DNA of 58,316 nucleotides, counting the filler, from Fonticula-like sp. SCN 57-25 (Eukaryota): the NCBI GenBank assembly GCA_001724245.1. It is 7 parts of 7 records of this genome, joined end to end, with 100 filler letters (N's around TTAATTAATTAA, not from the genome) between each part and the next. Parts side by side here need not be neighbours in the genome. Positions count along the whole stretch, not along the records: positions 50,452 to 58,316 come from MEDX01000349.1; 6 more parts are not named here. The stretch is one strand, 5' to 3'. The position numbers and the translations under genes were made by a program. This document shows positions 1 to 58,316 of the stretch, one piece after another; the first letter of the stretch is position 1; the number at the start of each line of letters is the position of its first letter. Under the pieces are notes generated by a model that was not told the DNA's origin, did not search any database, and saw nothing but the letters and a program-made list of their open reading frames with translations.

Positions 1-1602
1 GAAGCGCTCGCGCTCGAGCAGCCACGAAATGTGGTCGTCGAGATCGCGCGGCCTCGCAATGACAATGTCCTTGGGGCTCACCACGTAAAAGAGATTCTCA
101 GCGCCCATGTGCTCTAAAATGCCCGATTAGAACAGTTGAATTATATAAAGAAATATGCGCACCGAGACGGTATTGCCGGGCAGTGTACTTGTCAAAGTCG
201 TGCAAACTCAAGACATCGCTAGAGACCTCCTGGCCGTCAAACGTGACGATTCGGATTTCGGGGCGTTGGGCGACCTGCACAGCACGGTTAGTGGTGCAGA
301 AATGGCAATGGCTGGTGCATACCCGCACAGCCTTGTTCTTGGTGCTTTCATTCTGCACAGTCTCCTCAATGTGCGCCATGATGACGATGTAGTCATTGAA
401 GGGGCAGATTCCAGAGATGCTATAGTCGGTTTGGAAATTCTTGATGATCTCGACGTACTTTGACAAGAGGCCGTCCTTGGCGTCTGGCCGTGTCTATCAA
501 ATAATGAGTACAACAGGCAGATATTAGCGCAAATGTACCTTGACGTGCGCAATTTTGACACTGTCCGCCCACCCGACCAAGAGAACGTTGTCGTTCTTCC
601 AGCAGAGGCAGCAGTAGTAGAGATCCGGCCGCGGCGAACCCTTCGGGCGCTCAATGTACGTGATGCGCTGGTTCAACTGGGTGTCATAAATTTTGACGCC
701 GTTGTCATTGGCCCACGCGATCAGCTGGCCGCGCCACTGAATAGACGTGACTGGCCCCTCGCCGCCGTGCAAAACAGTCTCCTTGCTGCTAAACCAACCT
801 GAGGAATCACAATTAGCCACCATAATCCCTAGTGGTATGAAGTCAAAGCGTGCGCACCTTTCTCGTTCATGATGAGCTGACCGGCGAGGCCGCCCGTCAC
901 AAACTGCTTGCTGTTCTTGCGGCCGTACTCGGGATCCAAGCTGACCGCTTTTACCGGGCGCTTGTAAACGAATGTCTGCGAGTCGGACGTGTACAGCGAG
1001 TTGATGACAACCTTGCCTGTAACACGCATTTAGAGATACTGTTTTATGACCAGCCCTGGAGAAACGCACCATCATCGGCGCAACTAGCAAGGTATTCTCC
1101 TGCCAAGTCGATGCTGATGCAGTTCACGGCGCCCGCATGAGACGGGAACCGCCGAATCTCGTTACCAGCAAAGTCAAGAACGTGGACCATGCCAAAACCG
1201 GTACCAAGAGCCTAGACCAGCGCATTTCAGTAAGAACTGCGTGCACACTTGCCGCCTGCGTACGAGGAACTTGTCGTGCACATTCAGGCACATCGCAGCG
1301 TCCTTCTTGAGCGTCTCGATAACGGCGTTACCCAGACGCTGGTATTTGAGCTTTGGCTCTTCCTCGGCTACAAGAGCAAAGTTTCGTCAGCGCTGCAACC
1401 TCTCGCTCAAGCGAGAACCCGTACAGTCGCTGTCATCCTCGCCGTCCTCGCCATCGCCCTCCTCGTCGCTGTACACCTCGTCACCGTCGTCAAAATCTTC
1501 GTCGTCGTGATCACCGTCGACATCACCGTCATACTCCTCACCAAGCGGCTCGTCGTCGTCGTCCACTGGTACTGGCGGATCTCCGTCCGGCTTCTGTGCC
1601 AT
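1..1602 (-). CDS. VPS41: Vacuolar protein sorting 41 (HOPS subunit), multi-exon, 3' part missing at window edge
   Basis: Acidic N-terminus followed by EPKLKYQRL, WD40 repeats (GKVVINSLYT, LHGGEGPVTSIQWRGQLIAWANDNGVKIYD, LCWKNDNVLLVGWAD) and QRPEIRI..SSDVLS..YRL, all typical of Vps41. ATG at 1602, short GT-AG introns. Confidence 0.9.
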
Positions 1603-1695
1603 TGTTGCCAATCTACCGCTCGCCGCCGGATACAAGCACAAACAGCAAAGGGATGGTAAGCCTGACGGAAAACTTTACCGCGCAACGGACGCCTA

Positions 1696-1720
1696 TGATT
1701 GGTCGAAAATCGTGACGTCA
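1696..1720. promoter_or_regulatory. CCAAT box (TGATTGG) plus CRE palindrome (TGACGTCA) in the 213-bp VPS41/PRP8 bidirectional promoter
   Basis: TGATTGG at 1696-1702 and TGACGTCA at 1713-1720, between divergent ATGs at 1602 and 1816. Confidence 0.5.
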
Positions 1721-1815
1721 AATTAGACTCTTTACCTCCCTCTTTCTTTCGCGTGGGTGTCAGCGGAGCCTGCAGGGCGCGCGGACTCTTTCACGTCGAA
1801 GGGGGTTTGTCCGCC

Positions 1816-4800
1816 ATGGATACTACGGCGGGACAGCCTCCTCTTTCTCAGTCCAAGTTGGACGAGAAGGCAAAGAAATGGTACGCGGGAAGGGAAAATG
1901 CCGAATGCGCATTTCGCTGTTTTTGCGCGCGCGAAACCTGGAGCTAACGGTGCGGCGCAATTTATAGGCAGCAGCTGAACAACAAGCGCTATGGTGAGAA
2001 GCGCCGCTTCGGCTATGTGGATATTCAGAAGGAGGAGATGCCCGCGGAGCATGTCCGCAAGATTGTCAAGGACCATGGCGACATGAGCAGCAAAAAGTTT
2101 CGCAATGACAAGCGCGTGTATTTGGGTGCCCTCAAGTACGTGCCGCACGCTGTCCTCAAGCTGTTGGAGAACATGCCGATGCCCTGGGAGCAGGTGCGCG
2201 AGGTCAAGGTTCTCTACCACGTCACTGGTGCCATCACCTTTGTCAACGAGACCCCGTGGGTGATTGAGCCCGTCTTTGTTGCGCAGTGGGGCACGATGTG
2301 GATCATGATGCGCCGCGAAAAGCGTGACCGTCGCGTACGCTCTCCTTCTTTTCTCGCCCAGTGTGCTTACTGTGCTTTTCTCTTTTGCTTTGCGCTTTGT
2401 AGCACTTTAAGCGTATGCGTTTCCCGCCGTTTGATGACGAGGAGCCGCCGCTCGACTATGGAGACAACGTTCTCGACGTGGAGCCGCTTGATGCCATCCA
2501 GATGGACTTTGATGAGGTATGAGGAGGGCGCCTGGTATCTTTTTTGCTTACGCGAATGCTTTAGACCGAGGATGCGGCTGTGTTTGAGTGGTTTTACGAC
2601 AACAAGCCGCTCTTGAACACGCCTCACGTGAACGGCAAGTCGTACCGCCGGTGGAACCTCAACTTGCCCATCATGTCAGCGTTGTACCGCTTGGCCAACC
2701 AGCTGCTGTCGGACATTGTCGACAAGAACTACTTTTACTTGTTTGACAAGCCCAGCTTCTTTACTGCCAAGTCGCTGAACATGGCCATTCCCGGTGGCCC
2801 CAAGTTTGAGCCCCTCTTCCGCGACACGGACATTACGGAATCCGACTGGAACGAGTTCAATGACATCAACAAGATCATCATTCGCTCGCAGATTCGCACA
2901 GAGTACCGCATCGCGTTCCCGTACCTGTACAACGATCGCCCGCGCGCGGTGCACCTGTCGCCGTACCACTACCCGTCGGTCGTGTACATCAAGGCTGAGG
3001 ATCCCGACCTTCCGGCGTACTACTACGACCCGCTCATCAACCCGATCTCGTTCCGTCATATCGACAAGGCGAACGCGCACGAGAGCGAGATTTTCGCCGA
3101 TGATGTCGAGTTTGCTCTGCCCGAGGAGTTTGAGCCCTTCCTCGCCGACGAGCCGCTCTTCACTGAGCGCACCGCGGCCGGTATCGCTCTGCTCTGGGCG
3201 CCTCATCCCTTTGACAAGCGCTCGGGCAACATGCGCCGTGCCGAGGACGTGCCGCTTATTAACAACTGGTACCTTGAGCACTGTCCCCCTGGCCAGCCTG
3301 TCAAGGTTCGCGTGTCGTACCAGAAGCTGCTCAAGACGTACGTCCTGAACGCGCTCCATCACCGCCCGCCCAAGTCGATGAACAAGCGCTACCTCTTCCG
3401 CCAGTTCAAGTCCACCAAGTTCTTCCAGATGACCACGCTGGACTGGGTCGAGGCCGGTTTGCAGGTCTGCCGTCAGGGTTACAACATGCTCAACCTCCTC
3501 ATTCACCGCAAGAACCTGAACTACCTGCATCTCGACTACAACTTTAACCTGAAGCCCGTCAAGACGCTCACGACCAAGGAGCGTAAGCGCTCGCGCTTTG
3601 GTAATGCGTTCCATCTTCAGCGTGAAATTCTGCGTCTCACCAAGCTTATCGTGGACTCGCATGTTCAATACCGCCTCGGTAACGTGGACGCGTTCCAGCT
3701 CGCGGATGGCCTTCAGTACATGTTCAACCATGTGGGTCAGCTCACCGGTATGTACCGCTACAAGTACCGCCTCATGCGTCAGATTCGCGCTTGCAAGGAT
3801 TTGAAGCACGTGATTTACTACCGCTTCAACACTGGTCCTGTTGGTAAGGGCCCCGGTGTCGGCTTCTGGGCGCCGAGCTGGCGCGTCTGGCTGTTCTTCC
3901 TGCGCGGTGTCGTGCCGCTGCTCGAGCGCTGGCTTGGAAACTTGCTTGCCCGTCACTTTGAGGGCCGCGCGTCCAAGCTTACCGCCAAGACGGTCACCAA
4001 GCAGCGCGTGGAATCGCACTTTGATCTCGAGCTGCGTGCCACGGTCATGCACGACATTCTCGATATGATGCCCGAGGGTATCAAGACGAACAAGGCGCGC
4101 ACGATCCTCCAGCACTTGAGTGAGGCGTGGCGCTGCTGGAAGGCCAACATTCCGTGGAAGGTGCCTGGCCTTCCCGTCCCCGTCGAGAACATGATTCTCC
4201 GGTATGTCAAGGCCAAGGCCGACTGGTGGACGTCTGCCGCTCACTTTAACCGCGAGCGTATCCGCCGCGGTGCTACCGTCGACAAGACGGTCAGCCGTAA
4301 GAACCTTGGGCGTCTCACTCGCCTTTGGCTCAAGGCTGAGCAGGAGCGCCAGCACAACTACCTCAAGGACGGTCCGTACATCACGCCCGAGCAGGCCGTT
4401 GTCCTCTACACCACACTGGTGCATTGGCTCGAGAGGCGCAAGTTCTCGGCCATTCCGTTCCCGCCTCTGTCGTACAAGCACGACACCAAGCTTCTGCTGC
4501 TCGCCCTCGAGCGCCTCCGCGAGTCGTACTCTGTGAAGGCTCGCTTGAACCAGTCGCAGCGTGAGGAGCTCGGTCTCATCGAGCAGGCGTACGACAACCC
4601 GCACGAGGCCCTCACCCGCATCAAGCGCCACATGCTCTCGCAGCGCTCGTTCAAGGAGGTCGGCATTGAGTTTATGGATCTGTACTCTCACCTCATCCCG
4701 GTTCACGATATCGAGCCGATTGAGAAGATTACCGACGCGTACCTCGACCAGTACCTCTGGTATGAGGCAGACAAGCGTGGCCTTTTCCCGAACTGGGTCA

Positions 4801-7800
4801 AGCCTGCCGACACTGAGCCGCCGCCGCTTCTCGTGTACAAGACGTGCCAGAACCTGAACAACCTGCAGAATGTTTGGGACACCGCCGACGGCCAGTGCTC
4901 GGTCATGCTTGAGAGCAAGCTGGACAAGGTGTATGAGAAGATCGACTTGGTCTTGCTCAACCGTCTGCTCCGCCTCATCGTCGATCACAACATTGCCGAT
5001 TACATGACGGGAAAGAACAACGTTACCGTCACGTTCAAGGACATGAACCACGTCAACACCTACGGTATCATTCGTGGCCTTCAGTTCTCCTCGTTCATCT
5101 TCCAGTACTATGGCCTTATGCTGGATCTGCTCGTGCTCGGCCTCAACCGCGCCGACGAGCTTGCCGGCCCGCCTGAGCGCCCGCTTGACTTTGGCCAGTT
5201 CCGCGACCCCGCCATCGAGACGAGCCACCCCATCCGCATGTACATTCGCTACGTGGATAAGGTTCACATCTTCTTCAACTTTTCGCAGGACGAATCGCGC
5301 GAGCTCATTCAGCGCTACCTCACGGAGAACCCCGATCCCAACAACGAGAACATTATTGGCTACAACAACAAGAAGTGCTGGCCGCGCGACTGCCGCATGC
5401 GCCTCATGAAGCACGATGTCAACCTCGGCCGCGCCGTGTTCTGGGACATTAAGAACCGCCTGCCTCGCTCGCTCACCACGCTCGAGTGGGAGGACAGCTT
5501 CGTGTCCGTCTACAGCCGCGACAACCCGAACCTGCTCTTTAGCATGTGCGGCTTTGACATCCGCATCCTGCCCAAGCAGCGCACGCTCACGGAAGAGTTT
5601 ACGCTCCGCGAGGGTGTGTGGAACCTGGTCAACGAGGCGACCAAGGAGCGCACTGCTCAGGCGTACCTCCGTGTCGATGAGGAGAGCCAGCTCAAGTTCC
5701 ACAACCGCATCCGCGGCATTCTTATGTCGTCGGGCTCTGCGACGTTCACCAAGATCATCAACAAGTTCAACACTGCCCTGATCAGCTTGATGACGTACTA
5801 CCGCGAGGCCGTCGTCCATACGCAGGAGCTGCTCGACCTCTTGGTCAAGTGCGAGAACAAGCTCCAGACGCGCATCAAGATTGGTCTCAACTCAAAGATG
5901 CCCTCCCGCTTCCCCCCTGTGGTGTTCTACTGCCCCAAGGAGCTTGGTGGCCTGGGTATGCTTTCCATGGGTCACGTGTTGATTCCCCAGTCGGACCTCC
6001 GCTGGTCGTCGCAGACGGATTCGGGCATCACCCACTTCCGCTCCGGTATGAGCCACGACGAGGACACTGTCATCCCGACGCTCTACCGCTACATTCAGCC
6101 GTGGGAGAGCGAGTTTATCGACTCGCAGCGCGTGTGGGCCGAGTATGCGCTCAAGCGTCAGGAGGCCAACGCCCAGAACCGCCGCCTCACGCTCGAGGAT
6201 CTTGAGGACTCGTGGGACCGCGGTATTCCCCGTGTCTCGACGCTCTTTGTCAAGGACCGCCACACGCTCGCTTACGATAAGGGATGGCGCGTGCGCATCG
6301 ACTTTAAGCAGTACCAGGTTCTGCGCGTGAATCCGTTCTGGTGGACGCACCAGAAGCACGACGGTAAGCTGTGGAACTTGAACAATTACCGCACGGATAT
6401 GATTCAGGCGCTTGGTGGCGTGGAAGGCATTCTCGAGCACACTCTGTTCAAGGGAACGTACTTCCCGACCTGGGAGGGTCTTTTCTGGGAGAAGTCCTCT
6501 GGCTTCGAAGAGTCCATGAAGTTCAAGAAGCTGACCAACGCTCAGCGTTCGGGTCTTAATCAGATTCCCAACCGTCGCTTCACCCTCTGGTGGTCGCCAA
6601 CCATCAACCGTGCCAACGTCTACGTCGGTTTCCAGGTGCAGCTCGATCTTACGGGTATCTTCATGCACGGCAAGATCCCGACCCTCAAGATTTCGCTGAT
6701 TCAGATCTTCCGCGCTCACTTGTGGCAAAAGATCCACGAGAACCTTGTGATGGATTTGTGCCAGGTGTACGATCAGGAGCTCGATGCTCTCGAGGTCGAG
6801 ACCGTTCAGCGTGAGACCATTCACCCGCGCAAGTCGTACAAGATGAACAGCTCGTGTGCGGATATCCTCATGTTTGCCGCGTACAAGTGGAACGCGTCCA
6901 AGCCGTCGCTTCTCAATGACACGCACGACACGTACGATGCGGCCACGACGCAAAAGTACTGGGTGGACGTTCAGCTCCGCTGGGGTGACTTTGACTCGCA
7001 CGATATCGAGCGCTACACTCGTGCCAAGTTCCTCGACTACACCACCGCGAGCATGTCGATCTACCCCGGCCCGACCGGTGTCATGGTCGGCGTCGATCTT
7101 GCGTACTCGCTCTACTCGGCGTATGGTAACTGGATCCCCGGCATGAAGGCGCTCATGCAGCAGGCGATGGCCAAGATCATGAAGGCCAACCCTGCCATGT
7201 ACGTGCTTCGCGAGCGCATCCGCAAGGCGCTGCAGCTCTACTCGTCCGAGCCCACCGAGCCCTACCTTTCGTCGCAGAACTACTCTGAGCTCTTTAGCAA
7301 CCAGATCATTTGGTTCGTCGATGACACCAACGTGTACCGTGTGACCATCCACAAGACCTTTGAGGGCAACTTGACGTGCTTCCCGGCCGACGACCACGAG
7401 ATCATGACCGAGTTTGGCTTCTGGACGCTCGAGCGCGTGCTTGATCACTTTGAGACCCAGCCGACGCTCCGCATCGGATGCTACGTCGATGGCGTCCTCG
7501 AGTACCACGCCATCACGCGCAAGGATGTCACGATCAGCACGCGCATGCACGACCTTGTCGAGATGCAGAACATGTCCGCCAATGGTGTCTCGGTGGTGCC
7601 CACCTCCAACCACCGCATGTACATGAGCGTGGGTCCCGCGGCCGCGTGGACCGCCGACCAGCAGCCCGAGTTCAAGATTCATACGGCCGGCTCCGTGCTG
7701 GAGCAGGGTCAGGCAGATGCTTCGGTCGAGGCGCAGTTCATTGCCCGCTTCCCGCAGGGTGCCTCGGTNNNNNNNNNNNNNNNNNNNNNNNNNNNNNTTC

Positions 7801-10116
7801 CTCGAGCTGTACGGCTCGTGGCTCCGCAACGGCTGGCTCGACATGGACGCCAAGACGGTTGCCTTTGGCGCCGCCGATGGTGCCCAGGACGCGCGCCTCG
7901 ACGCGCTGTTCGGTCGCCTCGGCCATGCGCTGACCGGTGACAAGGCTGTGCCGACGCTCACCAAGTCGTCGCAGCTCGTCTACACTGTGGCCAAGCCCGA
8001 GTGGTTCATGTACTTTAGCAGCGAGTGCTCTGAGAAGAGCGCTGTGTCTGAAGAGTCGAACGATGAGAATGTGGTTCCTGAGCAGCTTTCGTCCAAGAAC
8101 CGTCGCGTCGCTACGTACCTGTCGAACTGGATGCTCGAGCGTGTCAGCGCCCGCCGCCTTCAGCTCATTGCGCGCGGCCTTAGCGTCGAGTCTACCGAGG
8201 ATGCTGGCACAGTTGCTGTTTCCTCTGCTCGCCTCCGCGATGATATTCAGCGTCTCCTCTTGCACGCTGGCTATTCGGCGCACTTTACGAGCAGCCGCCC
8301 GTCGCAGTGGAACCTTTACTACTCGACGTCCGCTTCGGATGCGACCCCCAAGCTCTCTGTGCAGGCCGACTGCAAGCCCCTGCGCCGCGACTGCACGGTC
8401 TGGTGCGTGACGGTACCGACGGCCGAGCAGCTGATCATGGTTCGCCGCGTGACGGACAAGACCGCGACTGGCGTTGTCACGGCTGCTTCTCGCCCGGTGG
8501 TTGTCGGCAACACCAAGCCGATCAACGGCGCGATTTTCATCTTCAACCCGCGCACGGGACAGCTGTTCCTCAAGATCATTCACACCTCTGTGTGGGCCGG
8601 TCAGAAGCGTCTCGGTCAGCTCGCCAAGTGGAAGACCGCCGAAGAAACCGCTGCGCTCATTCGCTCGCTGCCCGTTGAGGAGCAGCCCAAGCAGATCATT
8701 GTGACGCGCAAGGGTATGCTTGACCCCCTCGAGGTGCACTGCCTCGACTTCCCCAACATTGTCATCAAGGGTTCGGAGCTGCAGCTTCCGTTCCAGGCGT
8801 GCCTCAAGGTTGAAAAGTTTGGTGATCTTATCCTCAAGGCCACTGAGCCGCAGATGCTCTTGTTCAACCTCTACGACGACTGGCTCAAGACGACGTCGGC
8901 GTACACTGCGTTCTCGCGTCTCATCCTGATCCTGCGTGCGCTCCACGTCAACAATGAAAAGACCAAGGCGATCCTCCGCCCCGACAAGAACACGATCACC
9001 GAGGCGCACCACATCTGGCCGCGCCTTTCGGACGAGCAGTGGATGGCTGTCGAGTTGGCGCTCAAGGACCTCATTCTCTCCGACTATGCCAAGAAGAGTA
9101 ACGTGAACGTGGCTGCCCTGACGCAGTCTGAGGTTCGCGACATTATTCTCGGTATGGAGATTTCGGCGCCCTCGCAGCAGCGCCAGCAGATTGCCGAGAT
9201 TGAAAAGCAGGCTCGCGAGCAGCAGCTGACGGCCGTGACGACCAAGTCGACCAACATTCACGGTGACGAGATGCTCATCACGACCACGTCCAACTATGAG
9301 TCGCAGTCGTTTGCGTCCAAGACCGAGTGGCGCGTGCGTGCCATCTCGTCGACCAACCTGCACCTGCGCACGAACCACATTTACGTCTCGTCGGACGACA
9401 TCAAGGAGACCGGCTACACGTACGTGATGCCCAAGAACATCCTGAAGCGCTTTATTGTGATTTCGGATCTTCGGACGCAGATTGCCGCGTACATGTATGG
9501 TGTGTCGCCGCCGGACAACCCGCAGGTGAAGGAGATCCGCTGCCTTGTGATGGTGCCGCAGTGGGGCAACCACCAGATGGTGCACCTGCCGACGCAGCTG
9601 CCCGAGCACGAGTACCTCGACGACCTTGAGCCGCTCGGCTGGATCCACACGCAGCCCAATGAGAACCCGCAGCTGAACCCGCAGGACGTGTCCATGCACG
9701 CGCGCATCCTCACCGAGAACCAGTCGTGGGACCTGGAAAAGGCCATCATCATCACGTCCTCGTTCACGCCCGGGTCGTGCTCGCTCACGGCCTACAAGCT
9801 CACGCCGTCGGGCGTCGAGTGGGGCCGCGCCAACAAGGACGGCGCGGTCAACCCGCAGGGGTACCTCCCGACGCACTATGAAAAGGTGCAGATGCTGCTC
9901 TCGGACCGCTTCCTGGGCTTTTTCATGACGCCAGAGGAGAACTCGTGGAACTACAACTTTAATGGCGTCAAGCACTCGCCGGGCATGAAGTACTCGCTCA
10001 AGATCGACACGCCAAAGGAGTTTTACCACGAGATGCACCGCACCTCGCACTATGTCAACTTTACGACGCTCGAGGACACGGGAGCGGAGATGGACCGCGA
10101 GGACCTGTTCGATTAG
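1816..10116 (+). CDS. PRP8: Pre-mRNA splicing factor Prp8 precursor containing an intein. Exons 1816-1880, 1968-2334, 2403-2516, 2565-10116; assembly gap at 7769-7797.
   Basis: Highly conserved Prp8 sequence throughout ([81 protein letters not shown]-terminal MPN GWIHTQP). Three introns (1881-1967, 2335-2402, 2517-2564) restore the frame. Confidence 0.99.
7377..8511 (+). mobile_element. Class 1 intein (about 380 aa) with a degenerate LAGLIDADG homing-endonuclease domain, inserted in the Prp8 RNase H-like domain
   Basis: Conserved FEGNLT-TKPING is split by an insert starting with Cys ([15 protein letters not shown], block A), with PTSNHRMY (block B TxxH), VWCVTVP (block F) and an end at SRPVVVGN before extein Thr+1. 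Internal [12 protein letters not shown] and [18 protein letters not shown] resemble endonuclease blocks C and H. Confidence 0.96.
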
Positions 10117-10156
10117 ACAATGACTTTGAGGACCTGTTCGATTAGACAATGACTTT
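10099..10156 (+). repeat. Perfect 29-bp tandem duplication spanning the PRP8 stop codon
   Basis: gaggacctgttcgattagacaatgacttt at 10099-10127 and again at 10128-10156. Confidence 0.95.
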
Positions 10157-10600
10157 TCGGATACATTTACCAAAACGCGTTGCGCAGCGGCGAGTATAAA
10201 AAAAGAGTGTATGATGGGAATGCTGTTTGTTGCTAGCTTTTATTCTTTTTCCGCTTTTTTATCTCTTTTTTGGTCCCAATATAAGGATACATATAAACAT
10301 TTGCTTTCACTGCAATGATCACTGAACTTAATGAACCCAATAAGGTCACAAAAGTGGTAGGAAAATGTTGTGTATTGCGAACATACATGTCTACGTGTCA
10401 CGTTGTTCAAACGTCAAGGAAATAGAAAGGAACCGGTGGGCAACAGAGCGACAAATTCAAAATAGAACCGATTGAAAAGAGTAAGAAAGAAACAAACTAG
10501 NNNNNNNNNNNNNNNNNNNNNNNNNNNNNNNNNNNNNNNNNNNNTTAATTAATTAANNNNNNNNNNNNNNNNNNNNNNNNNNNNNNNNNNNNNNNNNNNN

Positions 10601-12458
10601 GGCCTGAGGATCGCCTCGGGGATCGACGGCGGGTTCATCTGCTTGGTCGTCACGTCAAAGTAGCGCAGCACGCTTGCGACGAGAATCTTTTCCTCAATCT
10701 GCGCAAACTTTTGCCCGATGCAGTTGCGCGGCCCCGCCGAGAAGGGGATGTACGAGTACGGATGACGGCGGATGTCGCCCTCCCAGCGGTCGGGGTCAAA
10801 CTTTTCCGCGTCGGGCCAGAATTCGGGGTGCGAGTGCAGCGCCAAAATCGGGATGACGACGGGAAGACCCTTGGGCAGCGTCACACCGTCAACATCAAGG
10901 TCCTCGGTCAGCTCCTGTGTCATTTATTAGTCGCCTGGCAAAGAAATGGGCGCTGCGTACGCGGCCGATGAAGGGGACTGACGGGTAAACGCGCAGCGAC
11001 TCCTTGAGAACGCGGTCAAGGTACTTTAGCTTGGCCAGGTCGTCGGGCGTCGGGTGCTCGCCGGGCTGCAGCGACGCGTACATGTCGTCCACTTCCTCCT
11101 GCGCGCGGCGCTGCACGTCGGGGTACTTGGCAAGCAGGTGGCACGTCCACGCAATCGAAGCCGACGTCGTATCTGAAATAATTAAAGTAGATTAGCAAAA
11201 GAAAATAATCAGAATTTGCTGCTGTTGCTGCTGCTGCTGCTGCAATGAAAACGCACCGTGGCCCTCAAACATGAAGGTGTCGACTTCCTCCTGGATGGCA
11301 TCGTTGTCGAGGCCGACGCCGTTGTCGTCGACCGAGTTGAGCAAGACGTCCAGGAAGGCCTGGCGACGCGGGCGGCCGTCGGTGCCGGTGGCCGTAGCCG
11401 CCGCGTCGCCCACCTGCGAGTGCCACGCGCGGCGCTTCTCAATCACGTGCTGGGAGAAATCTATCGAAAAAATAGGAAACAAAAGAAGACGATAAGTCGC
11501 TCAGCGTCCAAATTGAGTTGTAAGCGGACCTTTGGAAATTTTGCTGCTTTTCCTGAAAAGCCTTCCCTGAGGCGATAGATAAAAGATAAAGTCGTTCATG
11601 AGGAGCGGGCTCTGCGAGCGGTCAAAGACGATCTTGCTGAGGTCGTAGACGGCGCGCACGTAAGGGTGCTCCTTGCCGTCGCGCTGGGCTGGGCACGCAG
11701 CGTCAGCTACACTTGCCATCCACGTGGGCACGTACCATCAATCTTTGCCCCCATGGCGGTCTCGTTGATGATGTCGAGCGCGCACAGCGTGATGGGCTCA
11801 AAGATATCAAATGGCTTGCCCTCGCGGCTCTTCTGGCGCAGCACGTCCACAAAAACGTCCGTCTGCTCCTGCATGACGTCCACAAACGACTTGAGGATGT
11901 CGCTGTGGAAGCTCGGCGTGATCAGGTGGCGGCGCGACTTCCACTTGGCGCCGTAAGACAGCAGAAGGCCGTCGCCCAGCCAGGCAACAAGGTGCGAGTA
12001 AATGAACGGGTTCTTGACGGCGTGCTTGGACGAGTCTGCGCGGCAGGAAGGGGTCAGCAGGGTCAGCAAATCAAGAGTCTCGCGCACGGAGAAGGGACTG
12101 GATCACGTCGGGATGCCACACGGTCGCGGCTCCGTAGGGGCCGACGTAAAAGGCGGTCACCTTATGGGGGACCATGTCATCGCGATGCTGAAGGAACTTT
12201 GCGACGGTCTCGCGACGGTCGCCCGCCATGATATAAGTGTGACCAACAAGAAACTTGCGGGGCGCCTCAGCGAGCTTGGCGAGCGCAGGGTAGCGCTGTG
12301 GGAACGTCAGGGGCACGTCAGCGACAGGATTCCCGCAATGGGCGAGATCGCACCTTACTGTTAGACCAGTACAGGTAAACGACAAACGTAACAATGCCGA
12401 TAGTGGCTAGCAGGAGAGCATAGCCCGCCTTGGCCGCCAAAGAGCTTTCTTCCTCCAT
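10601..12458 (-). CDS. Cytochrome P450, CYP4 clan, multi-exon, last few codons cut off by contig end
   Basis: N-terminal TM (ALLLATIGIVTFVVYLYW), WLGDGLLLSYGAKWKSRRHLITPSFH, I-helix EEVDTFMFEGHDTT, K-helix KESLR, FDPDRW and heme motif PFSAGPRNCIGQKFA. Confidence 0.93.
11217..11244 (-). repeat. Intronic (CAG)n microsatellite
   Basis: About 9 CAG/CAA units on the minus strand inside the intron that splits EGH/DTT. Confidence 0.8.
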
Positions 12459-12560
12459 GTCGACGAGGCAGCAGAAACACTACGTACTCTCGGCACGCCC
12501 GCCGCTACTTATCACCACTCGATCACACTCACTTGCCCCGCAATTGCCTGGATGACCCTG

Positions 12561-12620
12561 ATTGGCTGATTATTCCAAAAATATTCAGGATCACGTGACT
12601 CTTGGTCACGTGAGTTTATA
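12561..12620. promoter_or_regulatory. CCAAT box and two extended E-boxes (TCACGTGA) in a divergent promoter
   Basis: ATTGG at 12561-12565, TCACGTGA at 12591-12598 and 12606-12613, TTTATA at 12615-12620, between ATGs at 12458 (-) and 12698 (+). Confidence 0.5.
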
Positions 12621-12697
12621 GTCAACTTTTGTCTTTCCTTTCCCCTTGACGTGTTTTTCCAGCCCTTGATTGCGGCCGACGTGAGATTTTACACACC

Positions 12698-14239
12698 ATG
12701 AGCTCAGAGGATGCGCCCGAGATCGTTGTGGACGCCTCTCCGGAGGCCGACGGAGACAGCGCCGTCCCCGCGGTGAAGGTCGAAGATGCGGCAGAGGGAT
12801 CGCGGCCCACCACCCCGACTCCCCCGTCGCCCAGCGCATCGCCCAACAAGTGTACGGAAGAAACCTATCAGCAATGAATGCTGTCTTTTTCGTTCAGTAT
12901 CGTTGATCATTGTGCGTGGTGTGTGATGGCCGTGTTGTGGGGATCTTGTTGAGGCGTCAACAGTTGCTTTCATCGCGCGTCAAAGGCGACCACTGTTGTG
13001 GTTGTTGTGGTTGACCAATGGCCGCGTGTATGTGGCATTGGGCTTCCCCTATTGACAGCACGGGATTCTTCGTCTATTGTCATATTGTATATTATTGTGC
13101 TGGTATATTATTAGAATATGCCGTATTGGCAATCTGATTTTTTGTCACCTAGATCCGTCTAGTTGCTAACGAGCCCCATAGCGCGCATTGCGCAGTTCGA
13201 GTCTGACAAGGCGCAGTCGAGCGCCCAGAAGGCTCGCGAGAAGGAGCTTGCGCTTAAGCAGCAGGAGGAGGAGGCCTTCCAGCGTCAGGAGCAGGCGCGC
13301 AAGAAGATGGAGGACGACGAGAAGCGGCGACTGGAGGAGAAGGCCGAGAAGGAGAAGGAGGCCGAGCGCCAGCGTCTTGAGCAGCTCGACCAGCAGAAGG
13401 ACCGCCTGGCGCGGTTCGAGCAGGAGAAGGAGGAGGAGCGCAAGAAGCAGGAGCAGGAGCAGGAGCGCAAGCGCAAGGAGGCCGAGGAGGCTGGTGCGTA
13501 TAGATGATATAGTTGACATGGGAATGCTAACTTGTTTTTTGTTTTGTTTTGTCCATCAGCGTTTGAGAAGCAGCGCATTGCCAAGCAAAAGCTGCTTGAC
13601 GAGGAGCGCGCCCGCGAAGAGGAGGCTCGCCGCGAGGCCAAGCAGGCCGAGGCGAAGCGCGCTGCCACGCTGAGCAAGCAGGCCGGCGCGCTCGCCAAGT
13701 TTGAGGAGGAGCAGCGCATCAAGCGCATGTCGCCGTCCGAACGCGAGGCGTACCTGAACGAAAAGGCCGAGGCCGAGCGCAAGATCGAGGAGGAGCGCCG
13801 CCGCGTTGAGGAGGAGGAGCGCCGCAAGAAGGAGGAGGAGGAGCGCAAGATTAGGGAGGAGGAGGAGCGCGTCAAGAGGGAGCAGGAGGAGCGCGAGGCC
13901 GCCGTCCGCCGCGAGGCTGAGGAGCGCGAGGCCGAGGAGAAGCGCAAGGCCGACAAGGAGCGCGCCGACGCAGACGCCGCCGCCGCTGCCGAAGCGTCCA
14001 AAAAGGAGAAGAAGAAGAAGAAGAAGGAAAAGACCGCCGCCGCTGCCGACGCTCCTGCCGACGCGACCGCCGACGCCTCTGCCTCTTCGACGGTCGCCGA
14101 CTCGGCCGCTGCCGGTGATGCGCCTGCTGCTGCTTCTACGAGTGCCGATGGCGAGGCGGCCAAGCCGGACTCGCCCGCGACCGAGAAGAGCAAGAAGAAG
14201 GTTAAGGTGCCCGGTGGCGGAAAGTGCGTCGTGCAGTAA
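12698..14239 (+). CDS. E/K/R-rich helical (SAH/coiled-coil) protein with a polybasic tract and C-terminal CAAX motif
   Basis: ATG at 12698 (MSSEDAPEIVV); introns at about 12852-13181 and 13494-13559; EEERRKKEEEERK repeats; ends KKKVKVPGGGKCVVQ*. Confidence 0.8.
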
Positions 14240-14693
14240 GCGGGCGCGCGTTTGCCGCCGCTGCTCGTCCGTGCAAGGCGCGGGTCGTGTCGAGGCGCAG
14301 GGAAGAGTGCAGAGTGTTTTTTTCTGCATCGTATCATAATTCATGAGTGTTTGGCTGTATTGTTCGATTTATCTGTGATTCCTTTATTTCTGTAGTGTTG
14401 CTCCTCTCATATCATTTTTTCATCATTGTGCCCTTTCGACAAAGCATGTAATGTATGATGATCGCTGTCGAGTACAAGGCACATATCCAGTCCAGAAGAG
14501 GCCCTCATACGGCATACCATGCCTTTCCTGATATTCACGCGTATCATGTATATATTGCTCGTCACTTTCCTTGAACCATTTCATGATTATGCGCTTGCTA
14601 CTGCCGCATGCAAAGATCCATTGATCTCCGCTCGCCGCGCACTTGTCGATCCAAAATAGTGGAATCTGCCCTGGATTCCGGGGTGTCTCGATC

Positions 14694-17600
14694 ATGGCGG
14701 CGCCTGTCATGGATATGGCGGCGGCCCTGCGCGATTTCGAGCAGGCGAGCGCCGATTTCCAGGTTCCTTCTCGGCGTCAGGAGGCCGAGAAGGTATTAAT
14801 GAGCTACCGTAGTCTTCCCTCGTTTCTTTCCCTTGGCCGCTACATCCTGGACCACTCCAACGACGCCATGGTTCAGTTCCACGCGGCATCGACCCTGAGC
14901 GAGGTGGTTGTCCGCGAATCGTCGCAGTACAGCGTCGAGGAGGTGTCGGGCCTGCGCGACTACCTTGTTTTGTTTATGGCGCAGCGCGCGGCTCTGCTGC
15001 GCCCTTTTGTGCGCGACCAGCTTCTTTTGTCGGTAGCGTTGATCGTCAAGATGCAGTGGGCGACGATGGGGCCCGCTGCCGTGGAGGTTGTGCACAAGCA
15101 AGCGGCGGAGCTCCTTGCAGATTCTGACATCCCGCGCAAGTCGCTTGCACTTGCCGTGCTGCATTCCGTCATTTCTCAGTTTTCGACGCACAAGGCGACG
15201 GCCATCGGGCTCACCTTTGAGGTGCACTACCGGTGTCGCAAGTCGTTCGAGTCGGCCGAGCTCGGCCGCACGTTCATGATGGTCATGCAGCAGCTGCGGG
15301 ATCATGCGCAGATGGGACCCGCCGCCATGGCGACGCCAGAGCTGCGTGAGCTGCTCCTGATGACGGTGCGCGTGGCGGAGACGATTCTCTACTGGGACTT
15401 TACCAGCATCAACGCGAGCAACATGTCAAACTACTTTCAGTCGCCCGACGCCGACGCCCAGACGCAGCCGGCCAACGTTCTCTTTGCGCCCCCCGCAGAA
15501 TGGCGCGATGTGTTGCTTAGCCCAGGCATGCTCCAGGTCTTTTTCACGGTACGTTTTTTTTTTGCGCTGAATTTCCTTCTCACACCCGACCAGCTTCACC
15601 AGCTGTCAATGTCGCACGGCGACCGCCTCGGTCACAGCATCCGTCAGTCGCTTATTCAGCTCGCTGGCCTGCACGGCAGCGGCCAGGCGGCGATTCAGTT
15701 CTGCCACGTGTTCTTCCAGCAGCTGCACGTTGTTCTTTCGCATGTGTCTACCGCGAGCGACGTCGGCAATGAGGTACTCGCCGTGTGCCAGATGCTGCGC
15801 CGGCTGCTGTGCAACTACTCGCTCGAGCTGCTTTCCTCTGTTCCCGGCATTGTCGACGTGTTTGAGATGACGCTGCAAGTGACGCTGCAGTGCCTGCGCG
15901 GCATGGCGCAGTCTGACGAGGACCGGTGGTTTGAGGACGCTTTTACAGAGACGCTGCACATCTGGACGCACTGCGTAAGCGACGTGGTCGAGTTCCGCGG
16001 CAATTCGCGCCGCCGGACCGTCACGCCCGAGACTCTTGCCCTGCACGAGGCGATTGTGGAGCGCTCGCAGCGCATGTTTGAGGCGTACCTGATGCTGCGC
16101 CTGAGCAGCGAGACGGTGAACCACGACGAGGAGATTGAAGAGGACCGCGACCTGTTTGAGGAGCAGCTCACGAGCGTCGCCGCCCTCGGCCGCGCGTCGC
16201 CGTCACACGCCATCTCGCTGCTGCTTCACATGCTGCGAGTGATCACCGAGGAAATGTCGGCCGAGATTTCGCGCCCGTCGCTCCCGCCGGCGCGCCTGGA
16301 GCTGCTCCACGAGCGCACACACTGGCTCTTTATCGTGCTCGGGCACCTGTTGGCCGACAGCGGCGAGGGCGAGCTGCCCATGGTCCCGTCGTCCGTCATG
16401 CAGCTGTCGGTGCAGTTTGAGGGGCGGCCGCAGGAAGACCCGGTCCTCATCGTGATCGAGGGGATGTTCCGCCTCGTCGACCTCGTCGCCGTGCCGGCAA
16501 ACTCGCCCGCGCTCGCCAACATGAGCCCGCTCGTGATCGAGTCGTCGCTGTGGCTGCTCGACCGCTGGTGCCGCAGCTACCTCTTTTTCAATCAGCAAGA
16601 CCACCCGCGGCCGTCCGTCAACCTTAGTGGCACGTACGGGTCGGCCGGTACGAGCACCGCCATGGTGGTCAACTTTGTTCTCGACAAGATCATTTACCAT
16701 CTGACTACGTGGACGTCGAACGGGCCGACGGTCGCGGTCGTCAACCAGCTGCTCGGCACGCTCGGGACGCGCAGGCGAGAGATGCGCCGCGCAGTCATCG
16801 CTTCAGGTACGAATTTTTGTTCTTCTTTGTGTTTTTTCATCTCTAATCTTGCGGCTGTAGACCGGTGGCCGACGCTGTTTGAGCAGGCGTGGCGCGTCGT
16901 ACACGCGGTCCCGAGCGAGCAACAGGCGGACCTCGTCGTCAAGCTTTGCAACATTTCGTTCCACTCGGAAGCGCCGCGCAGCTACTACGACGCGACCTTT
17001 TACCAGGTCATGCAGCGCCTGGACGACGCGTTCTCCAAGGCGCAGACGACGGCGGCCGAGGAGCCGTACCTTGCCGCTCACGTAGCGCACGCGCTCGAGC
17101 TCCTGCGCGGCGTGTCCATGTCGAGCAACCAGGACTCGAGCGCCGACGTGTTCAACCTGGCGGCGCCGCGCTTCCCGGCGATCGTGGGGCTGTTGCGGAT
17201 ATTCCAGGGGCAGCACGAGGTCACGACGGGCGTCCTCAGCTTCTTTTCGACGTACGCCGAGCACCAGGTCAGCTTCATCTCCAACGCAAACTGCAATGCC
17301 GTCTACGGCGCGGTGCTCGAGCTGCTCAAGGCGTACTCGCAGTACAACCTCGGCAAGCTCTCCAGTGCCGACTCGCGCGCGGAGGAGGAGGCGCACAGCG
17401 ACCTTACAATGCTGCTCGCGCTCCTCAAGAACCTAATGTCGCGCGACTTTTTGGACTTTAGCCAGGACGGCCCGGGCGAGGTGCTGCTCCACCGCGAGGA
17501 GACCACCGACGTCTCTCAAATCATCTTTTGTGGGCTCGGACTCGTCGTGCCGCTCGTCACAAGGCAGCTGCTAAAGATCCCTGAGCTGTCGGAGGTCTAC

Positions 17601-18179
17601 TTTGGCCTCATCAACGTGCTCTTTGAGGTGTACCCGGAAAAGGTCGTGCTCCTCCCGGAGGACCTCTTTGCAAGCCTCAGTCGCACAATCGAGTTTGGCA
17701 TTGAACAGTACGCGGAACCAGCGCGTTAAAGTGACTTTCTATGCTCACACCTTTGTAGCTATATTACAAGCGCGGCGCGCTACGCGTACGATGCCCTGTT
17801 TGGGCTGGCCAAGTACACGTGCACGGTGCGCGACCAGCGCGGCCCGCACGAGCTGTCCAACCTCAATGGCATCCTGGACAGCTTCCTGGCCAAGCAGCTG
17901 AACCGCCTCCTTTTCCACGATTTTGACTCTACGCTGCTTGACACTGCCACCGAGACGCTCTACGCCACCCTGTGCGCGCAGAAGGAGTCGCGGAATATGG
18001 TCCTGCAGCAGCTGGTGGCGCACTATAACGGCCAGCCGCACGTGCAAGAGCGGCTGGCCGCGGCGTGCGTGGCTCTCGTGCCTAATAACATGGTGATGAC
18101 GAGGCAGGGGATGCGCCCCTTCAAGGAGAACCTCGAGCGGTTCCTCCTCGACATGCGCGGCGTCCTCCGGTCGCGCTGA
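14694..18179 (+). CDS. XPO4: Exportin-4 (importin-beta family)
   Basis: About 1100-aa HEAT-like protein with RQEAEKVL, HYRCRKSFE, EEDRDLFEEQLTSVAALGR, LMSRDFLDFS and LLKIPELSEVYF. Short introns near 15549, 16807 and 17709. Confidence 0.85.
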
Positions 18180-18245
18180 TTTGTATGCATTGATCCCAAT
18201 ACATTATGTTTATCTTGTCTTTTCAGCACGCTATTTTCAGCCTAT

Positions 18246-18331
18246 CTCGCGATAGCTCAGTTGGTAGAGCGGCAGACTGTAGTGGTTCTTCTGACATCTG
18301 TAGGTCGCTGGTTCGAATCCGGCTCGTGAGA
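18246..18331 (+). tRNA. tRNA-Tyr(GTA) with a 13-nt intron (18283-18295)
   Basis: Acceptor CTCGCGA/TCGTGAG, D arm TAGCTCAGTTGGTAGAGC, anticodon GTA at 18279-18281, intron after position 37, T loop GGTTCGAATCC. Mature length 73 nt. Confidence 0.97.
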
Positions 18332-18437
18332 TTTCTTNNNNNNNNNNNNNNNNNNNNNNNNNNNNNNNNNNNNNNNNNNNNTTAATTAATTAANNNNNNN
18401 NNNNNNNNNNNNNNNNNNNNNNNNNNNNNNNNNNNNN

Positions 18438-21125
18438 ACACTGTCTTGATATTTTAATGGTGGTAGCGAGCGCAGCTTGGAGAGCTTGTCGGGGCTGCTG
18501 AACGACCGCCTGATTGCCTCGGCAAGCGACTGCGCATCCTGCGCCGCAAATATAAAGGCATTCTCTTCGGAAAAATGTTCTCGAAATGCCGGGATATCTG
18601 ATATAATAAGAGGTGTCTTGAGGCTTGCGAGCTCGTGCGGGACGAGTCCAAACGTCTCAAAGGAGCTCGCGACAATGGCCGCGTGCACATTGCTCAAGCG
18701 CTGCGTCAGCTCGCCCCTGCCAATCTCGTGGACAAACACAAAGCGGCCCGCCAGCTCGTCCGGGATGATGGCGAGGAGATGCTCCTTGACCGGCTGCGGC
18801 GCGTCGTACGGCCCGCTCGACTCGGCGCCGATAAATTTGATGCGCATTTTCTCGCGCCACGGCTCATCCTCCACCTCCTCTTCCATGAGGGCGANTACAC
18901 GAGGAGCGTCGGGATCCGGTCCAGGTCCTGGCCGTGCGTGAGCGGCGCCTGCTCTGCCTCGAGATGCTCGACGATCGGCGCCATTGGCGGCGGCGACACG
19001 AGCAGGCGCTCGCTGCTGATGTGGTAGACACACTGGTAGAGACGCGCGATGGCGGGCGACGGGACGCGCACAGCGTGTGCGCACTGCAGCACGTAGCGCT
19101 CCATGAGATGCACGAGCTGGTCGCTGTAGCCCGGCACAAGTGCAGCCTGCTCCGTGTGCTGCGCGAGCTCGTAGGTGCCGTGGGCACGCACGATGATGCG
19201 CGTGCGCGGGTCGAGGTACGCCGCGCGGTGACGCAGCAGCTCGTACCCAACGCCTGCAAAGTCAAACAACTCTACGACGTCGATGGGCGTTTCCTTGTTG
19301 ACGTTGCCGATGGCGGCAGCAAACTGGCGGCTGCGAAGTACGTGGCTCGAGTCGGACGCAGTGACGGTGGCGTGTGTGGCGGTCACGCGCACATTCGAAA
19401 TGAAGAGGCGCGCGTACGCGTCCGGGGGCAGGGCCGCGTTCATGGCGGCGCGCCACGCGTCCAGCTTCATGCTCTCGGTGTGCGCCACGACGTGCACGCG
19501 CAGCTTGTCGCACCGCACAATGAGGCTGCGCACAAGCTCAGAGATGACCTGGCCCGCCCCGCTCGATGACGAGCTGCCCAGCTCGGACGCCGCAAAGACG
19601 TGCAGGCCGGTCAGCGTGCAGCGCTCTACCGGCGGCACCTTGGCGACGGCGGAAAAGACCGGCGGCGACGTCGGCGGTCCGGTCAGTGTCAGGTTGGACG
19701 GGAGGCGGTAGAGGAACGAGCGGTTCTCGGCGCTCAGCAGCGAGCTGTACGCCTTGGGCGTCTCCTGCGCAAGGCTCCTGCTGAGGCGCTCGACGTTTGG
19801 CCTGAGCTTTGGCAAGGCGCGCAGGCGGGCGGCAAACTTGTCCGCCTTGATGGTCGCGTTGACGTTGCCACCGGCGGACGGCCACATGTCCTCGCCCAAG
19901 CTGAGCTCCTGCAGCAGCTGCTTGTCGGACGCGTAGAGCTTGCGCGCGAGCCGCTCCGGGAGCAGGCACGGGATGCCGCTTGCAATCGCCAGGGAAGCGA
20001 CGACGGGCGAGGAGACCACCGCGATGCTGCTCTCGGCCAGCAGCGGGCGGAGCAGCGGGTCCACCGAGGTGTCCTCCTGCACGATGCTCGAGGACGTAGG
20101 AAAGTCGTGCAGGACCATTTTCGCGCGGCAGTTCTGCAGCATCTCGGACTGAGTAAAGGACGCCGCATGGATGACGTCGAGGTTCGTGAGGCTGGCGCAG
20201 AGCGCGAGGAGGAGCGATGTTGCACCGTCGTCCTGGTGAAAGTTGGCGACGATGGTCACGACCAATCGCGTCGAGTTTCCTTTCTCGCTGACGGCCGCCC
20301 CGCAGCGCTCCAGGGGCACGAGCGGGATGGCTGACGCGGCGAACGGCAAATGCTGCCAAAGCCGTGGCTTGTCGGCCAGCCTGGCCAGCACATCCGCGCC
20401 TGCCGGGTCTACGTGGGCGGCCTCGGGAAACGTGGGGTCAACAAAGGCGAGGCGGTCAACAACGCCTATCGTACACGTTAGAAATGCGCTGCAGCGCGAA
20501 TTTGGGGCGTACCTGAGAGAACAGCGGCTGTGGCCGAGTGGAACGAAAACGGCGTCAGTTGCCACCGCCATGCGGGGGCGTAGTGAACGAGGTGCGTTCG
20601 GACCTTGGCGAGCGCTGGTCGGTGCGGGACGGCAGCGGACAGCGCATTCCACCCGTGAAACTGGCTGTGGAAAATGACCGCTGCAAGATTCGGTCCAAAG
20701 GACTCTAGCGTGTTGAGGATGCGCTCGAGATGCTCCGGGGACATTACCGCATGGAGCTCCAGCACGACATCGCGATGGGCGACGGTACCGTTGCCTTGAT
20801 CACTCCCCTGGCTAGCCATCCAGAGCGCATGCTGACAATGCAGCACGGTGTCCAACTGGCAGAAATGCACCCGCTCGACGTCTCGTAGCAAGGGAAGATC
20901 AGCCTCGGACGTTGTTGGTGATCGTTGTGCGATCCCCCCAAACGTTAGCATGGCCAGCTCGACCGTCTCCTGTTTCCTACCCTCCTGCCCCTCGTCTACT
21001 CGTACATATGGTCTCCGCCAAAAAACCCCAGTCGAAACGAAATTTAAAACTAATAATAAAACAAAAAGAACTGCTAAACGCTCCAGCAGCCGCCGCGAGC
21101 CCACGCGAGTGCCTATACACCGCAT
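18438..21125 (-). CDS. Large type II membrane glycosyltransferase with a C-terminal GT-B (GT4-like) domain; 3' end truncated, frame broken at a single N (18894)
   Basis: N-terminal TM (LAVLFVLLLVLNFV); intron at 20466-20512 joins two ORFs; DVVELFDFAGVGY, IVRAHGTYE, MERYVLQCAHAVRVPS, and the GT4 donor-binding motif SSFETFGLVPHELASLKTPLIISDIPAFRE. Confidence 0.8.
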
Positions 21126-21498
21126 CCCAACCATTGACAGGTTGACGACGGGCCGCTGAAGAGACGCCCCCCAGATTGGCAGGTTGAACGTCACCCCAGA
21201 TTCACCCCGGACTTTTGCGAGATCGGGTTGCTCGGTGACAGGCGGCCACTTCCTGCCTCGTGCGCTACTTTGCTGCCGCGGAACGAGTGAGCAAGCACAG
21301 TCGTCTTCTATGCGACGACGCGGTGCGTTTGCCGGAATGGAACGATATTTCATATTTACGCCAGGCTGCCCTTCTTCTATCTGCTCTGCCACTGACTCTA
21401 CAATGAACGGCACCTCTTGTAATAAGGCCACACCGTCCCATGCATTCAGATATAAAACGTGTATTGATTTAGATTGATACAATGAGCGTGGAGAAGCG

Positions 21499-22192
21499 TT
21501 ACACAGCAAACTTTTGCGTCCATTCGCGAGCTAAAACCTGGTCAGCAAAAGCAAAAACACGAGAACATGCAGACGTACCGGTGCGAAGCGCCGTCGCCTC
21601 GTCCTCCTTCCAGTGCGAGGCAACGTCGTTGGCCAGCGGGTCGTCGGGATTTGGCGCCGACAGAAGCGCCTGGATAGAGAGCAAAACTGTGCGGATTTGC
21701 AGCGCGGGGCTCCACTTGTCTATTGGCAAACGTCGTGAGCAAGGCAAACAAAAAAGAAAGAAAGAGCAAAAATGAATACCTTTGAGAATGTCAAGGCAAA
21801 TGCGGCCGAGCTTGTCGATGTTGGGGTGGTAGATCTTGGTCAAAAAGCAAACCTTCGGGGGCGCCATCGGGTAGTCCTCGGGCAAAAAGAGCTCGAGCTT
21901 GAAGACACCGCCTGATGGAGACGCACAAAGAATTTAACAAAATATGTAAAGAGAAAGATGCTGCCTCGTACCTTCAAAGGGGCTCTGAGCGGGACCTGAC
22001 ATAACTACACTAAAGTACCGAAGATTGTCCTCATGCGGGGTCGCCGTGATGCCCGGCGGCGCATCGTTCGTCAATCTCTCGGTCTCCTGCATCGGGCAAG
22101 GTTAACACACGCTGCAATAATAGGGCAATAAAGAGAAAAGGGAGCGCCCCGCGCACCTTCAAAATACGCTTGGGGGTCACCATAGCCGCCAT
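21499..22192 (-). CDS. UBC13: Ubiquitin-conjugating enzyme E2 N (Ubc13), 5 exons
   Basis: [93 protein letters not shown]. Confidence 0.97.
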
Positions 22193-22305
22193 CGTTGCGA
22201 TCTGTTTCTGCCTCGCACCGCGGTTGGGGGGTGCTGGCTAAGCAAGGGCGCGATGGATTATGATTGGCACTGCCAGTGCTGACGTAAGCAAGGCGGCACC
22301 TGAAG

Positions 22306-23927
22306 ATGATTCTGGACGACGCGCGGCTGCTTGACGCGCGGCAGTGGCTGTATGTAGGCGAAGGCGCGGCCAATATCGTCGTGTGCTACGTCGGCCCCAT
22401 TCCGGAATATGTGCGGGAGCGGATGTCTGGCGGGCGGCACTAACCTCTGATCGCAGCGGTTTCACATGTTGAGGATAGCCAAGAATGCGGACCTTCGGCC
22501 ACACAGGCTCGGCTCCTACAGGCAGCACGCAATTGCCCCATACATTCCCAGTAGGCACCTCGCCGATATGGTACGCTGCCCCGTTTTAGCTTTCTATTGC
22601 TAATGCCACGGGCTCTGCGATAGGTTGTTGTCCGCCTGACCGACCAGTTCCTCTACGACGTCGGCGAATCGATCGACGCGCACCGCCCTGCCCACCGCCG
22701 AAGCACGTCAGGGATCGACCGCACGCAAGAGTATGGCCTCTTGTTCCTGGACTATGCGACGCTACCTCACCCCCGGGATCCCGCTCTCCTCTTGGGCGGC
22801 CCCATCATCTCGGTCGAGCTCAAGCCAAAGTGGGGCTTTCTGCCGTCGAGTCAGCATATCCCGCCGAGCAAGGCCATCAAGCGGAGCGTATGTCGCTTTT
22901 GCATGCACCAAAAGTACAAGGTGGCGCATGGGCAGCTTCAGGCGCTCAGCGCATACTGTCCAATGGACCTCTACTCGACCGATCCGCAGCGTGTCCGGCG
23001 AGGTACGTTTGGTGCCGAGAAATTCTCGTCCGCTGACATTCCTGCAGCATTGCGTGCGCTACTAGACTGCCCCCACAGCTATTTCCGCGTGCTGTTCAAT
23101 GGGACGCTCGTCGACCCGGCGGCGATGTCGGACGTGCTCGTGCGTGCCTTGGGCCGCGGCGAGGGCGTTGACGGTGCGATCGACGCCCTCGCCAATCTCT
23201 TGGTAGCGGATGGCTTTCTGCTCGCCCTCGCCAATGCGCAGCGTGTACTGGGTACGGAATGCCTTGTCTTATGTTTTTATAAACTAACAGGTGTCTAGAT
23301 GCGCACGATGTGGATGCGATTGCGCCGCTGATTGAGCGGTTTGACCTGTCCGCCGCCGACGTGGACGCCTTTCATGACCAGGGGGCGGAGCACAGCCCGT
23401 ACGCGCGCTGGGCCGACAGCCTTAAAGATGACGCAATTGTCGACCTGGAGAGCGTGTCGAGGGAGCAGGCCATCCACCTCGTTCGGCGGTTCCTCGTGTC
23501 CATGACCCTCAAGGACAGCTCAGTGTTCCTTTCGATGGCCGTCTCGCCGGACGCGCTCGGGGCGCCCGACACGGACCCGGGCGATATCGCCGCCTTGGCG
23601 CTCGAGCGGCGCCATTTGTCGGTGCGCATTCATTTGTTGTTGCTTTCCATTTACTTACCTGCTGGTGCGCTCAGGATAAGGTGAGCATGGTTGATGTGGA
23701 GGTCGGCGGCGGCGAGCGCCTCCCGCTGGCATACAAGTTGGAGCGTACGCGCTTGTGTACTCAATTATAACTATCCGCTAACTGAACTGAACTGAATAGT
23801 TGCGGACATTGACCCCAAGCCGTTCAATCGCTGGCGGCACTGGAAGCGCCTGGATGACGACATTGTCGCCCATTTCATGGAGCACCATCATAGTGAGCAT
23901 CAAGGCAGCTGCTCCAATCGAGTGTAA
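22306..23927 (+). CDS. IPK1: Inositol-pentakisphosphate 2-kinase, multi-exon
   Basis: WLYVGEGAANIV, VELKPKWGF, CRFCMHQ, YCPMDLYS, TLKDSS and DIDPKP motifs in the order found in IPK1/IPPK. Confidence 0.9.
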
Positions 23928-24007
23928 ATTGTTTTGTTACATACTTTTACAGCATAATGTTACAACAAATATGATACAATGAATCAGCAATAAAATGTTT
24001 GGAAAAC

Positions 24008-26590
24008 TCATAAATGCCGCCCGTGTCCAAAAAGGGAATCCATCGGGGACAAAATGCTCGCTGGCACGGTTGTCACGGCCCCGGTTGCGTCAGGCTCGTC
24101 AATGTCGGCCAGCCCCAGTAGCAGCTGCATGATCATGATGGCCGCTTCCTTGCTAACGTCGTCGTTGTGCTCGACGCACCGCAGGCTCAGGACACACTTT
24201 AGGCAGCCCTTTTCGCACGAGCACCGCTGAATGAGGTCCAGCGTGCGGTGCAGAAAGTCATACATGGAATCAAACACTTTGAGCGAAAGGCCAACGCCGC
24301 CGCGGTGCGTGTCGTAGAGCAGGATGCGCGGGGTCCGAATGTCGTGCTCGAGTGGGGACAGGCACTCGCCCATAATGTCGCCTGATTGGCACCGCACGAA
24401 AAGAGGGACGAGGTAGCTCAGCGCGTGCACCAGTGCGTGGCAGCCGCTGTGCGCGTTCAGGCCCTAGGAAGTTGTGAGAAAGACGCAAAAATGAATGGGC
24501 GCCATCGTACACGCCGTCCCAGATGGGCCTGGATCACAGAAGAAACTGGTTATCATCGTCAGTCATATGTTCAGATAGAGCCGCAGAGGCGCACTGTCTA
24601 CCCATGTCGCCGTGGTGTCGCTGATGTACGGCGGGATCGTCCCATTGGCATATTCTATGTACTCGTCCTTGGCGTTGGTGAACGGCGTGACCTTTTTGTA
24701 CCCAAGGATGGCGGCGGTCACCTTGACGTGCCCAAAAACAACGGTCACGTTACCGCTGAGCCCCTTTGTGCCCAGGGTTTGCAAAGGGTCCACGTGCTGG
24801 ATGTCGCGGCAAAAGGTGACGTAGTTGACGTCGCGGCGCTCGACGACGACCATGGGCGTGCGGCTGTCTCGCATGAACGATATGTCAATGACGACATACG
24901 AGCGCCCCTGAAAAAAGTGTCTGAGCTGTGAATACTTCAAGAGTGGTGAGCGTACCTGGTGGTAAAAGACCGCGCCCGGGTATACCGTGAGGAGCGCGCG
25001 CGAATACTCCATGTCCTCGAGCACGGCCTTTGTTCCCGCCTCCACGACCAGCACTGATTCATCCTCAATCGTCCTTAGGCTGAAGCGCGGCGGCGCGTGC
25101 CGCGGGTTCCACCGCAGCGTCCTCCCGCCGTCGACGACGAGCAGCTTGTCGGATGCTGCTGCGGCAATGTCCTCGCCAAAAAAGAGCGCGTCGTCCTGCG
25201 TGTCGAGCGGCATCTCGTACGCGGCGCAGTCCAGGTGCTTGGCCAGGATGAACGGGTTGAACGGGTCAATCTGGACCGACTCGCCCGCGCCGTCAAACAT
25301 AAACTCGGGATGCTCCACGATGTACGTGTCGGCCGGGTGTGTGTCGGCCACGAGCATCGAGAGCGACTCGCCCTGGCGGCGGCCCGCACGGCCCGCCTGC
25401 TGCCACAGCGACGACACGCTCGGAGGAAAGCTCACGTGGATGACGGCGTCGAGCATGCCAATGTCGACGCCCAGCTCGAGCGCCGAGGTGGACACGACGC
25501 CGCGGAGATGGCCGCCAAAGAGCTGCGCCTCGATCTCTCGGCGGACTTCGGGCGAGTAGCCCGAGCGGTAGCTGCGAACGACGTCGTTGGGCCGCGCCGT
25601 GTGCTCCGCGAGTGACTTGTGGACAAGGCTCGTCACGTACTCTACGCTTTTGCGGTTCGTGCAAAACATGAGCGTCCGCACGCCGGCTAAGACAAACGTC
25701 TCCATGAGCTTGACGGCGTCCATGATGGCGCGCGATGGGCTGTTGCGCGGCCCGGCGGGCGGCGTGGGCGGCGGTTGCCAAATGACAAAGTGCTTGTTAC
25801 CCATCGGCGCGCCGTCCCGCGCGCTCAGCTTCACCAGCGAGGGGTCCACCCCGGTCAGTGCGACCGTGTGCTCGACGGGGTTCCCTATCGTGGCGGAGCA
25901 GCAGATGAACTGCAGCGACGTATTGCCGTACTTGGTGCACAGCCGCCTCAGCCGGCGCAGCACGAGCGCAACGTGCGAGCCAAACACGCCCGAGTAGGTG
26001 TGCACCTCGTCCAGGACAATAAAGCGAAGCGCACCGAGGACGCGGCCCCACCTGCTGTGCTGTGGGAGAATGGTGTGGTGCAGAATGTCGGGGTTGATCA
26101 TGAACACGTGCGTTGACTCTAGCAGCTCGTCGCGCGCCGCAGCGGGCGTGTCGCCGTCAAAGGTCGATACCTTGATCGAGCTCAGCGACTCGTGCGCGTT
26201 GATGAGCTCCCTCAAAGCTCGCGTCTGATCCTGCCCGAGCGCCTTTGTGGGGAAAATAAAGAATGAACGCGCGGCGCATCCGCTCTCGAGCAGCGACGTG
26301 AGCACGGGGATGTTGAAGACGAGCGACTTGCCGCTGGCCGTGCTCGTCGACACGACCACATGATTCCCGTCGCGAAGATCGTTGACCGCCTTGTGCTGGT
26401 GCGAGTACAGCCGAGAGATGTTTTTGGACCGCATGAGCGCCTCTGTCAGTATGGAAGGGATCCACGAAGGCATATCCGGGCCAAAGTAGCCGCTGTGGCC
26501 AGAGCGGACGCGGTGATGCCGAATCTGGTCGTCGAAAAAGCCGCGCGAGCGGAGGTGCGTTAAAAGCTCTTGCACGTCGCCTCGGAACTG
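24008..26590 (-). CDS. HRQ1: Hrq1/YprA-type DEAH helicase with C-terminal DUF1998 zinc-binding domain, 5' end missing
   Basis: LYSHQ, STSTASGKSL, FPTKALGQDQ, DEVHTY, SATIGNP, STSALELGVDIG, QQAGRAGRR, and C-terminal LYDTHRGGVG..CSCEKGCLKC. Confidence 0.92.
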
Positions 26591-26690
26591 NNNNNNNNNN
26601 NNNNNNNNNNNNNNNNNNNNNNNNNNNNNNNNNNTTAATTAATTAANNNNNNNNNNNNNNNNNNNNNNNNNNNNNNNNNNNNNNNNNNNN

Positions 26691-29600
26691 TAATTAAAAG
26701 AGTTCATTAAAATGTTTTGATTAAAAGGATTCATTAAAATGTTTTGATTAAAAGGATTCATTAATATTGTCTGGTTAAAAAGATTCATTAAAATGTTTTG
26801 ATTAAAAGGATTCATTAATATTGTCTGGTTAAAAAGATTCATTAAATGGTTTTGATTAAAAGGGTTCATTAATATTGTTCTTTATAATGAAAAGAAACAT
26901 AGGAAGAGCATTAATTGTTCTAAAAATAAACGATTTATTTTATTTACCGCTCGTTCTATATAATAAGGAGTAAGAATAACATAAAAAATCATTAAACTGT
27001 ATTTGTTTAAAGGATTCATTAAAATGATTTGATTAAAAGGATAAATCACCCCGATTAAAAAGATTTCGTTAAAATGTTTTGATCAATATGGATTTGATTA
27101 GAACGTTTTTGATTAACATGGGTTTTGTTAAAATGGTTTTTGATTAATATGGATTTGATTAAAATGGTTTTGATTAATATGGTTATTTAATTGTTTTGAT
27201 TAAAGGGATTCATTTTTAAATGTTCTTTATATAAAAAGGAACATAGAATAGCATTATATTGTGTTCTCAATATTAAACGATTAATTTATTCGTTCCATAT
27301 AAAAATAAAAGAGACATATGAAGAATAAGTTGTTTTGATTAAAGAATTAATTAAAATGTTTTGATTAAAGAATTAATTAAAATGTTTTGATTAAAAGAAT
27401 TCATTAAATTATCTTGATAAAAGTGTTTTGTTAAAATGTTTTGAAATATGGTTTTGATTAACATGGTTTTGATTAAAATGGTTTTAATCAAAATTGTTTT
27501 GATCAAGATGGTTTTGATTAATATGGTTTTGATTAATATGGTTATTAAATTGTCTTGATTAAAGAATTCATTAAAATGTTTTTGGTTAAAAGAATTCATT
27601 AAATTATCTTGATAGAAAGTGTTTCGTTAAAATATGTTTTGATCAAATGGTTTTGATTAATATGGTTTTGATTAACATGGTTTTCATTAACATGATTTTG
27701 ATCAAAATTGTTTTGATCAACATGGTTTTGATATTAATATGGTTTTGATCAAAATGGTTTTCATTAACATGGTTTTGATCAATATGGTTTTCATTAACAT
27801 GGTTTTCATTAACATGGTTTTGATCAATATGGTTTTCATTAACATGGTTTTGATCAATATGGTTTTCATTAACATGGTTTTGATCAAAATGGTTTTCATT
27901 AACATGGTTTTGATCAAAATGGTTTTCATTAACATGGTTTTCATTAACATGGTTTTGATTAATATGGCTTTGATTAAAATGGTTTTCATTAACATTGTTT
28001 TGATTAATAGGGATTTGATTAAAATGGTTTTGATTAATATGGTTATTAAATTGTTTTGATTAAAGGATTCATTTAAAATGTTCTTTATATAAAAAGAAAC
28101 ATAGAATAGCATTATATTGTGTTCTCAATAATAAATGATTAATTAATTCGTTCCATATAAAAATAAAGAGACATAGGAATAATATAAACTGTTTAGATTA
28201 AAATGTTTTGATTAAGATCTACATTAAAATATTATGGTCAAAAATGTTTCCTTAAAAATGTCATGATCAAAATGTTTCATTAAAAATGTTTTTGATTAAA
28301 ATATTTTGGTTAAAAAGGATCAATTAAATCGTCTTGATTAAAAGATTCATTTTTCAAATATTATTTATATGAAAAAGGAACATAAGATATCATTATATTA
28401 TGTTCTCAATGATAAAACGATTTATTTATTCGTTCCATATAAAGGAGTATATGAACAATATAAAACTGTTTTATTAAAGAATTCATTAAAATGCTTTTTA
28501 AAATAAATGGTTTTGATTAAAAGGGTTCATTAAAATGTTTTGATTAAACGATTTGTTAATTTGTTTTGATTAAGAAATTCATTAACTATTTTGATCAAAA
28601 TATTTCATTAAAATGTTATGATTAAAAGATCTCATTAAAATGTTTTGATTAAAGGATTTCGATTAAAAAGTTTTAACTAAAAGATTTCGATTAAGAGAGT
28701 TCGCCAAATAGTTTTGATTAAAGGGTTTCATTAAAATGTTTCGATTAAAAAAATTCATTAAATTGTTTTGATCAAAAAGGTTCAATTTTTAATGTTCTTT
28801 ATATGAAAAGAACATAAAATTGGATTATATTGTGTTATTAAGATCTTGTTAAATTGTTTTGATTGAAAGGTTCATGTTTAATGTTCTTTTATATGAAAGA
28901 GTCATAGAATAACATTATATTGTCTTTTCAATAATAAACGATTTATTTATCCGTTCCATATAAGTAATAAAAATAAATAGAAAGAACATTATACTGTTTT
29001 TGATTAAAATCGTTCTGATTAAAAATATTTATTAAATAGTTTTGATTAAAAAGGATTCATTAAAATTGTTCTTTGTATAAAATGGAACATAACAATAACA
29101 TTAAACTATTTTGATTAAGAAAGTTTATAAAACTGCTTTAATTAAAAAAGGATTCACTAAATTGTTTGATAATAGATATTTTCGTTAAACTGTTCTTTAT
29201 ACAAAAGGAACATATAAGAAGTGTTATGATATTTTCAGTAATAGACGAATAATTTGTTTGTTTTATATAAACAAGTTAGAAAGAACATAAAACTGTTTTT
29301 ATATAAAAAGTAACATAAAATAGCATTATATTGTTCTTAATAAAAAACGATTAAATTATTCTGTCATATATAAAAAGAATATATGATTAGCGTAAAAATG
29401 TTATAATTAAAAACATTTGTTAAAAATGTTCTTTATATGAAAAGAAATATAGAGAAAACATTATATTGTTCTCGATAATAAACGATTTATTTGTTTTATA
29501 TAGAAACGAGCATAAGAAAAACATTAAACTGTGTTGATTTAAAGGGTTCATTAAATTATTGATCAAAAAATATTTATTAAAATGTCTTGATTAAGAGAAA

Positions 29601-30400
29601 CATAGAAAGAATATTAAATCGTTTTAATTTAAGGATTCATTAAATTGTTTCGATTAAAAGGGTTTCATTAAAATGTTATATGTAATGAAACATATAAAAA
29701 GTATTACATGGAGAACAATAATAAATGATTTATTTATTCGTTCTATATAAAGGGGTATGAAAAGAACATTAAACTGTTTTGATTTAAGGATTCATTAAAC
29801 CTTAGTTAAAAGAACTCATTCAAATTATTCGGTTGAAAAGATTACTATTTTGATTAAAATAATCCATTAAACTGTTATATGAAAAGGAACATTGAATAGT
29901 ATTATATGATCTCAATGATAAGCAATTTATTTATTTGTTCTCCCAATATAAAAGGAGAATAGAAAAAACATTAAACTGTTTTGATCAAAGGATTCATTTA
30001 ACTGTTAGTTAAAAGAATTCATTAAATTGTCTTGGTAAAAAGATTCGTAAAACTGTTTTTTGTATGAAAATGAACATAGAATGGCATTATATTGATCTCA
30101 TTAATGAATGATTAAATTGTTTCGTTCTATATAAAAAACATATGAATAACATTGAATATATGTTATGATTAAAAAGAATTCATTAAATTGTATTGATTAT
30201 AATGAACAAAAGGAAGAATGTAATTGTTATCGATATTAAATGAATAAGTTGTTACAATAATAAAAAGAAAAAAATAACGAGCATAATAATACTCTCAATA
30301 ATTGAACGATTAAATTATTCTTTATTATTAAAAGAAACAAAAAAAAAAGTATTAAATTGTTATTAATGATAACTATAAAATCATCCTTTCTGTGAAAAGA
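26691..30400. repeat. AT-rich composite repeat array: 27-bp and 15-bp minisatellites interspersed with about a dozen copies of an 80-100 bp module
   Basis: ttcattaaaatgttttgattaaaagga units at 26691-26870; aa(c/t)atggtttt(g/c)at(t/c) 15-mers at 27445-28050; recurring tgttctttatat..gaacata..cattatattg..aaacgatt..ttcgtt module. Confidence 0.9.
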
Positions 30401-30699
30401 ACTGTAGAAAGTTTATTACATTATTTAAATAAGAGGAATGAATTGTTCTTTCCATCCAAAACAGAAATGAAGGGTATAAAAATTTTTATAAATAATATAC
30501 TCTTAATTGTTATTGTTCTTCCTTATTTTATAGTTTATAAACATAAATCGCTTTAACATAAATACTATCATAATTTGTTCTTGATTATAATTATTGTTGT
30601 TTGTGTATCAAATAATTAATAATCCTGACAATGGTACATATATCATATTTATTATTATAATAATATGATCTGTTAATGATTCGATTTCACATATGTGTA

Positions 30700-32820
30700 A
30701 ATATTTCCAATAAAGTAAACAATTTAAATAATTATATATGACAATATAATTGTATATCAGAACTATTGTTATTCATGTGTTAAATAAATAATAACCTTGA
30801 TAGTAAGTTGTTGGTTCAATATCACATTTATTATTTTTGAATCAACATGATTATGAATAGTTCGGTTTACATAGCTATTGTATAATATTCCATATTGTAC
30901 AGTAGCTATTAGGCAAAAAAAGTAATTAGGTAAGCAATATAAATAATTATGAGTCACCATATAATTGTATATCATAACTATTGTTATTCATGTGTTAAAT
31001 AAATAATAACCTTGATAGTAAGTTGCTGGTTCAATATAACATTTATTATTTACGATCAACATGATTGTAAATAGTTTGGCTTGCATATCTATTGTAAAAT
31101 ATTCCATACTGTACAGTAGCTATTGGGCAAAAAAGTAATTAGGTAAGCAATATAAATAATTATGAGTGACCATATAATTGTGTATCATAACTATTGTTAT
31201 TCATGTATTAAATAAATAATAACCTTGGTAGTAAATTGTTGGTTCAATATCACATTTATTATTTTTGAATCAACATGATTATGAATAGTTCGGTTTATAT
31301 AGCTATTGTATAATATTCCATACTGTACAATAGCTTTTGGGACAAAAAAGTAATTAGGTAAGCAATTTATTTAAAATTAGTTGTCATATAATCGTATATC
31401 AAAACTATTGTTATTCATGTGTTAAATAAATAATGACTATGATAGTGAGCTATATGGTACAATATCACGTTTATTATTTTTGAATCAACATGATTATGAA
31501 TAGTTCGGTTTACATAGCTATTGTATAATATTCCATACTGTACGGTAGCTATCGGGCAAAAAAGTAATTAGGTAAGCAATTTATTTAAAATTAGTTGTCA
31601 TATAATTGTATATCAAAACTATTGTTATTCATGTATTAAATAAATAATGACCATGATAGTGAGAGCTATATAGCACAATATTATATTTATTAATAATTTT
31701 GCTTTTGTAATTATGATTTATTATATGAATTATGTCTGCTTTCAAATAGTGATCCTGATAATAGTATTTAATTAAATAATAAATTATTTTATTTCATTTA
31801 CAAAAATTAATGAATTAAACTAACATTATTATGATGATTATTTTATGAACAACATAATTTAATGATTATCCTTGTTACAAAAGTCAATCTATTTTTGCTC
31901 GATATTTAACAATGATTATATACCTGATAAGTAATTAAGATGAACAATTTTAATCAATAAGAAATTATCATATAATTATGTGTCATAACTATTGTTATTC
32001 GTGTATTAAATAAATATGATAGTGTGATACAATATCATATTTATTATTTTGGTCAACATAATTATCAATAGTTCAGTTTACATTATTATTGTATAATATT
32101 CCATACTATATAATGGATATGTTATGTATATGGTAAAATTATGGGATCATTTAAATATTCTCTTGCATTTTATTCTGTATTCAGTTTTACGAATTATAAT
32201 ATATTAACTATATTAGAAAAAAGTAATTAGGTAAATAATTTAAATAAGTATAAATGACCATATAATCGTATATCAAAACTATTGATATTCATGTGCTAAA
32301 TAAATAATGATCATGATAATAAGCCATACAGTACAATATCATATTTATTATTTTTGAATCAACATGATTGTAAATAGTTTGGTTTGCATGACTATTATAT
32401 AATATTCCATACTGTACAGTAGCTTTCGGAGCAAAAAAAGTAATTAGGTAAACAATTTAAATAAGTATAAATGACTATATAATTGTATATCAAAACTATT
32501 GTTATTCATGTGCTAGATAAATAATGACAATGATAGTAAGTTGTTAATTCAATATCACACTTATTATTTATAATCAACATGATTGTAAATAGTTTGGTTT
32601 GTATAGCTATGATATAATATTCTATACTGTACAATAGCTATTGGGAACAAATAAAGTAATTAGGTGAGCAATATAAGTGACATATAATTGTATATTATAA
32701 CTATTGTTATTCATGTGTTAAATAAATAATAATCATGATAGTAAACTATTGGTACAATGTCGTATTTATTATTTTAACCAACATAATTATTAATAGGTCA
32801 GTTTATATAGTTATTATATA
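30700..32820. repeat. About 214-bp tandem repeat, roughly 9 copies, some partial
   Basis: ataattgtatatca..ctattgttattcatgt recurs at 30746, 30961, 31174, 31388 and 31602, then near 31970, 32260, 32480 and 32685. Confidence 0.92.
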
Positions 32821-33414
32821 AAGTAATTAGCCAAGCAATTCATTTATTATATTAATATTAATAACATATTTTTCTTGGTTAATTACAAATTATTATATTA
32901 ATATTAATAACATATTCTTCTTAGCTAATCACAAATTATTGTTTTCAATAAATGAATTTTATTATACATGCAATATTCTTGATGCATTAAAGTCATAAAT
33001 ACTTATATTATGATCATTTTATCTGCCATGTGATTAAAGTATAATAATTTAATGATTTAAATCTATGTAATATATTTACAATATTCTTGTGTTTTTTATA
33101 AATTTATTTATATTTTTTGTACAATTATATGGTAATTATAAATTGTGCAATAGTAACATATAATAATTATGCATTTTTTCTGTTTTGGATTTGCCAAAAA
33201 TATATAAAATTTAATTTTCGTTTTTATCAAAAAATTATTTTCTAAAGCTATATTAACCAACAAATTGGTGGGGAATTTGATGGTTAATTTGATATCATAT
33301 CAAATGGCTCATTCGATATGATTACTCTTATTGATCAAAATCAATGGTCTATTCGATATTATACTTTACAAATTAAATACTTTAATTTGATAAGGATATG
33401 ATCCTTTTATATTG

Positions 33415-33693
33415 CAAATTAAAGTAAACTTTTAATTTGATAAGGTAAAAATAATATAAATATTATTTTATTGATGCTCGTTATATTATATAACTTCGCT
33501 CTTAACAAATTTAAAAGATGAACTTTTAATTTGATAATGCTAAAATAATATAAATATTATTTTTTCTTGTCGCTCACGGTTCTGCGCACTGTTTCGCTTA
33601 AGCAAATTAAAGTAAACTTTTAATTTGACAAGGTAAAAATAATATAAATATTATTTTAATGTCGCTCGTTATGCTACGCATTACTTCGCTTAG
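33415..33693. repeat. Three tandem 91-97 bp units, each with three consecutive hairpins
   Basis: caaattaaa/tttaatttg, aaaataatat/atattatttt, and gctc-[variable hairpin]-ttcgct in each unit. Confidence 0.8.
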
Positions 33694-33884
33694 TGGGGCA
33701 GAAAAAGTAATCAGGTGAATCATTAAATATAATATTCTATTTTTATTATTCTAATCTATTTAATCAACCAAAAATTATGTTTTATATTTAATATTTACAT
33801 TCTGTTTCGATCAATAAATATTTTACAACTCGTATTTAATATCGTTATTCAACCTTTGTTTATCGATACAAAATATATTTTAAC

Positions 33885-34890
33885 TCATTTATCCAAACCT
33901 TATAATTGTTGACAATTTAATCCAAATCATTAATTATCAACAATTTAATCCAAAATTTTAATTATTGACATTTTTATCCAAACCTCTTTATTGCTAACAA
34001 TTTTATCCAAAACTTTGATTATTGACAGCTTTATCCAAACCTCTTTATTGCTAACAATTTTATCCAAAACTTTGATTATTGACAGCTTTATCCAAACCTC
34101 TTTATTGCTAACAATTTAATCCAAAACCTAATTATTGACAATTTTATCCAAACCTCTTTTTTGTTAACATTTTAATCCAAAACTTTAATTATTGACAGCT
34201 TTATCCAAACCTCTTTTTTGTTAACAATTTAATCCAAAACTTTGATTATTGACAGCTTTATCCAAACCTCTTTATTGCTAACAATTTAATCCAAAACTTT
34301 AATTATTGACAATTTAATCCAAACCTCTTTTGTTAACATTTTAATCCAAAACTTTAATTATTGTTGACAATTTAATCCAAACCTCTTTTGTTAACATTTT
34401 AATCCAAAACTTTAATTATTGACAATTTAATCCAAACCTCTTTTGTTAACATTTTAATCCAAAACTTTAATTATTGACAGCTTTATCCAAACCTCTTTAT
34501 TGCTAACAATTTAATCCAAAACCTAATTATTGACAATTTAATCCAAACCTCTTTTGTTAACATTTTAATCCAAAACTTTAATTATTGACAATTTTATCCA
34601 AACCTCTTTTTTGTTAACAATTTAATCCAAAACTTTAATTATTAACAGCTTTATCCAAACCTCTTTATTGCTAACAATTTAATCCAAAACTTTGATTATT
34701 GACAGCTTTATCCAAACCTCTTTATTGTTAACAATTTAATCCAAAACCTAATTATTGACAATTTAATCCAAACCTCTTTTTTGTTAACATTTTAATCCAA
34801 AACTTTAATTATTGACAATTTAATCCAAAACTTTAATTATTGACAATTTAATCCAAAACTTTAATTATTGACAATTTAATCCAAAACTTT
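33885..34890. repeat. 28/29-bp alternating minisatellite (57-bp dimer), about 35 monomers
   Basis: ttatccaaacctctttattgctaacaatt alternating with ttatccaaaactttgattattgacagct and variants. Confidence 0.95.
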
Positions 34891-35258
34891 ATTTTTCATT
34901 NNNNNNNNNNNNNNNNNNNNNNNNNNNNNNNNNNNNNNNNNNNNTTAATTAATTAANNNNNNNNNNNNNNNNNNNNNNNNNNNNNNNNNNNNNNNNNNNN
35001 GCGGGCGTTCGCGCTTGCCGCGCTCTTTTCAGAGGGGCGTAACGATACCATCCACGTGGTCCGATCCGTAATTTTTTGATTATGCTGTTGCCCCGTGATG
35101 TGCCCTGAATGTGCCCAGAATGTGCCTGTGGAAGAACGACGCTAGGCGGGACTTTGTTTCATGGCTAGACAGATGAAAGTGTATATTGGGGAATTATGAC
35201 AGTGCAAATCGAGGAATTTTACAATGTAATTCGAAACAAGCCAGCAGAGGCCAAACTG

Positions 35259-35540
35259 TCATACCGGTACGCGAGTAAAAGTCGCGTTTACCTTTCCGGG
35301 GGGCAAAATCAACTGCCATCCATCTTTCGCCAGCAGTGCTGCAATGAGCTTCAGTTGGTTCCGGTTGAAAACCTCTTGACCGCGACCGTTGTCTAAAACG
35401 TAGGTGTTGCCGTCCCCCCTGCTGACCGCCTCAACGAAGAAGCAAAGGGCATCCCGCTTTTTGTGGATGGCAAGGTGAACAGCCCATTGCTGGGCCGCCA
35501 TCACCTGGGTAGGGTCGAGTTGGAGCTCATGCACGTTCAT
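35259..35540 (-). CDS. Hypothetical small protein
   Basis: Intronless ORF from MNVHELQ with protein-like composition; no recognised motif. Confidence 0.25.
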   Translation of the reverse strand: MNVHELQLDPTQVMAAQQWAVHLAIHKKRDALCFFVEAVSRGDGNTYVLDNGRGQEVFNRNQLKLIAALLAKDGWQLILPPGKVNATFTRVPV

Positions 35541-35849
35541 GATGATGAGAGTCGAGGAGGCAAGAGGCAAAGCGCAAACTGTTTAAAATTGCGACAGCAC
35601 TCCTGAAGCACCCTGATCGGCAGTGAGGGCAGTTTGCGTCCTCACAACAGTAATAACAACATTACAACACCAAGGGAGCCAATAATATGGCGTTTAACTC
35701 GGATTACCTTCCCTCTTCGATTACGCAACTCTATATGATTGCAGCTGGCGCGTATCACAGTTAATTCCTCACTTGCAAAATAAAAGCATCCTCACACGCG
35801 TTGAAAGTAAACACCCTCACTCGCGGTCAGAGGTGGCCTTGTCTGCATC

Positions 35850-36155
35850 ATGGGCGTCAAGCGGGGCGACATTATTCTCACACAGAGAGAGCTCTTTGAA
35901 ATCGCTACCGAATGGGGCGCCGTTCGAGTGGGTGCCACGGGCCACCCTGCCGCGCGAGCTGCTTCGTACACCCACGAGGGGTACGGTGGCACCATGTACA
36001 TGGCCTGGACAGAAAACATGATGTTGGCGGAAAACCGCCTTCTCCAGTTCGCGTTCGATAACGGCGGCGGACGCCACAATTATCATATTCTCAGCAACGC
36101 CCGCCCGGAGCCTGGATTTGTGTATGTGATTCAAGGTCGTCTATACCACCATTGA
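35850..36155 (+). CDS. 101-aa intronless protein, possibly a circularly permuted GIY-YIG-like fold
   Basis: ATG in good context (atcATGg). VRVGAT..PAARAASY..AENRLL..RHN is followed by a C-terminal PGFVYVIQG. Confidence 0.6.
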   Translation: MGVKRGDIILTQRELFEIATEWGAVRVGATGHPAARAASYTHEGYGGTMYMAWTENMMLAENRLLQFAFDNGGGRHNYHILSNARPEPGFVYVIQGRLYHH

Positions 36156-36247
36156 AAGCGGCCAACGCTCCAGAATCACCACGTTTGGTGTCAGGGTTGA
36201 TGCAGTGATGCAAAATGTACTAGTTTAGTTATTAGGCTCGCAATTTA

Positions 36248-36904
36248 GGGTTCATTTACTTTAAAAAATATTTTTCATTTCTCATATCAAATCCATTTTT
36301 CCGAAAAATATTTTCAAAAACTCATTTACTTTGACAAATTTTAACAAAATTTTTGAAAAATATTTTTCGAATCTCATATGAGATCGAAAAACACCTCCGG
36401 AGGTGTTTTTCGAATCTGATTTTTATTTTTCGCGCTGTCATTGTTTTGTGTGCCATTGAGGCTGCATCGATGCGGTGTACTGTTGATGTCGCGCGGCCGT
36501 CGCAAACATACCCAGGGTGACCGCTCCCGAGGAAGAGGCTTATGAGGGAGAGGAGGAGGTACGCGATGGGCTGATGGCGTGTTGTGGTGCAGCTAATCAT
36601 CAACCTCTTCGATGGCCGGTGGGCATCGCCGCAGATCGTCGACATCGACGCTGGCCGCGACGATGAAATGGACGCCGCAGATGCCGCGGGGCAGGAAGCG
36701 AGCGGGCCAGGGGCGAGCACCAGAGACGACGCAGATGCCGCGGGGGCCGGGGCAGGAGGCGAGCGGGTCACGAAAAATGAAATCCTATGGTCGTTTATTT
36801 TGCTCTAAAAACTTTTTGTTTTTGAAAAATAAAAAATGGTGTGCAATCGAAAAATATTTTTGAAAAATGAAAATCGAAAAATATTTTTTAAAGTAAATGA
36901 ACCC
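36248..36904. mobile_element. Non-autonomous PIF/Harbinger (Tourist-like) MITE, 657 bp
   Basis: Perfect 29-bp TIRs GGGTTCATTTACTTTAAAAAATATTTTTC (36248-36276 and 36876-36904), flanked by TTA on both sides (36245-36247, 36905-36907). No transposase ORF. Confidence 0.88.
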
Positions 36905-37122
36905 TTAGTTTTTAATACTCGAAACATGTTTAATGGATAATTCGTTTATTGGCGCCCTTTTTACTCCCAAAGGCACAAGCACACGCGCACACATAAACAC
37001 AATGACATACAAAAAGCGCCGCATCGGCACGAAAGCGAATCAGAAGCCAGCTGGGACACAAGACGCCCCCCCTGGCCCTGCACTATACACATTTTGGGCT
37101 AGCCGCCCCGCTCTACACAGCC

Positions 37123-40100
37123 TTAGGCCGACACCTCGTTTCCAATGAGGTGCTCGTAAAATTCCGACGCCTTGGCCTTAAAGTCGACCGACGGCTGTCC
37201 GCTCTCAAAGAACTCGGCGACCGCGTCCTTGACGATAACGTCCTCGCCAAACAGGTAGTCGAGCACGTCCGACACGGCGCCGGCCGACAGCCGCGACTTG
37301 ACAACGTACTCGTCAAAGCCCTGCAGGTAGCCGGCCATGATGCTCGTCGTCTCCCCGGCAAAGGTCTTGAGAAGCTCCTCGTACTTTTTCAGGGCGTCCT
37401 CGGGCTCGGCAGAGCCGTCGGCCGGCAGCGCGTGCTCCGCAATGGCATTGAACACGAGCTTGGCGGCCGAGGCAGCCTGAAGCGGCGGCACGCTCTCCAA
37501 AAGCGCCTCGAGCGCAGACACGTCGGCGACAGCGGCGCTCAGCTCAGCGGCAGTCAAAAGAGTCGGCTGCGGGCGATCGGCCGCCGTCAACGACGAAATA
37601 ACGGCCGAAGCGTTCTCAGCGTCGCCGAGCTTCTTGGTGACGGTATCAACAAGCTTCTTGAACGACTCGGTCGCGCGGACATTGTCAATCTCGAGCAGGA
37701 GCTCGGGGGCGACGCCGCCGGCATTGACGGCCTGCACGACAACCTCGGCGGCGGTCGAAACGCAGCTGGGGATGTCCGTCACAAGGTCGTCAAGGATGGC
37801 AAACGCTTCGTCGAAACTACACGAGAGTTAGCACGAGGAAAAGCAGCAGAGTAATAGAAAAAAAACAAGGAAATTGGGCGCATCAGAACCAGAAAAGAAA
37901 TATCCTCACGAAATTCGTCAGAAGAACGAAAGTATTGGTTAAAAGCATCACACGCGCTCATTCCATGCACAATGTAAAATAAAGCCGAAACGTACCCAGC
38001 GACAAAGTCGACGCTCGAGAAGATCTCGTTCTGAAGGAAAGTCATAAGGAGGCCAATTGACGGCTCAATCTCCGAATTCCTCATATCAATGATCTTGAGC
38101 AAGAACTTTTCAACAATCATGTTGTCCGGGTTCTCCTCCTGCAGGCGCTTGACGGAATCCTCAGCGTCCTACGAACCAGCAAGCGTCAGCGGGCCGAAAA
38201 TAAACCAAAAAAAAATCGTACGGCCAGATCCTTGTTATTGAGGTAGCCGCTGATGAGCGCGCCTGTCCTGCGCTCCACCTCTTCGGGGTTACCCTTCTTC
38301 GGCGGCGGCGTGGCCGGCTTGGCCTCGGCCGCCTGCGCCGGGGCGGCGTTCGAGCCGCTGTCGTCGCGCAGAGCGTCAAACTTGTTGGGCTTGGTGGCGA
38401 CAGGGGCGGGGGTGGCGACCTGCTGCGGGCCCTGGCTCGAGGTGGAGCGCTTCCACCCGGGCTGGAACGTCTGCTGGCTCGCCTGCGGCTTCATGCCGAG
38501 CGGCCTATAGGTGCCGGCGGCCTCGGCGGGCGGAGCGCCGCGACCTCCGCGGGAGCCGCGGTCTGTCGACTGGCGGCTCGACCCTCCGCCGCGCGACTGG
38601 CTGCGGAGCGACGAGTCGTTCGTGTTGGAGCGGGACTCGAGCGACTTGACCTTGGTATCCCTCGGAATCCACTTGTCCTTCTCGCGAAGTTCAATAATAC
38701 CCTCCACCATGAAGCGGATGCGCGAAGAGGGCTTCTTCTCGCCGGCCAGAATTGCCTGGAGGCGAGCGATGTGCTCCTTGACGCCCTTCTGCGCCTTGTC
38801 CGACGGCTCAGACGTGTCGAGCTGGCGACCCACAGTGCGGAGAAGGTTGCACACGCACTCCAAATCCTGCTCGTCGGGGTCCTCCAAGAGCATGCGCAGG
38901 CAAGCGTGCATGATGTGGCCCTTCAAGAGGCGCTCCTTGTACAGCTCACCGATAAAGGTCATGATACCCAACATCTGACGCTTCATGCGCAGGCGATTGT
39001 AGTCATACTCCTCAAGCTGCTCCGGCGTCATTTCGGCCTTCATCTCGGGCGTGAGAACCTCGGCACGGTGCTCCTTGTTCGTGAACGAAATCTCGCACTT
39101 GGTGAGCAGTGCGCGGCGGAAAAGGTCGCCAATGCGCTCCGACTTCTCTTCGCCTTCGGGCGTCATGGTCGCGTACTCGCCGGGGATCTCCTTGTGGATA
39201 GCATGGCAAAACTTGGCATAAGTGGGGCCGAACAGCGGCTCGTCAACAGCCTTTTCAAAGAAGAGCTCGACAATGTCGTGCAGCAGCTGCTGCGACCGGA
39301 TGGGCATGGCAAACATCTCCGCCTTGAGAGCATCAAAGTTCTCCTGGCTCAGCTTGTTCAGCAGCGCACGGATGCTACGGAGCGTGGCCTCGTCGAGGTT
39401 GTCTTCCGTGACGGCAAAGCGCTTGTACGCGTTCTCCGAGGCGACCAGCGGCGGGCCAAGGGGCGTCTCGGGCGCGGAACCAGCCTGCGACTGCTTGCGC
39501 GAAAGGTTGCCCCTCGGCTTCTTGCCGCGGTTGTCACGATCGCGGCTGGGCCGAGCATTGCCCGACGGACCCGAACGCGAGACGACGCGCTCGGTGATAG
39601 AGTTCAGGGCGTTCTTTGAGCAAACCTCGCTGGGGAGCTTAAAGTGCTCAGGGAGATCGCTGTATACCTTGTACTGGAGGAGGAGGTCGCGCTGAATAAC
39701 CTTGACGCCGTTGGTGACCGTGATGCCCTGCGACATCAAACGGGCAATCGGCAAAGGGGTCTGCTGCCCCGACGCCTCGCCTTCATTAAGCGGCGTTTCG
39801 CTGCCATCCAAAAGAGTCGTGTCCGACGGCACCTCGGTCGAGGAATTCAGCACGGGCGACTTGGTCTCCACCCTCAGCGGCTGCGCGCGAGCGGGCTCAG
39901 CCTTGGCGTCCGCAGCAGCGGCGGGCTGCGCCTCAACCTTGGCCTTTTCAGTCTCGGACGGAGCCGCCTTCTCAGCAGGGGCAGCAGCAACTTCGGCCTT
40001 TGCAGGTACAGCTGCGGCCGGCTTCTCGGCAACGGGCTCCTTCACTGCGGGCGCGGCAGCGCCAAGATCTACTTTCTCTAACCGCGTTGCTACCTCCTCC

Positions 40101-40531
40101 ACCTTGGTCGGCGTAGCCTCTGCCGCAGAAACCGTGACGGGCTTGTGAGGGGTCTCCGTCTTCTCAGCGGGCTTCTGAGGGGTCTCAGTCTTCTCCTCGG
40201 CGGGCTTTGTTGCCAACGCGGGCGAAGCAGCGTCAACCAACGCCTTTACATTCAGCGCCTCCTTGGTCGTAGGATCAGAAATTTTAATACCCTTCTTTGG
40301 CGTTACCGGGGCCGCTACCTGAGGCGCGGCCCGCATCGGGCTAGGCATCTGCTGCGGCATGAACTGCGGCTGCGGAGCATAGGTAGGGAAATTGGGTTGG
40401 TACATCATGTGCGGCGGTGGCGGGCCATAAAACTGGTTAGGCGGCGGAAACTGACCGGGCGGCGGAATAAAAACGGGAGAATTAACCGGAAAGGCCTGCG
40501 GCGGCCGGTTATTGCGATGAGGACTCGCCAT
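37123..40531 (-). CDS. EIF4G: Eukaryotic translation initiation factor 4G (MIF4G, MA3 and W2-like domains)
   Basis: Pro/Gln-rich N-terminus, IKISDPTT, RSIRALLNKLSQENFD, FEKAVDEPLFGPTYAKFC, FRRALLTKCE, LGIMTFIGELYK, SSRIRFMVEGIIELR. Introns near 38170-38220 and at 37817-37995. Confidence 0.93.
37878..37957 (-). ncRNA. Intronic box C/D snoRNA, SNORD59/snR54-like (18S rRNA 2'-O-methylation guide)
   Basis: Terminal stem gcgcg/tgcgc, box C GTGATGC, guide ACTTTCGTTCTT just before D' CTGA, C' GTGAGGA, box D CTGA. The guide is complementary to the conserved 18S segment AAGAACGAAAGU. It lies in an unusually long (179 nt) intron. Confidence 0.88.
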
Positions 40532-41019
40532 GTCTGGGTAGCCTTTCACGAGTGTCAGCACAATTGCAGGCACAGTATTTCGTGGAGATCCAACACTCAA
40601 CCCGCTCAGACACACTTGAACACAGCAGCAAACAAGTACACAAAGACACCCAATCGACACCACACCACGGATGAGCCCACTCATGACAACACATTACATT
40701 GACAGCATGACGTGAACACGTCGCCTGCCAACTAGACTAGCATCCATCCGTACCTACGATCGACGTCCGATAGATAGACTAGGTCGCGGAAGGGGCGCTT
40801 TGCGGCTCTCCTTCGCTGCGGTTATGCCGTCGCACCCACAGGAGCTAGTCCTAGTGCGGTACCCGGCGATGGATGGATGGAGCTGCCTTCGGTCACCCTG
40901 CAGTGGCCGATGCACGTTCCGTCTGCAGTCGGATTCGCGCGCGCGATGGATGCAAGCAACTCGCAGTTTGCAGTTTGCAATCTAGTTTCTCGGCTCGTTG
41001 TGATTCTTTCTCCTTCGAG

Positions 41020-42140
41020 ATGGGGAGCCTGGAGAAGACCCATGGCCTGCCGGTTTCCACAAAGGTACGCAAAGCAGCTCGACCCCGGCTGCTGGGCTCA
41101 CTTTAATTGGACTTAACTAACGCCCGCCGCAGGACAAGCAGTCGCTGCAGTCGTATGGGACCGGCATCATCGCCTCGGTCGTGGCCTTCTACTGGGTCGT
41201 GTCGCTGTCGGTCGTGTTCCTTAACAAGTACATCTTCAGGTACGCACTCTTCTCCCCTGCCGCGCCTTTGCTCACACGCACCCTTAGCTCGTCAGAGAAC
41301 AAGTTCCCGTACCCGCTCTTTGTGACATGGTACCAGATCTTTGTCGCGCTCGTGCTTCTCGTGGTGTGCGGCTGGCTTGGCCAGTTCTGGCGTCCCCTTT
41401 CCATGATCCCCCCCATGACGCTCACCCGCCACACCTCGTCCCAAATTATGCCCCTCACGCTGCTCTACGTCGGCATGCTCGGCACCAACAACCTCTGCCT
41501 CCAGTATGTTGAGGTTTCCTTTTACCAGGTCGCGCGCTCGCTCTCGATCGTCTTCAACATTATCTTTACGTACACTGTCCTCGGCCAAAAGACATCGTCG
41601 CCCGCCATCATGTCGTGCGTCATTATTTTCATTGGATTCGTGCTTGGCTCGTACGGCGAGATGAACTTTTCGTGGGAGGGCGTCGTTTATGGCGTCGCCG
41701 CGAGCTGCTTTGTCGCGCTCTACGGCATCTTTGTCAAGAAGAAGCTCGCCGTCGTGCAGGACAACGAGTGGGTCCTGCTCCAGTACAACACTGCGCTCGC
41801 CACCGTCGTGCTGCTCCCCATCGTCTACGCCAGCGGCGAGTTTGCCTTTTTGAGCGACCCCGAGGTCGCGCACCTCCTCACCAACTGGTCGTTCTGGCTC
41901 GTCATGACGATCACCGCCATCACCGGCTTCCTCATCAACATTGCAATCTTCCTCCAAATCAAGGTGACCACGTCGCTCACAAACACCATCTCGGGCACCG
42001 CCAAGGCCTGCGTGCAGTCGCTCCTCGGATGGCTCGTGTTCCGCAACGTCATCACGCCGCTCAACCTCACCGGCATCCTCCTCTCGCTCGCGGGCTCAGC
42101 GCTCTACTCGTGGGTCCGCTTCCGCGAAATGCGCCGCTAA
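41020..42140 (+). CDS. SLC35C1: GDP-fucose transporter-like nucleotide-sugar transporter
   Basis: FYWVVSLSVVFLNKY, PLFVTWYQ, NNLCLQYVEVSFYQVARSL, IKVTTSLTNTISGTAKACVQ; multiple TM segments; two short introns. Confidence 0.88.
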
Positions 42141-42332
42141 ACCATTATGTGACCCATCGATTTATGAATCGGGAATTGTTGTATATTTACGCTTAATGAA
42201 AGTGCCTTTTGTTATCTGAGCTGAAAAGGCGCTATAGGGAAAATCGTCCAAAATCATGTGCGTTGCAAGACTTACATTGACCAACAATAACAAAAATGTC
42301 GAAAAAAGGCACTACATCACTAAAAAACTAGA

Positions 42333-42633
42333 TTACTTGGCCGCCGAGATGGCGGCGTGTGCAGCAGCAGCCGTCGCAGCCGCCGACGGCAGATTCCTGT
42401 CGTGCGCGAACCCGCACGCCTGCTGAATAACGCAAATCCACGCCGTCAAATCCTCGCTCGACTCTGCGTGGATGATCTGCTTGCCAACCTTGCGGTCAAC
42501 AAGCGCAAACGAAAAGATTTCATTTTCCGCATCGTTTGTGACCTGCAGCACCTCCTGCACCATGCGCAGGTCATAAATCACATGCATCGGCCTCTCATAC
42601 TCTGACGAGTCTTCCGTCTCGAGGAACGAAATG
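42333..42633 (-). CDS. C-terminal fragment of a PH-domain protein
   Basis: IYDLRMVQEV..FSFALVD..IIHAESSEDLTAWICVIQQA matches the C-terminal strands and Trp-helix of a PH domain; cut by the contig end. Confidence 0.7.
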
Positions 42634-42899
42634 NNNNNNNNNNNNNNNNNNNNNNNNNNNNNNNNNNNNNNNNNNNNTTAATTAATTAANNNNNNNNNNN
42701 NNNNNNNNNNNNNNNNNNNNNNNNNNNNNNNNNTGACAGGCTTGTCACAACAGCTGACGTAATGGTAAATCTAGAGCTGCTGCTGCACAGCATCACAGAT
42801 GCGGCATCGCATGAGTACACAAGTGTATAAGTAGCGTACCTATTTATTGAAAGGTCAAAGTACAATCGTCACACATTGGCATCATCCTGAAGTAACGGA

Positions 42900-44100
42900 C
42901 AGCGTTTGCAGCACCATACGAAAGTCACAACATTGCCGCACAGAGTTGAAACAGCTTCCCGATGCATCCGAACAGCACTACTCTTAGCCCTAGCAGTGCC
43001 ATACCACTGTCCCCGGTCCAACAGTTCCAAAGCTTCCAAACTGCACCGCACTAAGCGATATCCATGCCGCGACGCGCTCAAAGAACGCTGGTTAACGTTA
43101 AAACAGTCGTAAACAGTGAGATATTAGTCAATATGACCAAGCTTCCTAACAGTGGCACACTGACAGCTAACGGTGCCACAGCGCGTTGTTCAAACAGTCC
43201 CACCAAGTTTTCAAACTAACAGTGCAACACTGTTCACTAAACAGCGAGACGAGGTGGCCTAACAATGCCACAACGCCCACAATCCTCGCCACTGATCTGG
43301 GGTCGAACAGTCCTGCAAGGCGTCCAAACAGCGCAGCCTAGTTCTCAAACAGTTGATTAAAGCCTATTAACAGTGCCACACGAAAGCTAGCAATGCCACG
43401 ACCCTTTCAAACAATGTCGCACAGGGTTTAAGCAGTCTCGCGAAGAGTCGAAACAGGGTCGCGGCGCACTGCACTCATCATATCACGAAGCCCTTAAACA
43501 GTGCCGCACTCAGCGCTATCAGTGCAACGACGCATCTGAACAGCGTCGCACAGGGTTGAATCAGTCTTGAGAATTGTCCAAACAGTGCTCTACAGTTCTC
43601 TAACAGAACGATGAAGCTTTCTAGCAGTGACATCCCGAAAGCGCAATGTCGTTTCGAGAGTTCAAACAGTGCAACAATCACTCGAACAGTCCCATACCGA
43701 TGGCAATGTCTGTACAAAAGTGCTGACAGTGTTACAAAGCATCCTAACAGTGTGCTTTTCGAGTGCGCAGACAGAGTCTTAATGAGCGTCCACACAGTGC
43801 TGTAAGGCCCAGTATCGGTGCCTAGCGCTCAAACAGTGCCACAGAGCACTCAAGCAGAGTTCAACAATACACTGGGAGTACCATGCAGTATACAAACAGT
43901 GCCACGCACAGCGCGAACCATGTAGCATTCGTTTTTTGGGCATAGTTATGGGTATACAGTTGTAGATAGTTCACAAACAGTGCCATAGAGCGTCCAGACA
44001 GTGAAATACAATTCATGAAGCGCTTCAAATGGGGCCATACAATGGTTCAACAGTTTCACACAGTGTTCAAACAGTTCTACACATTGCTCAAACAATGATG
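42900..44100 (+). repeat. Degenerate minisatellite rich in (A/T)AACAGT(GC) motifs
   Basis: Dozens of aacagt, aaacag and cagtgccac motifs, nearly all on one strand; no credible ORF. Confidence 0.65.
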
Positions 44101-44954
44101 TTCGGCTAGTGTGTCTGTCAATTATGGCGCTCGCAGTGGTTTTTAGTTAAAGTTGGTCGCAAACTCCAGGCAACGGCTGTTTGCCCGATGTATACCGCAA
44201 CGGTGTGAATGAAAGTACGATTATGGCCACATAGCATTGCTGTGGACTATTGAACACCTAGTTTCATTATGTGTCATCTTGTTACCTTGTTACCGTCGCA
44301 CTGCAGTTGCATAATGGACAACCGCGTCTTACAATGGATGTAACATAGGGGCACAAAGGCATGCGAATGTGCAAAGGAAACCACTTGTAAGTCGTTGCCA
44401 CCTTGATCAATAGCCCGTAGCATATTGTGCAAGTAAGACCCGAACGAACAGAGAGTGCTGCACGACAGTCGCGTGCCGCTGACAGTCAGAATCTTGCAAG
44501 CTATCATAATTTATACTATCGTACGGCCGGTCCTGTTCGTATGGACATACATATTGAAGGAGAATAATTATACGTTTTGACTTGATGAGTGCATGCACGC
44601 ATTGCAAAAGTTAAAGAAGTATATACCTTGTAACCGTCGGATGCGCTTGGTCACGCCACACATATGATGGATACCAGTATGATACAGCTCGCGTCTTGCC
44701 AGCCAGTTAGTTAGCCTTGTGTGTGAAATGGTCACCCTAAAATGACCGTTGTTCAATACGTTCTTTTAAATAACCATTGCATGAGATGAGCAGTGCGAGC
44801 GGAAGACCACACATCAACGCGAATGTATTAAACGCATAGCATACTGTTCTCAAAAGCCTAAACCATATTTTATACAATGCAAATCTGGTGACCACTTGAG
44901 GGGCGGTCCTGATTACGTCTGATTCGATTTGTCTGATCCTTTGAGTTGGACAGG

Positions 44955-45663
44955 ATGGCGGCAGCACCGACGTTTGAAGTGCGTGCTGGGCTCAAGACAG
45001 CCTTGCACGCGGCAAAGTATCCGCACTCTGCTGTGTGCGGTCTTTACCTCGGCCCGCTTGGGTCTACTGATGCCGCCGTGACGCACGTCTCGGACGCCGT
45101 GCCCGTAACCCACGTCAATGCAACGCTCCCGCTCACGTTCGAGGTCGCTGTCCAGCTTGTACGTACACACGGTCGTCGCCGTTCGTCTTTGTGCTTGTCT
45201 CTAACGAGCGCCTCAGGTAAGTGCTCATGCCGATCTCAACAAGATGCGCGTCGTGGGCGCCTACTTTTTCGAAGAAGCCTACTCGGCCGGTGAGCCAACA
45301 CAGTACGCGCGCCAGCTCATGGCAGCTCTCGCCGAACGGTTCGGCCGCGTCATCCTCGTCACGGTACGCTGCTGTAGCTGCTATTTATCTAAGCATTTTG
45401 TTTGAGTTATTAATTTGCACATCTCTCGTGTGTAGGCGACGAATTCGCTCCTTCTGTCGGATCCCGCAAAGGCGTGCCGCGTAACAGAATTTTCTAAATC
45501 GTCGCCGCCGCAGACGTTGAGCTCTCCCAGCGTGCTCGATCAGGAGGGTGTCTCTCGCTTCGGCCAATTGAGGAAGGAAACCTCTGCGCTTGACAAGTTG
45601 GTCGATGTCGAGGACACGCTTGACAGGCCGTCCCTCTCATTTCTCAACCAGCATATTGTATAG
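44955..45663 (+). CDS. EMC8: ER membrane protein complex subunit 8/9 (UPF0172)
   Basis: KTALHAAKYPHSAVCGL, SDAVPVTH, FEVAVQL and C-terminal LVDVEDTLD..FLN; short introns. Confidence 0.85.
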
Positions 45664-45934
45664 AGCGGCTATTTCATAGAGTCTAATGTAATGCATAGCT
45701 TGTTTTGAAATTCAGAGAACATTGTTGCATGATATGCGTGTTTTTCTTTTACGCTGTTCTCTTCCAGCGACCTTTCTATCCCAAGCTAGTTTGAAATACG
45801 CGGCCGAGCGTGCAATGTCCCTCGTTGTGAAAAGATATCATACCGCGCCCATTCAATACCTAAATATCCATATTTAATCGTGAAAGCATTATTTATATTA
45901 AATTTAATAGAAACTTTAAAACAAAAAGACAGTT

Positions 45935-46947
45935 TTAACCGATGACGACCTTTGCGTCACCCTCGGTGAACTCGTAAGCGGGGACCTCGAGGTTGAGCGG
46001 CGCGGGGCCCTGGCGGATACGCCCCGAAACGTCGTAGTGGGAGCCGTGGCACGGGCAGAACCATCCGCCAAAGTCACCGGCCTCGCCGATCGGGACGCAT
46101 CCAAGGTGCGTGCAGACGCCGAGGAGGACGAGCCACTCGGGCTTCTTGACGCGGTCCGCATCCGTCTGGGGGTCGCGGAGGTCGCTCACATTCACAGAAT
46201 TGGCCTGCGCAATCTCCTCGCCGGTGCGGTGACGGATGAAGACGGGCTTTCCGCGCCACTTGATCACGAGGTTCTTGCCCTCGGGGATCTGGGCGAGATC
46301 AACCTCCACCTTGGCAAGAGCCAGCACGTCGGCAGACGCGGAGAGAGTGCTAATCAAGTCAGTGAGCACGTTCTTCACGGCGGTCGCCGCAACAACACCA
46401 CCAGTGCCAGCAACAAAGTAGGTGAACGCGCGGCGGGTCGGGTCGGCGACAGACTCGTCTTGCCTGTAGTCCGAGAAATCAGGGACGCCAGTGGGCGAGG
46501 GCGACGCGGACGTGGCCATGCGGCGCTGCGCAACAAAGCCGGTCGAGTACGACGTCGCTGTTCATCTACGTCAGCATCGCAGGGTACATGACATGCACAA
46601 AAAGACGCACTGTTGAGGAGCGTGCGCACGGACGAGATGGCGCGCAGAGGCGAGGCGCCAACGAGCGAGTCCTCGCGGTGCTGAGTGGCAGCCGGCGTGA
46701 TGGCAGCGGCATGCTCACCGGCATGGGCGGCAAACGCTGCAAAAACACGTCAGTACGACGGGACAGCAAGGGTGGGCGGCGGAAAGGCGAACGAGGGAAA
46801 AAGGAAACGTGATAATGGAAAAAGCGAGGAACACAGCGGGACACGGTACGTACTGCGCGCCATGTTCGGCTTGAGAGCAGTTGTGTTAAGCGCCGTCTTG
46901 GCGGCGGCGGCGCGCGCCACGACGCTCGACCCTCCGAGGCGGTACAT
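45935..46947 (-). CDS. UQCRFS1: Cytochrome bc1 Rieske iron-sulfur subunit with mitochondrial presequence, 3 exons
   Basis: [59 protein letters not shown]. Confidence 0.98.
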
Positions 46948-47130
46948 TCTTCCGATCCAACCGACGACGGGGACTCGCACGATCTCGAGCACCGGGCAAC
47001 GAGGGTTTCCTTTCGTAAGGAAGAAAAAAAAGAGAACACGTTCCGTTCATGGTCGTCAGTCGTTGATGGTCATGAAGACAAATACGGTAATATAAAGTCC
47101 TTTCTTGGAACGTGTTTCTCATCGTAGAAT

Positions 47131-47201
47131 GCGCCGGTGGTCTAGTGGTAGAATTGCCGCCTGCCACGCGGTAGACCCGGGTTCGATTCCCGGCCGGCGC
47201 A
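47131..47201 (+). tRNA. tRNA-Gly(GCC)
   Basis: Acceptor GCGCCGG/CCGGCGC, TGGTCTAGTGGTAGAAT, anticodon GCC at 47163-47165, GGTTCGATTCC, and a T-run terminator from 47210. Confidence 0.97.
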
Positions 47202-47544
47202 CTGCCTTATTTTTTTGTTTTTTTGTAGCAGCCTTTTGCACGAGTGGGCGTCCGAAAGCCATACAGGACAAGAGTAATTCTTTGGCAGTAGATGTATCAG
47301 AGAGGCATGACTTTTTCTCAGGTGTCCCGACTAGTTCAATGTGAGTGAATTGGTTTTAATGATGCGTTTATGTGAAATTCTGAGTTAGCGCCACTTTCTC
47401 TGTGTTCATTGTGGCCAGTGTTTGTATCGTGTTTATATAGTCATATGAAGCAGAGCAGAGAGTCATAATTATCACTTTGTCACTGATACCTTCCCTCCAC
47501 CCTTACTATAAACAATCGCGATTCAATCCCGATCGAGCTGTAAA

Positions 47545-49083
47545 ATGGCGGCAAATCGTCCAGCCATCATGGAGGCAGGCGGGCGATATCAGCTCCTCGT
47601 GTCAAGCACGGCCCAGCCTTTGTCGAGCCTATTGAACTCCAACGGACTCTCTGGCCTTGAGAGCGCCGCGTTCAAGGTCCTTATCGGAAAGGCGACTCTT
47701 TCGGACGGTTCTTTCGTTGTCCGCCGCGTGTCTGACGGCTCACTGCAATGCGGGTCGCCTGCGCGTGAATTGCTCGACCTGCCCCTCGGCGGCGAGCTGG
47801 ATGCCGACGCCGCAGCCTCCCTTGGCCTGGAGATCTTTGTTTTAAACACGTCCTCAAGCGACTCTGTTGCAGAGGGCGATCGCATCGTGGTCGACCTTGG
47901 CGCCCTTAAGCGCGAGCGGGAATCGGACACGACAAACTTACCGTCCAAGGCGCGTCGCACCTCGTCTTCCGACGCACCTTCCTCTGCCTCTGGGCGGCTC
48001 TCCAATGCGTTTTCTTCATGGTCAGGCGCCGTGCCGCCGTCGCCTGATCTTGATGTGCTTCTATCGTTTGATCTTTCCTCGCGCGTGTTTCCGTGTGTGG
48101 CAGCCGTGCGTGAGGGCGCCTCATCGCTCGTGAGCCGCCTCTTTGCATCGCTCCCCGGCTTGCGGGTCGGCGCGCTTGTGCACGGCGACTCTGCCGACTC
48201 TATTAATATGCTTGATCTCGTCGATCGCGCGGGCGCCGCCTCACTCGTCTCTTTTCTGCGCACGGCGCCGCAGAACGCCGGACCGGCAGCCTTGTGTCGG
48301 ACCGTGTACAATAACGTGCTGACGCGCGCGCGGAGCGCCACATGGTCGTCCTCCAACCGCGTGCTTGTGGTGGTGGGCGACGGCGCGCCCGACCGAGCGG
48401 ACGACACGTGGCGCGTCGCCGCCGCCGATCTCGGCGCGCGCATTGTCGCTGTTCAATTGCTCGACCAATCCACGTTTGCGTGGTTTTGGCGGGAGCTTGC
48501 CGAGCACGGTGGCGCGCATGTGTCGCTCTCGCAGTATGCCCACGTGGCAGATGTTCTAGCGGGAGCGTGCTACGGTGCGGCCCGGGGCGCGGGCGACCTG
48601 CGCACATGGGCAAGCCACGTGCGTTCAGAGGGGCGCATGACCCGTTCGCTCGCCGCGTCGCTCGACGCACTCGCAGGAGGTGACCATGTGGACGTACTCT
48701 CTCATGTTGACGCGTCGTCGCCCATCCGCTCCGACAGTCTGCAGGTGGCCCCACCGTGGCGCTACCAGTTGCTGCGCGTGGCGGACCGCGTGAGCGTCGC
48801 GCGGATGGCGGAGCGCTTTGGCGTTGCAGTTGAGGGGCGGCGCATGTTCTACGAGGTGGCCAAGCCGGCAAAGTGCCCCGACGGCGACGTGGTGGTCGTC
48901 GATCGGCGGACCGGCGACGCGATCGACGGAGCGCAGGCAACGGCCATCGTCCGGGCGAAGGGGAAGGTGGACCACAGTGTACTGGCCACTTGGAGAGTGT
49001 TTGCGCAGTGTGCTACACCTACCAGGGACCTCGTGCCGGACACGGGGTTCCTTTTTGAGGTAAGCGCCGCTGAGCTCGAATAA
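47545..49083 (+). CDS. Intronless vWA-domain protein with related N- and C-terminal domains
   Basis: DVLLSFDLSSRVFPCV..LPGLRVGALVHGD..W..RVLVVVGDGAP resembles a vWA fold with a degenerate MIDAS. Both flanking domains start with RYQLL. Confidence 0.75.
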   Translation: MAANRPAIMEAGGRYQLLVSSTAQPLSSLLNSNGLSGLESAAFKVLIGKATLSDGSFVVRRVSDGSLQCGSPARELLDLPLGGELDADAAASLGLEIFVLNTSSSDSVAEGDRIVVDLGALKRERESDTTNLPSKARRTSSSDAPSSASGRLSNAFSSWSGAVPPSPDLDVLLSFDLSSRVFPCVAAVREGASSLVSRLFASLPGLRVGALVHGDSADSINMLDLVDRAGAASLVSFLRTAPQNAGPAALCRTVYNNVLTRARSATWSSSNRVLVVVGDGAPDRADDTWRVAAADLGARIVAVQLLDQSTFAWFWRELAEHGGAHVSLSQYAHVADVLAGACYGAARGAGDLRTWASHVRSEGRMTRSLAASLDALAGGDHVDVLSHVDASSPIRSDSLQVAPPWRYQLLRVADRVSVARMAERFGVAVEGRRMFYEVAKPAKCPDGDVVVVDRRTGDAIDGAQATAIVRAKGKVDHSVLATWRVFAQCATPTRDLVPDTGFLFEVSAAELE

Positions 49084-49250
49084 GGTTTTGGTATTATTTT
49101 ATGTGTAATTTTTGCGTCTAATATAACGGAGATGGATAGAATCATGCAGTGTGCGCAAATAGCCACCAGATACCATTCGCCGCTGATAAAAAAATACACT
49201 ATATTGATACTGCAACATTGATAGAATACACGAATGCACGGTGGCCTGTC

Positions 49251-50319
49251 CTAGACGTCAGGGTTGTACTTCACGACGCTTTGCCGCATGAACGCTCTGA
49301 AGCGCTCTGCGTACTCGTCGGGCGGCACTACCGAGATCTGCTTCCCGTCGTAGACAATCCTCTTGAGGTAGTGCTCGCCCTGCTTGAGCGCCTCGTACGC
49401 GATGAGAATGTCGATGATGCCGACGAAGACGACCTGCTCGCCGATAAGCACGGAGCCGTGCCCGTCTTCGGCAAACGACGCCATGCCACCGTCGTCCATC
49501 GCAAAAACGCTCTGGCGCGTCATTCGTGGCACCTGCGCGTCGTCCTCTGGGAACGACGTCGCAGCGCTAAGGGAGGGGGCTGCGCGGCCGCCGCCAACGC
49601 TGCGCCGCAGCGTCCCGAGCAGCTTGGCCAGCGAACCGCGCTGCACAATCCCCGACGACGGCGCCGGCGACGAGGTCGACGCGACAGACGAGGTCGACGG
49701 AGAAGCAGAAATTGCATCTGAATCGCCTCCGACTTTGCCGACTCTGGAATCATCATGCTGCTGATTCTGATGCTCTGCTGCCGGTCCACCCTCAACTCCC
49801 CCTTCGACTTTGTCCCCGACTGGCGTAGAACATACGCTCGCTCCTCCCCCAACTCCTTCCCCAACTCCACCCTCGACGGCTTTTTCGATCTTTTTCTTTT
49901 GCTGCTCGACAAAGTGTGTGAGCTCGGCCTCGACGACGATGGACCCGCGGTCCCTCTTGTGCACGCCGACGAGCAGCGAGTAGTCGATGATGCCCTGCGC
50001 CTGCAGGAACGCGCTGTCGGCATCGATCTGCGCGAGCAGCCGCGGGGCAATGACCGGGCCGACGTCGACGCGCGCGCCGACCTCGATAAAATCGAGGTCC
50101 TTGAGCACCTGGCGCGTGTTGCGGAGGTCGACGTCGGGACCGACCGTGCGGCCGACAGTCGAGCCCTTGAGGTCAAAGCGCGTGTCGATGCGCAGCGACG
50201 CATTGAAAATGTTGCCCATCACCACGAACCGGCAAACAACGTCGCCGATAGTCAGGCGGTACAGCCCGTAGATGCGCGACAAAAGCGTGTCGGGGTTTGC
50301 GCGGAGGTGAGCGTAGTAG
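49251..50319 (-). CDS. Phosphatidylinositol phosphate kinase (PIP5K/PIP4K family), last exon only
   Basis: TLLSRIYGLY, FVVMGNIF, FDLKGSTVGR, LKDLDF, IIDYSLLVGVH, GIIDIL, ISVVPPDEYAERF. Confidence 0.93.
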
Positions 50320-50451
50320 CTAAGGCGCGTCAGAAGAAGCAGAAAAAGGGANNNNNNNNNNNNNNNNNNNNNNNNNNNNNNNNNNNNNNNNNNNNTTAAT
50401 TAATTAANNNNNNNNNNNNNNNNNNNNNNNNNNNNNNNNNNNNNNNNNNNN

Positions 50452-50525
50452 GCGGCAGGAGGTGCCCGAGCCGGTAAACCCAGCGTTGCAGGTGCAGGTT
50501 CCAGCGCTCTGGTTGCAGGTCGCAT
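50452..50525 (+). repeat. 74-bp direct repeat, identical to 58243-58316 (both ends of the contig)
   Basis: gcggcaggaggtgcccgag...tggttgcaggtcgcat is identical at both positions. Confidence 0.98.
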
Positions 50526-51500
50526 TCGGGTCGCAAGTAAGGTAGTCAAAGGCAATGAATGCACGGAACGACGCTCCAGAAACCCAGGCGTAATAGGTAC
50601 CGATTAGGCTGTCTACATACGTATGGCGGAAGCCGGTCTGTTAACAGGAGATTAGAAACGAAGCGACAAACTGAGTAACCGCGTATGGATACATTGCTAT
50701 TTGTAAGTCGAACGGCGGCATTCAAAGTAGCTGCAGTGATCGGGACCGACCCAAAGCTATGAAAGTGGAGACCCTCTGAGAATTTATGAACAGCATCATT
50801 CGTTGCCATACCTTCCGTTTGGAATGTATTTTGTTGCGGTGGCCAGTGCTCCCAGACGAGCTGTAAGCAAAGGTTGATTGCCGTAGGAAAGTTTCGTGTG
50901 AGTCCTGTGAGAATCCAAGGGGCAGCGTGAGTGGGCAGAGCGAAAAATTTTGCCCAGCAGCTGTGCAGGCGCACCATGTCGTCGCCGGCGCATCGACTCG
51001 GATTTGAACAAAGTTGGAAGTCAAAAAGGAAGCCTGGGTCGGCATAATGTTAAAGGTCGGAGTACCATAGGCGCAGAAGCGCGAAGGCGTCGGCTATTAT
51101 GGAAAAGCGCGATGTCAGATCGCCTGACCCAACCGACTACAACAAACTGAGCTCGAAGCGTACCGCGAGCGCAGCAAAGTTAAACATGAGGTAATGGTAA
51201 AGATTCGGCGCAGTACCGGATCCAAGGGTGTAATAGTAGGTATATGCTATCGAGCGCAATACATCAGGACCGGCTCCATCGAGTATCCGCCGACGTACTA
51301 ACAGGCCCCATGAAATCATTCGGCGCGAAACTGGATGTGTAATCCCCGGCGAATTCATATGCCCTGCTGTCGTTCACGCTGCTTACTGGAATCACAGAGT
51401 GGCACCCTGCGTTAGACCAAGAACAACATGAGCGATTCGTACCGCAGAGAAAAACGGCTGCCAGCACCGCCGCCAGCGCGGCTCCCCTTCGCCGAGCCAT
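50452..51500 (-). CDS. 5' part of a receptor (pseudo)kinase gene: signal peptide, DNRLRE/CBM96-like domain, EGF-like domain
   Basis: MARRRGAALAAVLAAVFLC signal peptide. Spliced exons give YLMFNF..WTHTKLSYGNQP, then CDPNATCNQSAGTCTCNAGFTGSGTSC. The last 74 nt equal the other end of the contig. Confidence 0.7.
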
Positions 51501-51956
51501 CAGTCGTTCGGGCAAAACGTGTTGAGGATGTCCTGATTGGACGGAAAAGTGAGCGGGTTTGCTCGGATAGGTCGAGATTCGCGGTCATCGTCCAATAAAA
51601 CCGCGACCGCCGCAATTTCGAGTCATCCAATCACCATCGACTTCACGATGGTGTGATAACAACGAAACAAGGATAATTATGTGCATACTGTACCACTACA
51701 AGAGTGTAGTAGATCGACACGTTCACAGATCACCAGTGATCAAAGTAATTGGACCGCTTCTTTTTAAATGGTCTTCACCGGGTTCCCTATGGGAAATGTA
51801 GGCTCCAAAAAGGAAACCCACGCGGCGCTGCCACACACAACCCTCGAATCCTCGATCAGCAGAATGAACGAACAACATGCGTGGTATGAAAGTATAGACT
51901 GATAATATTACTTTGATACATGGGGTACAAAACCAAGGAGACACACGACGAGAAAA

Positions 51957-54900
51957 TTACTGGCAAAGCTGCGAAATTCTGGCGCTGACGACGGCAGCCA
52001 ACGGGCGAAGATCCGTCTCAAGGCTGACACACTCTTGGATGACGGATGCGAGGGCAAGCGAGTGCACATCATCGTTGTCGCAAACCACCTGAAGACCCTT
52101 GCCGGCCTTGACAGCGCTCGTCACCGAAGCATCAGAGATCCCACCCCACGGCGCGGACCCAGACAGGATCTCCAGCATGACAACGCCGAGCGAGTAAACG
52201 TCCGACGCCTGGTCCGCTTCAATAGACTCGGAATCGCGGCTTTCCGCGATGCGCACAATCACCTCGGGAGCGGCGTAGCGCACGTTGACTGCCGACTCGC
52301 GCACATAGAACGTGTGCCTGTTTGGAACAATCGTGAGAATGCAAGACTAAACATAAGGATTGACGCACTCGGCGCGCGACTCTGAAAAGTGGCCCAGGAG
52401 CGCGACGGGCATCGACGACGACTCGGACGGCGGCGCCACATAAATGTTGGCCGACTCGATGGCGCGGTGCGCAACGCCGAGGGAGTGCGCCGCGTTGACC
52501 GCCTGAGCGATATCCACGCAGAGGTGAAGAATGCCCTCGATAGGCATCGGGCGGGCCGCCTCGGCCAGGAAGCGCGGCAGGTCCCAAGCGTACTCGCGGA
52601 CCAAGATCGTGCGCGGCTCATCCGCGTAGGCAAGCAACCCGACAACGTTGGGATGGAACGACAGAGACCACAAGATAGACACTTCAAAGTGGAACAGCTC
52701 GTCGTTCATCTTGGGCGTCAGCTCCGCGCGGTCGTTGTAGTCGATGGCAACAACAGTACGGCTACCGGCGCGCTGCACAAGCCGGTCGTCAAGGAGGGTC
52801 GCATGATACATGGTGGCGCTCGTCGATGCCTGAAAGCAGAGACATTAGAAAACGGCTAACAAACATAAACCAGCGCGTACATCGACACGCTCGCCAGGCT
52901 GGACGGTCGTCGCATAGTCAATGAGCAAAAAGCCGGGAAGCGCAATCTCGGCGACAGTGTTCACCACAGTCTTGTCCGCAAACGAAAGATGCGTCTTGCC
53001 GTCAGCGTGGCTCATGCTGCTTTGCGAGCGCGCGAGCGTCTGGCGGTACGACTTCAGCGCCATCTAAGAATAACGGGCCACGTTAGAGCAGGCATTAAAT
53101 TGTAACAATGTGACGCACCAGGCCGCCCACGCCGCCAAACTCGTCCATCTTTGCATCCGTGCGCCTCTGGCGGCGGCGCGAGATCACCACAAGAACAACA
53201 ATCACAACGATAAGAACCACCACGGCAGACGCGCTCGCCGCAGCGATAATGGTACCGTTCGTGCCAAGACCGGGGTCCGACACAACATTATCCGTCGTCG
53301 AGAGCGTCGTAAGAACAAGGCGCGTGCCAACCTGCTCCTCACCGTTTGCATCACCGGCGAGAATAAGCACCTCATAAGCGCGGCCAGATTCGAGATCGCC
53401 AATCACCGCCACCGTGTTGTCCGCTACGAGCATCCACACACTGTCAGCCATCAACAAATTCACACGCTTAGGCGTACTCGAGTTGACGCGCGAGTGCAAC
53501 GTAAAGTCGTCCGCAGCCGCGCGTGAAGGCACAACCTCGCGATAGTACACATGGTAGTACGTCGCGTGCGGCGACGCAGTCCAGCTCAGCGAAAGCGAGT
53601 CCGTCGACGGCTCATCGAGCCGCAGGCCAGAAGCAGCTACAGACCGGCGTCAGACTAGATAGACACGTACAATCAGCGTACGCGTGATGTAGGTCTCGAC
53701 CGAGATCACCGCGCCGCCCTCCGTGTTGTACCCGTTCTCATCGCCCGACGTGATCCGGAACTGGTAGCTCGTCCTGGGGAAAAGGTTCTTCACCTCGATC
53801 GTCCGCTCCTTGAAATTAATGGCGGCTTTGCGCACGGGTTAGCACAAATCAACCAGCACGCTGCGCGCGCACTGTTCAGGTTGGCCACAACAAAGGCGCT
53901 CGTGCCCAGCGCGACCTCAGCCATGAAGGTGACGTTGCCCGTCGAGTTCAGCACGTTCCACGCAAGCACAACAGACGTCGACGTCTTGCTCGTCCACGTC
54001 AGGTTGGCAATGTTGTCGTTGCTCTCAACCGGGATCAGCTCGCACACGTTCGAAAAGCCTTCCTCCCACGTGCCGTCCAGCTTGCACTGGCGCGACGGCG
54101 GACCAGCGTCCGACTCGCGGTACCCGTGCGGGCAGCGGCCGATGCTCACCTCGCCCGGCTCAGCGGCGGGGAAGAACGTGTTGCCCACGCTCTCCGTCGG
54201 GCAGTCGTCGTACTTGATCTGGCACGGGTTCACAATGGTGGAATTCCACGCTCCAGACAGCAAGCACTGCCGAGTGGGAAGGCCCGTCGTGCCCTCGCGG
54301 CATGCGCCCGTCGCAACATTGCCGGCGAGCGTCTCCGACCACACGGCATCACTCGCAGTGTTCTCCGGGCAATACAAAGCTACGGATACCTGTGAGCAGC
54401 AGACAAATGCGCAAGGCGTCCGTACCTGCGCACGCGTTCGAGATGGCACCCCACTGGCCGTCCTCGTCGCACTCGCGCGACGGCGAGCCCGAGAAGCCGG
54501 CGTTGCACGTTCCGGACACGATCGGCGAGATCGACGGGGACAGCGGCCACTGCGCGTTGCCGTCCTCGACCGCGGGGCACGAGAGACCTACCGAACGTGT
54601 GAGCAACAACGAAAGACAGTGGGGACCGCATACGTGTGCAAGAGTTATTCACCGCGCTCCACTGGCCATCCAGCTTGCATTCCCTCGACGGGCTCCCGGC
54701 GTATCCAGTGTGACACGTGCCGGCAGTCGCACTACCGGCCGTTGTCTCCGGCCAATCAGCGTTATCAAACGCACCCGACGAGCACTTGAGAACTGCAGCG
54801 CGCGTCAGCCAAGGAGACACAAGGCAGCACTACGCACCTGTGCACGACCCAACAATGCCCGTCCACGTGCCCGCCATGCGGCAGTCACGAACCGGCTCGC

Positions 54901-57900
54901 CAACGGAGCCAACGGGGCACGTGCCCAAAACACTGTCTGTCCCGCTATCAGTCTGCGGCCACGAGCCGCTGGCGCCCTCATCCACAGCGGGGCAGGTGGT
55001 GCCTGACAAACAACTAGTAAGCGCGCGGCCATCAAACATAGCCGGCCGTACGAATGCACGGGTTCGACGTCGCAGAGTAGATGCCTTCCGAACTGCAGTT
55101 GCGCAGCGGAGCGCCCTGCCAGCCGTCCACGCATGTGCCGCGAACGCCAACCGTCATCGAATCGGCCTGCGGCCAGTCGGCGTTGTCCGAGACAACCGCG
55201 CTGCAGCGGAGACGCGTGCACGTCCCAACCGCCGCCTCCCACGAGCCGCTCGCGCTGCATGCGCGCGTCGGACGGGTCGAGAACCCAAAGCCCTCGACGC
55301 ATGATCCCATAGCAACCGAGCCGGGCGACGTCGACGGCCACATAACGCTGTTCAGCGTCTCAGCCGGGCACGAGTACTCTGTTGGTACAAGCGTCAATCA
55401 CTACATCAGCACAACAGCATTGATGCGTACGTTCGCAGATACCGGAGATCGGTTGCCACGAGCCATCGGCCGAGCAGGAGCGCGACACGGTGCCATAGTA
55501 GCCATCCTTGCAGGTCCCTGACACCGTCACACCGCCAAGCGTCGCTGGCCACTCGGCATCGCCCTCGGTACGAGCAGCACACTGCTTCTGCGTGCACGGA
55601 TTCGTCACCGTCTCCCACTGGCCCTCGATCGAGCACGTGCGCGTCGGCGACCCCTCAAAGCCGGCAAAGCACGTGCCGGTAGCAACCTGGCCGGCCTGCG
55701 TCGAAGGCCACGACGACTGTTGGCCGTCGTTACCGATCGACGCGCACATGATGGCAGTGCACAGCGGCGACGGCGTCAGCCACGCGCCAGTGAGCGAGCA
55801 GCCGCGCGACGTCGTGCCAGTGTACCCAGCGACGCACGTGCCGGAAGAAGTGTAGCCGGCCTGGATCGTCTCGGGCCATTCGGCAAAGAACGGCTGGTAC
55901 GACGGCAGGTCCTTTGTGCACAAGATCGGCTCGCACGGGTTCGTGATCACAGTGTCCCACTGGCCGTTCTGCTGGCACAGGCGCGTGGGCGTGCCGGTGG
56001 ACTTGTATCCGGCAACGCATGTGCCATTAACAACGGTGTTGACGTCACGCGGCGAAGGCCAGTTGGCGTGGTAGTCGTTGGTCAGCGCGTCGCACGGGTT
56101 GGTCGAGCACGGGTTCAGCACATCGGACCACGTCCCGTTGTAGAAGCAGTCGCGGCGGGGGGAGCCAGACGTGTTGGGATAGCAGACGCCAGAAACCGAC
56201 ATGTCACCGGCATAGGCGGTCGACCAGACAGCCAGCGCGTCCGTGTCATTCACGCCAGCGCACTGCAGCTCTGTCGCGCATCGTCAGCAAGTGCACTTAA
56301 ACCCATTGGCAAATACGCACGGATGCACTCGCCAGACATAGTGCCCCAGTTGCCAATGATATCGCACGACCGCGTCGGCGCGCCCTCCCATCCAGGGTCG
56401 CACGTGCCGACCACATCAGCAGAGCCGGCGGCCACAGGAACCCACGAAGCGTGCGAGTCGATGCGCGGCGGGCACATGATTTCTATGTCGAATGTTAGCA
56501 GCCAACCACGGGCTAATCACAGGCGTACGCGTGCACGGGTTGATGATGTCGCCAAACGTCCCGTCCGCGGTGCAGGGGCGCGTCGGAGACCCAGAAAAGC
56601 CGGCAGCGCAAACGCCAGTAGCAAGCGTCAGCGAATCCGTCAACGACCACGTGGCATTGCCCTCCGTCGTGGCCGCGCATTGAATACCTTCGATCCTCAT
56701 TAATGAGCGCACAGTCAAATGAGAAATCAACGCGTACGGGTGCACGACGGAGACGGGTTGGTCCAGTAGCCGAATATGTCGCAATTGCGGGCCGTCGGCC
56801 CAGAGTATCCCGAGACGCACTCGCCGGCAACCGCATTGCTTCCCGCAGCCGCGCTCGGCCAGTTGGCGTTATTCAGCTGCCCGGCGCTGCAAAAGATTTC
56901 TGCGACGAGCGTGTTAAAAAACATCGTCCACGACGACTAGCGTCGCGCGTACGTGTGCACGGGTTCGAGATGGCGCCCCACGAGCCGTTGGCATTGCAGG
57001 CGCGGGTAGGCGAGCCCGTGTAACCGGGAACGCACGTCCCGGAAGCCGACGTCAGCGAAGGCGTGTTGCCCGGCCAAACAGCGTTGTTGTCGGTCGCCGC
57101 CCCGCACAGGTTTTCTGGCCAGCGTCAGATGTCGTGCACGCACGGCGCGCCAAAACGTACGAATGCAGGTCGGGTTCACCGTCGACGACCAAACGCCCTC
57201 GATGGAGCACGCGCGCGCCGGCGAACCGCTGTACCCGGCTACGCAGGTGCCCGCAGCCGAGTCTCCAGAGTTCGTAAGCGGCCAGTCGGCGTTCTGGTAC
57301 CCAGTCACCGCAGCGCAGGTAATCCCTGTACGCGTGATCAGCGACGTCAGCGGTTGATATAATGAACCACGTACGGATGCAGCTGCCGGTGACGGTTGAC
57401 GACCAGGCGCCGTTCGAGCACAGGCGCGTCGGCGCGCCGCTGTAGCCCGCATTGCACGTGCCCGTGGCCGTGACGCCGTGCGACGTCTGCGGCCAGCTCA
57501 CGAACCGAGCGGCGTCCGCCTGGGCGGGGCAATTCATCGCTGCACAGTTAAATGTCAGGTACGCCTACTTTAAATATCTGCGCGCGCGCACCAACGCAGG
57601 GCGAGGTGACCGGTCCCCATGTGCCCGACGCAGAGCACGTGCTCTTGGGCGACCCGCCAAAACCACTCGCGCACGTTCCAGTCGCAGTCGCAAGGCTCAG
57701 CGTCGCAGGGAAACTGGCTGTACCAATCGTCTCTGCGGCACAGACGTGCTCTGCCGATATCGTGTGAACGCGACGCAAAAACAATATCGATCGCGACCGG
57801 CGTACGAACACACGAAGGAGAGGGCGTCGACGACCAGACTCCGGTGACGCCGCACGCCAACTTGGGCGTACCATACCAGCCGGAAATGCACGTACCCGTC

Positions 57901-58316
57901 GCGGTAGTCCCCGCGTTTGTCAACGGGTACGAGGCGCTGCCGGGCCCGGAGGGGTACGCCGGGCATGTAATCTCTGCACGTTGACGTCAGTTACGATTCG
58001 ACCATTCTAATTTGTCCCGTACTGGTGCACTGCGTTCCCGTCACTGCGCCAAACGTTCCGTCGTCCGTCGTAACAAGCAGACTTTGGCGCTCCGGTAAAG
58101 GTCGACACGCACACGCCGCTGCCGGTGGCGCCGTGGTTGGTAAGCGGGAACGCGGCGTTGCTGAGTGTCGTAGCAGCACATTTGTTGAAAGCTAGCGGGA
58201 TTTAACGTAAATGAAAAGTCGCAATACCACAATCAGCGTACCGCGGCAGGAGGTGCCCGAGCCGGTAAACCCAGCGTTGCAGGTGCAGGTTCCAGCGCTC
58301 TGGTTGCAGGTCGCAT
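51957..58316 (-). CDS. Single-pass receptor pseudokinase: EGF, about 21 hormone-receptor(HormR)-like Cys modules, 2 FN3, TM, TKL-like pseudokinase; frameshift at 58057-58070
   Basis: Repeats of C..A.WP.T..G...G.C..G(F/Y).G.P.R.C...G.W....NPC; FN3 motifs (VVLAW..NLFPRTSYQFRI; LSLSW..DLESGRAYEVLI); TM AVVVLIVVIVVLVVI followed by SRRRQRR; kinase fold HPNVVGL, RYAAPE, SDVYSLGVVMLEI, RP. Confidence 0.85.

What the first reader, a model, noticed from the sequence alone, without database searches (positions are those of the whole stretch)
7377..8511. Intein inserted in the beta-finger of the Prp8 RNase H-like domain, not at the common fungal site
Seen: the invariant [15 protein letters not shown] is split by a Cys...Asn insert with intein blocks A, B, F and G, while the usual fungal site ([12 protein letters not shown], near 6490) is empty. 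Known: this peptide forms the RNase H beta-finger, which changes conformation during splicing, and most described Prp8 inteins occupy the fungal 'a' site, with a few other sites reported in protists and algae. Inference: this is a rare or new Prp8 intein allele, and protein splicing would gate a conformational switch of the spliceosome.
Basis: partly seen in the sequence, partly recalled or inferred. Interest (0 to 1): 0.82.

Follow-up and report, generated by a model that had tools for sequence, protein, structure and literature searches.

The report
Intein splitting the Prp8 beta-finger
A self-splicing protein insert (intein) really does sit in the mobile beta-finger of the splicing factor Prp8, at a spot not found in the papers we could read, but related copies at the same spot already lie unremarked in public fungal genomes.

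Summary
At 7377-8511 the Prp8 RNase H-like domain is cut between human T1799|T1800 (yeast A1871|T1872), inside the 1860-1875 beta-hairpin. The insert starts with Cys, ends with Gly-Asn and is followed by Thr. A 29-N run (7769-7797) breaks the frame in the window. A database protein identical on both sides (P0144) reads through it, giving a 390-aa intein. Pfam and PDB sequence searches find nothing. The AlphaFold model (pLDDT 90.8) matches intein homing endonucleases (TliVMA, PI-SceI, PI-PfuI), and most closely a Pandoravirus DNA polymerase. It belongs to a large uncatalogued family ending GN or GQ: 418 representative proteins match, and 134 full-length copies span 95 different C-flanks. Twenty-one other full copies sit at exactly this Prp8 site, 13 of them in named Coemansia records, and they form one clade. 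The window's copy has lost both LAGLIDADG catalytic Asp but keeps all splicing blocks, and its codon usage matches the host gene. It is an old resident that probably no longer homes. The site differs from a, b, d, g and the Anaeramoeba AKWK/TAEE site. Sites e and f could not be checked. Nothing supports regulated "gating".

The parts
1816..10116 (+). Prp8 gene: ATG at 1816, TAG stop at 10114-10116. Short GT..AG introns near the 5' end, two mapped (2335-2402, 2517-2564) and one more at about 1885-1950 not mapped exactly. One long exon from 2565.
   Evidence: ORF list and frame translations. Pfam PROCN, RRM_4, U5_2-snRNA_bdg, U6-snRNA_bdg, PRP8_domainIV, JAB, PROCT.
7377..8511 (+). Intein as present in the window (incomplete, 368 of 390 codons readable): Cys1 at 7377-7379, terminal Asn at 8509-8511.
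   Evidence: Model and fold matches.
7374..7376 (+). Last N-extein residue, Thr (human T1799, yeast A1871).
7377..7421 (+). Block A ([15 protein letters not shown]) with the Cys1 nucleophile.
   Evidence: Cys1 is present in 20 of the 20 same-site copies that include the N-terminus.
7584..7625 (+). Block B. The T-x-x-H motif is T76-S-N-H79 at 7602-7613.
   Evidence: T-x-N-H is conserved in 22 of 22 same-site copies.
7769..7797 (.). Run of 29 N inside the intein. It replaces about 64 bases (22 codons minus 2 bases) and shifts the apparent frame by one.
7798..7842 (+). First LAGLIDADG motif ([15 protein letters not shown]). Asn at 7828-7830 stands where active relatives have the catalytic Asp (G-D-G).
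8152..8202 (+). Second LAGLIDADG motif ([17 protein letters not shown]). V-E-S at 8185-8193 stands where relatives have A-D-G, so the aligned catalytic Asp is absent.
8395..8451 (+). Block F. It holds the family-invariant Trp354-Cys355 (8401-8406). Cys is at position F:4, and there is no His at F:13.
   Evidence: Residue nomenclature from PMC4031507.
8482..8511 (+). Block G ([10 protein letters not shown]): penultimate Gly instead of His, then the terminal Asn.
8512..8514 (+). Thr+1, first C-extein residue (human T1800, yeast T1872) and the nucleophile of step 2.
6483..6515 (+). Empty site a ([11 protein letters not shown]).
   Evidence: Site a maps to extein position 1306 in 50+ fungal Prp8.

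Best explanation
This is a genuine class-1-type intein of 390 residues: a Hint splicing domain with a nested LAGLIDADG domain. It is inserted in the second strand of the 17-residue beta-hairpin ('beta-finger' or toggle) of the Prp8 RNase H-like domain.

Inferred mechanism, the canonical four steps. (1) Cys1 makes an N-S acyl shift at the Thr(-1)-Cys1 bond. (2) Thr+1 attacks the thioester to form the branched ester. (3) The terminal Asn390 cyclises and releases the intein. (4) An O-N shift leaves the native ...GNLT-TKPING... peptide, so the hairpin can form. Asn cyclisation must work without the usual helpers, because both His G:6 and His F:13 are absent across the whole family.

The element belongs to a large, uncatalogued eukaryote and giant-virus intein family with the signature CFP..DH ... 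T.NH ... VWCV.VP ... ASRPVVVG(N/Q)|(C/S/T). This family has colonised many host proteins. The Prp8 beta-finger copies share a single origin.

The window's copy lacks both LAGLIDADG catalytic Asp and has the host's codon usage. It is therefore an old, fixed resident that can still splice but most likely can no longer home. It sits at this invariant peptide because homing endonucleases target conserved DNA and imprecise loss would be lethal, not because it regulates the toggle.
For: Shown here.

- Precise, colinear interruption of the host.
- Cys1, TSNH, GN and Thr+1 are present.
- P0144 reads through the N run.
- AlphaFold2 on a 27-row alignment gives pLDDT 90.8 and pTM 0.90.
- Foldseek against PDB: all 14 rows shown down to rank 16 (ranks 11 and 14 are not shown; further chains of entries already listed are left out of the table) are intein homing endonucleases: TliVMA 7qsu at E 3e-11, PhoVMA, PI-SceI, PI-PfuI, 2cw7. 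I-DmoI-type LAGLIDADG enzymes follow.
- Foldseek against BFVD: Pandoravirus inopinatum DNA polymerase at E 5e-39, TMq 0.82, 28% identity. The next hits are at E 1e-17 or weaker.
- Family size: 418 representative proteins at E<=1e-3 and 127 at <=1e-10.
- Junctions: all 62 C-junctions examined read GN followed by T (32), S (16) or C (14).
- With my own profile, 134 full-length copies in 128 proteins. Of these, 130 start with Cys, 131 end GN or GQ, 130 have C/S/T at +1, and there are 95 different C-flank pentamers.
- 22 copies including the window's lie at KTFEGNLT|...|TKP(I/V)NG. They form one group with support 98 (FastTree, 129 rows) and 97 (IQ-TREE quick with mixture model, 55 rows).
- Endonuclease state: motif-1 Asp is present in 3 of 22, motif-2 Asp in 5 of 22, both in 2 of 22 (P0009, P0063), neither in the window. 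Blocks A, B, F and G are conserved in all.
- Composition: intein GC3 is 0.78-0.85 against extein 0.82-0.86, and the RSCU correlation is 0.945.
- The gene's real introns are 48-68 nt with GT..AG ends, unlike this insert.
Against: - No sequence-profile evidence. Pfam gives 0 families for the full intein even at E<=10. phmmer against PDB gives 0 hits at E<=10. The family profile against PDB hits only the Prp8 flank columns. Only 4 of 27 aligned members reach a sub-threshold LAGLIDADG_3 match.
- Intein identity therefore rests on junction residues, on a predicted structure, and on TM-scores to solved inteins of only 0.43-0.54 at 8-11% identity.
- The penultimate His and the F:13 His are missing.
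- In the window itself the frame is broken at the N run. P0144 may come from the same assembly, so it is not independent proof of an intact gene.
- Splicing was not observed.
- Loss of the two Asp is read from an alignment, not from an assay.
Confidence: 0.88

Rival explanations
1. The site is already catalogued: it is Prp8 site e or f (Capsaspora owczarzaki). The finding would then add only another host.
For: Monier et al. 2013 (PMC3749507, passages read) place e and f only inside the 'core region 770-2173', which includes this position. They also call the site-f endonuclease 'even more divergent', which would fit a Pfam-invisible family. On the extein tree the window's Prp8 falls outside the fungal clade, near the fungi/animal split.
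Against: [quoted passage not shown] Gallot-Lavallee et al. 2023 (PMC10710043, passages read) describe AKWK/TAEE as a novel site in the RNase H domain and mention no other site there. The full-text search for intein + Prp8 + RNase H found 7 papers, none describing this site. The motif searches found nothing relevant. No Capsaspora Prp8 appeared among the 88 long Prp8 retrieved.
Confidence: 0.17
2. It is a conditional intein. Splicing would be held back, for example by a Cys1-Cys355 (F:4) disulfide or by metal binding, so that the supply of Prp8 with a working toggle is regulated.
For: Cys355 at F:4 is invariant in the family, and by the known geometry of inteins it lies next to the N-terminal scissile bond (PMC4031507). 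The Cne Prp8 site-a intein is inhibited by Cu and Zn (abstract of PMC6805012). The insert sits in a functionally critical element.
Against: Cys is the second commonest residue at F:4 in inteins generally. The same family sits at 95 different flanks in unrelated proteins, so its features are not tailored to Prp8. The degenerate endonuclease and ameliorated codon usage fit a neutral resident. There are no experimental data.
Confidence: 0.07
3. It is a dead remnant in a broken Prp8 copy: the frame change at the N run is real and the gene is a pseudogene or an assembly chimera.
For: In the window the frames before and after 7769-7797 differ by one base.
Against: P0144 has 22 in-frame residues there that align with the relatives' LPF...DE.DAF segment. 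The exteins are under obvious constraint, 80-83% identical to distant Prp8 over about 2130 residues with no stops. All splicing blocks are intact.
Confidence: 0.03
4. The insert is a spliceosomal intron or another non-coding insertion removed at the RNA level.
Against: The open frame has protein-level conservation of 44-51% identity to 21 same-site copies in other organisms. The fold prediction is confident. GC3 and codon usage are like the coding exons. The gene's mapped introns are 48-68 nt, and the boundaries TGC...AAC are not GT..AG.
Confidence: 0.01

Closest known systems
Same-site inteins in Coemansia Prp8 (e.g. P0056 Coemansia sp. RSA 2050, P0058 C. interrupta, P0061 C. erecta, P0062 C. 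aciculifera) and in eight unnamed records
   Same: Identical junctions (KTFEGNLT|C ... GN|TKP(I/V)NG). Same blocks. 44-51% identity over about 355-390 columns. One clade on both trees.
   Different: The hosts are far apart. The window's extein is 73-78% identical to Coemansia Prp8 and falls outside the fungal clade. Coemansia Prp8 carries three to six inserts of 100 residues or more in the 17 named Coemansia rows mapped, whereas the window has one. Two relatives (P0009, P0063) keep both catalytic Asp and the window keeps none. The records call the host protein Prp8 or 'hypothetical protein' and name no intein, and I found no paper describing these inteins.
Described Prp8 intein sites a-g (Butler 2006; Monier 2013; Green 2018, 2019) and the Anaeramoeba RNase H-domain site AKWK/TAEE (Gallot-Lavallee 2023)
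   Same: Same host protein, which is a known intein hot spot. Same general anatomy: Cys1, block B His, terminal Asn, C/S/T at +1. Often a LAGLIDADG domain.
   Different: A different residue. Site a is 293 extein residues upstream, and AKWK/TAEE is 41 residues downstream. This family is not recognised by the Pfam intein models. The positions of sites e and f were not verifiable.
VMA1-type intein homing endonucleases with solved structures (TliVMA 7qsu, PhoVMA 7qst, PI-SceI 1vde, PI-PfuI 1dq3)
   Same: Best structural matches: Hint domain plus LAGLIDADG domain, E 3e-11 to 1e-5, probability 1.00.
   Different: Only 8-11% identity and TM 0.39-0.54. G:6 is Gly rather than His. The window copy lacks the two catalytic Asp of the endonuclease.
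Pandoravirus DNA polymerase B intein (P. inopinatum A0A0B5J8H7; P. hades fragment)
   Same: By far the closest viral structure: E 5e-39, TMq 0.82, 28% identity (34% for the P. hades fragment). Family members also sit at a ...AN|SVYGF... site that looks like the DNA polymerase B motif; that reading is from recall. Pandoravirus polB is known to hold two inteins (PMC6950457, passages read).
   Different: Different host protein and site. I could not fetch the viral sequence to check its junction residues or place it on the tree.

Membership tests
Intein (class 1) | In-frame insert that interrupts a conserved host protein, with flanks colinear with uninterrupted homologues | tested here: met
   Pfam PRP8_domainIV is split 40|41. 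Human 1799|1800 and yeast 1871|1872.
Intein (class 1) | Cys or Ser at intein position 1 | tested here: met
   Cys at 7377-7379. 130 of 134 family copies start with Cys; the 4 others are N-truncated records or have the match offset by one residue.
Intein (class 1) | Block B T-x-x-H | tested here: met
   T76-S-N-H79 at 7602-7613. Conserved in 22 of 22 same-site copies.
Intein (class 1) | C-terminal Asn (rarely Gln) followed by Cys, Ser or Thr at +1 | tested here: met
   Asn390 followed by Thr+1. In the family, 131 of 134 end in GN or GQ and 130 of 134 have C/S/T at +1.
Intein (class 1) | Penultimate His (G:6) and His at F:13 assisting Asn cyclisation | tested here: not met
   G:6 is Gly and F:13 is Leu. 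These are assisting residues, not obligatory: inteins that splice without the penultimate His are cited in PMC4031507.
Intein (class 1) | Hint (Hedgehog/intein) fold | tested here: met
   Predicted structure only: pLDDT 90.8, with the top PDB matches all inteins.
Intein (class 1) | Match to curated intein sequence models (Pfam Intein_splicing, Hom_end_hint, Hom_end, LAGLIDADG_3) | tested here: not met
   0 families at E<=10 for the 390-aa intein. 4 of 27 relatives have a LAGLIDADG_3 match below the cut-off.
Intein (class 1) | Autocatalytic protein splicing | not testable with these tools
   Needs a reporter assay or proteomics.
LAGLIDADG homing endonuclease (active) | Two LAGLIDADG helices, each ending in a catalytic Asp or Glu | tested here: not met
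   The fold is present (I-DmoI and PI-SceI matches). But the window has R-N-G and V-E-S where relatives have G-D-G and A-D-G. Both Asp are present in only 2 of 22 same-site copies.
Class 3 intein | No N-terminal nucleophile, plus the Trp(B:12)-Cys(F:4)-Thr(G:5) triplet (triplet recalled; Cys F:4 from PMC4031507) | tested here: not met
   Cys F:4 is present (Cys355), but Cys1 is also present, B:12 is Met and G:5 is Val.
Catalogued Prp8 intein alleles | Same insertion residue as site a, b, d, g or AKWK/TAEE | tested here: not met
   Those peptides are intact at 6483, 4122, 6747 and 8623. Site g maps to extein ~346 through Acytostelium P0087.
Catalogued Prp8 intein alleles | Same insertion residue as site c, e or f | tested here: inconclusive
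   Site c is inferred at ~1426 from Geranomyces P0068. Sites e and f are given only in figures and supplements not held.

The most novel reading that the evidence does not exclude
The beta-finger intein is a conditional switch. Cys1 and the family-invariant Cys355 (F:4), which sit side by side in the splicing centre, would trap the precursor under oxidising or metal stress. Cells would then transiently lack Prp8 with a working step-1/step-2 toggle. On this reading the site is a previously undescribed Prp8 allele, spread between distant eukaryotes by a giant-virus-associated GN/GQ intein family.
Probability: 0.07. Interest if true: 0.8.

Novelty: new member of a known kind. Interest (0 to 1): 0.45.

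Why it matters
Prp8 is the best-known intein hot spot of eukaryotes, and the literature counts seven or eight sites. This one lies in the 17-residue hairpin whose two conformations balance splicing fidelity and speed, so the precursor cannot have a working toggle until the intein leaves.

The broader points concern the survey rather than the mechanism:

- The element belongs to a large intein family that Pfam models and PDB sequence searches do not see. Surveys based on those models will have missed it.
- Among the 88 long Prp8 proteins retrieved, inserts lie at about 17 different positions, well beyond what is described.
- The same allele occurs in hosts as far apart as Coemansia, the window's unplaced organism and two non-fungal records. 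Its nearest viral relative is in Pandoravirus polB, which fits the proposed role of giant viruses in moving inteins between eukaryotes.

The invariant target peptide, identical from this organism to human, makes this a clean case for studying cross-lineage homing.

Tried and rejected
- Pfam on the two halves and on the full intein at E<=10 found nothing.
- phmmer of the intein against PDB at E<=10 gave 0 hits.
- The profile of alignment A1 against PDB hit only Prp8 chains through C-extein columns that had entered the profile, plus two chance hits at E 0.1 and 1.9.
- A full-text search for the junction peptides (GNLT, TKPI and others) returned only irrelevant papers.
- Searches for newer surveys of Prp8 intein sites found nothing beyond Green 2018/2019, Monier 2013 and Gallot-Lavallee 2023.
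- The exact residues of sites c, e and f could not be found in the text of PMC6805012, PMC5784728 or PMC3749507. The figures and supplements are not held.
- Capsaspora Prp8 did not appear among the 88 long Prp8 hits, so it could not be compared directly.
- Naming the organism failed. Rfam and ARAGORN found only two tRNAs. The extein tree places the window outside the fungal clade without strong support (92 SH-aLRT, not starred). I did not look up the unnamed record P0144.
- The ESM Atlas search with the C-half returned only generic LAGLIDADG clusters, scores 0.93-0.94.
- I considered and rejected a class 3 mechanism, because the WCT triplet is incomplete and Cys1 is present.
- I considered and rejected an intron, for the reasons given under the rivals.
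- I did not model the precursor (RNase H domain plus intein) and did not use complex prediction. Neither would change the verdict.

Full report
**What is in the window**

The window is not one locus. Six spacers of 44 N + TTAATTAATTAA + 44 N join seven pieces. Piece 1 (1-10500) holds one Prp8 gene on the + strand.
- The ATG is at 1816 and the TAG stop at 10114-10116.
- Short GT..AG introns lie near the 5' end. Two are mapped, at 2335-2402 and 2517-2564.
- One long exon runs from 2565.
- Pfam finds PROCN, RRM_4, the U5- and U6-snRNA binding domains, PRP8_domainIV, JAB and PROCT.

**The observation**

Reading in frame, the N-extein ends ...HKTFEGNLT at 7376 and the insert begins CFPADDHE... at 7377. 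The insert ends ...ASRPVVVGN at 8511, and the host resumes [17 protein letters not shown] at 8512.
- PRP8_domainIV is cut exactly between profile positions 40 and 41.
- The flanks align end to end with human Prp8 1741-1799 and 1800-1899, and with yeast 1813-1870 and 1872-1970. The cut is therefore human T1799|T1800 and yeast A1871|T1872.
- PMC9177961 (passages read) gives yeast 1860-1875 as the 17-residue extension that is either a beta-hairpin or a loop, depending on the splicing step.
- PMC9629490 (passages read) calls the same module the protruding beta-finger that switches between step-1 and step-2 conformations.
- The insert therefore lies inside the finger, three residues after the E-G-N turn, in its second strand.
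- The usual fungal site a ([11 protein letters not shown], 6483-6515) is empty. So are [16 protein letters not shown] and AKWK|TAEE.

**The N run**

A run of 29 N (7769-7797) lies in the insert, and the frames on its two sides differ by one base. The last word-indexed search returned P0144, an unnamed ENA protein of 2523 aa.
- It is identical to the window over the 130 residues before the run, the 238 after it, and the entire C-extein.
- It has 22 residues in the gap.
- Relatives have the same LPF...DE.DAF segment there.

The N run therefore stands for about 64 bases. The true intein is 390 residues, and the frame change is an artefact. P0144 may derive from the same assembly, so this is not independent proof. 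Resequencing would settle it.

**Is it an intein?**

Sequence profiles say nothing.
- Pfam gives 0 families for the halves and 0 for the full 390 aa even at E<=10.
- phmmer against PDB gives 0 hits at E<=10.
- A family profile hits only Prp8 flank columns.
- Only 4 of 27 aligned relatives reach a sub-threshold LAGLIDADG_3 match.

Structure and junction logic are clear.
- AlphaFold2 on a 27-row alignment (A1) gives pLDDT 90.8 and pTM 0.90.
- In Foldseek against PDB, all 14 rows shown down to rank 16 are intein homing endonucleases: TliVMA 7qsu (E 3e-11), PhoVMA 7qst, PI-SceI (1vde and related entries), PI-PfuI 1dq3 and 2cw7. Ranks 11 and 14 are not shown, because further chains of entries already listed are left out of the table. 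WhiA and I-DmoI-type LAGLIDADG proteins follow.
- Those matches have only 8-13% identity, and for the inteins TM-scores of 0.39-0.54.
- The canonical residues are present: Cys1, T76-x-x-H79 in block B, Asn390 and Thr+1.
- The unusual features are Gly instead of His at the penultimate position, no His at F:13, and Cys at F:4.
- The review PMC4031507 (passages read) lists Cys as the second commonest F:4 residue. It also cites inteins that splice without the penultimate His or with a C-terminal Gln. These are known variations, not disqualifying ones.
- It is not a class 3 intein. Cys1 is present, and the Trp-Cys-Thr triplet (recalled) is incomplete.

**The family**

HMMER over 1.84 billion representatives with the C-half found 418 proteins at E<=1e-3, 127 at <=1e-10 and 6 at <=1e-30.

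I examined 62 of the 150 listed hits. I picked them from the upper half of the list because their best stretch reached the last query residue. All 62 end in GN, followed by T (32), S (16) or C (14).

I then ran a profile built from the intein columns of A1 over all 278 stored proteins.
- It matched 201 proteins, giving 134 full-length copies in 128 proteins.
- 130 copies start with Cys. The 4 exceptions are N-truncated records or have the match offset by one residue.
- 113 end in GN, 18 in GQ and 3 otherwise.
- 130 have C/S/T at +1.
- There are 95 different C-flank pentamers.
- Hosts include kinases, RNA polymerase, helicases, GTPases, Nop and Mo25.

This is a large, promiscuous eukaryotic intein family. 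In BFVD its closest viral structure by a wide margin is Pandoravirus inopinatum DNA polymerase (E 5e-39, TMq 0.82, 28% identity). A P. hades polB fragment has 34% identity, and the next hits are at E 1e-17 or weaker. Pandoravirus polB is known to hold two inteins (PMC6950457, passages read).

**Same-site relatives**

Twenty-two full-length copies, counting P0144, have the junctions KTFEGNLT|C...GN|TKP(I/V)NG.
- Thirteen are in named Coemansia records: P0014, P0019, P0021, P0023, P0056, P0058-P0062, P0145-P0147 (names).
- Eight are in unnamed records: P0003, P0005, P0006, P0009, P0010, P0057, P0063, P0167.
- Three more (P0004, P0011, P0160) show only the C-junction.
- The window's copy is 44-51% identical to the others.
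- The 22 form one group with support 98 on a FastTree of 129 rows (5 of the 134 copies with score under 200 were left out). Support is 97 SH-aLRT on an IQ-TREE mixture-model tree of 55 rows.
- The window's copy and P0063 branch deepest.
- On the FastTree of 129 rows the nearest outgroups are family inteins at another Prp8 site ([10 protein letters not shown]). The smaller IQ-TREE tree was not drawn, so I did not check this there.

On a Prp8 extein tree of 36 rows, P0167 falls inside Coemansia. P0057 and P0063 fall outside the fungi. The window lies outside the fungal clade near the fungi/animal split. None of these placements is strongly supported. The window's extein is 80-83% identical to chytrid, Mortierella, Glomeromycota and animal Prp8, and 73-78% identical to Coemansia. 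The allele thus occurs in at least two, and probably three, very distant host lineages.

**State of this copy**
- In the first LAGLIDADG motif the window has R-N-G where active-looking relatives have G-D-G. In the second it has V-E-S where they have A-D-G.
- Among the 22 copies, the first Asp is kept in 3, the second in 5 and both in 2 (P0009, P0063).
- Blocks A, B, F and G are conserved in all 22.
- Intein GC3 (0.78-0.85) matches extein GC3 (0.82-0.86), and RSCU correlates at 0.945.

This is the expected late stage of the homing cycle. The element is fixed, its endonuclease is decaying, and splicing is kept by selection because Prp8 is essential. That last step is an inference from established intein biology.

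**Mechanism**

The canonical four steps (Cys1 thioester, Thr+1 branched ester, Asn390 succinimide, O-N shift) are inferred from the conserved residues and were not shown here. Asn cyclisation without His G:6 or His F:13 implies other helpers. The nearly invariant S-R-P before the last strand and the Arg of V-R-R are candidates, but that is speculation.

**Comparison with what is described**
- Green 2019 (abstract, section 6 and legends read) counts seven sites, a-g, but their residue numbers are only in figures.
- Monier 2013 (passages read) places b upstream at position 735 and d 87 residues after a. It names c (Spizellomyces) and e and f (Capsaspora) without giving residues in the text.
- Gallot-Lavallee 2023 (passages read) gives VMDL/CQVF and EAFR/CWKA, and reports a 'novel' RNase H-domain site at AKWK/TAEE.

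Mapping inserts of 100 residues or more in the 88 long Prp8 proteins onto the window's extein gave positions near 346, 405, 420, 520, 676, 730, 1118, 1223, 1264, 1306, 1344, 1394, 1426, 1472, 1564, 1599 and 1685.
- Acytostelium fixes g at 346, Batrachochytrium fixes b at 520, and a is at 1306.
- Monier's d is at 1394.
- Geranomyces suggests that c is at 1426.
- This site is 1599.

It is therefore none of a, b, d, g or AKWK/TAEE, and probably not c. Sites e and f remain unchecked. I put about 0.17 on one of them being this site.

**Verdict**

The intein is real and correctly located, and its position in the toggle is of moderate interest. It is a new member of a known kind, not a new kind. The 'gating' inference is unsupported.

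Noticed in passing
window 10501-10600, 18338-18437, 26591-26690, 34901-35000, 42634-42733, 50352-50451: The window is seven separate pieces joined by identical spacers (44 N + TTAATTAATTAA + 44 N). Features in different pieces are therefore not neighbours in a genome. There is also a single N at 18895.
   Followed up: yes
window 26691-34900: One whole piece is AT-rich (GC about 0.20-0.37, against 0.5-0.65 elsewhere). It has no ORF over 141 aa under table 4 and no Rfam or tRNA match. It may be non-coding repeat, centromere-like or organellar spacer DNA.
   Followed up: partly
P0056-P0101 (long Prp8 proteins): Prp8 of Coemansia and other Kickxellomycotina (Dispira, Tieghemiomyces, Smittium) is 3100-5000 aa and carries three to six large inserts. 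Across the 88 long Prp8 proteins, inserts fall at about 17 different positions, against the seven or eight sites described in the papers read.
   Followed up: partly
P0003, P0057, P0056, P0064-P0066, P0026, P0169: The same GN family occupies at least three other Prp8 sites: [19 protein letters not shown] and (V/P)(V/L)FY|CPKE. P0003 and P0057 each carry two or three family members in one Prp8, which suggests movement between sites within the gene. All three peptides are uninterrupted in the window (3816, 6984, 5919).
   Followed up: partly
family members ending GQ: 18 of the 134 full-length copies end in Gly-Gln instead of Gly-Asn. Every one listed is followed by Cys at +1, so this looks like a sub-lineage with a C-terminal glutamine.
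   Followed up: no
P0181, P0186, P0194: Family members sit at a ...(K)(V/I)(S/T)AN|SVYGF... junction that looks like the conserved DNA polymerase B motif (recalled). This agrees with the strong structural match to Pandoravirus polB.
   Followed up: no
window 18245-18332 and 47131-47202: tRNA-Thr(TGT) is 88 nt long, so it probably contains an intron. tRNA-Gly(GCC) is 72 nt. These are the only RNA genes found.
   Followed up: no
window 2676-5819, 5892-7964, 7738-10173 (minus strand): Very long antisense ORFs (1047, 690 and 811 aa) overlap Prp8. This is what a GC3 of about 0.8 produces, and they are not evidence of genes.
   Followed up: no
window 98-1211 (minus strand): Several open frames upstream of Prp8 on the opposite strand look like exons of a neighbouring gene transcribed divergently. 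They were not scanned.
   Followed up: no

What the first reader, a model, noticed from the sequence alone, without database searches (positions are those of the whole stretch)
51957..58316. Giant receptor with about 21 tandem hormone-receptor-like modules on a kinase-fold tail
Seen: 21 modules of about 53-58 aa with 4 Cys and usually 2 Trp (WPxTxxG...RxCxxxGxW), then 2 FN3, a TM and a kinase fold. Known: this pattern matches the HormR/HRM domain, normally a single copy in secretin and adhesion GPCRs (Sushi is the alternative but lacks WPxT). Inference: HormR-like domains reused as a long stalk presenting an N-terminal sensor, an architecture I do not recognise from characterised proteins. It is a candidate prey or self-recognition receptor and a clue to the origin of the GPCR hormone-binding domain.
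Basis: partly seen in the sequence, partly recalled or inferred. Interest (0 to 1): 0.75.

Follow-up and report, generated by a model that had tools for sequence, protein, structure and literature searches.

The report
Giant HRM-repeat receptor with dead kinase
This is a real, intron-rich gene of a microbial eukaryote for a very long cell-surface receptor built from 21 hormone-receptor-like beads and a catalytically dead kinase; it belongs to a little-studied receptor family of amoebae related to fungi.

Summary
On the minus strand, 51957-58316 encodes the end of an EGF-like domain, exactly 21 four-Cys modules (period 53-58 aa), 2 FN3, a TM helix and a kinase fold. The modules score best as Pfam HRM: 15 of 20 modules hit HRM, 13 Ephrin_CRD and 10 Sushi. 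A single-module model (pLDDT 95) is closest to Eph-receptor "sushi" and GPCR HormR domains (TM 0.6-0.82). It is further from complement CCPs (TM 0.48-0.56). As an array it looks like CCP beads on a string.

The kinase lacks the beta3 Lys, the HRD Asp and the DFG Asp, and it sits in an old clade of 11 dead kinases.

The architecture is not unique. Fonticula alba, Nuclearia and unnamed environmental relatives carry module, FN3, TM and kinase together, with 2 to 21 modules. A 2025 paper notes HRM-bearing non-GPCR membrane proteins in F. alba.

New here:
- The contig's ends overlap by 74 nt, which points to a signal peptide and a tentative N-terminal domain at 50452-51500.
- A 7-bp duplication breaks module 1.

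Most likely this is a long-reach co-receptor that signals through active paralogues. That function is inferred.

The parts
51443..51500 (-). Exon 1: start codon (51498-51500) and a signal-peptide-like N-terminus (three Arg, then a hydrophobic run). It belongs to this gene only if the contig's 74-nt end overlap is a true join; otherwise it belongs to the next tandem copy.
   Evidence: It has a GTACG donor followed by a 57-nt intron. The codon-usage score does not favour this frame, which is usual for signal peptides.
50526..51385 (-). Tentative N-terminal non-repeat region of about 175 aa, with few Cys. Proposed exons: 51385-51299, 51246-51164, 51093-50975, 50904-50812, 50756-50693 and 50637-50452. 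The last exon runs into the EGF-like domain.
   Evidence: The hand-built model is in frame from the ATG to the EGF exon (690 nt, 230 aa) with introns of 52-70 nt. The codon score favours the model frame in 5 of 7 exons, but not in exon 1 or in 50904-50812. No Pfam hit was found, and no homologue beyond the EGF part.
50452..50525 (.). First 74 nt of the contig, identical to its last 74 nt (58243-58316). This is the signature of a circular or tandem-collapsed assembly, or of two tandem paralogues that share the EGF exon.
   Evidence: 50-nt tail found at 50476 and 58267; 74-nt identity test returned True.
58242..58316 (-). 3' part of the EGF-like exon. It ends in a phase-1 GTACG donor.
   Evidence: Pfam EGF_3 29.5 bits against a cut-off of 28.5, scored on the identical copy at 50452-50640.
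54039..58191 (-). 21 tandem HRM-like / Eph-sushi-like four-Cys modules in 15 exons. Twelve exons hold one module, one holds five, one holds two, and one holds two plus the start of FN3-1. All bounding introns are phase 1 and 45-55 nt long.
   Evidence: structure models.
58058..58071 (-). 7-bp tandem duplication (two copies of one heptamer) inside module 1. It shifts the reading frame between the third and fourth Cys.
   Evidence: The exon is 169 nt, whereas 162 would be in frame. The module profile hit stops at 58070. Reading through with X restores a normal module.
53683..54014 (-). FN3 domain 1, which spans the intron at 53826-53872.
   Evidence: fn3 E=0.012 on the second exon; relatives pass the Pfam cut-off; coordinates.
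53305..53682 (-). FN3 domain 2. It contains a candidate in-frame 54-nt intron at 53424-53477.
   Evidence: fn3 22.7 bits, E=1.1e-4.
53182..53250 (-). Transmembrane helix of 23 hydrophobic residues, followed by a basic stop-transfer stretch (53161-53181).
   Evidence: weak Pfam EphA2_TM hit, E=0.011.
52914..52964 (-). Conserved juxtamembrane box (..NTV.E.ALPGFL..), shared by all seven family members aligned.
   Evidence: also present in the Amoeboaphelidium and Fonticula proteins; coordinates.
51960..52829 (-). Kinase-fold domain in two exons (52829-52369 and 52317-51960) with dead catalytic motifs. There is no beta3 Lys (VAID, 52740-52754). HRD reads HRA (52446-52472). DFG reads HFS (within 52377-52400). 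The G-loop is degenerate. The alpha-C Glu, the catalytic-loop Asn and APE are kept. The stop codon is at 51957-51959.

Best explanation
**What it is.** This is a type-I single-pass membrane receptor of a eukaryotic microbe. Its nearest named relatives are in Nuclearia, Fonticula and an aphelid, which are early-branching relatives of fungi.

**Anatomy (shown).** Reading from the N-terminus:
- a signal peptide and a non-repeat region of about 175 aa (both tentative)
- one EGF-like domain
- a rod of 21 disulfide-bonded modules of the HRM / Eph-sushi branch of the Sushi fold, with 4-6-residue linkers (4 in 19 of 20)
- two FN3 domains
- a TM helix
- a family-specific juxtamembrane box
- a kinase fold that has lost the beta3 Lys, the HRD Asp and the DFG Asp.

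**How it most likely works (inferred).**
- The ectodomain is a long semi-rigid stalk. If it is extended like CCP arrays at roughly 3.5 nm per module (a figure I recall, not from a call), it would reach about 70-80 nm.
- The stalk would hold the N-terminal domain far from the membrane, or offer many similar binding surfaces to a ligand or particle.
- The dead kinase cannot phosphorylate. The receptor would therefore signal by pairing with a catalytically intact paralogue of the same family, through the conserved FN3, TM, juxtamembrane and kinase parts. ErbB3 and EphB6 work this way in animals (recalled).

**Caveat on this copy.** The assembled copy carries a frameshift in module 1. It may be an assembly error or a very recently disabled copy in a tandem array.
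For: **Anatomy.**
- Exon and intron table.
- 21 modules.
- Pfam EGF_3, HRM, fn3 and kinase hits.
- TM helix and motif coordinates.

**Module class.**
- Per module, HRM hits 15 of 20, Ephrin_CRD 13 of 20 and Sushi 10 of 20.
- The single-module AF2 model has pLDDT 95.4. Its best PDB matches are the Eph CRD (TMq 0.71-0.82), CRFR1/2 (0.72-0.76) and latrophilin HormR (0.68). CCPs reach only 0.48-0.56.
- The 5-module model has pLDDT 94.4 and is all-beta beads. It matches factor H, beta2-GPI, CR2, CD46 and DAF arrays.
- Among the best 150 proteins of a 1.84-billion-protein search, the family's own profile gives relatives mean scores of roughly 24-57 bits per module. The giant CCP arrays shown get 8-16 bits per module.

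**Dead kinase.**
- Alignment with six relatives and a motif table of 44 kinase regions.
- In a 33-row tree, the 11 rows that lack at least one of the three catalytic residues form one clade with SH-aLRT 100. End branches are 0.11-0.67. This points to a long-lived non-catalytic lineage and argues against fresh decay.
- Fold-defining motifs are kept: the alpha-C Glu, the catalytic-loop Asn, APE, and the SDVY..GV box.

**Active partners plausibly exist.**
- 30 of the 44 rows show the Lys, HRD Asp and DFG Asp together, and 3 more are too partial to score (P0037, P0045, P0051).
- The rows with all three include P0013 (21 modules), P0017 (17 modules) and Nuclearia P0021. F. alba P0051 shows the HRD and DFG motifs in its fetched sequence.

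**Family membership.**
- The juxtamembrane box is shared.
- The window groups at 99 support with P0052, P0054, P0056 and P0058.
Against: - No binding, dimerisation or expression was tested. The co-receptor mechanism is an analogy.
- No active paralogue lies in this window.
- The frameshift in module 1 means the assembled copy as it stands cannot make the full protein from the signal peptide.
- The link between the N-terminal exons and this gene rests on a 74-nt overlap of the contig ends. That overlap could instead join two different tandem paralogues.
- The N-terminal gene model is weak for exons 1 and 5. It could not be folded or scanned as a spliced protein.
- By sequence profile, the strongest PDB hits are CCP proteins such as CR2 (75 bits). 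Every single-module Foldseek E-value is above 1e-3. The HRM-versus-Sushi call is therefore one of degree.
- Some kinases lacking canonical residues still bind ATP or act catalytically (general knowledge).
Confidence: 0.6

Rival explanations
1. It is simply a Sushi/CCP-array adhesion protein, and the HRM label is a quirk of the Pfam models. On this reading the modules say nothing particular about GPCR hormone-binding domains.
For: - The module profile's best PDB hits are CR2 (75.1 bits), complement C2 and factor B.
- The 5-module model's top Foldseek hits are all CCP proteins, 67 of them at E<=1e-3.
- The four Cys, the short (4-6-residue) linkers and the phase-1 exons are as in animal CCP arrays (recalled).
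- Sushi passes its Pfam cut-off on the 5-module exon (40.7 against 20.7).
Against: - The CCP alignments cover only profile positions 19-52. Full-length alignments (positions 2-45 or 2-51) go to EphA2 CRD, latrophilin, BAI3 and GHRHR.
- HRM outscores Sushi on every fragment that hits both except one, in 9 of 9 eukaryotic relatives, and per module (15 against 10 of 20).
- Single-module TMq is 0.6-0.82 to HormR and Eph sushi, against 0.48-0.56 to CCPs.
- The giant CCP arrays sampled score 8-16 bits per module with the family profile, while relatives average roughly 24-57.
Confidence: 0.25
2. It is a dead gene or an assembly artefact: a frameshifted, kinase-dead copy on a contig whose ends overlap, with no present function.
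For: - A 7-bp duplication breaks module 1, and I found no splice variant that bypasses it.
- Three catalytic residues are lost.
- The 74-nt terminal overlap suggests collapsed repeats.
Against: - Apart from that one site, about 1,950 codons across 28 exons stay open. All 27 introns have GT-AG ends and lengths of 45-70 nt.
- The dead-kinase state is shared by a strongly supported clade of 11 sequences with substantial divergence, so it is old and maintained.
- Orthologous modules are 55-67% identical to relatives.
Confidence: 0.15
3. It is a distant relative of Eph receptors, sharing their layout of N-terminal ligand-binding domain, sushi/EGF, 2 FN3, TM and kinase. That would push Eph-type receptors back before the animal-fungal split.
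For: - The best structural matches of one module are Eph-receptor cysteine-rich domains. EphB6 gives TMq 0.82 at rmsd 1.6 A.
- Pfam Ephrin_CRD hits 13 of 20 modules.
- The order 2 FN3, TM, kinase is the same.
- There is a weak EphA2_TM hit, E=0.011.
- EphA2 kinase is among the PDB hits of the Nuclearia relative (2.9e-14).
Against: - The best kinase hit is plant CTR1, a Raf-like Ser/Thr kinase (5.1e-19).
- Active relatives read HRDIK/HRDLK in the catalytic loop. That is not the tyrosine-kinase form (recalled).
- Suga et al. found no tyrosine kinases in Nuclearia or Fonticula (PMC4342544; abstract and passages read).
- No Ephrin_lbd hit was found on any N-terminal fragment or on F. alba P0051.
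- EGF precedes the modules here, and there is no SAM domain.
Confidence: 0.07
4. It is a structural adhesion or cell-coat molecule. The rod mediates attachment to the substrate or between cells, and the intracellular pseudokinase is only an anchor or scaffold with no receptor signalling.
For: - The same module is used without a kinase in relatives. P0001 has 30 modules and P0018 combines a subtilase, EGF and 13 modules.
- Only 3 of 65 family-type representatives among the top 150 carry the kinase.
Against: - Many of those representatives are gene fragments, so the 3 of 65 is a lower bound.
- The FN3, TM, juxtamembrane and kinase cassette is conserved across Nuclearia, Fonticula, an aphelid and the dead clade. 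That fits a signalling unit.
Confidence: 0.15

Closest known systems
HRM / HormR domain (Pfam PF02793) of adhesion and secretin-family GPCRs
   Same: - It is the best Pfam match.
- The motif is shared: Cys, then WP, G, a second Cys, R-x-C, and G-x-W.
- Full-length profile alignments go to latrophilin-1, BAI3 and GHRHR.
- Single-module TMq is 0.59-0.76 to latrophilin, CRFR1/2, GIPR, GLP-1R and PTH1R ectodomains.
   Different: - It occurs as 21 tandem copies.
- There is no GAIN domain and no 7TM region; a single TM helix and a kinase fold follow instead.
- It has four Cys per module, whereas secretin-family ectodomains have six (recalled).
- Most single modules score below the Pfam cut-off.
Eph receptor ectodomain (cysteine-rich 'sushi' + EGF, 2 FN3, TM, kinase)
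   Same: - It is the closest solved structure for one module (TMq 0.71-0.82).
- Ephrin_CRD hits 13 of 20 modules.
- The membrane-proximal order is the same: 2 FN3, TM, juxtamembrane segment, kinase.
- Eph receptors also include pseudokinase members, EphB6 and EphA10 (recalled).
   Different: - No ephrin-binding domain was detected.
- There are 21 modules where Eph receptors have one.
- EGF lies before the modules.
- The kinase is nearest to CTR1 and Raf-type Ser/Thr kinases.
- There is no SAM domain.
CCP/Sushi arrays of complement regulators (CR1, CR2, factor H, DAF, beta2-GPI)
   Same: - Beads-on-a-string architecture with four Cys per bead and short linkers.
- These are the top Foldseek matches for the 5-module model and the top sequence-profile matches in the PDB.
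   Different: - Only the C-terminal two thirds of the module align.
- Single-module TMq is lower, 0.48-0.56.
- The conserved WP..T..G N-terminal half and the R-x-C are family features here.
- The large CCP arrays sampled score only 8-16 bits per module with the family profile.
Fonticula alba 'serine/threonine protein kinase' (P0051, NCBI name) and Nuclearia transcript P0021; the HRM-bearing non-GPCR membrane proteins of F. alba noted in PMC12716839
   Same: - P0021 has the same cassette: modules, 2 FN3, TM, juxtamembrane box and kinase.
- P0051 has a Cys-rich N-terminus, modules, a hydrophobic segment, the juxtamembrane box and an active kinase. Pfam finds no fn3 in it at E<=1e-3.
- The Nuclearia kinase falls in the same tree as the window's.
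- It is presumably the same family that the paper counted.
   Different: - They have 2-3 modules, against 21 here.
- Their kinases keep the catalytic residues, while the window's does not.
- Kinase identity is only about 33-40% between the Nuclearia query and P0015 or P0051.
Unnamed environmental relatives P0002, P0003, P0013, P0015, P0017
   Same: - Giant arrays of 12-21 modules with 2 FN3, TM and kinase.
- 55-62% identity to the window's 5-module exon for P0002, P0003 and P0015.
- P0002, P0003 and P0015 share the dead-kinase clade.
   Different: - P0013 and P0017 are catalytically intact.
- All are uncharacterised predictions, and most are truncated at the N-terminus.

Membership tests
Pfam HRM (PF02793) | Score at or above the curated gathering cut-off (26.2 bits) | tested here: met
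   Multi-module fragments score 68.8, 48.7 and 33.3 bits. Per module, 15 of 20 hit at E<=0.1, with a best E of 4.6e-8. Most single modules on their own fall below 26.2 bits.
Pfam HRM (PF02793) | Conserved core residues (Trp, Pro, Gly, Arg-x-Cys, Gly-x-Trp) on a disulfide-bonded small beta fold | tested here: met
   Consensus. W1 is present in 17 of 21 modules and W2 in 18 of 21. R, G and the four Cys are conserved at 90% or more. The all-beta model has pLDDT 95.4 and TMq 0.59-0.76 to solved HormR and class-B ectodomains.
Adhesion / secretin GPCR | HRM placed N-terminal to a GAIN domain and/or a 7TM bundle | tested here: not met
   No GAIN or 7TM Pfam hit on any of the 23 fragments. There is one TM helix followed by a kinase fold.
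Sushi/CCP (PF00084) | Four Cys, a Trp before the last Cys, short linkers, and a score above the cut-off (20.7 bits) | tested here: met
   40.7 bits on the 5-module exon. 10 of 20 modules hit at E<=0.1. Inter-module linkers are 4-6 residues. Array-level Foldseek matches are CCP proteins. It scores lower than HRM throughout, and single-module TMq is only 0.48-0.56.
Eph receptor family | N-terminal ephrin-binding domain | tested here: inconclusive
   No Pfam hit on the N-terminal ORF fragments or on F. alba P0051.
Eph receptor family | Tyrosine-kinase-group catalytic domain, and a C-terminal SAM domain | tested here: not met
   The best PDB hit of the active relative is CTR1. The catalytic loop reads HRDIK/HRDLK in active relatives and HRAIE here. 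The protein ends at the kinase fold. Suga et al. report no TK in Nuclearia or Fonticula.
Catalytically active protein kinases | Beta3 Lys, HRD Asp and DFG Asp all present | tested here: not met
   The window reads VAID, HRA and HFS at these positions, and its G-loop is degenerate.
Nucleariid-type receptor Ser/Thr kinase family (Nuclearia P0021, F. alba P0051 and relatives; my own grouping, not a curated family) | 2 FN3, TM, conserved juxtamembrane box and a family-type kinase that group together in a tree | tested here: met
   The juxtamembrane box is aligned in 7 of 7 members. The window sits inside the family tree with support of 99-100.

The most novel reading that the evidence does not exclude
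The HRM-type module is not a holozoan invention. On this reading it was already a mass-produced, exon-shuffled (phase 1-1) extracellular building block in the lineage leading to nucleariids, and possibly in the opisthokont ancestor.

In that lineage it is wired to Ser/Thr-type receptor kinases in an Eph-like layout: N-terminal domain, EGF and sushi-like modules, 2 FN3, TM, kinase. The single-copy hormone-binding domain of adhesion and secretin GPCRs and the Eph 'sushi' would then be survivors of the same module family.

This gene would represent an old, conserved, catalytically dead clade of long-reach co-receptors. That would be an invention of ErbB3/EphB6-style signalling logic outside animals, independent of theirs.
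Probability: 0.3. Interest if true: 0.75.

Novelty: new variant of a known kind. Interest (0 to 1): 0.5.

Why it matters
HRM (HormR) is the peptide-hormone-binding domain of class-B GPCRs, and it is treated as essentially holozoan. PMC12716839 found a handful of HRM proteins in Fonticula alba. It left open whether they reflect gene transfer, ancient homology or convergence.

This locus and its relatives add several points:
- In nucleariid-like protists the module is abundant. It is arrayed in tandems of up to 21-30 copies and is encoded by phase-1 exons.
- The module is attached to a conserved cassette of FN3 domains, a TM helix, a juxtamembrane box and a kinase.
- Its structure lies between HormR, the Eph sushi domain and CCP.

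Together these give a concrete set of sequences with which the origin of the GPCR hormone-binding domain can be tested by module phylogeny.

The locus also documents receptor Ser/Thr kinases, and a long-lived pseudokinase clade, in the protist relatives of fungi. Receptor-kinase signalling has hardly been described in that group: four of my literature searches turned up no description of it.

Tried and rejected
**Gene modelling**
- The first automatic gene model maximised open reading length. It wandered into alternative open frames of this GC-rich DNA and was discarded.
- The second model was weighted by codon usage. It was right from module 4 onward but wrong for modules 1-3 and for the N-terminus. 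I fixed those by hand.
- I looked for a splice variant that would bypass the 7-bp duplication. The only candidate, an 85-nt intron at 58030-58114, would delete the core of module 1, so I rejected it.
- One search had swapped arguments and gave all zeros. One search is the corrected run.

**Searches that were closed or found little**
Accession numbers and source names of the relatives stayed unseen.
I could not confirm that the paper's five F. alba proteins include P0051, or see their drawn architectures.
- The homologue search with the exon that ends the N-terminal region found only an EGF match, P0023. Local BLAST of the N-terminal model against 23 fetched proteins found nothing beyond EGF.
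- The ESM Atlas call gave a cluster labelled HRM/Sushi/Ephrin_CRD with no taxa, and its recognition value was low (1503). I treat it as weak and count it only as a lead.
- Rfam and tRNA scans of the window found nothing on this contig.
- A genome-contig scan with the bacterial pilin-like protein P0020 found only its pilin part, in Alphaproteobacteria and Rickettsiales MAGs. None of the 7 loci contained a module.

**Not run**
- Complex prediction was not used, because no partner protein lies in the window.

Full report
**Setting**

The 58,316-base window is not one piece of DNA. It is seven contigs joined by spacers of 44 N, a 12-base linker and 44 N. The finding lies on the last contig, 50452-58316 (7,865 bp).

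That contig's first 74 nt are identical to its last 74 nt (direct test). This is what an assembler produces for a circle, for a collapsed tandem array, or for two tandem paralogues that share this stretch.

The other contigs carry ordinary eukaryotic genes: Vps41, inositol-pentakisphosphate 2-kinase, a MIF4G protein, a TPT transporter and PIP5K. They also carry two tRNAs.

**Gene model**

The gene is on the minus strand and is full of tiny introns.
- Two automatic models were only partly usable. I fixed the rest by eye from three-frame translations.
- From the EGF-like exon to the stop codon (51957-51959) there are 22 exons. Their 21 introns are 45-55 nt long with GTACG, GTGCG or GTATG donors and YAG or AAG acceptors.
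- All 17 introns from the EGF exon through the second FN3 are phase 1. Modules are therefore encoded by symmetric 1-1 exons: 12 exons with one module, one with five, one with two, and one with two plus the start of FN3.
- Every module exon is a multiple of 3 nt except the first (58191-58023, 169 nt). That exon contains a 7-bp tandem duplication at 58058-58071.
- Read with an X at that point, module 1 is normal. Read literally, the frame breaks, and I found no credible splice that avoids it.

- The spliced translation contains exactly 21 four-Cys modules of 49-54 aa from first to last Cys. The linkers are 4-6 residues (4 in 19 of 20), so the period is 53-58 aa.
- The 20-module alignment has six invariant columns (four Cys, two Gly). 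G, G, R and W are each conserved at 90% or more.
- A profile of the modules hits 21 places in the window, all between 54039 and 58183 on the minus strand.
- Downstream lie two FN3 domains, a 23-residue TM helix followed by a basic stretch, and a kinase fold.

**HRM or Sushi?**

The answer is both, by degree.

Evidence favouring HRM:
- On the 5-module exon Pfam gives HRM 68.8 bits, Sushi 40.7 and Ephrin_CRD 40.6, all above their cut-offs.
- Module by module at E<=0.1, HRM hits 15 of 20, Ephrin_CRD 13 and Sushi 10.
- HRM beats Sushi in 9 of 9 eukaryotic relatives scanned.
- An AlphaFold model of a single module (pLDDT 95.4) matches Eph-receptor cysteine-rich domains best (TMq 0.71-0.82).
- Next come CRFR1/2 (0.72-0.76), latrophilin HormR (0.68), and GIPR, GLP-1R and PTH1R (0.59-0.69).
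- CD46, C2, factor B and beta2-GPI reach only 0.48-0.56.
- None of these single-module matches has E<=1e-3, because the domain is small.

Evidence favouring Sushi:
- The module profile searched against PDB sequences scores CCP arrays highest (CR2 75 bits), but only over profile positions 19-52.
- Alignments covering the whole module go to EphA2 CRD (21 bits), latrophilin-1 (18.6), BAI3 and GHRHR.
- An AlphaFold model of the 5-module exon with 17 relatives is confident (pLDDT 94.4). As an array it matches factor H, beta2-GPI, CR2, CD46 and DAF.

The family profile also separates the two kinds in a search of 1.84 billion representatives.
- It found 2,604 proteins at E<=1e-3, 886 at 1e-10 and 188 at 1e-30.
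- Of the best 150, 65 have full-length modules at 25 bits or more, which I call family type. The other 85 do not; those shown are long CCP-like arrays scoring about 8-16 bits per module.

I conclude that the modules are a distinct branch of the Sushi superfold, nearest to HormR and the Eph sushi. The relation of the HormR and Eph sushi folds to CCP is something I recall from the structural literature, not something I read here.

**The kinase is dead**

- Aligned with six relatives, the window's domain reads VAID where the others have VA[IVL]K. It reads HRA for HRD and HFS for DFG, and its G-loop is degenerate.
- It keeps the alpha-C Glu, the catalytic-loop Asn, APE and the downstream fold motifs.
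- Of 44 family kinase regions, 30 show the Lys, the HRD Asp and the DFG Asp together. Eleven, including the window, lack at least one of them. Three (P0037, P0045, P0051) are too partial to score.
- I built a tree of 33 rows. Eleven rows were left out for having fewer than 300 filled columns: P0017, P0037, P0039, P0045, P0048, P0050, P0051, P0055, P0057, P0059 and P0060.
- In that tree the 11 dead rows form one clade with SH-aLRT 100. End branches are 0.11-0.67, and the window groups at 99 with P0052, P0054, P0056 and P0058.
- The three catalytic columns were among the 382 used, which is a small circularity.
- A dead state shared across that much divergence argues for a maintained pseudokinase and against fresh decay.

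**Kinase type**

- The active Nuclearia relative is closest to Arabidopsis CTR1 (5.1e-19). EGFR, ITK, EphA2 and B-Raf follow.
- Active members read HRDIK or HRDLK in the catalytic loop. I recall this as the Ser/Thr or tyrosine-kinase-like form, not the tyrosine-kinase form.
- This agrees with Suga et al. (PMC4342544; abstract and passages read), who found no tyrosine kinases in Nuclearia or Fonticula.

**Relatives**

A search with the 5-module exon among longer proteins found 22 proteins.
- 20 of the 22 carry Pfam HRM, and 6 of the 22 also carry a kinase.
- P0002, P0003 and P0015 are 55-62% identical and have the same layout.
- By my module profile, module counts are 18 in P0002, 17 in P0003, 12 in P0015, 21 in P0013 and 17 in P0017. 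P0001, a fragment without a kinase, has 30.
- The only named hit was a Nuclearia transcript, P0021.

A second search used the intracellular part of P0021 and found 39 proteins.
- They include an NCBI Fonticula alba 'serine/threonine protein kinase' (P0051) and a hypothetical protein of the aphelid Amoeboaphelidium protococcarum (P0053).
- P0051 has a leader and a Cys-rich N-terminus. By the profile it has 2 modules, with a third by eye. It also has a TM segment, the same juxtamembrane box and an intact kinase. Pfam finds no fn3 in it at E<=1e-3.
- Other members pair the same FN3, TM and kinase cassette with furin-like or VSP-like Cys-rich ectodomains (P0028).

The window's organism is therefore probably a nucleariid-like relative of fungi. 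That rests only on the nearest named relatives and is not established.

**What is in print**

- PMC12716839 (eLife 2025; passages read) states that HRM is largely restricted to holozoans. The exception is five (elsewhere in the paper, six) non-GPCR HRM proteins in F. alba, described in one passage as transmembrane.
- The paper offers gene transfer, ancient homology with loss, or convergence as explanations.
- The passages I read do not mention kinases or tandem arrays.
- Searches for Fonticula + kinome, nucleariid + receptor kinase, Fonticula + tyrosine kinase + receptor, and HRM domain + Holomycota found no description of this receptor family. A looser search on Parvularia, kinase and Sushi listed nothing relevant.
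- The library lacks most subscription journals.

**N-terminus**

- Following the 74-nt overlap, the EGF exon continues upstream into 50452-50637.
- An ATG at 51500, 457 nt downstream of the kinase's stop codon, opens a signal-peptide-like exon.
- A seven-exon chain from that ATG reaches the EGF exon in frame (230 aa, introns 52-70 nt).
- Codon usage favours the chosen frame in 5 of 7 exons.
- The region of about 175 aa between the leader and the EGF domain has no Pfam hit on its fragments. It has no relative among 23 candidates or among my fetched proteins.
- If the overlap joins two tandem paralogues and not one collapsed gene, this N-terminus belongs to the next copy.

**Mechanism**

Shown:
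- the domain order
- the type-I topology signals
- the bead-rod fold
- the dead catalytic site
- the conserved juxtamembrane box
- the existence of active family members in relatives.

Inferred:
- The ectodomain acts as a long stalk or a multivalent surface. I recall about 3.5 nm per CCP-like module, which gives roughly 70-80 nm if fully extended.
- The receptor signals by pairing with an active paralogue, as pseudokinase receptors do in animals.

Nothing here tests binding, ligands or expression.

**Verdict**

It is a new, extreme and catalytically dead variant of an uncharacterised but already catalogued receptor family of nucleariid-type protists. It is not an architecture without precedent.

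Its value lies in three things. It shows that HRM-like modules are abundant and arrayed outside Holozoa. It reveals an Eph-like membrane-proximal layout on a Ser/Thr-type kinase. It also reveals an old pseudokinase clade.

Noticed in passing
window 1-58316; spacers at 10501-10600, 18338-18437, 26591-26690, 34901-35000, 42634-42733, 50352-50451: The window is seven contigs joined by spacers of 44 N, a 12-base linker and 44 N. Neighbouring genes across a spacer are therefore not genomic neighbours.
   Followed up: yes
window 26691-34900: One contig has about 20-22% G+C, against 48-65% on the others. It has no Rfam or tRNA hit and no open frame of 170 aa or more. It may be a different genome compartment, a repeat-rich region or a mis-binned contig.
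   Followed up: partly
window 50452-50525 and 58243-58316: The contig's two ends are identical over 74 nt, inside the EGF-like exon. The next start codon lies only 457 nt after the stop codon, on the same strand. This suggests a head-to-tail tandem array of near-identical receptor genes, or a collapsed assembly.
   Followed up: partly
window 53424-53477 (-): A 54-nt stretch inside the second FN3 has a strong GTACG donor and a TAG acceptor, but it is also in frame and free of stop codons. It could be spliced or retained.
   Followed up: no
proteins P0020 and P0022; loci L001-L007: Two bacterial-looking proteins have a prepilin-type N-methylation motif (Pfam N_methyl on P0020; precomputed PF07963 for both). 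They also carry 7 and 4 modules that closely resemble the eukaryotic consensus. Relatives of their pilin part occur in Alphaproteobacteria, Rickettsiales and other Pseudomonadota genomes, mostly MAGs, but the 7 fetched loci hold no module. Exchange of the module between protists and their bacterial associates is possible.
   Followed up: partly
protein P0018: The same module is used in another architecture: signal peptide, subtilase, EGF and 13 modules, with no kinase. In this lineage the module is a general extracellular building block.
   Followed up: partly
proteins P0028, P0031, P0047: The FN3, TM, juxtamembrane and kinase cassette of the family is also combined with other ectodomains, such as furin-like or VSP-like Cys-rich repeats and extra FN3 domains. 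This points to domain shuffling on a constant signalling core.
   Followed up: partly
window 18245-18332 (+) and 47131-47202 (+): tRNA-Thr(TGT) is 88 nt long, so it possibly contains an intron. tRNA-Gly(GCC) is 72 nt. Both lie on other contigs.
   Followed up: no
window 527-1123, 22624-23295, 38189-40693, 41121-42137, 49254-50351: Ordinary eukaryotic housekeeping genes lie on the other contigs: Vps41 beta-propeller, inositol-pentakisphosphate 2-kinase, a MIF4G protein, a TPT-family transporter and PIP5K. Several long open frames had no Pfam hit, for example 2679-5891 (-) and 14625-17726 (+).
   Followed up: partly
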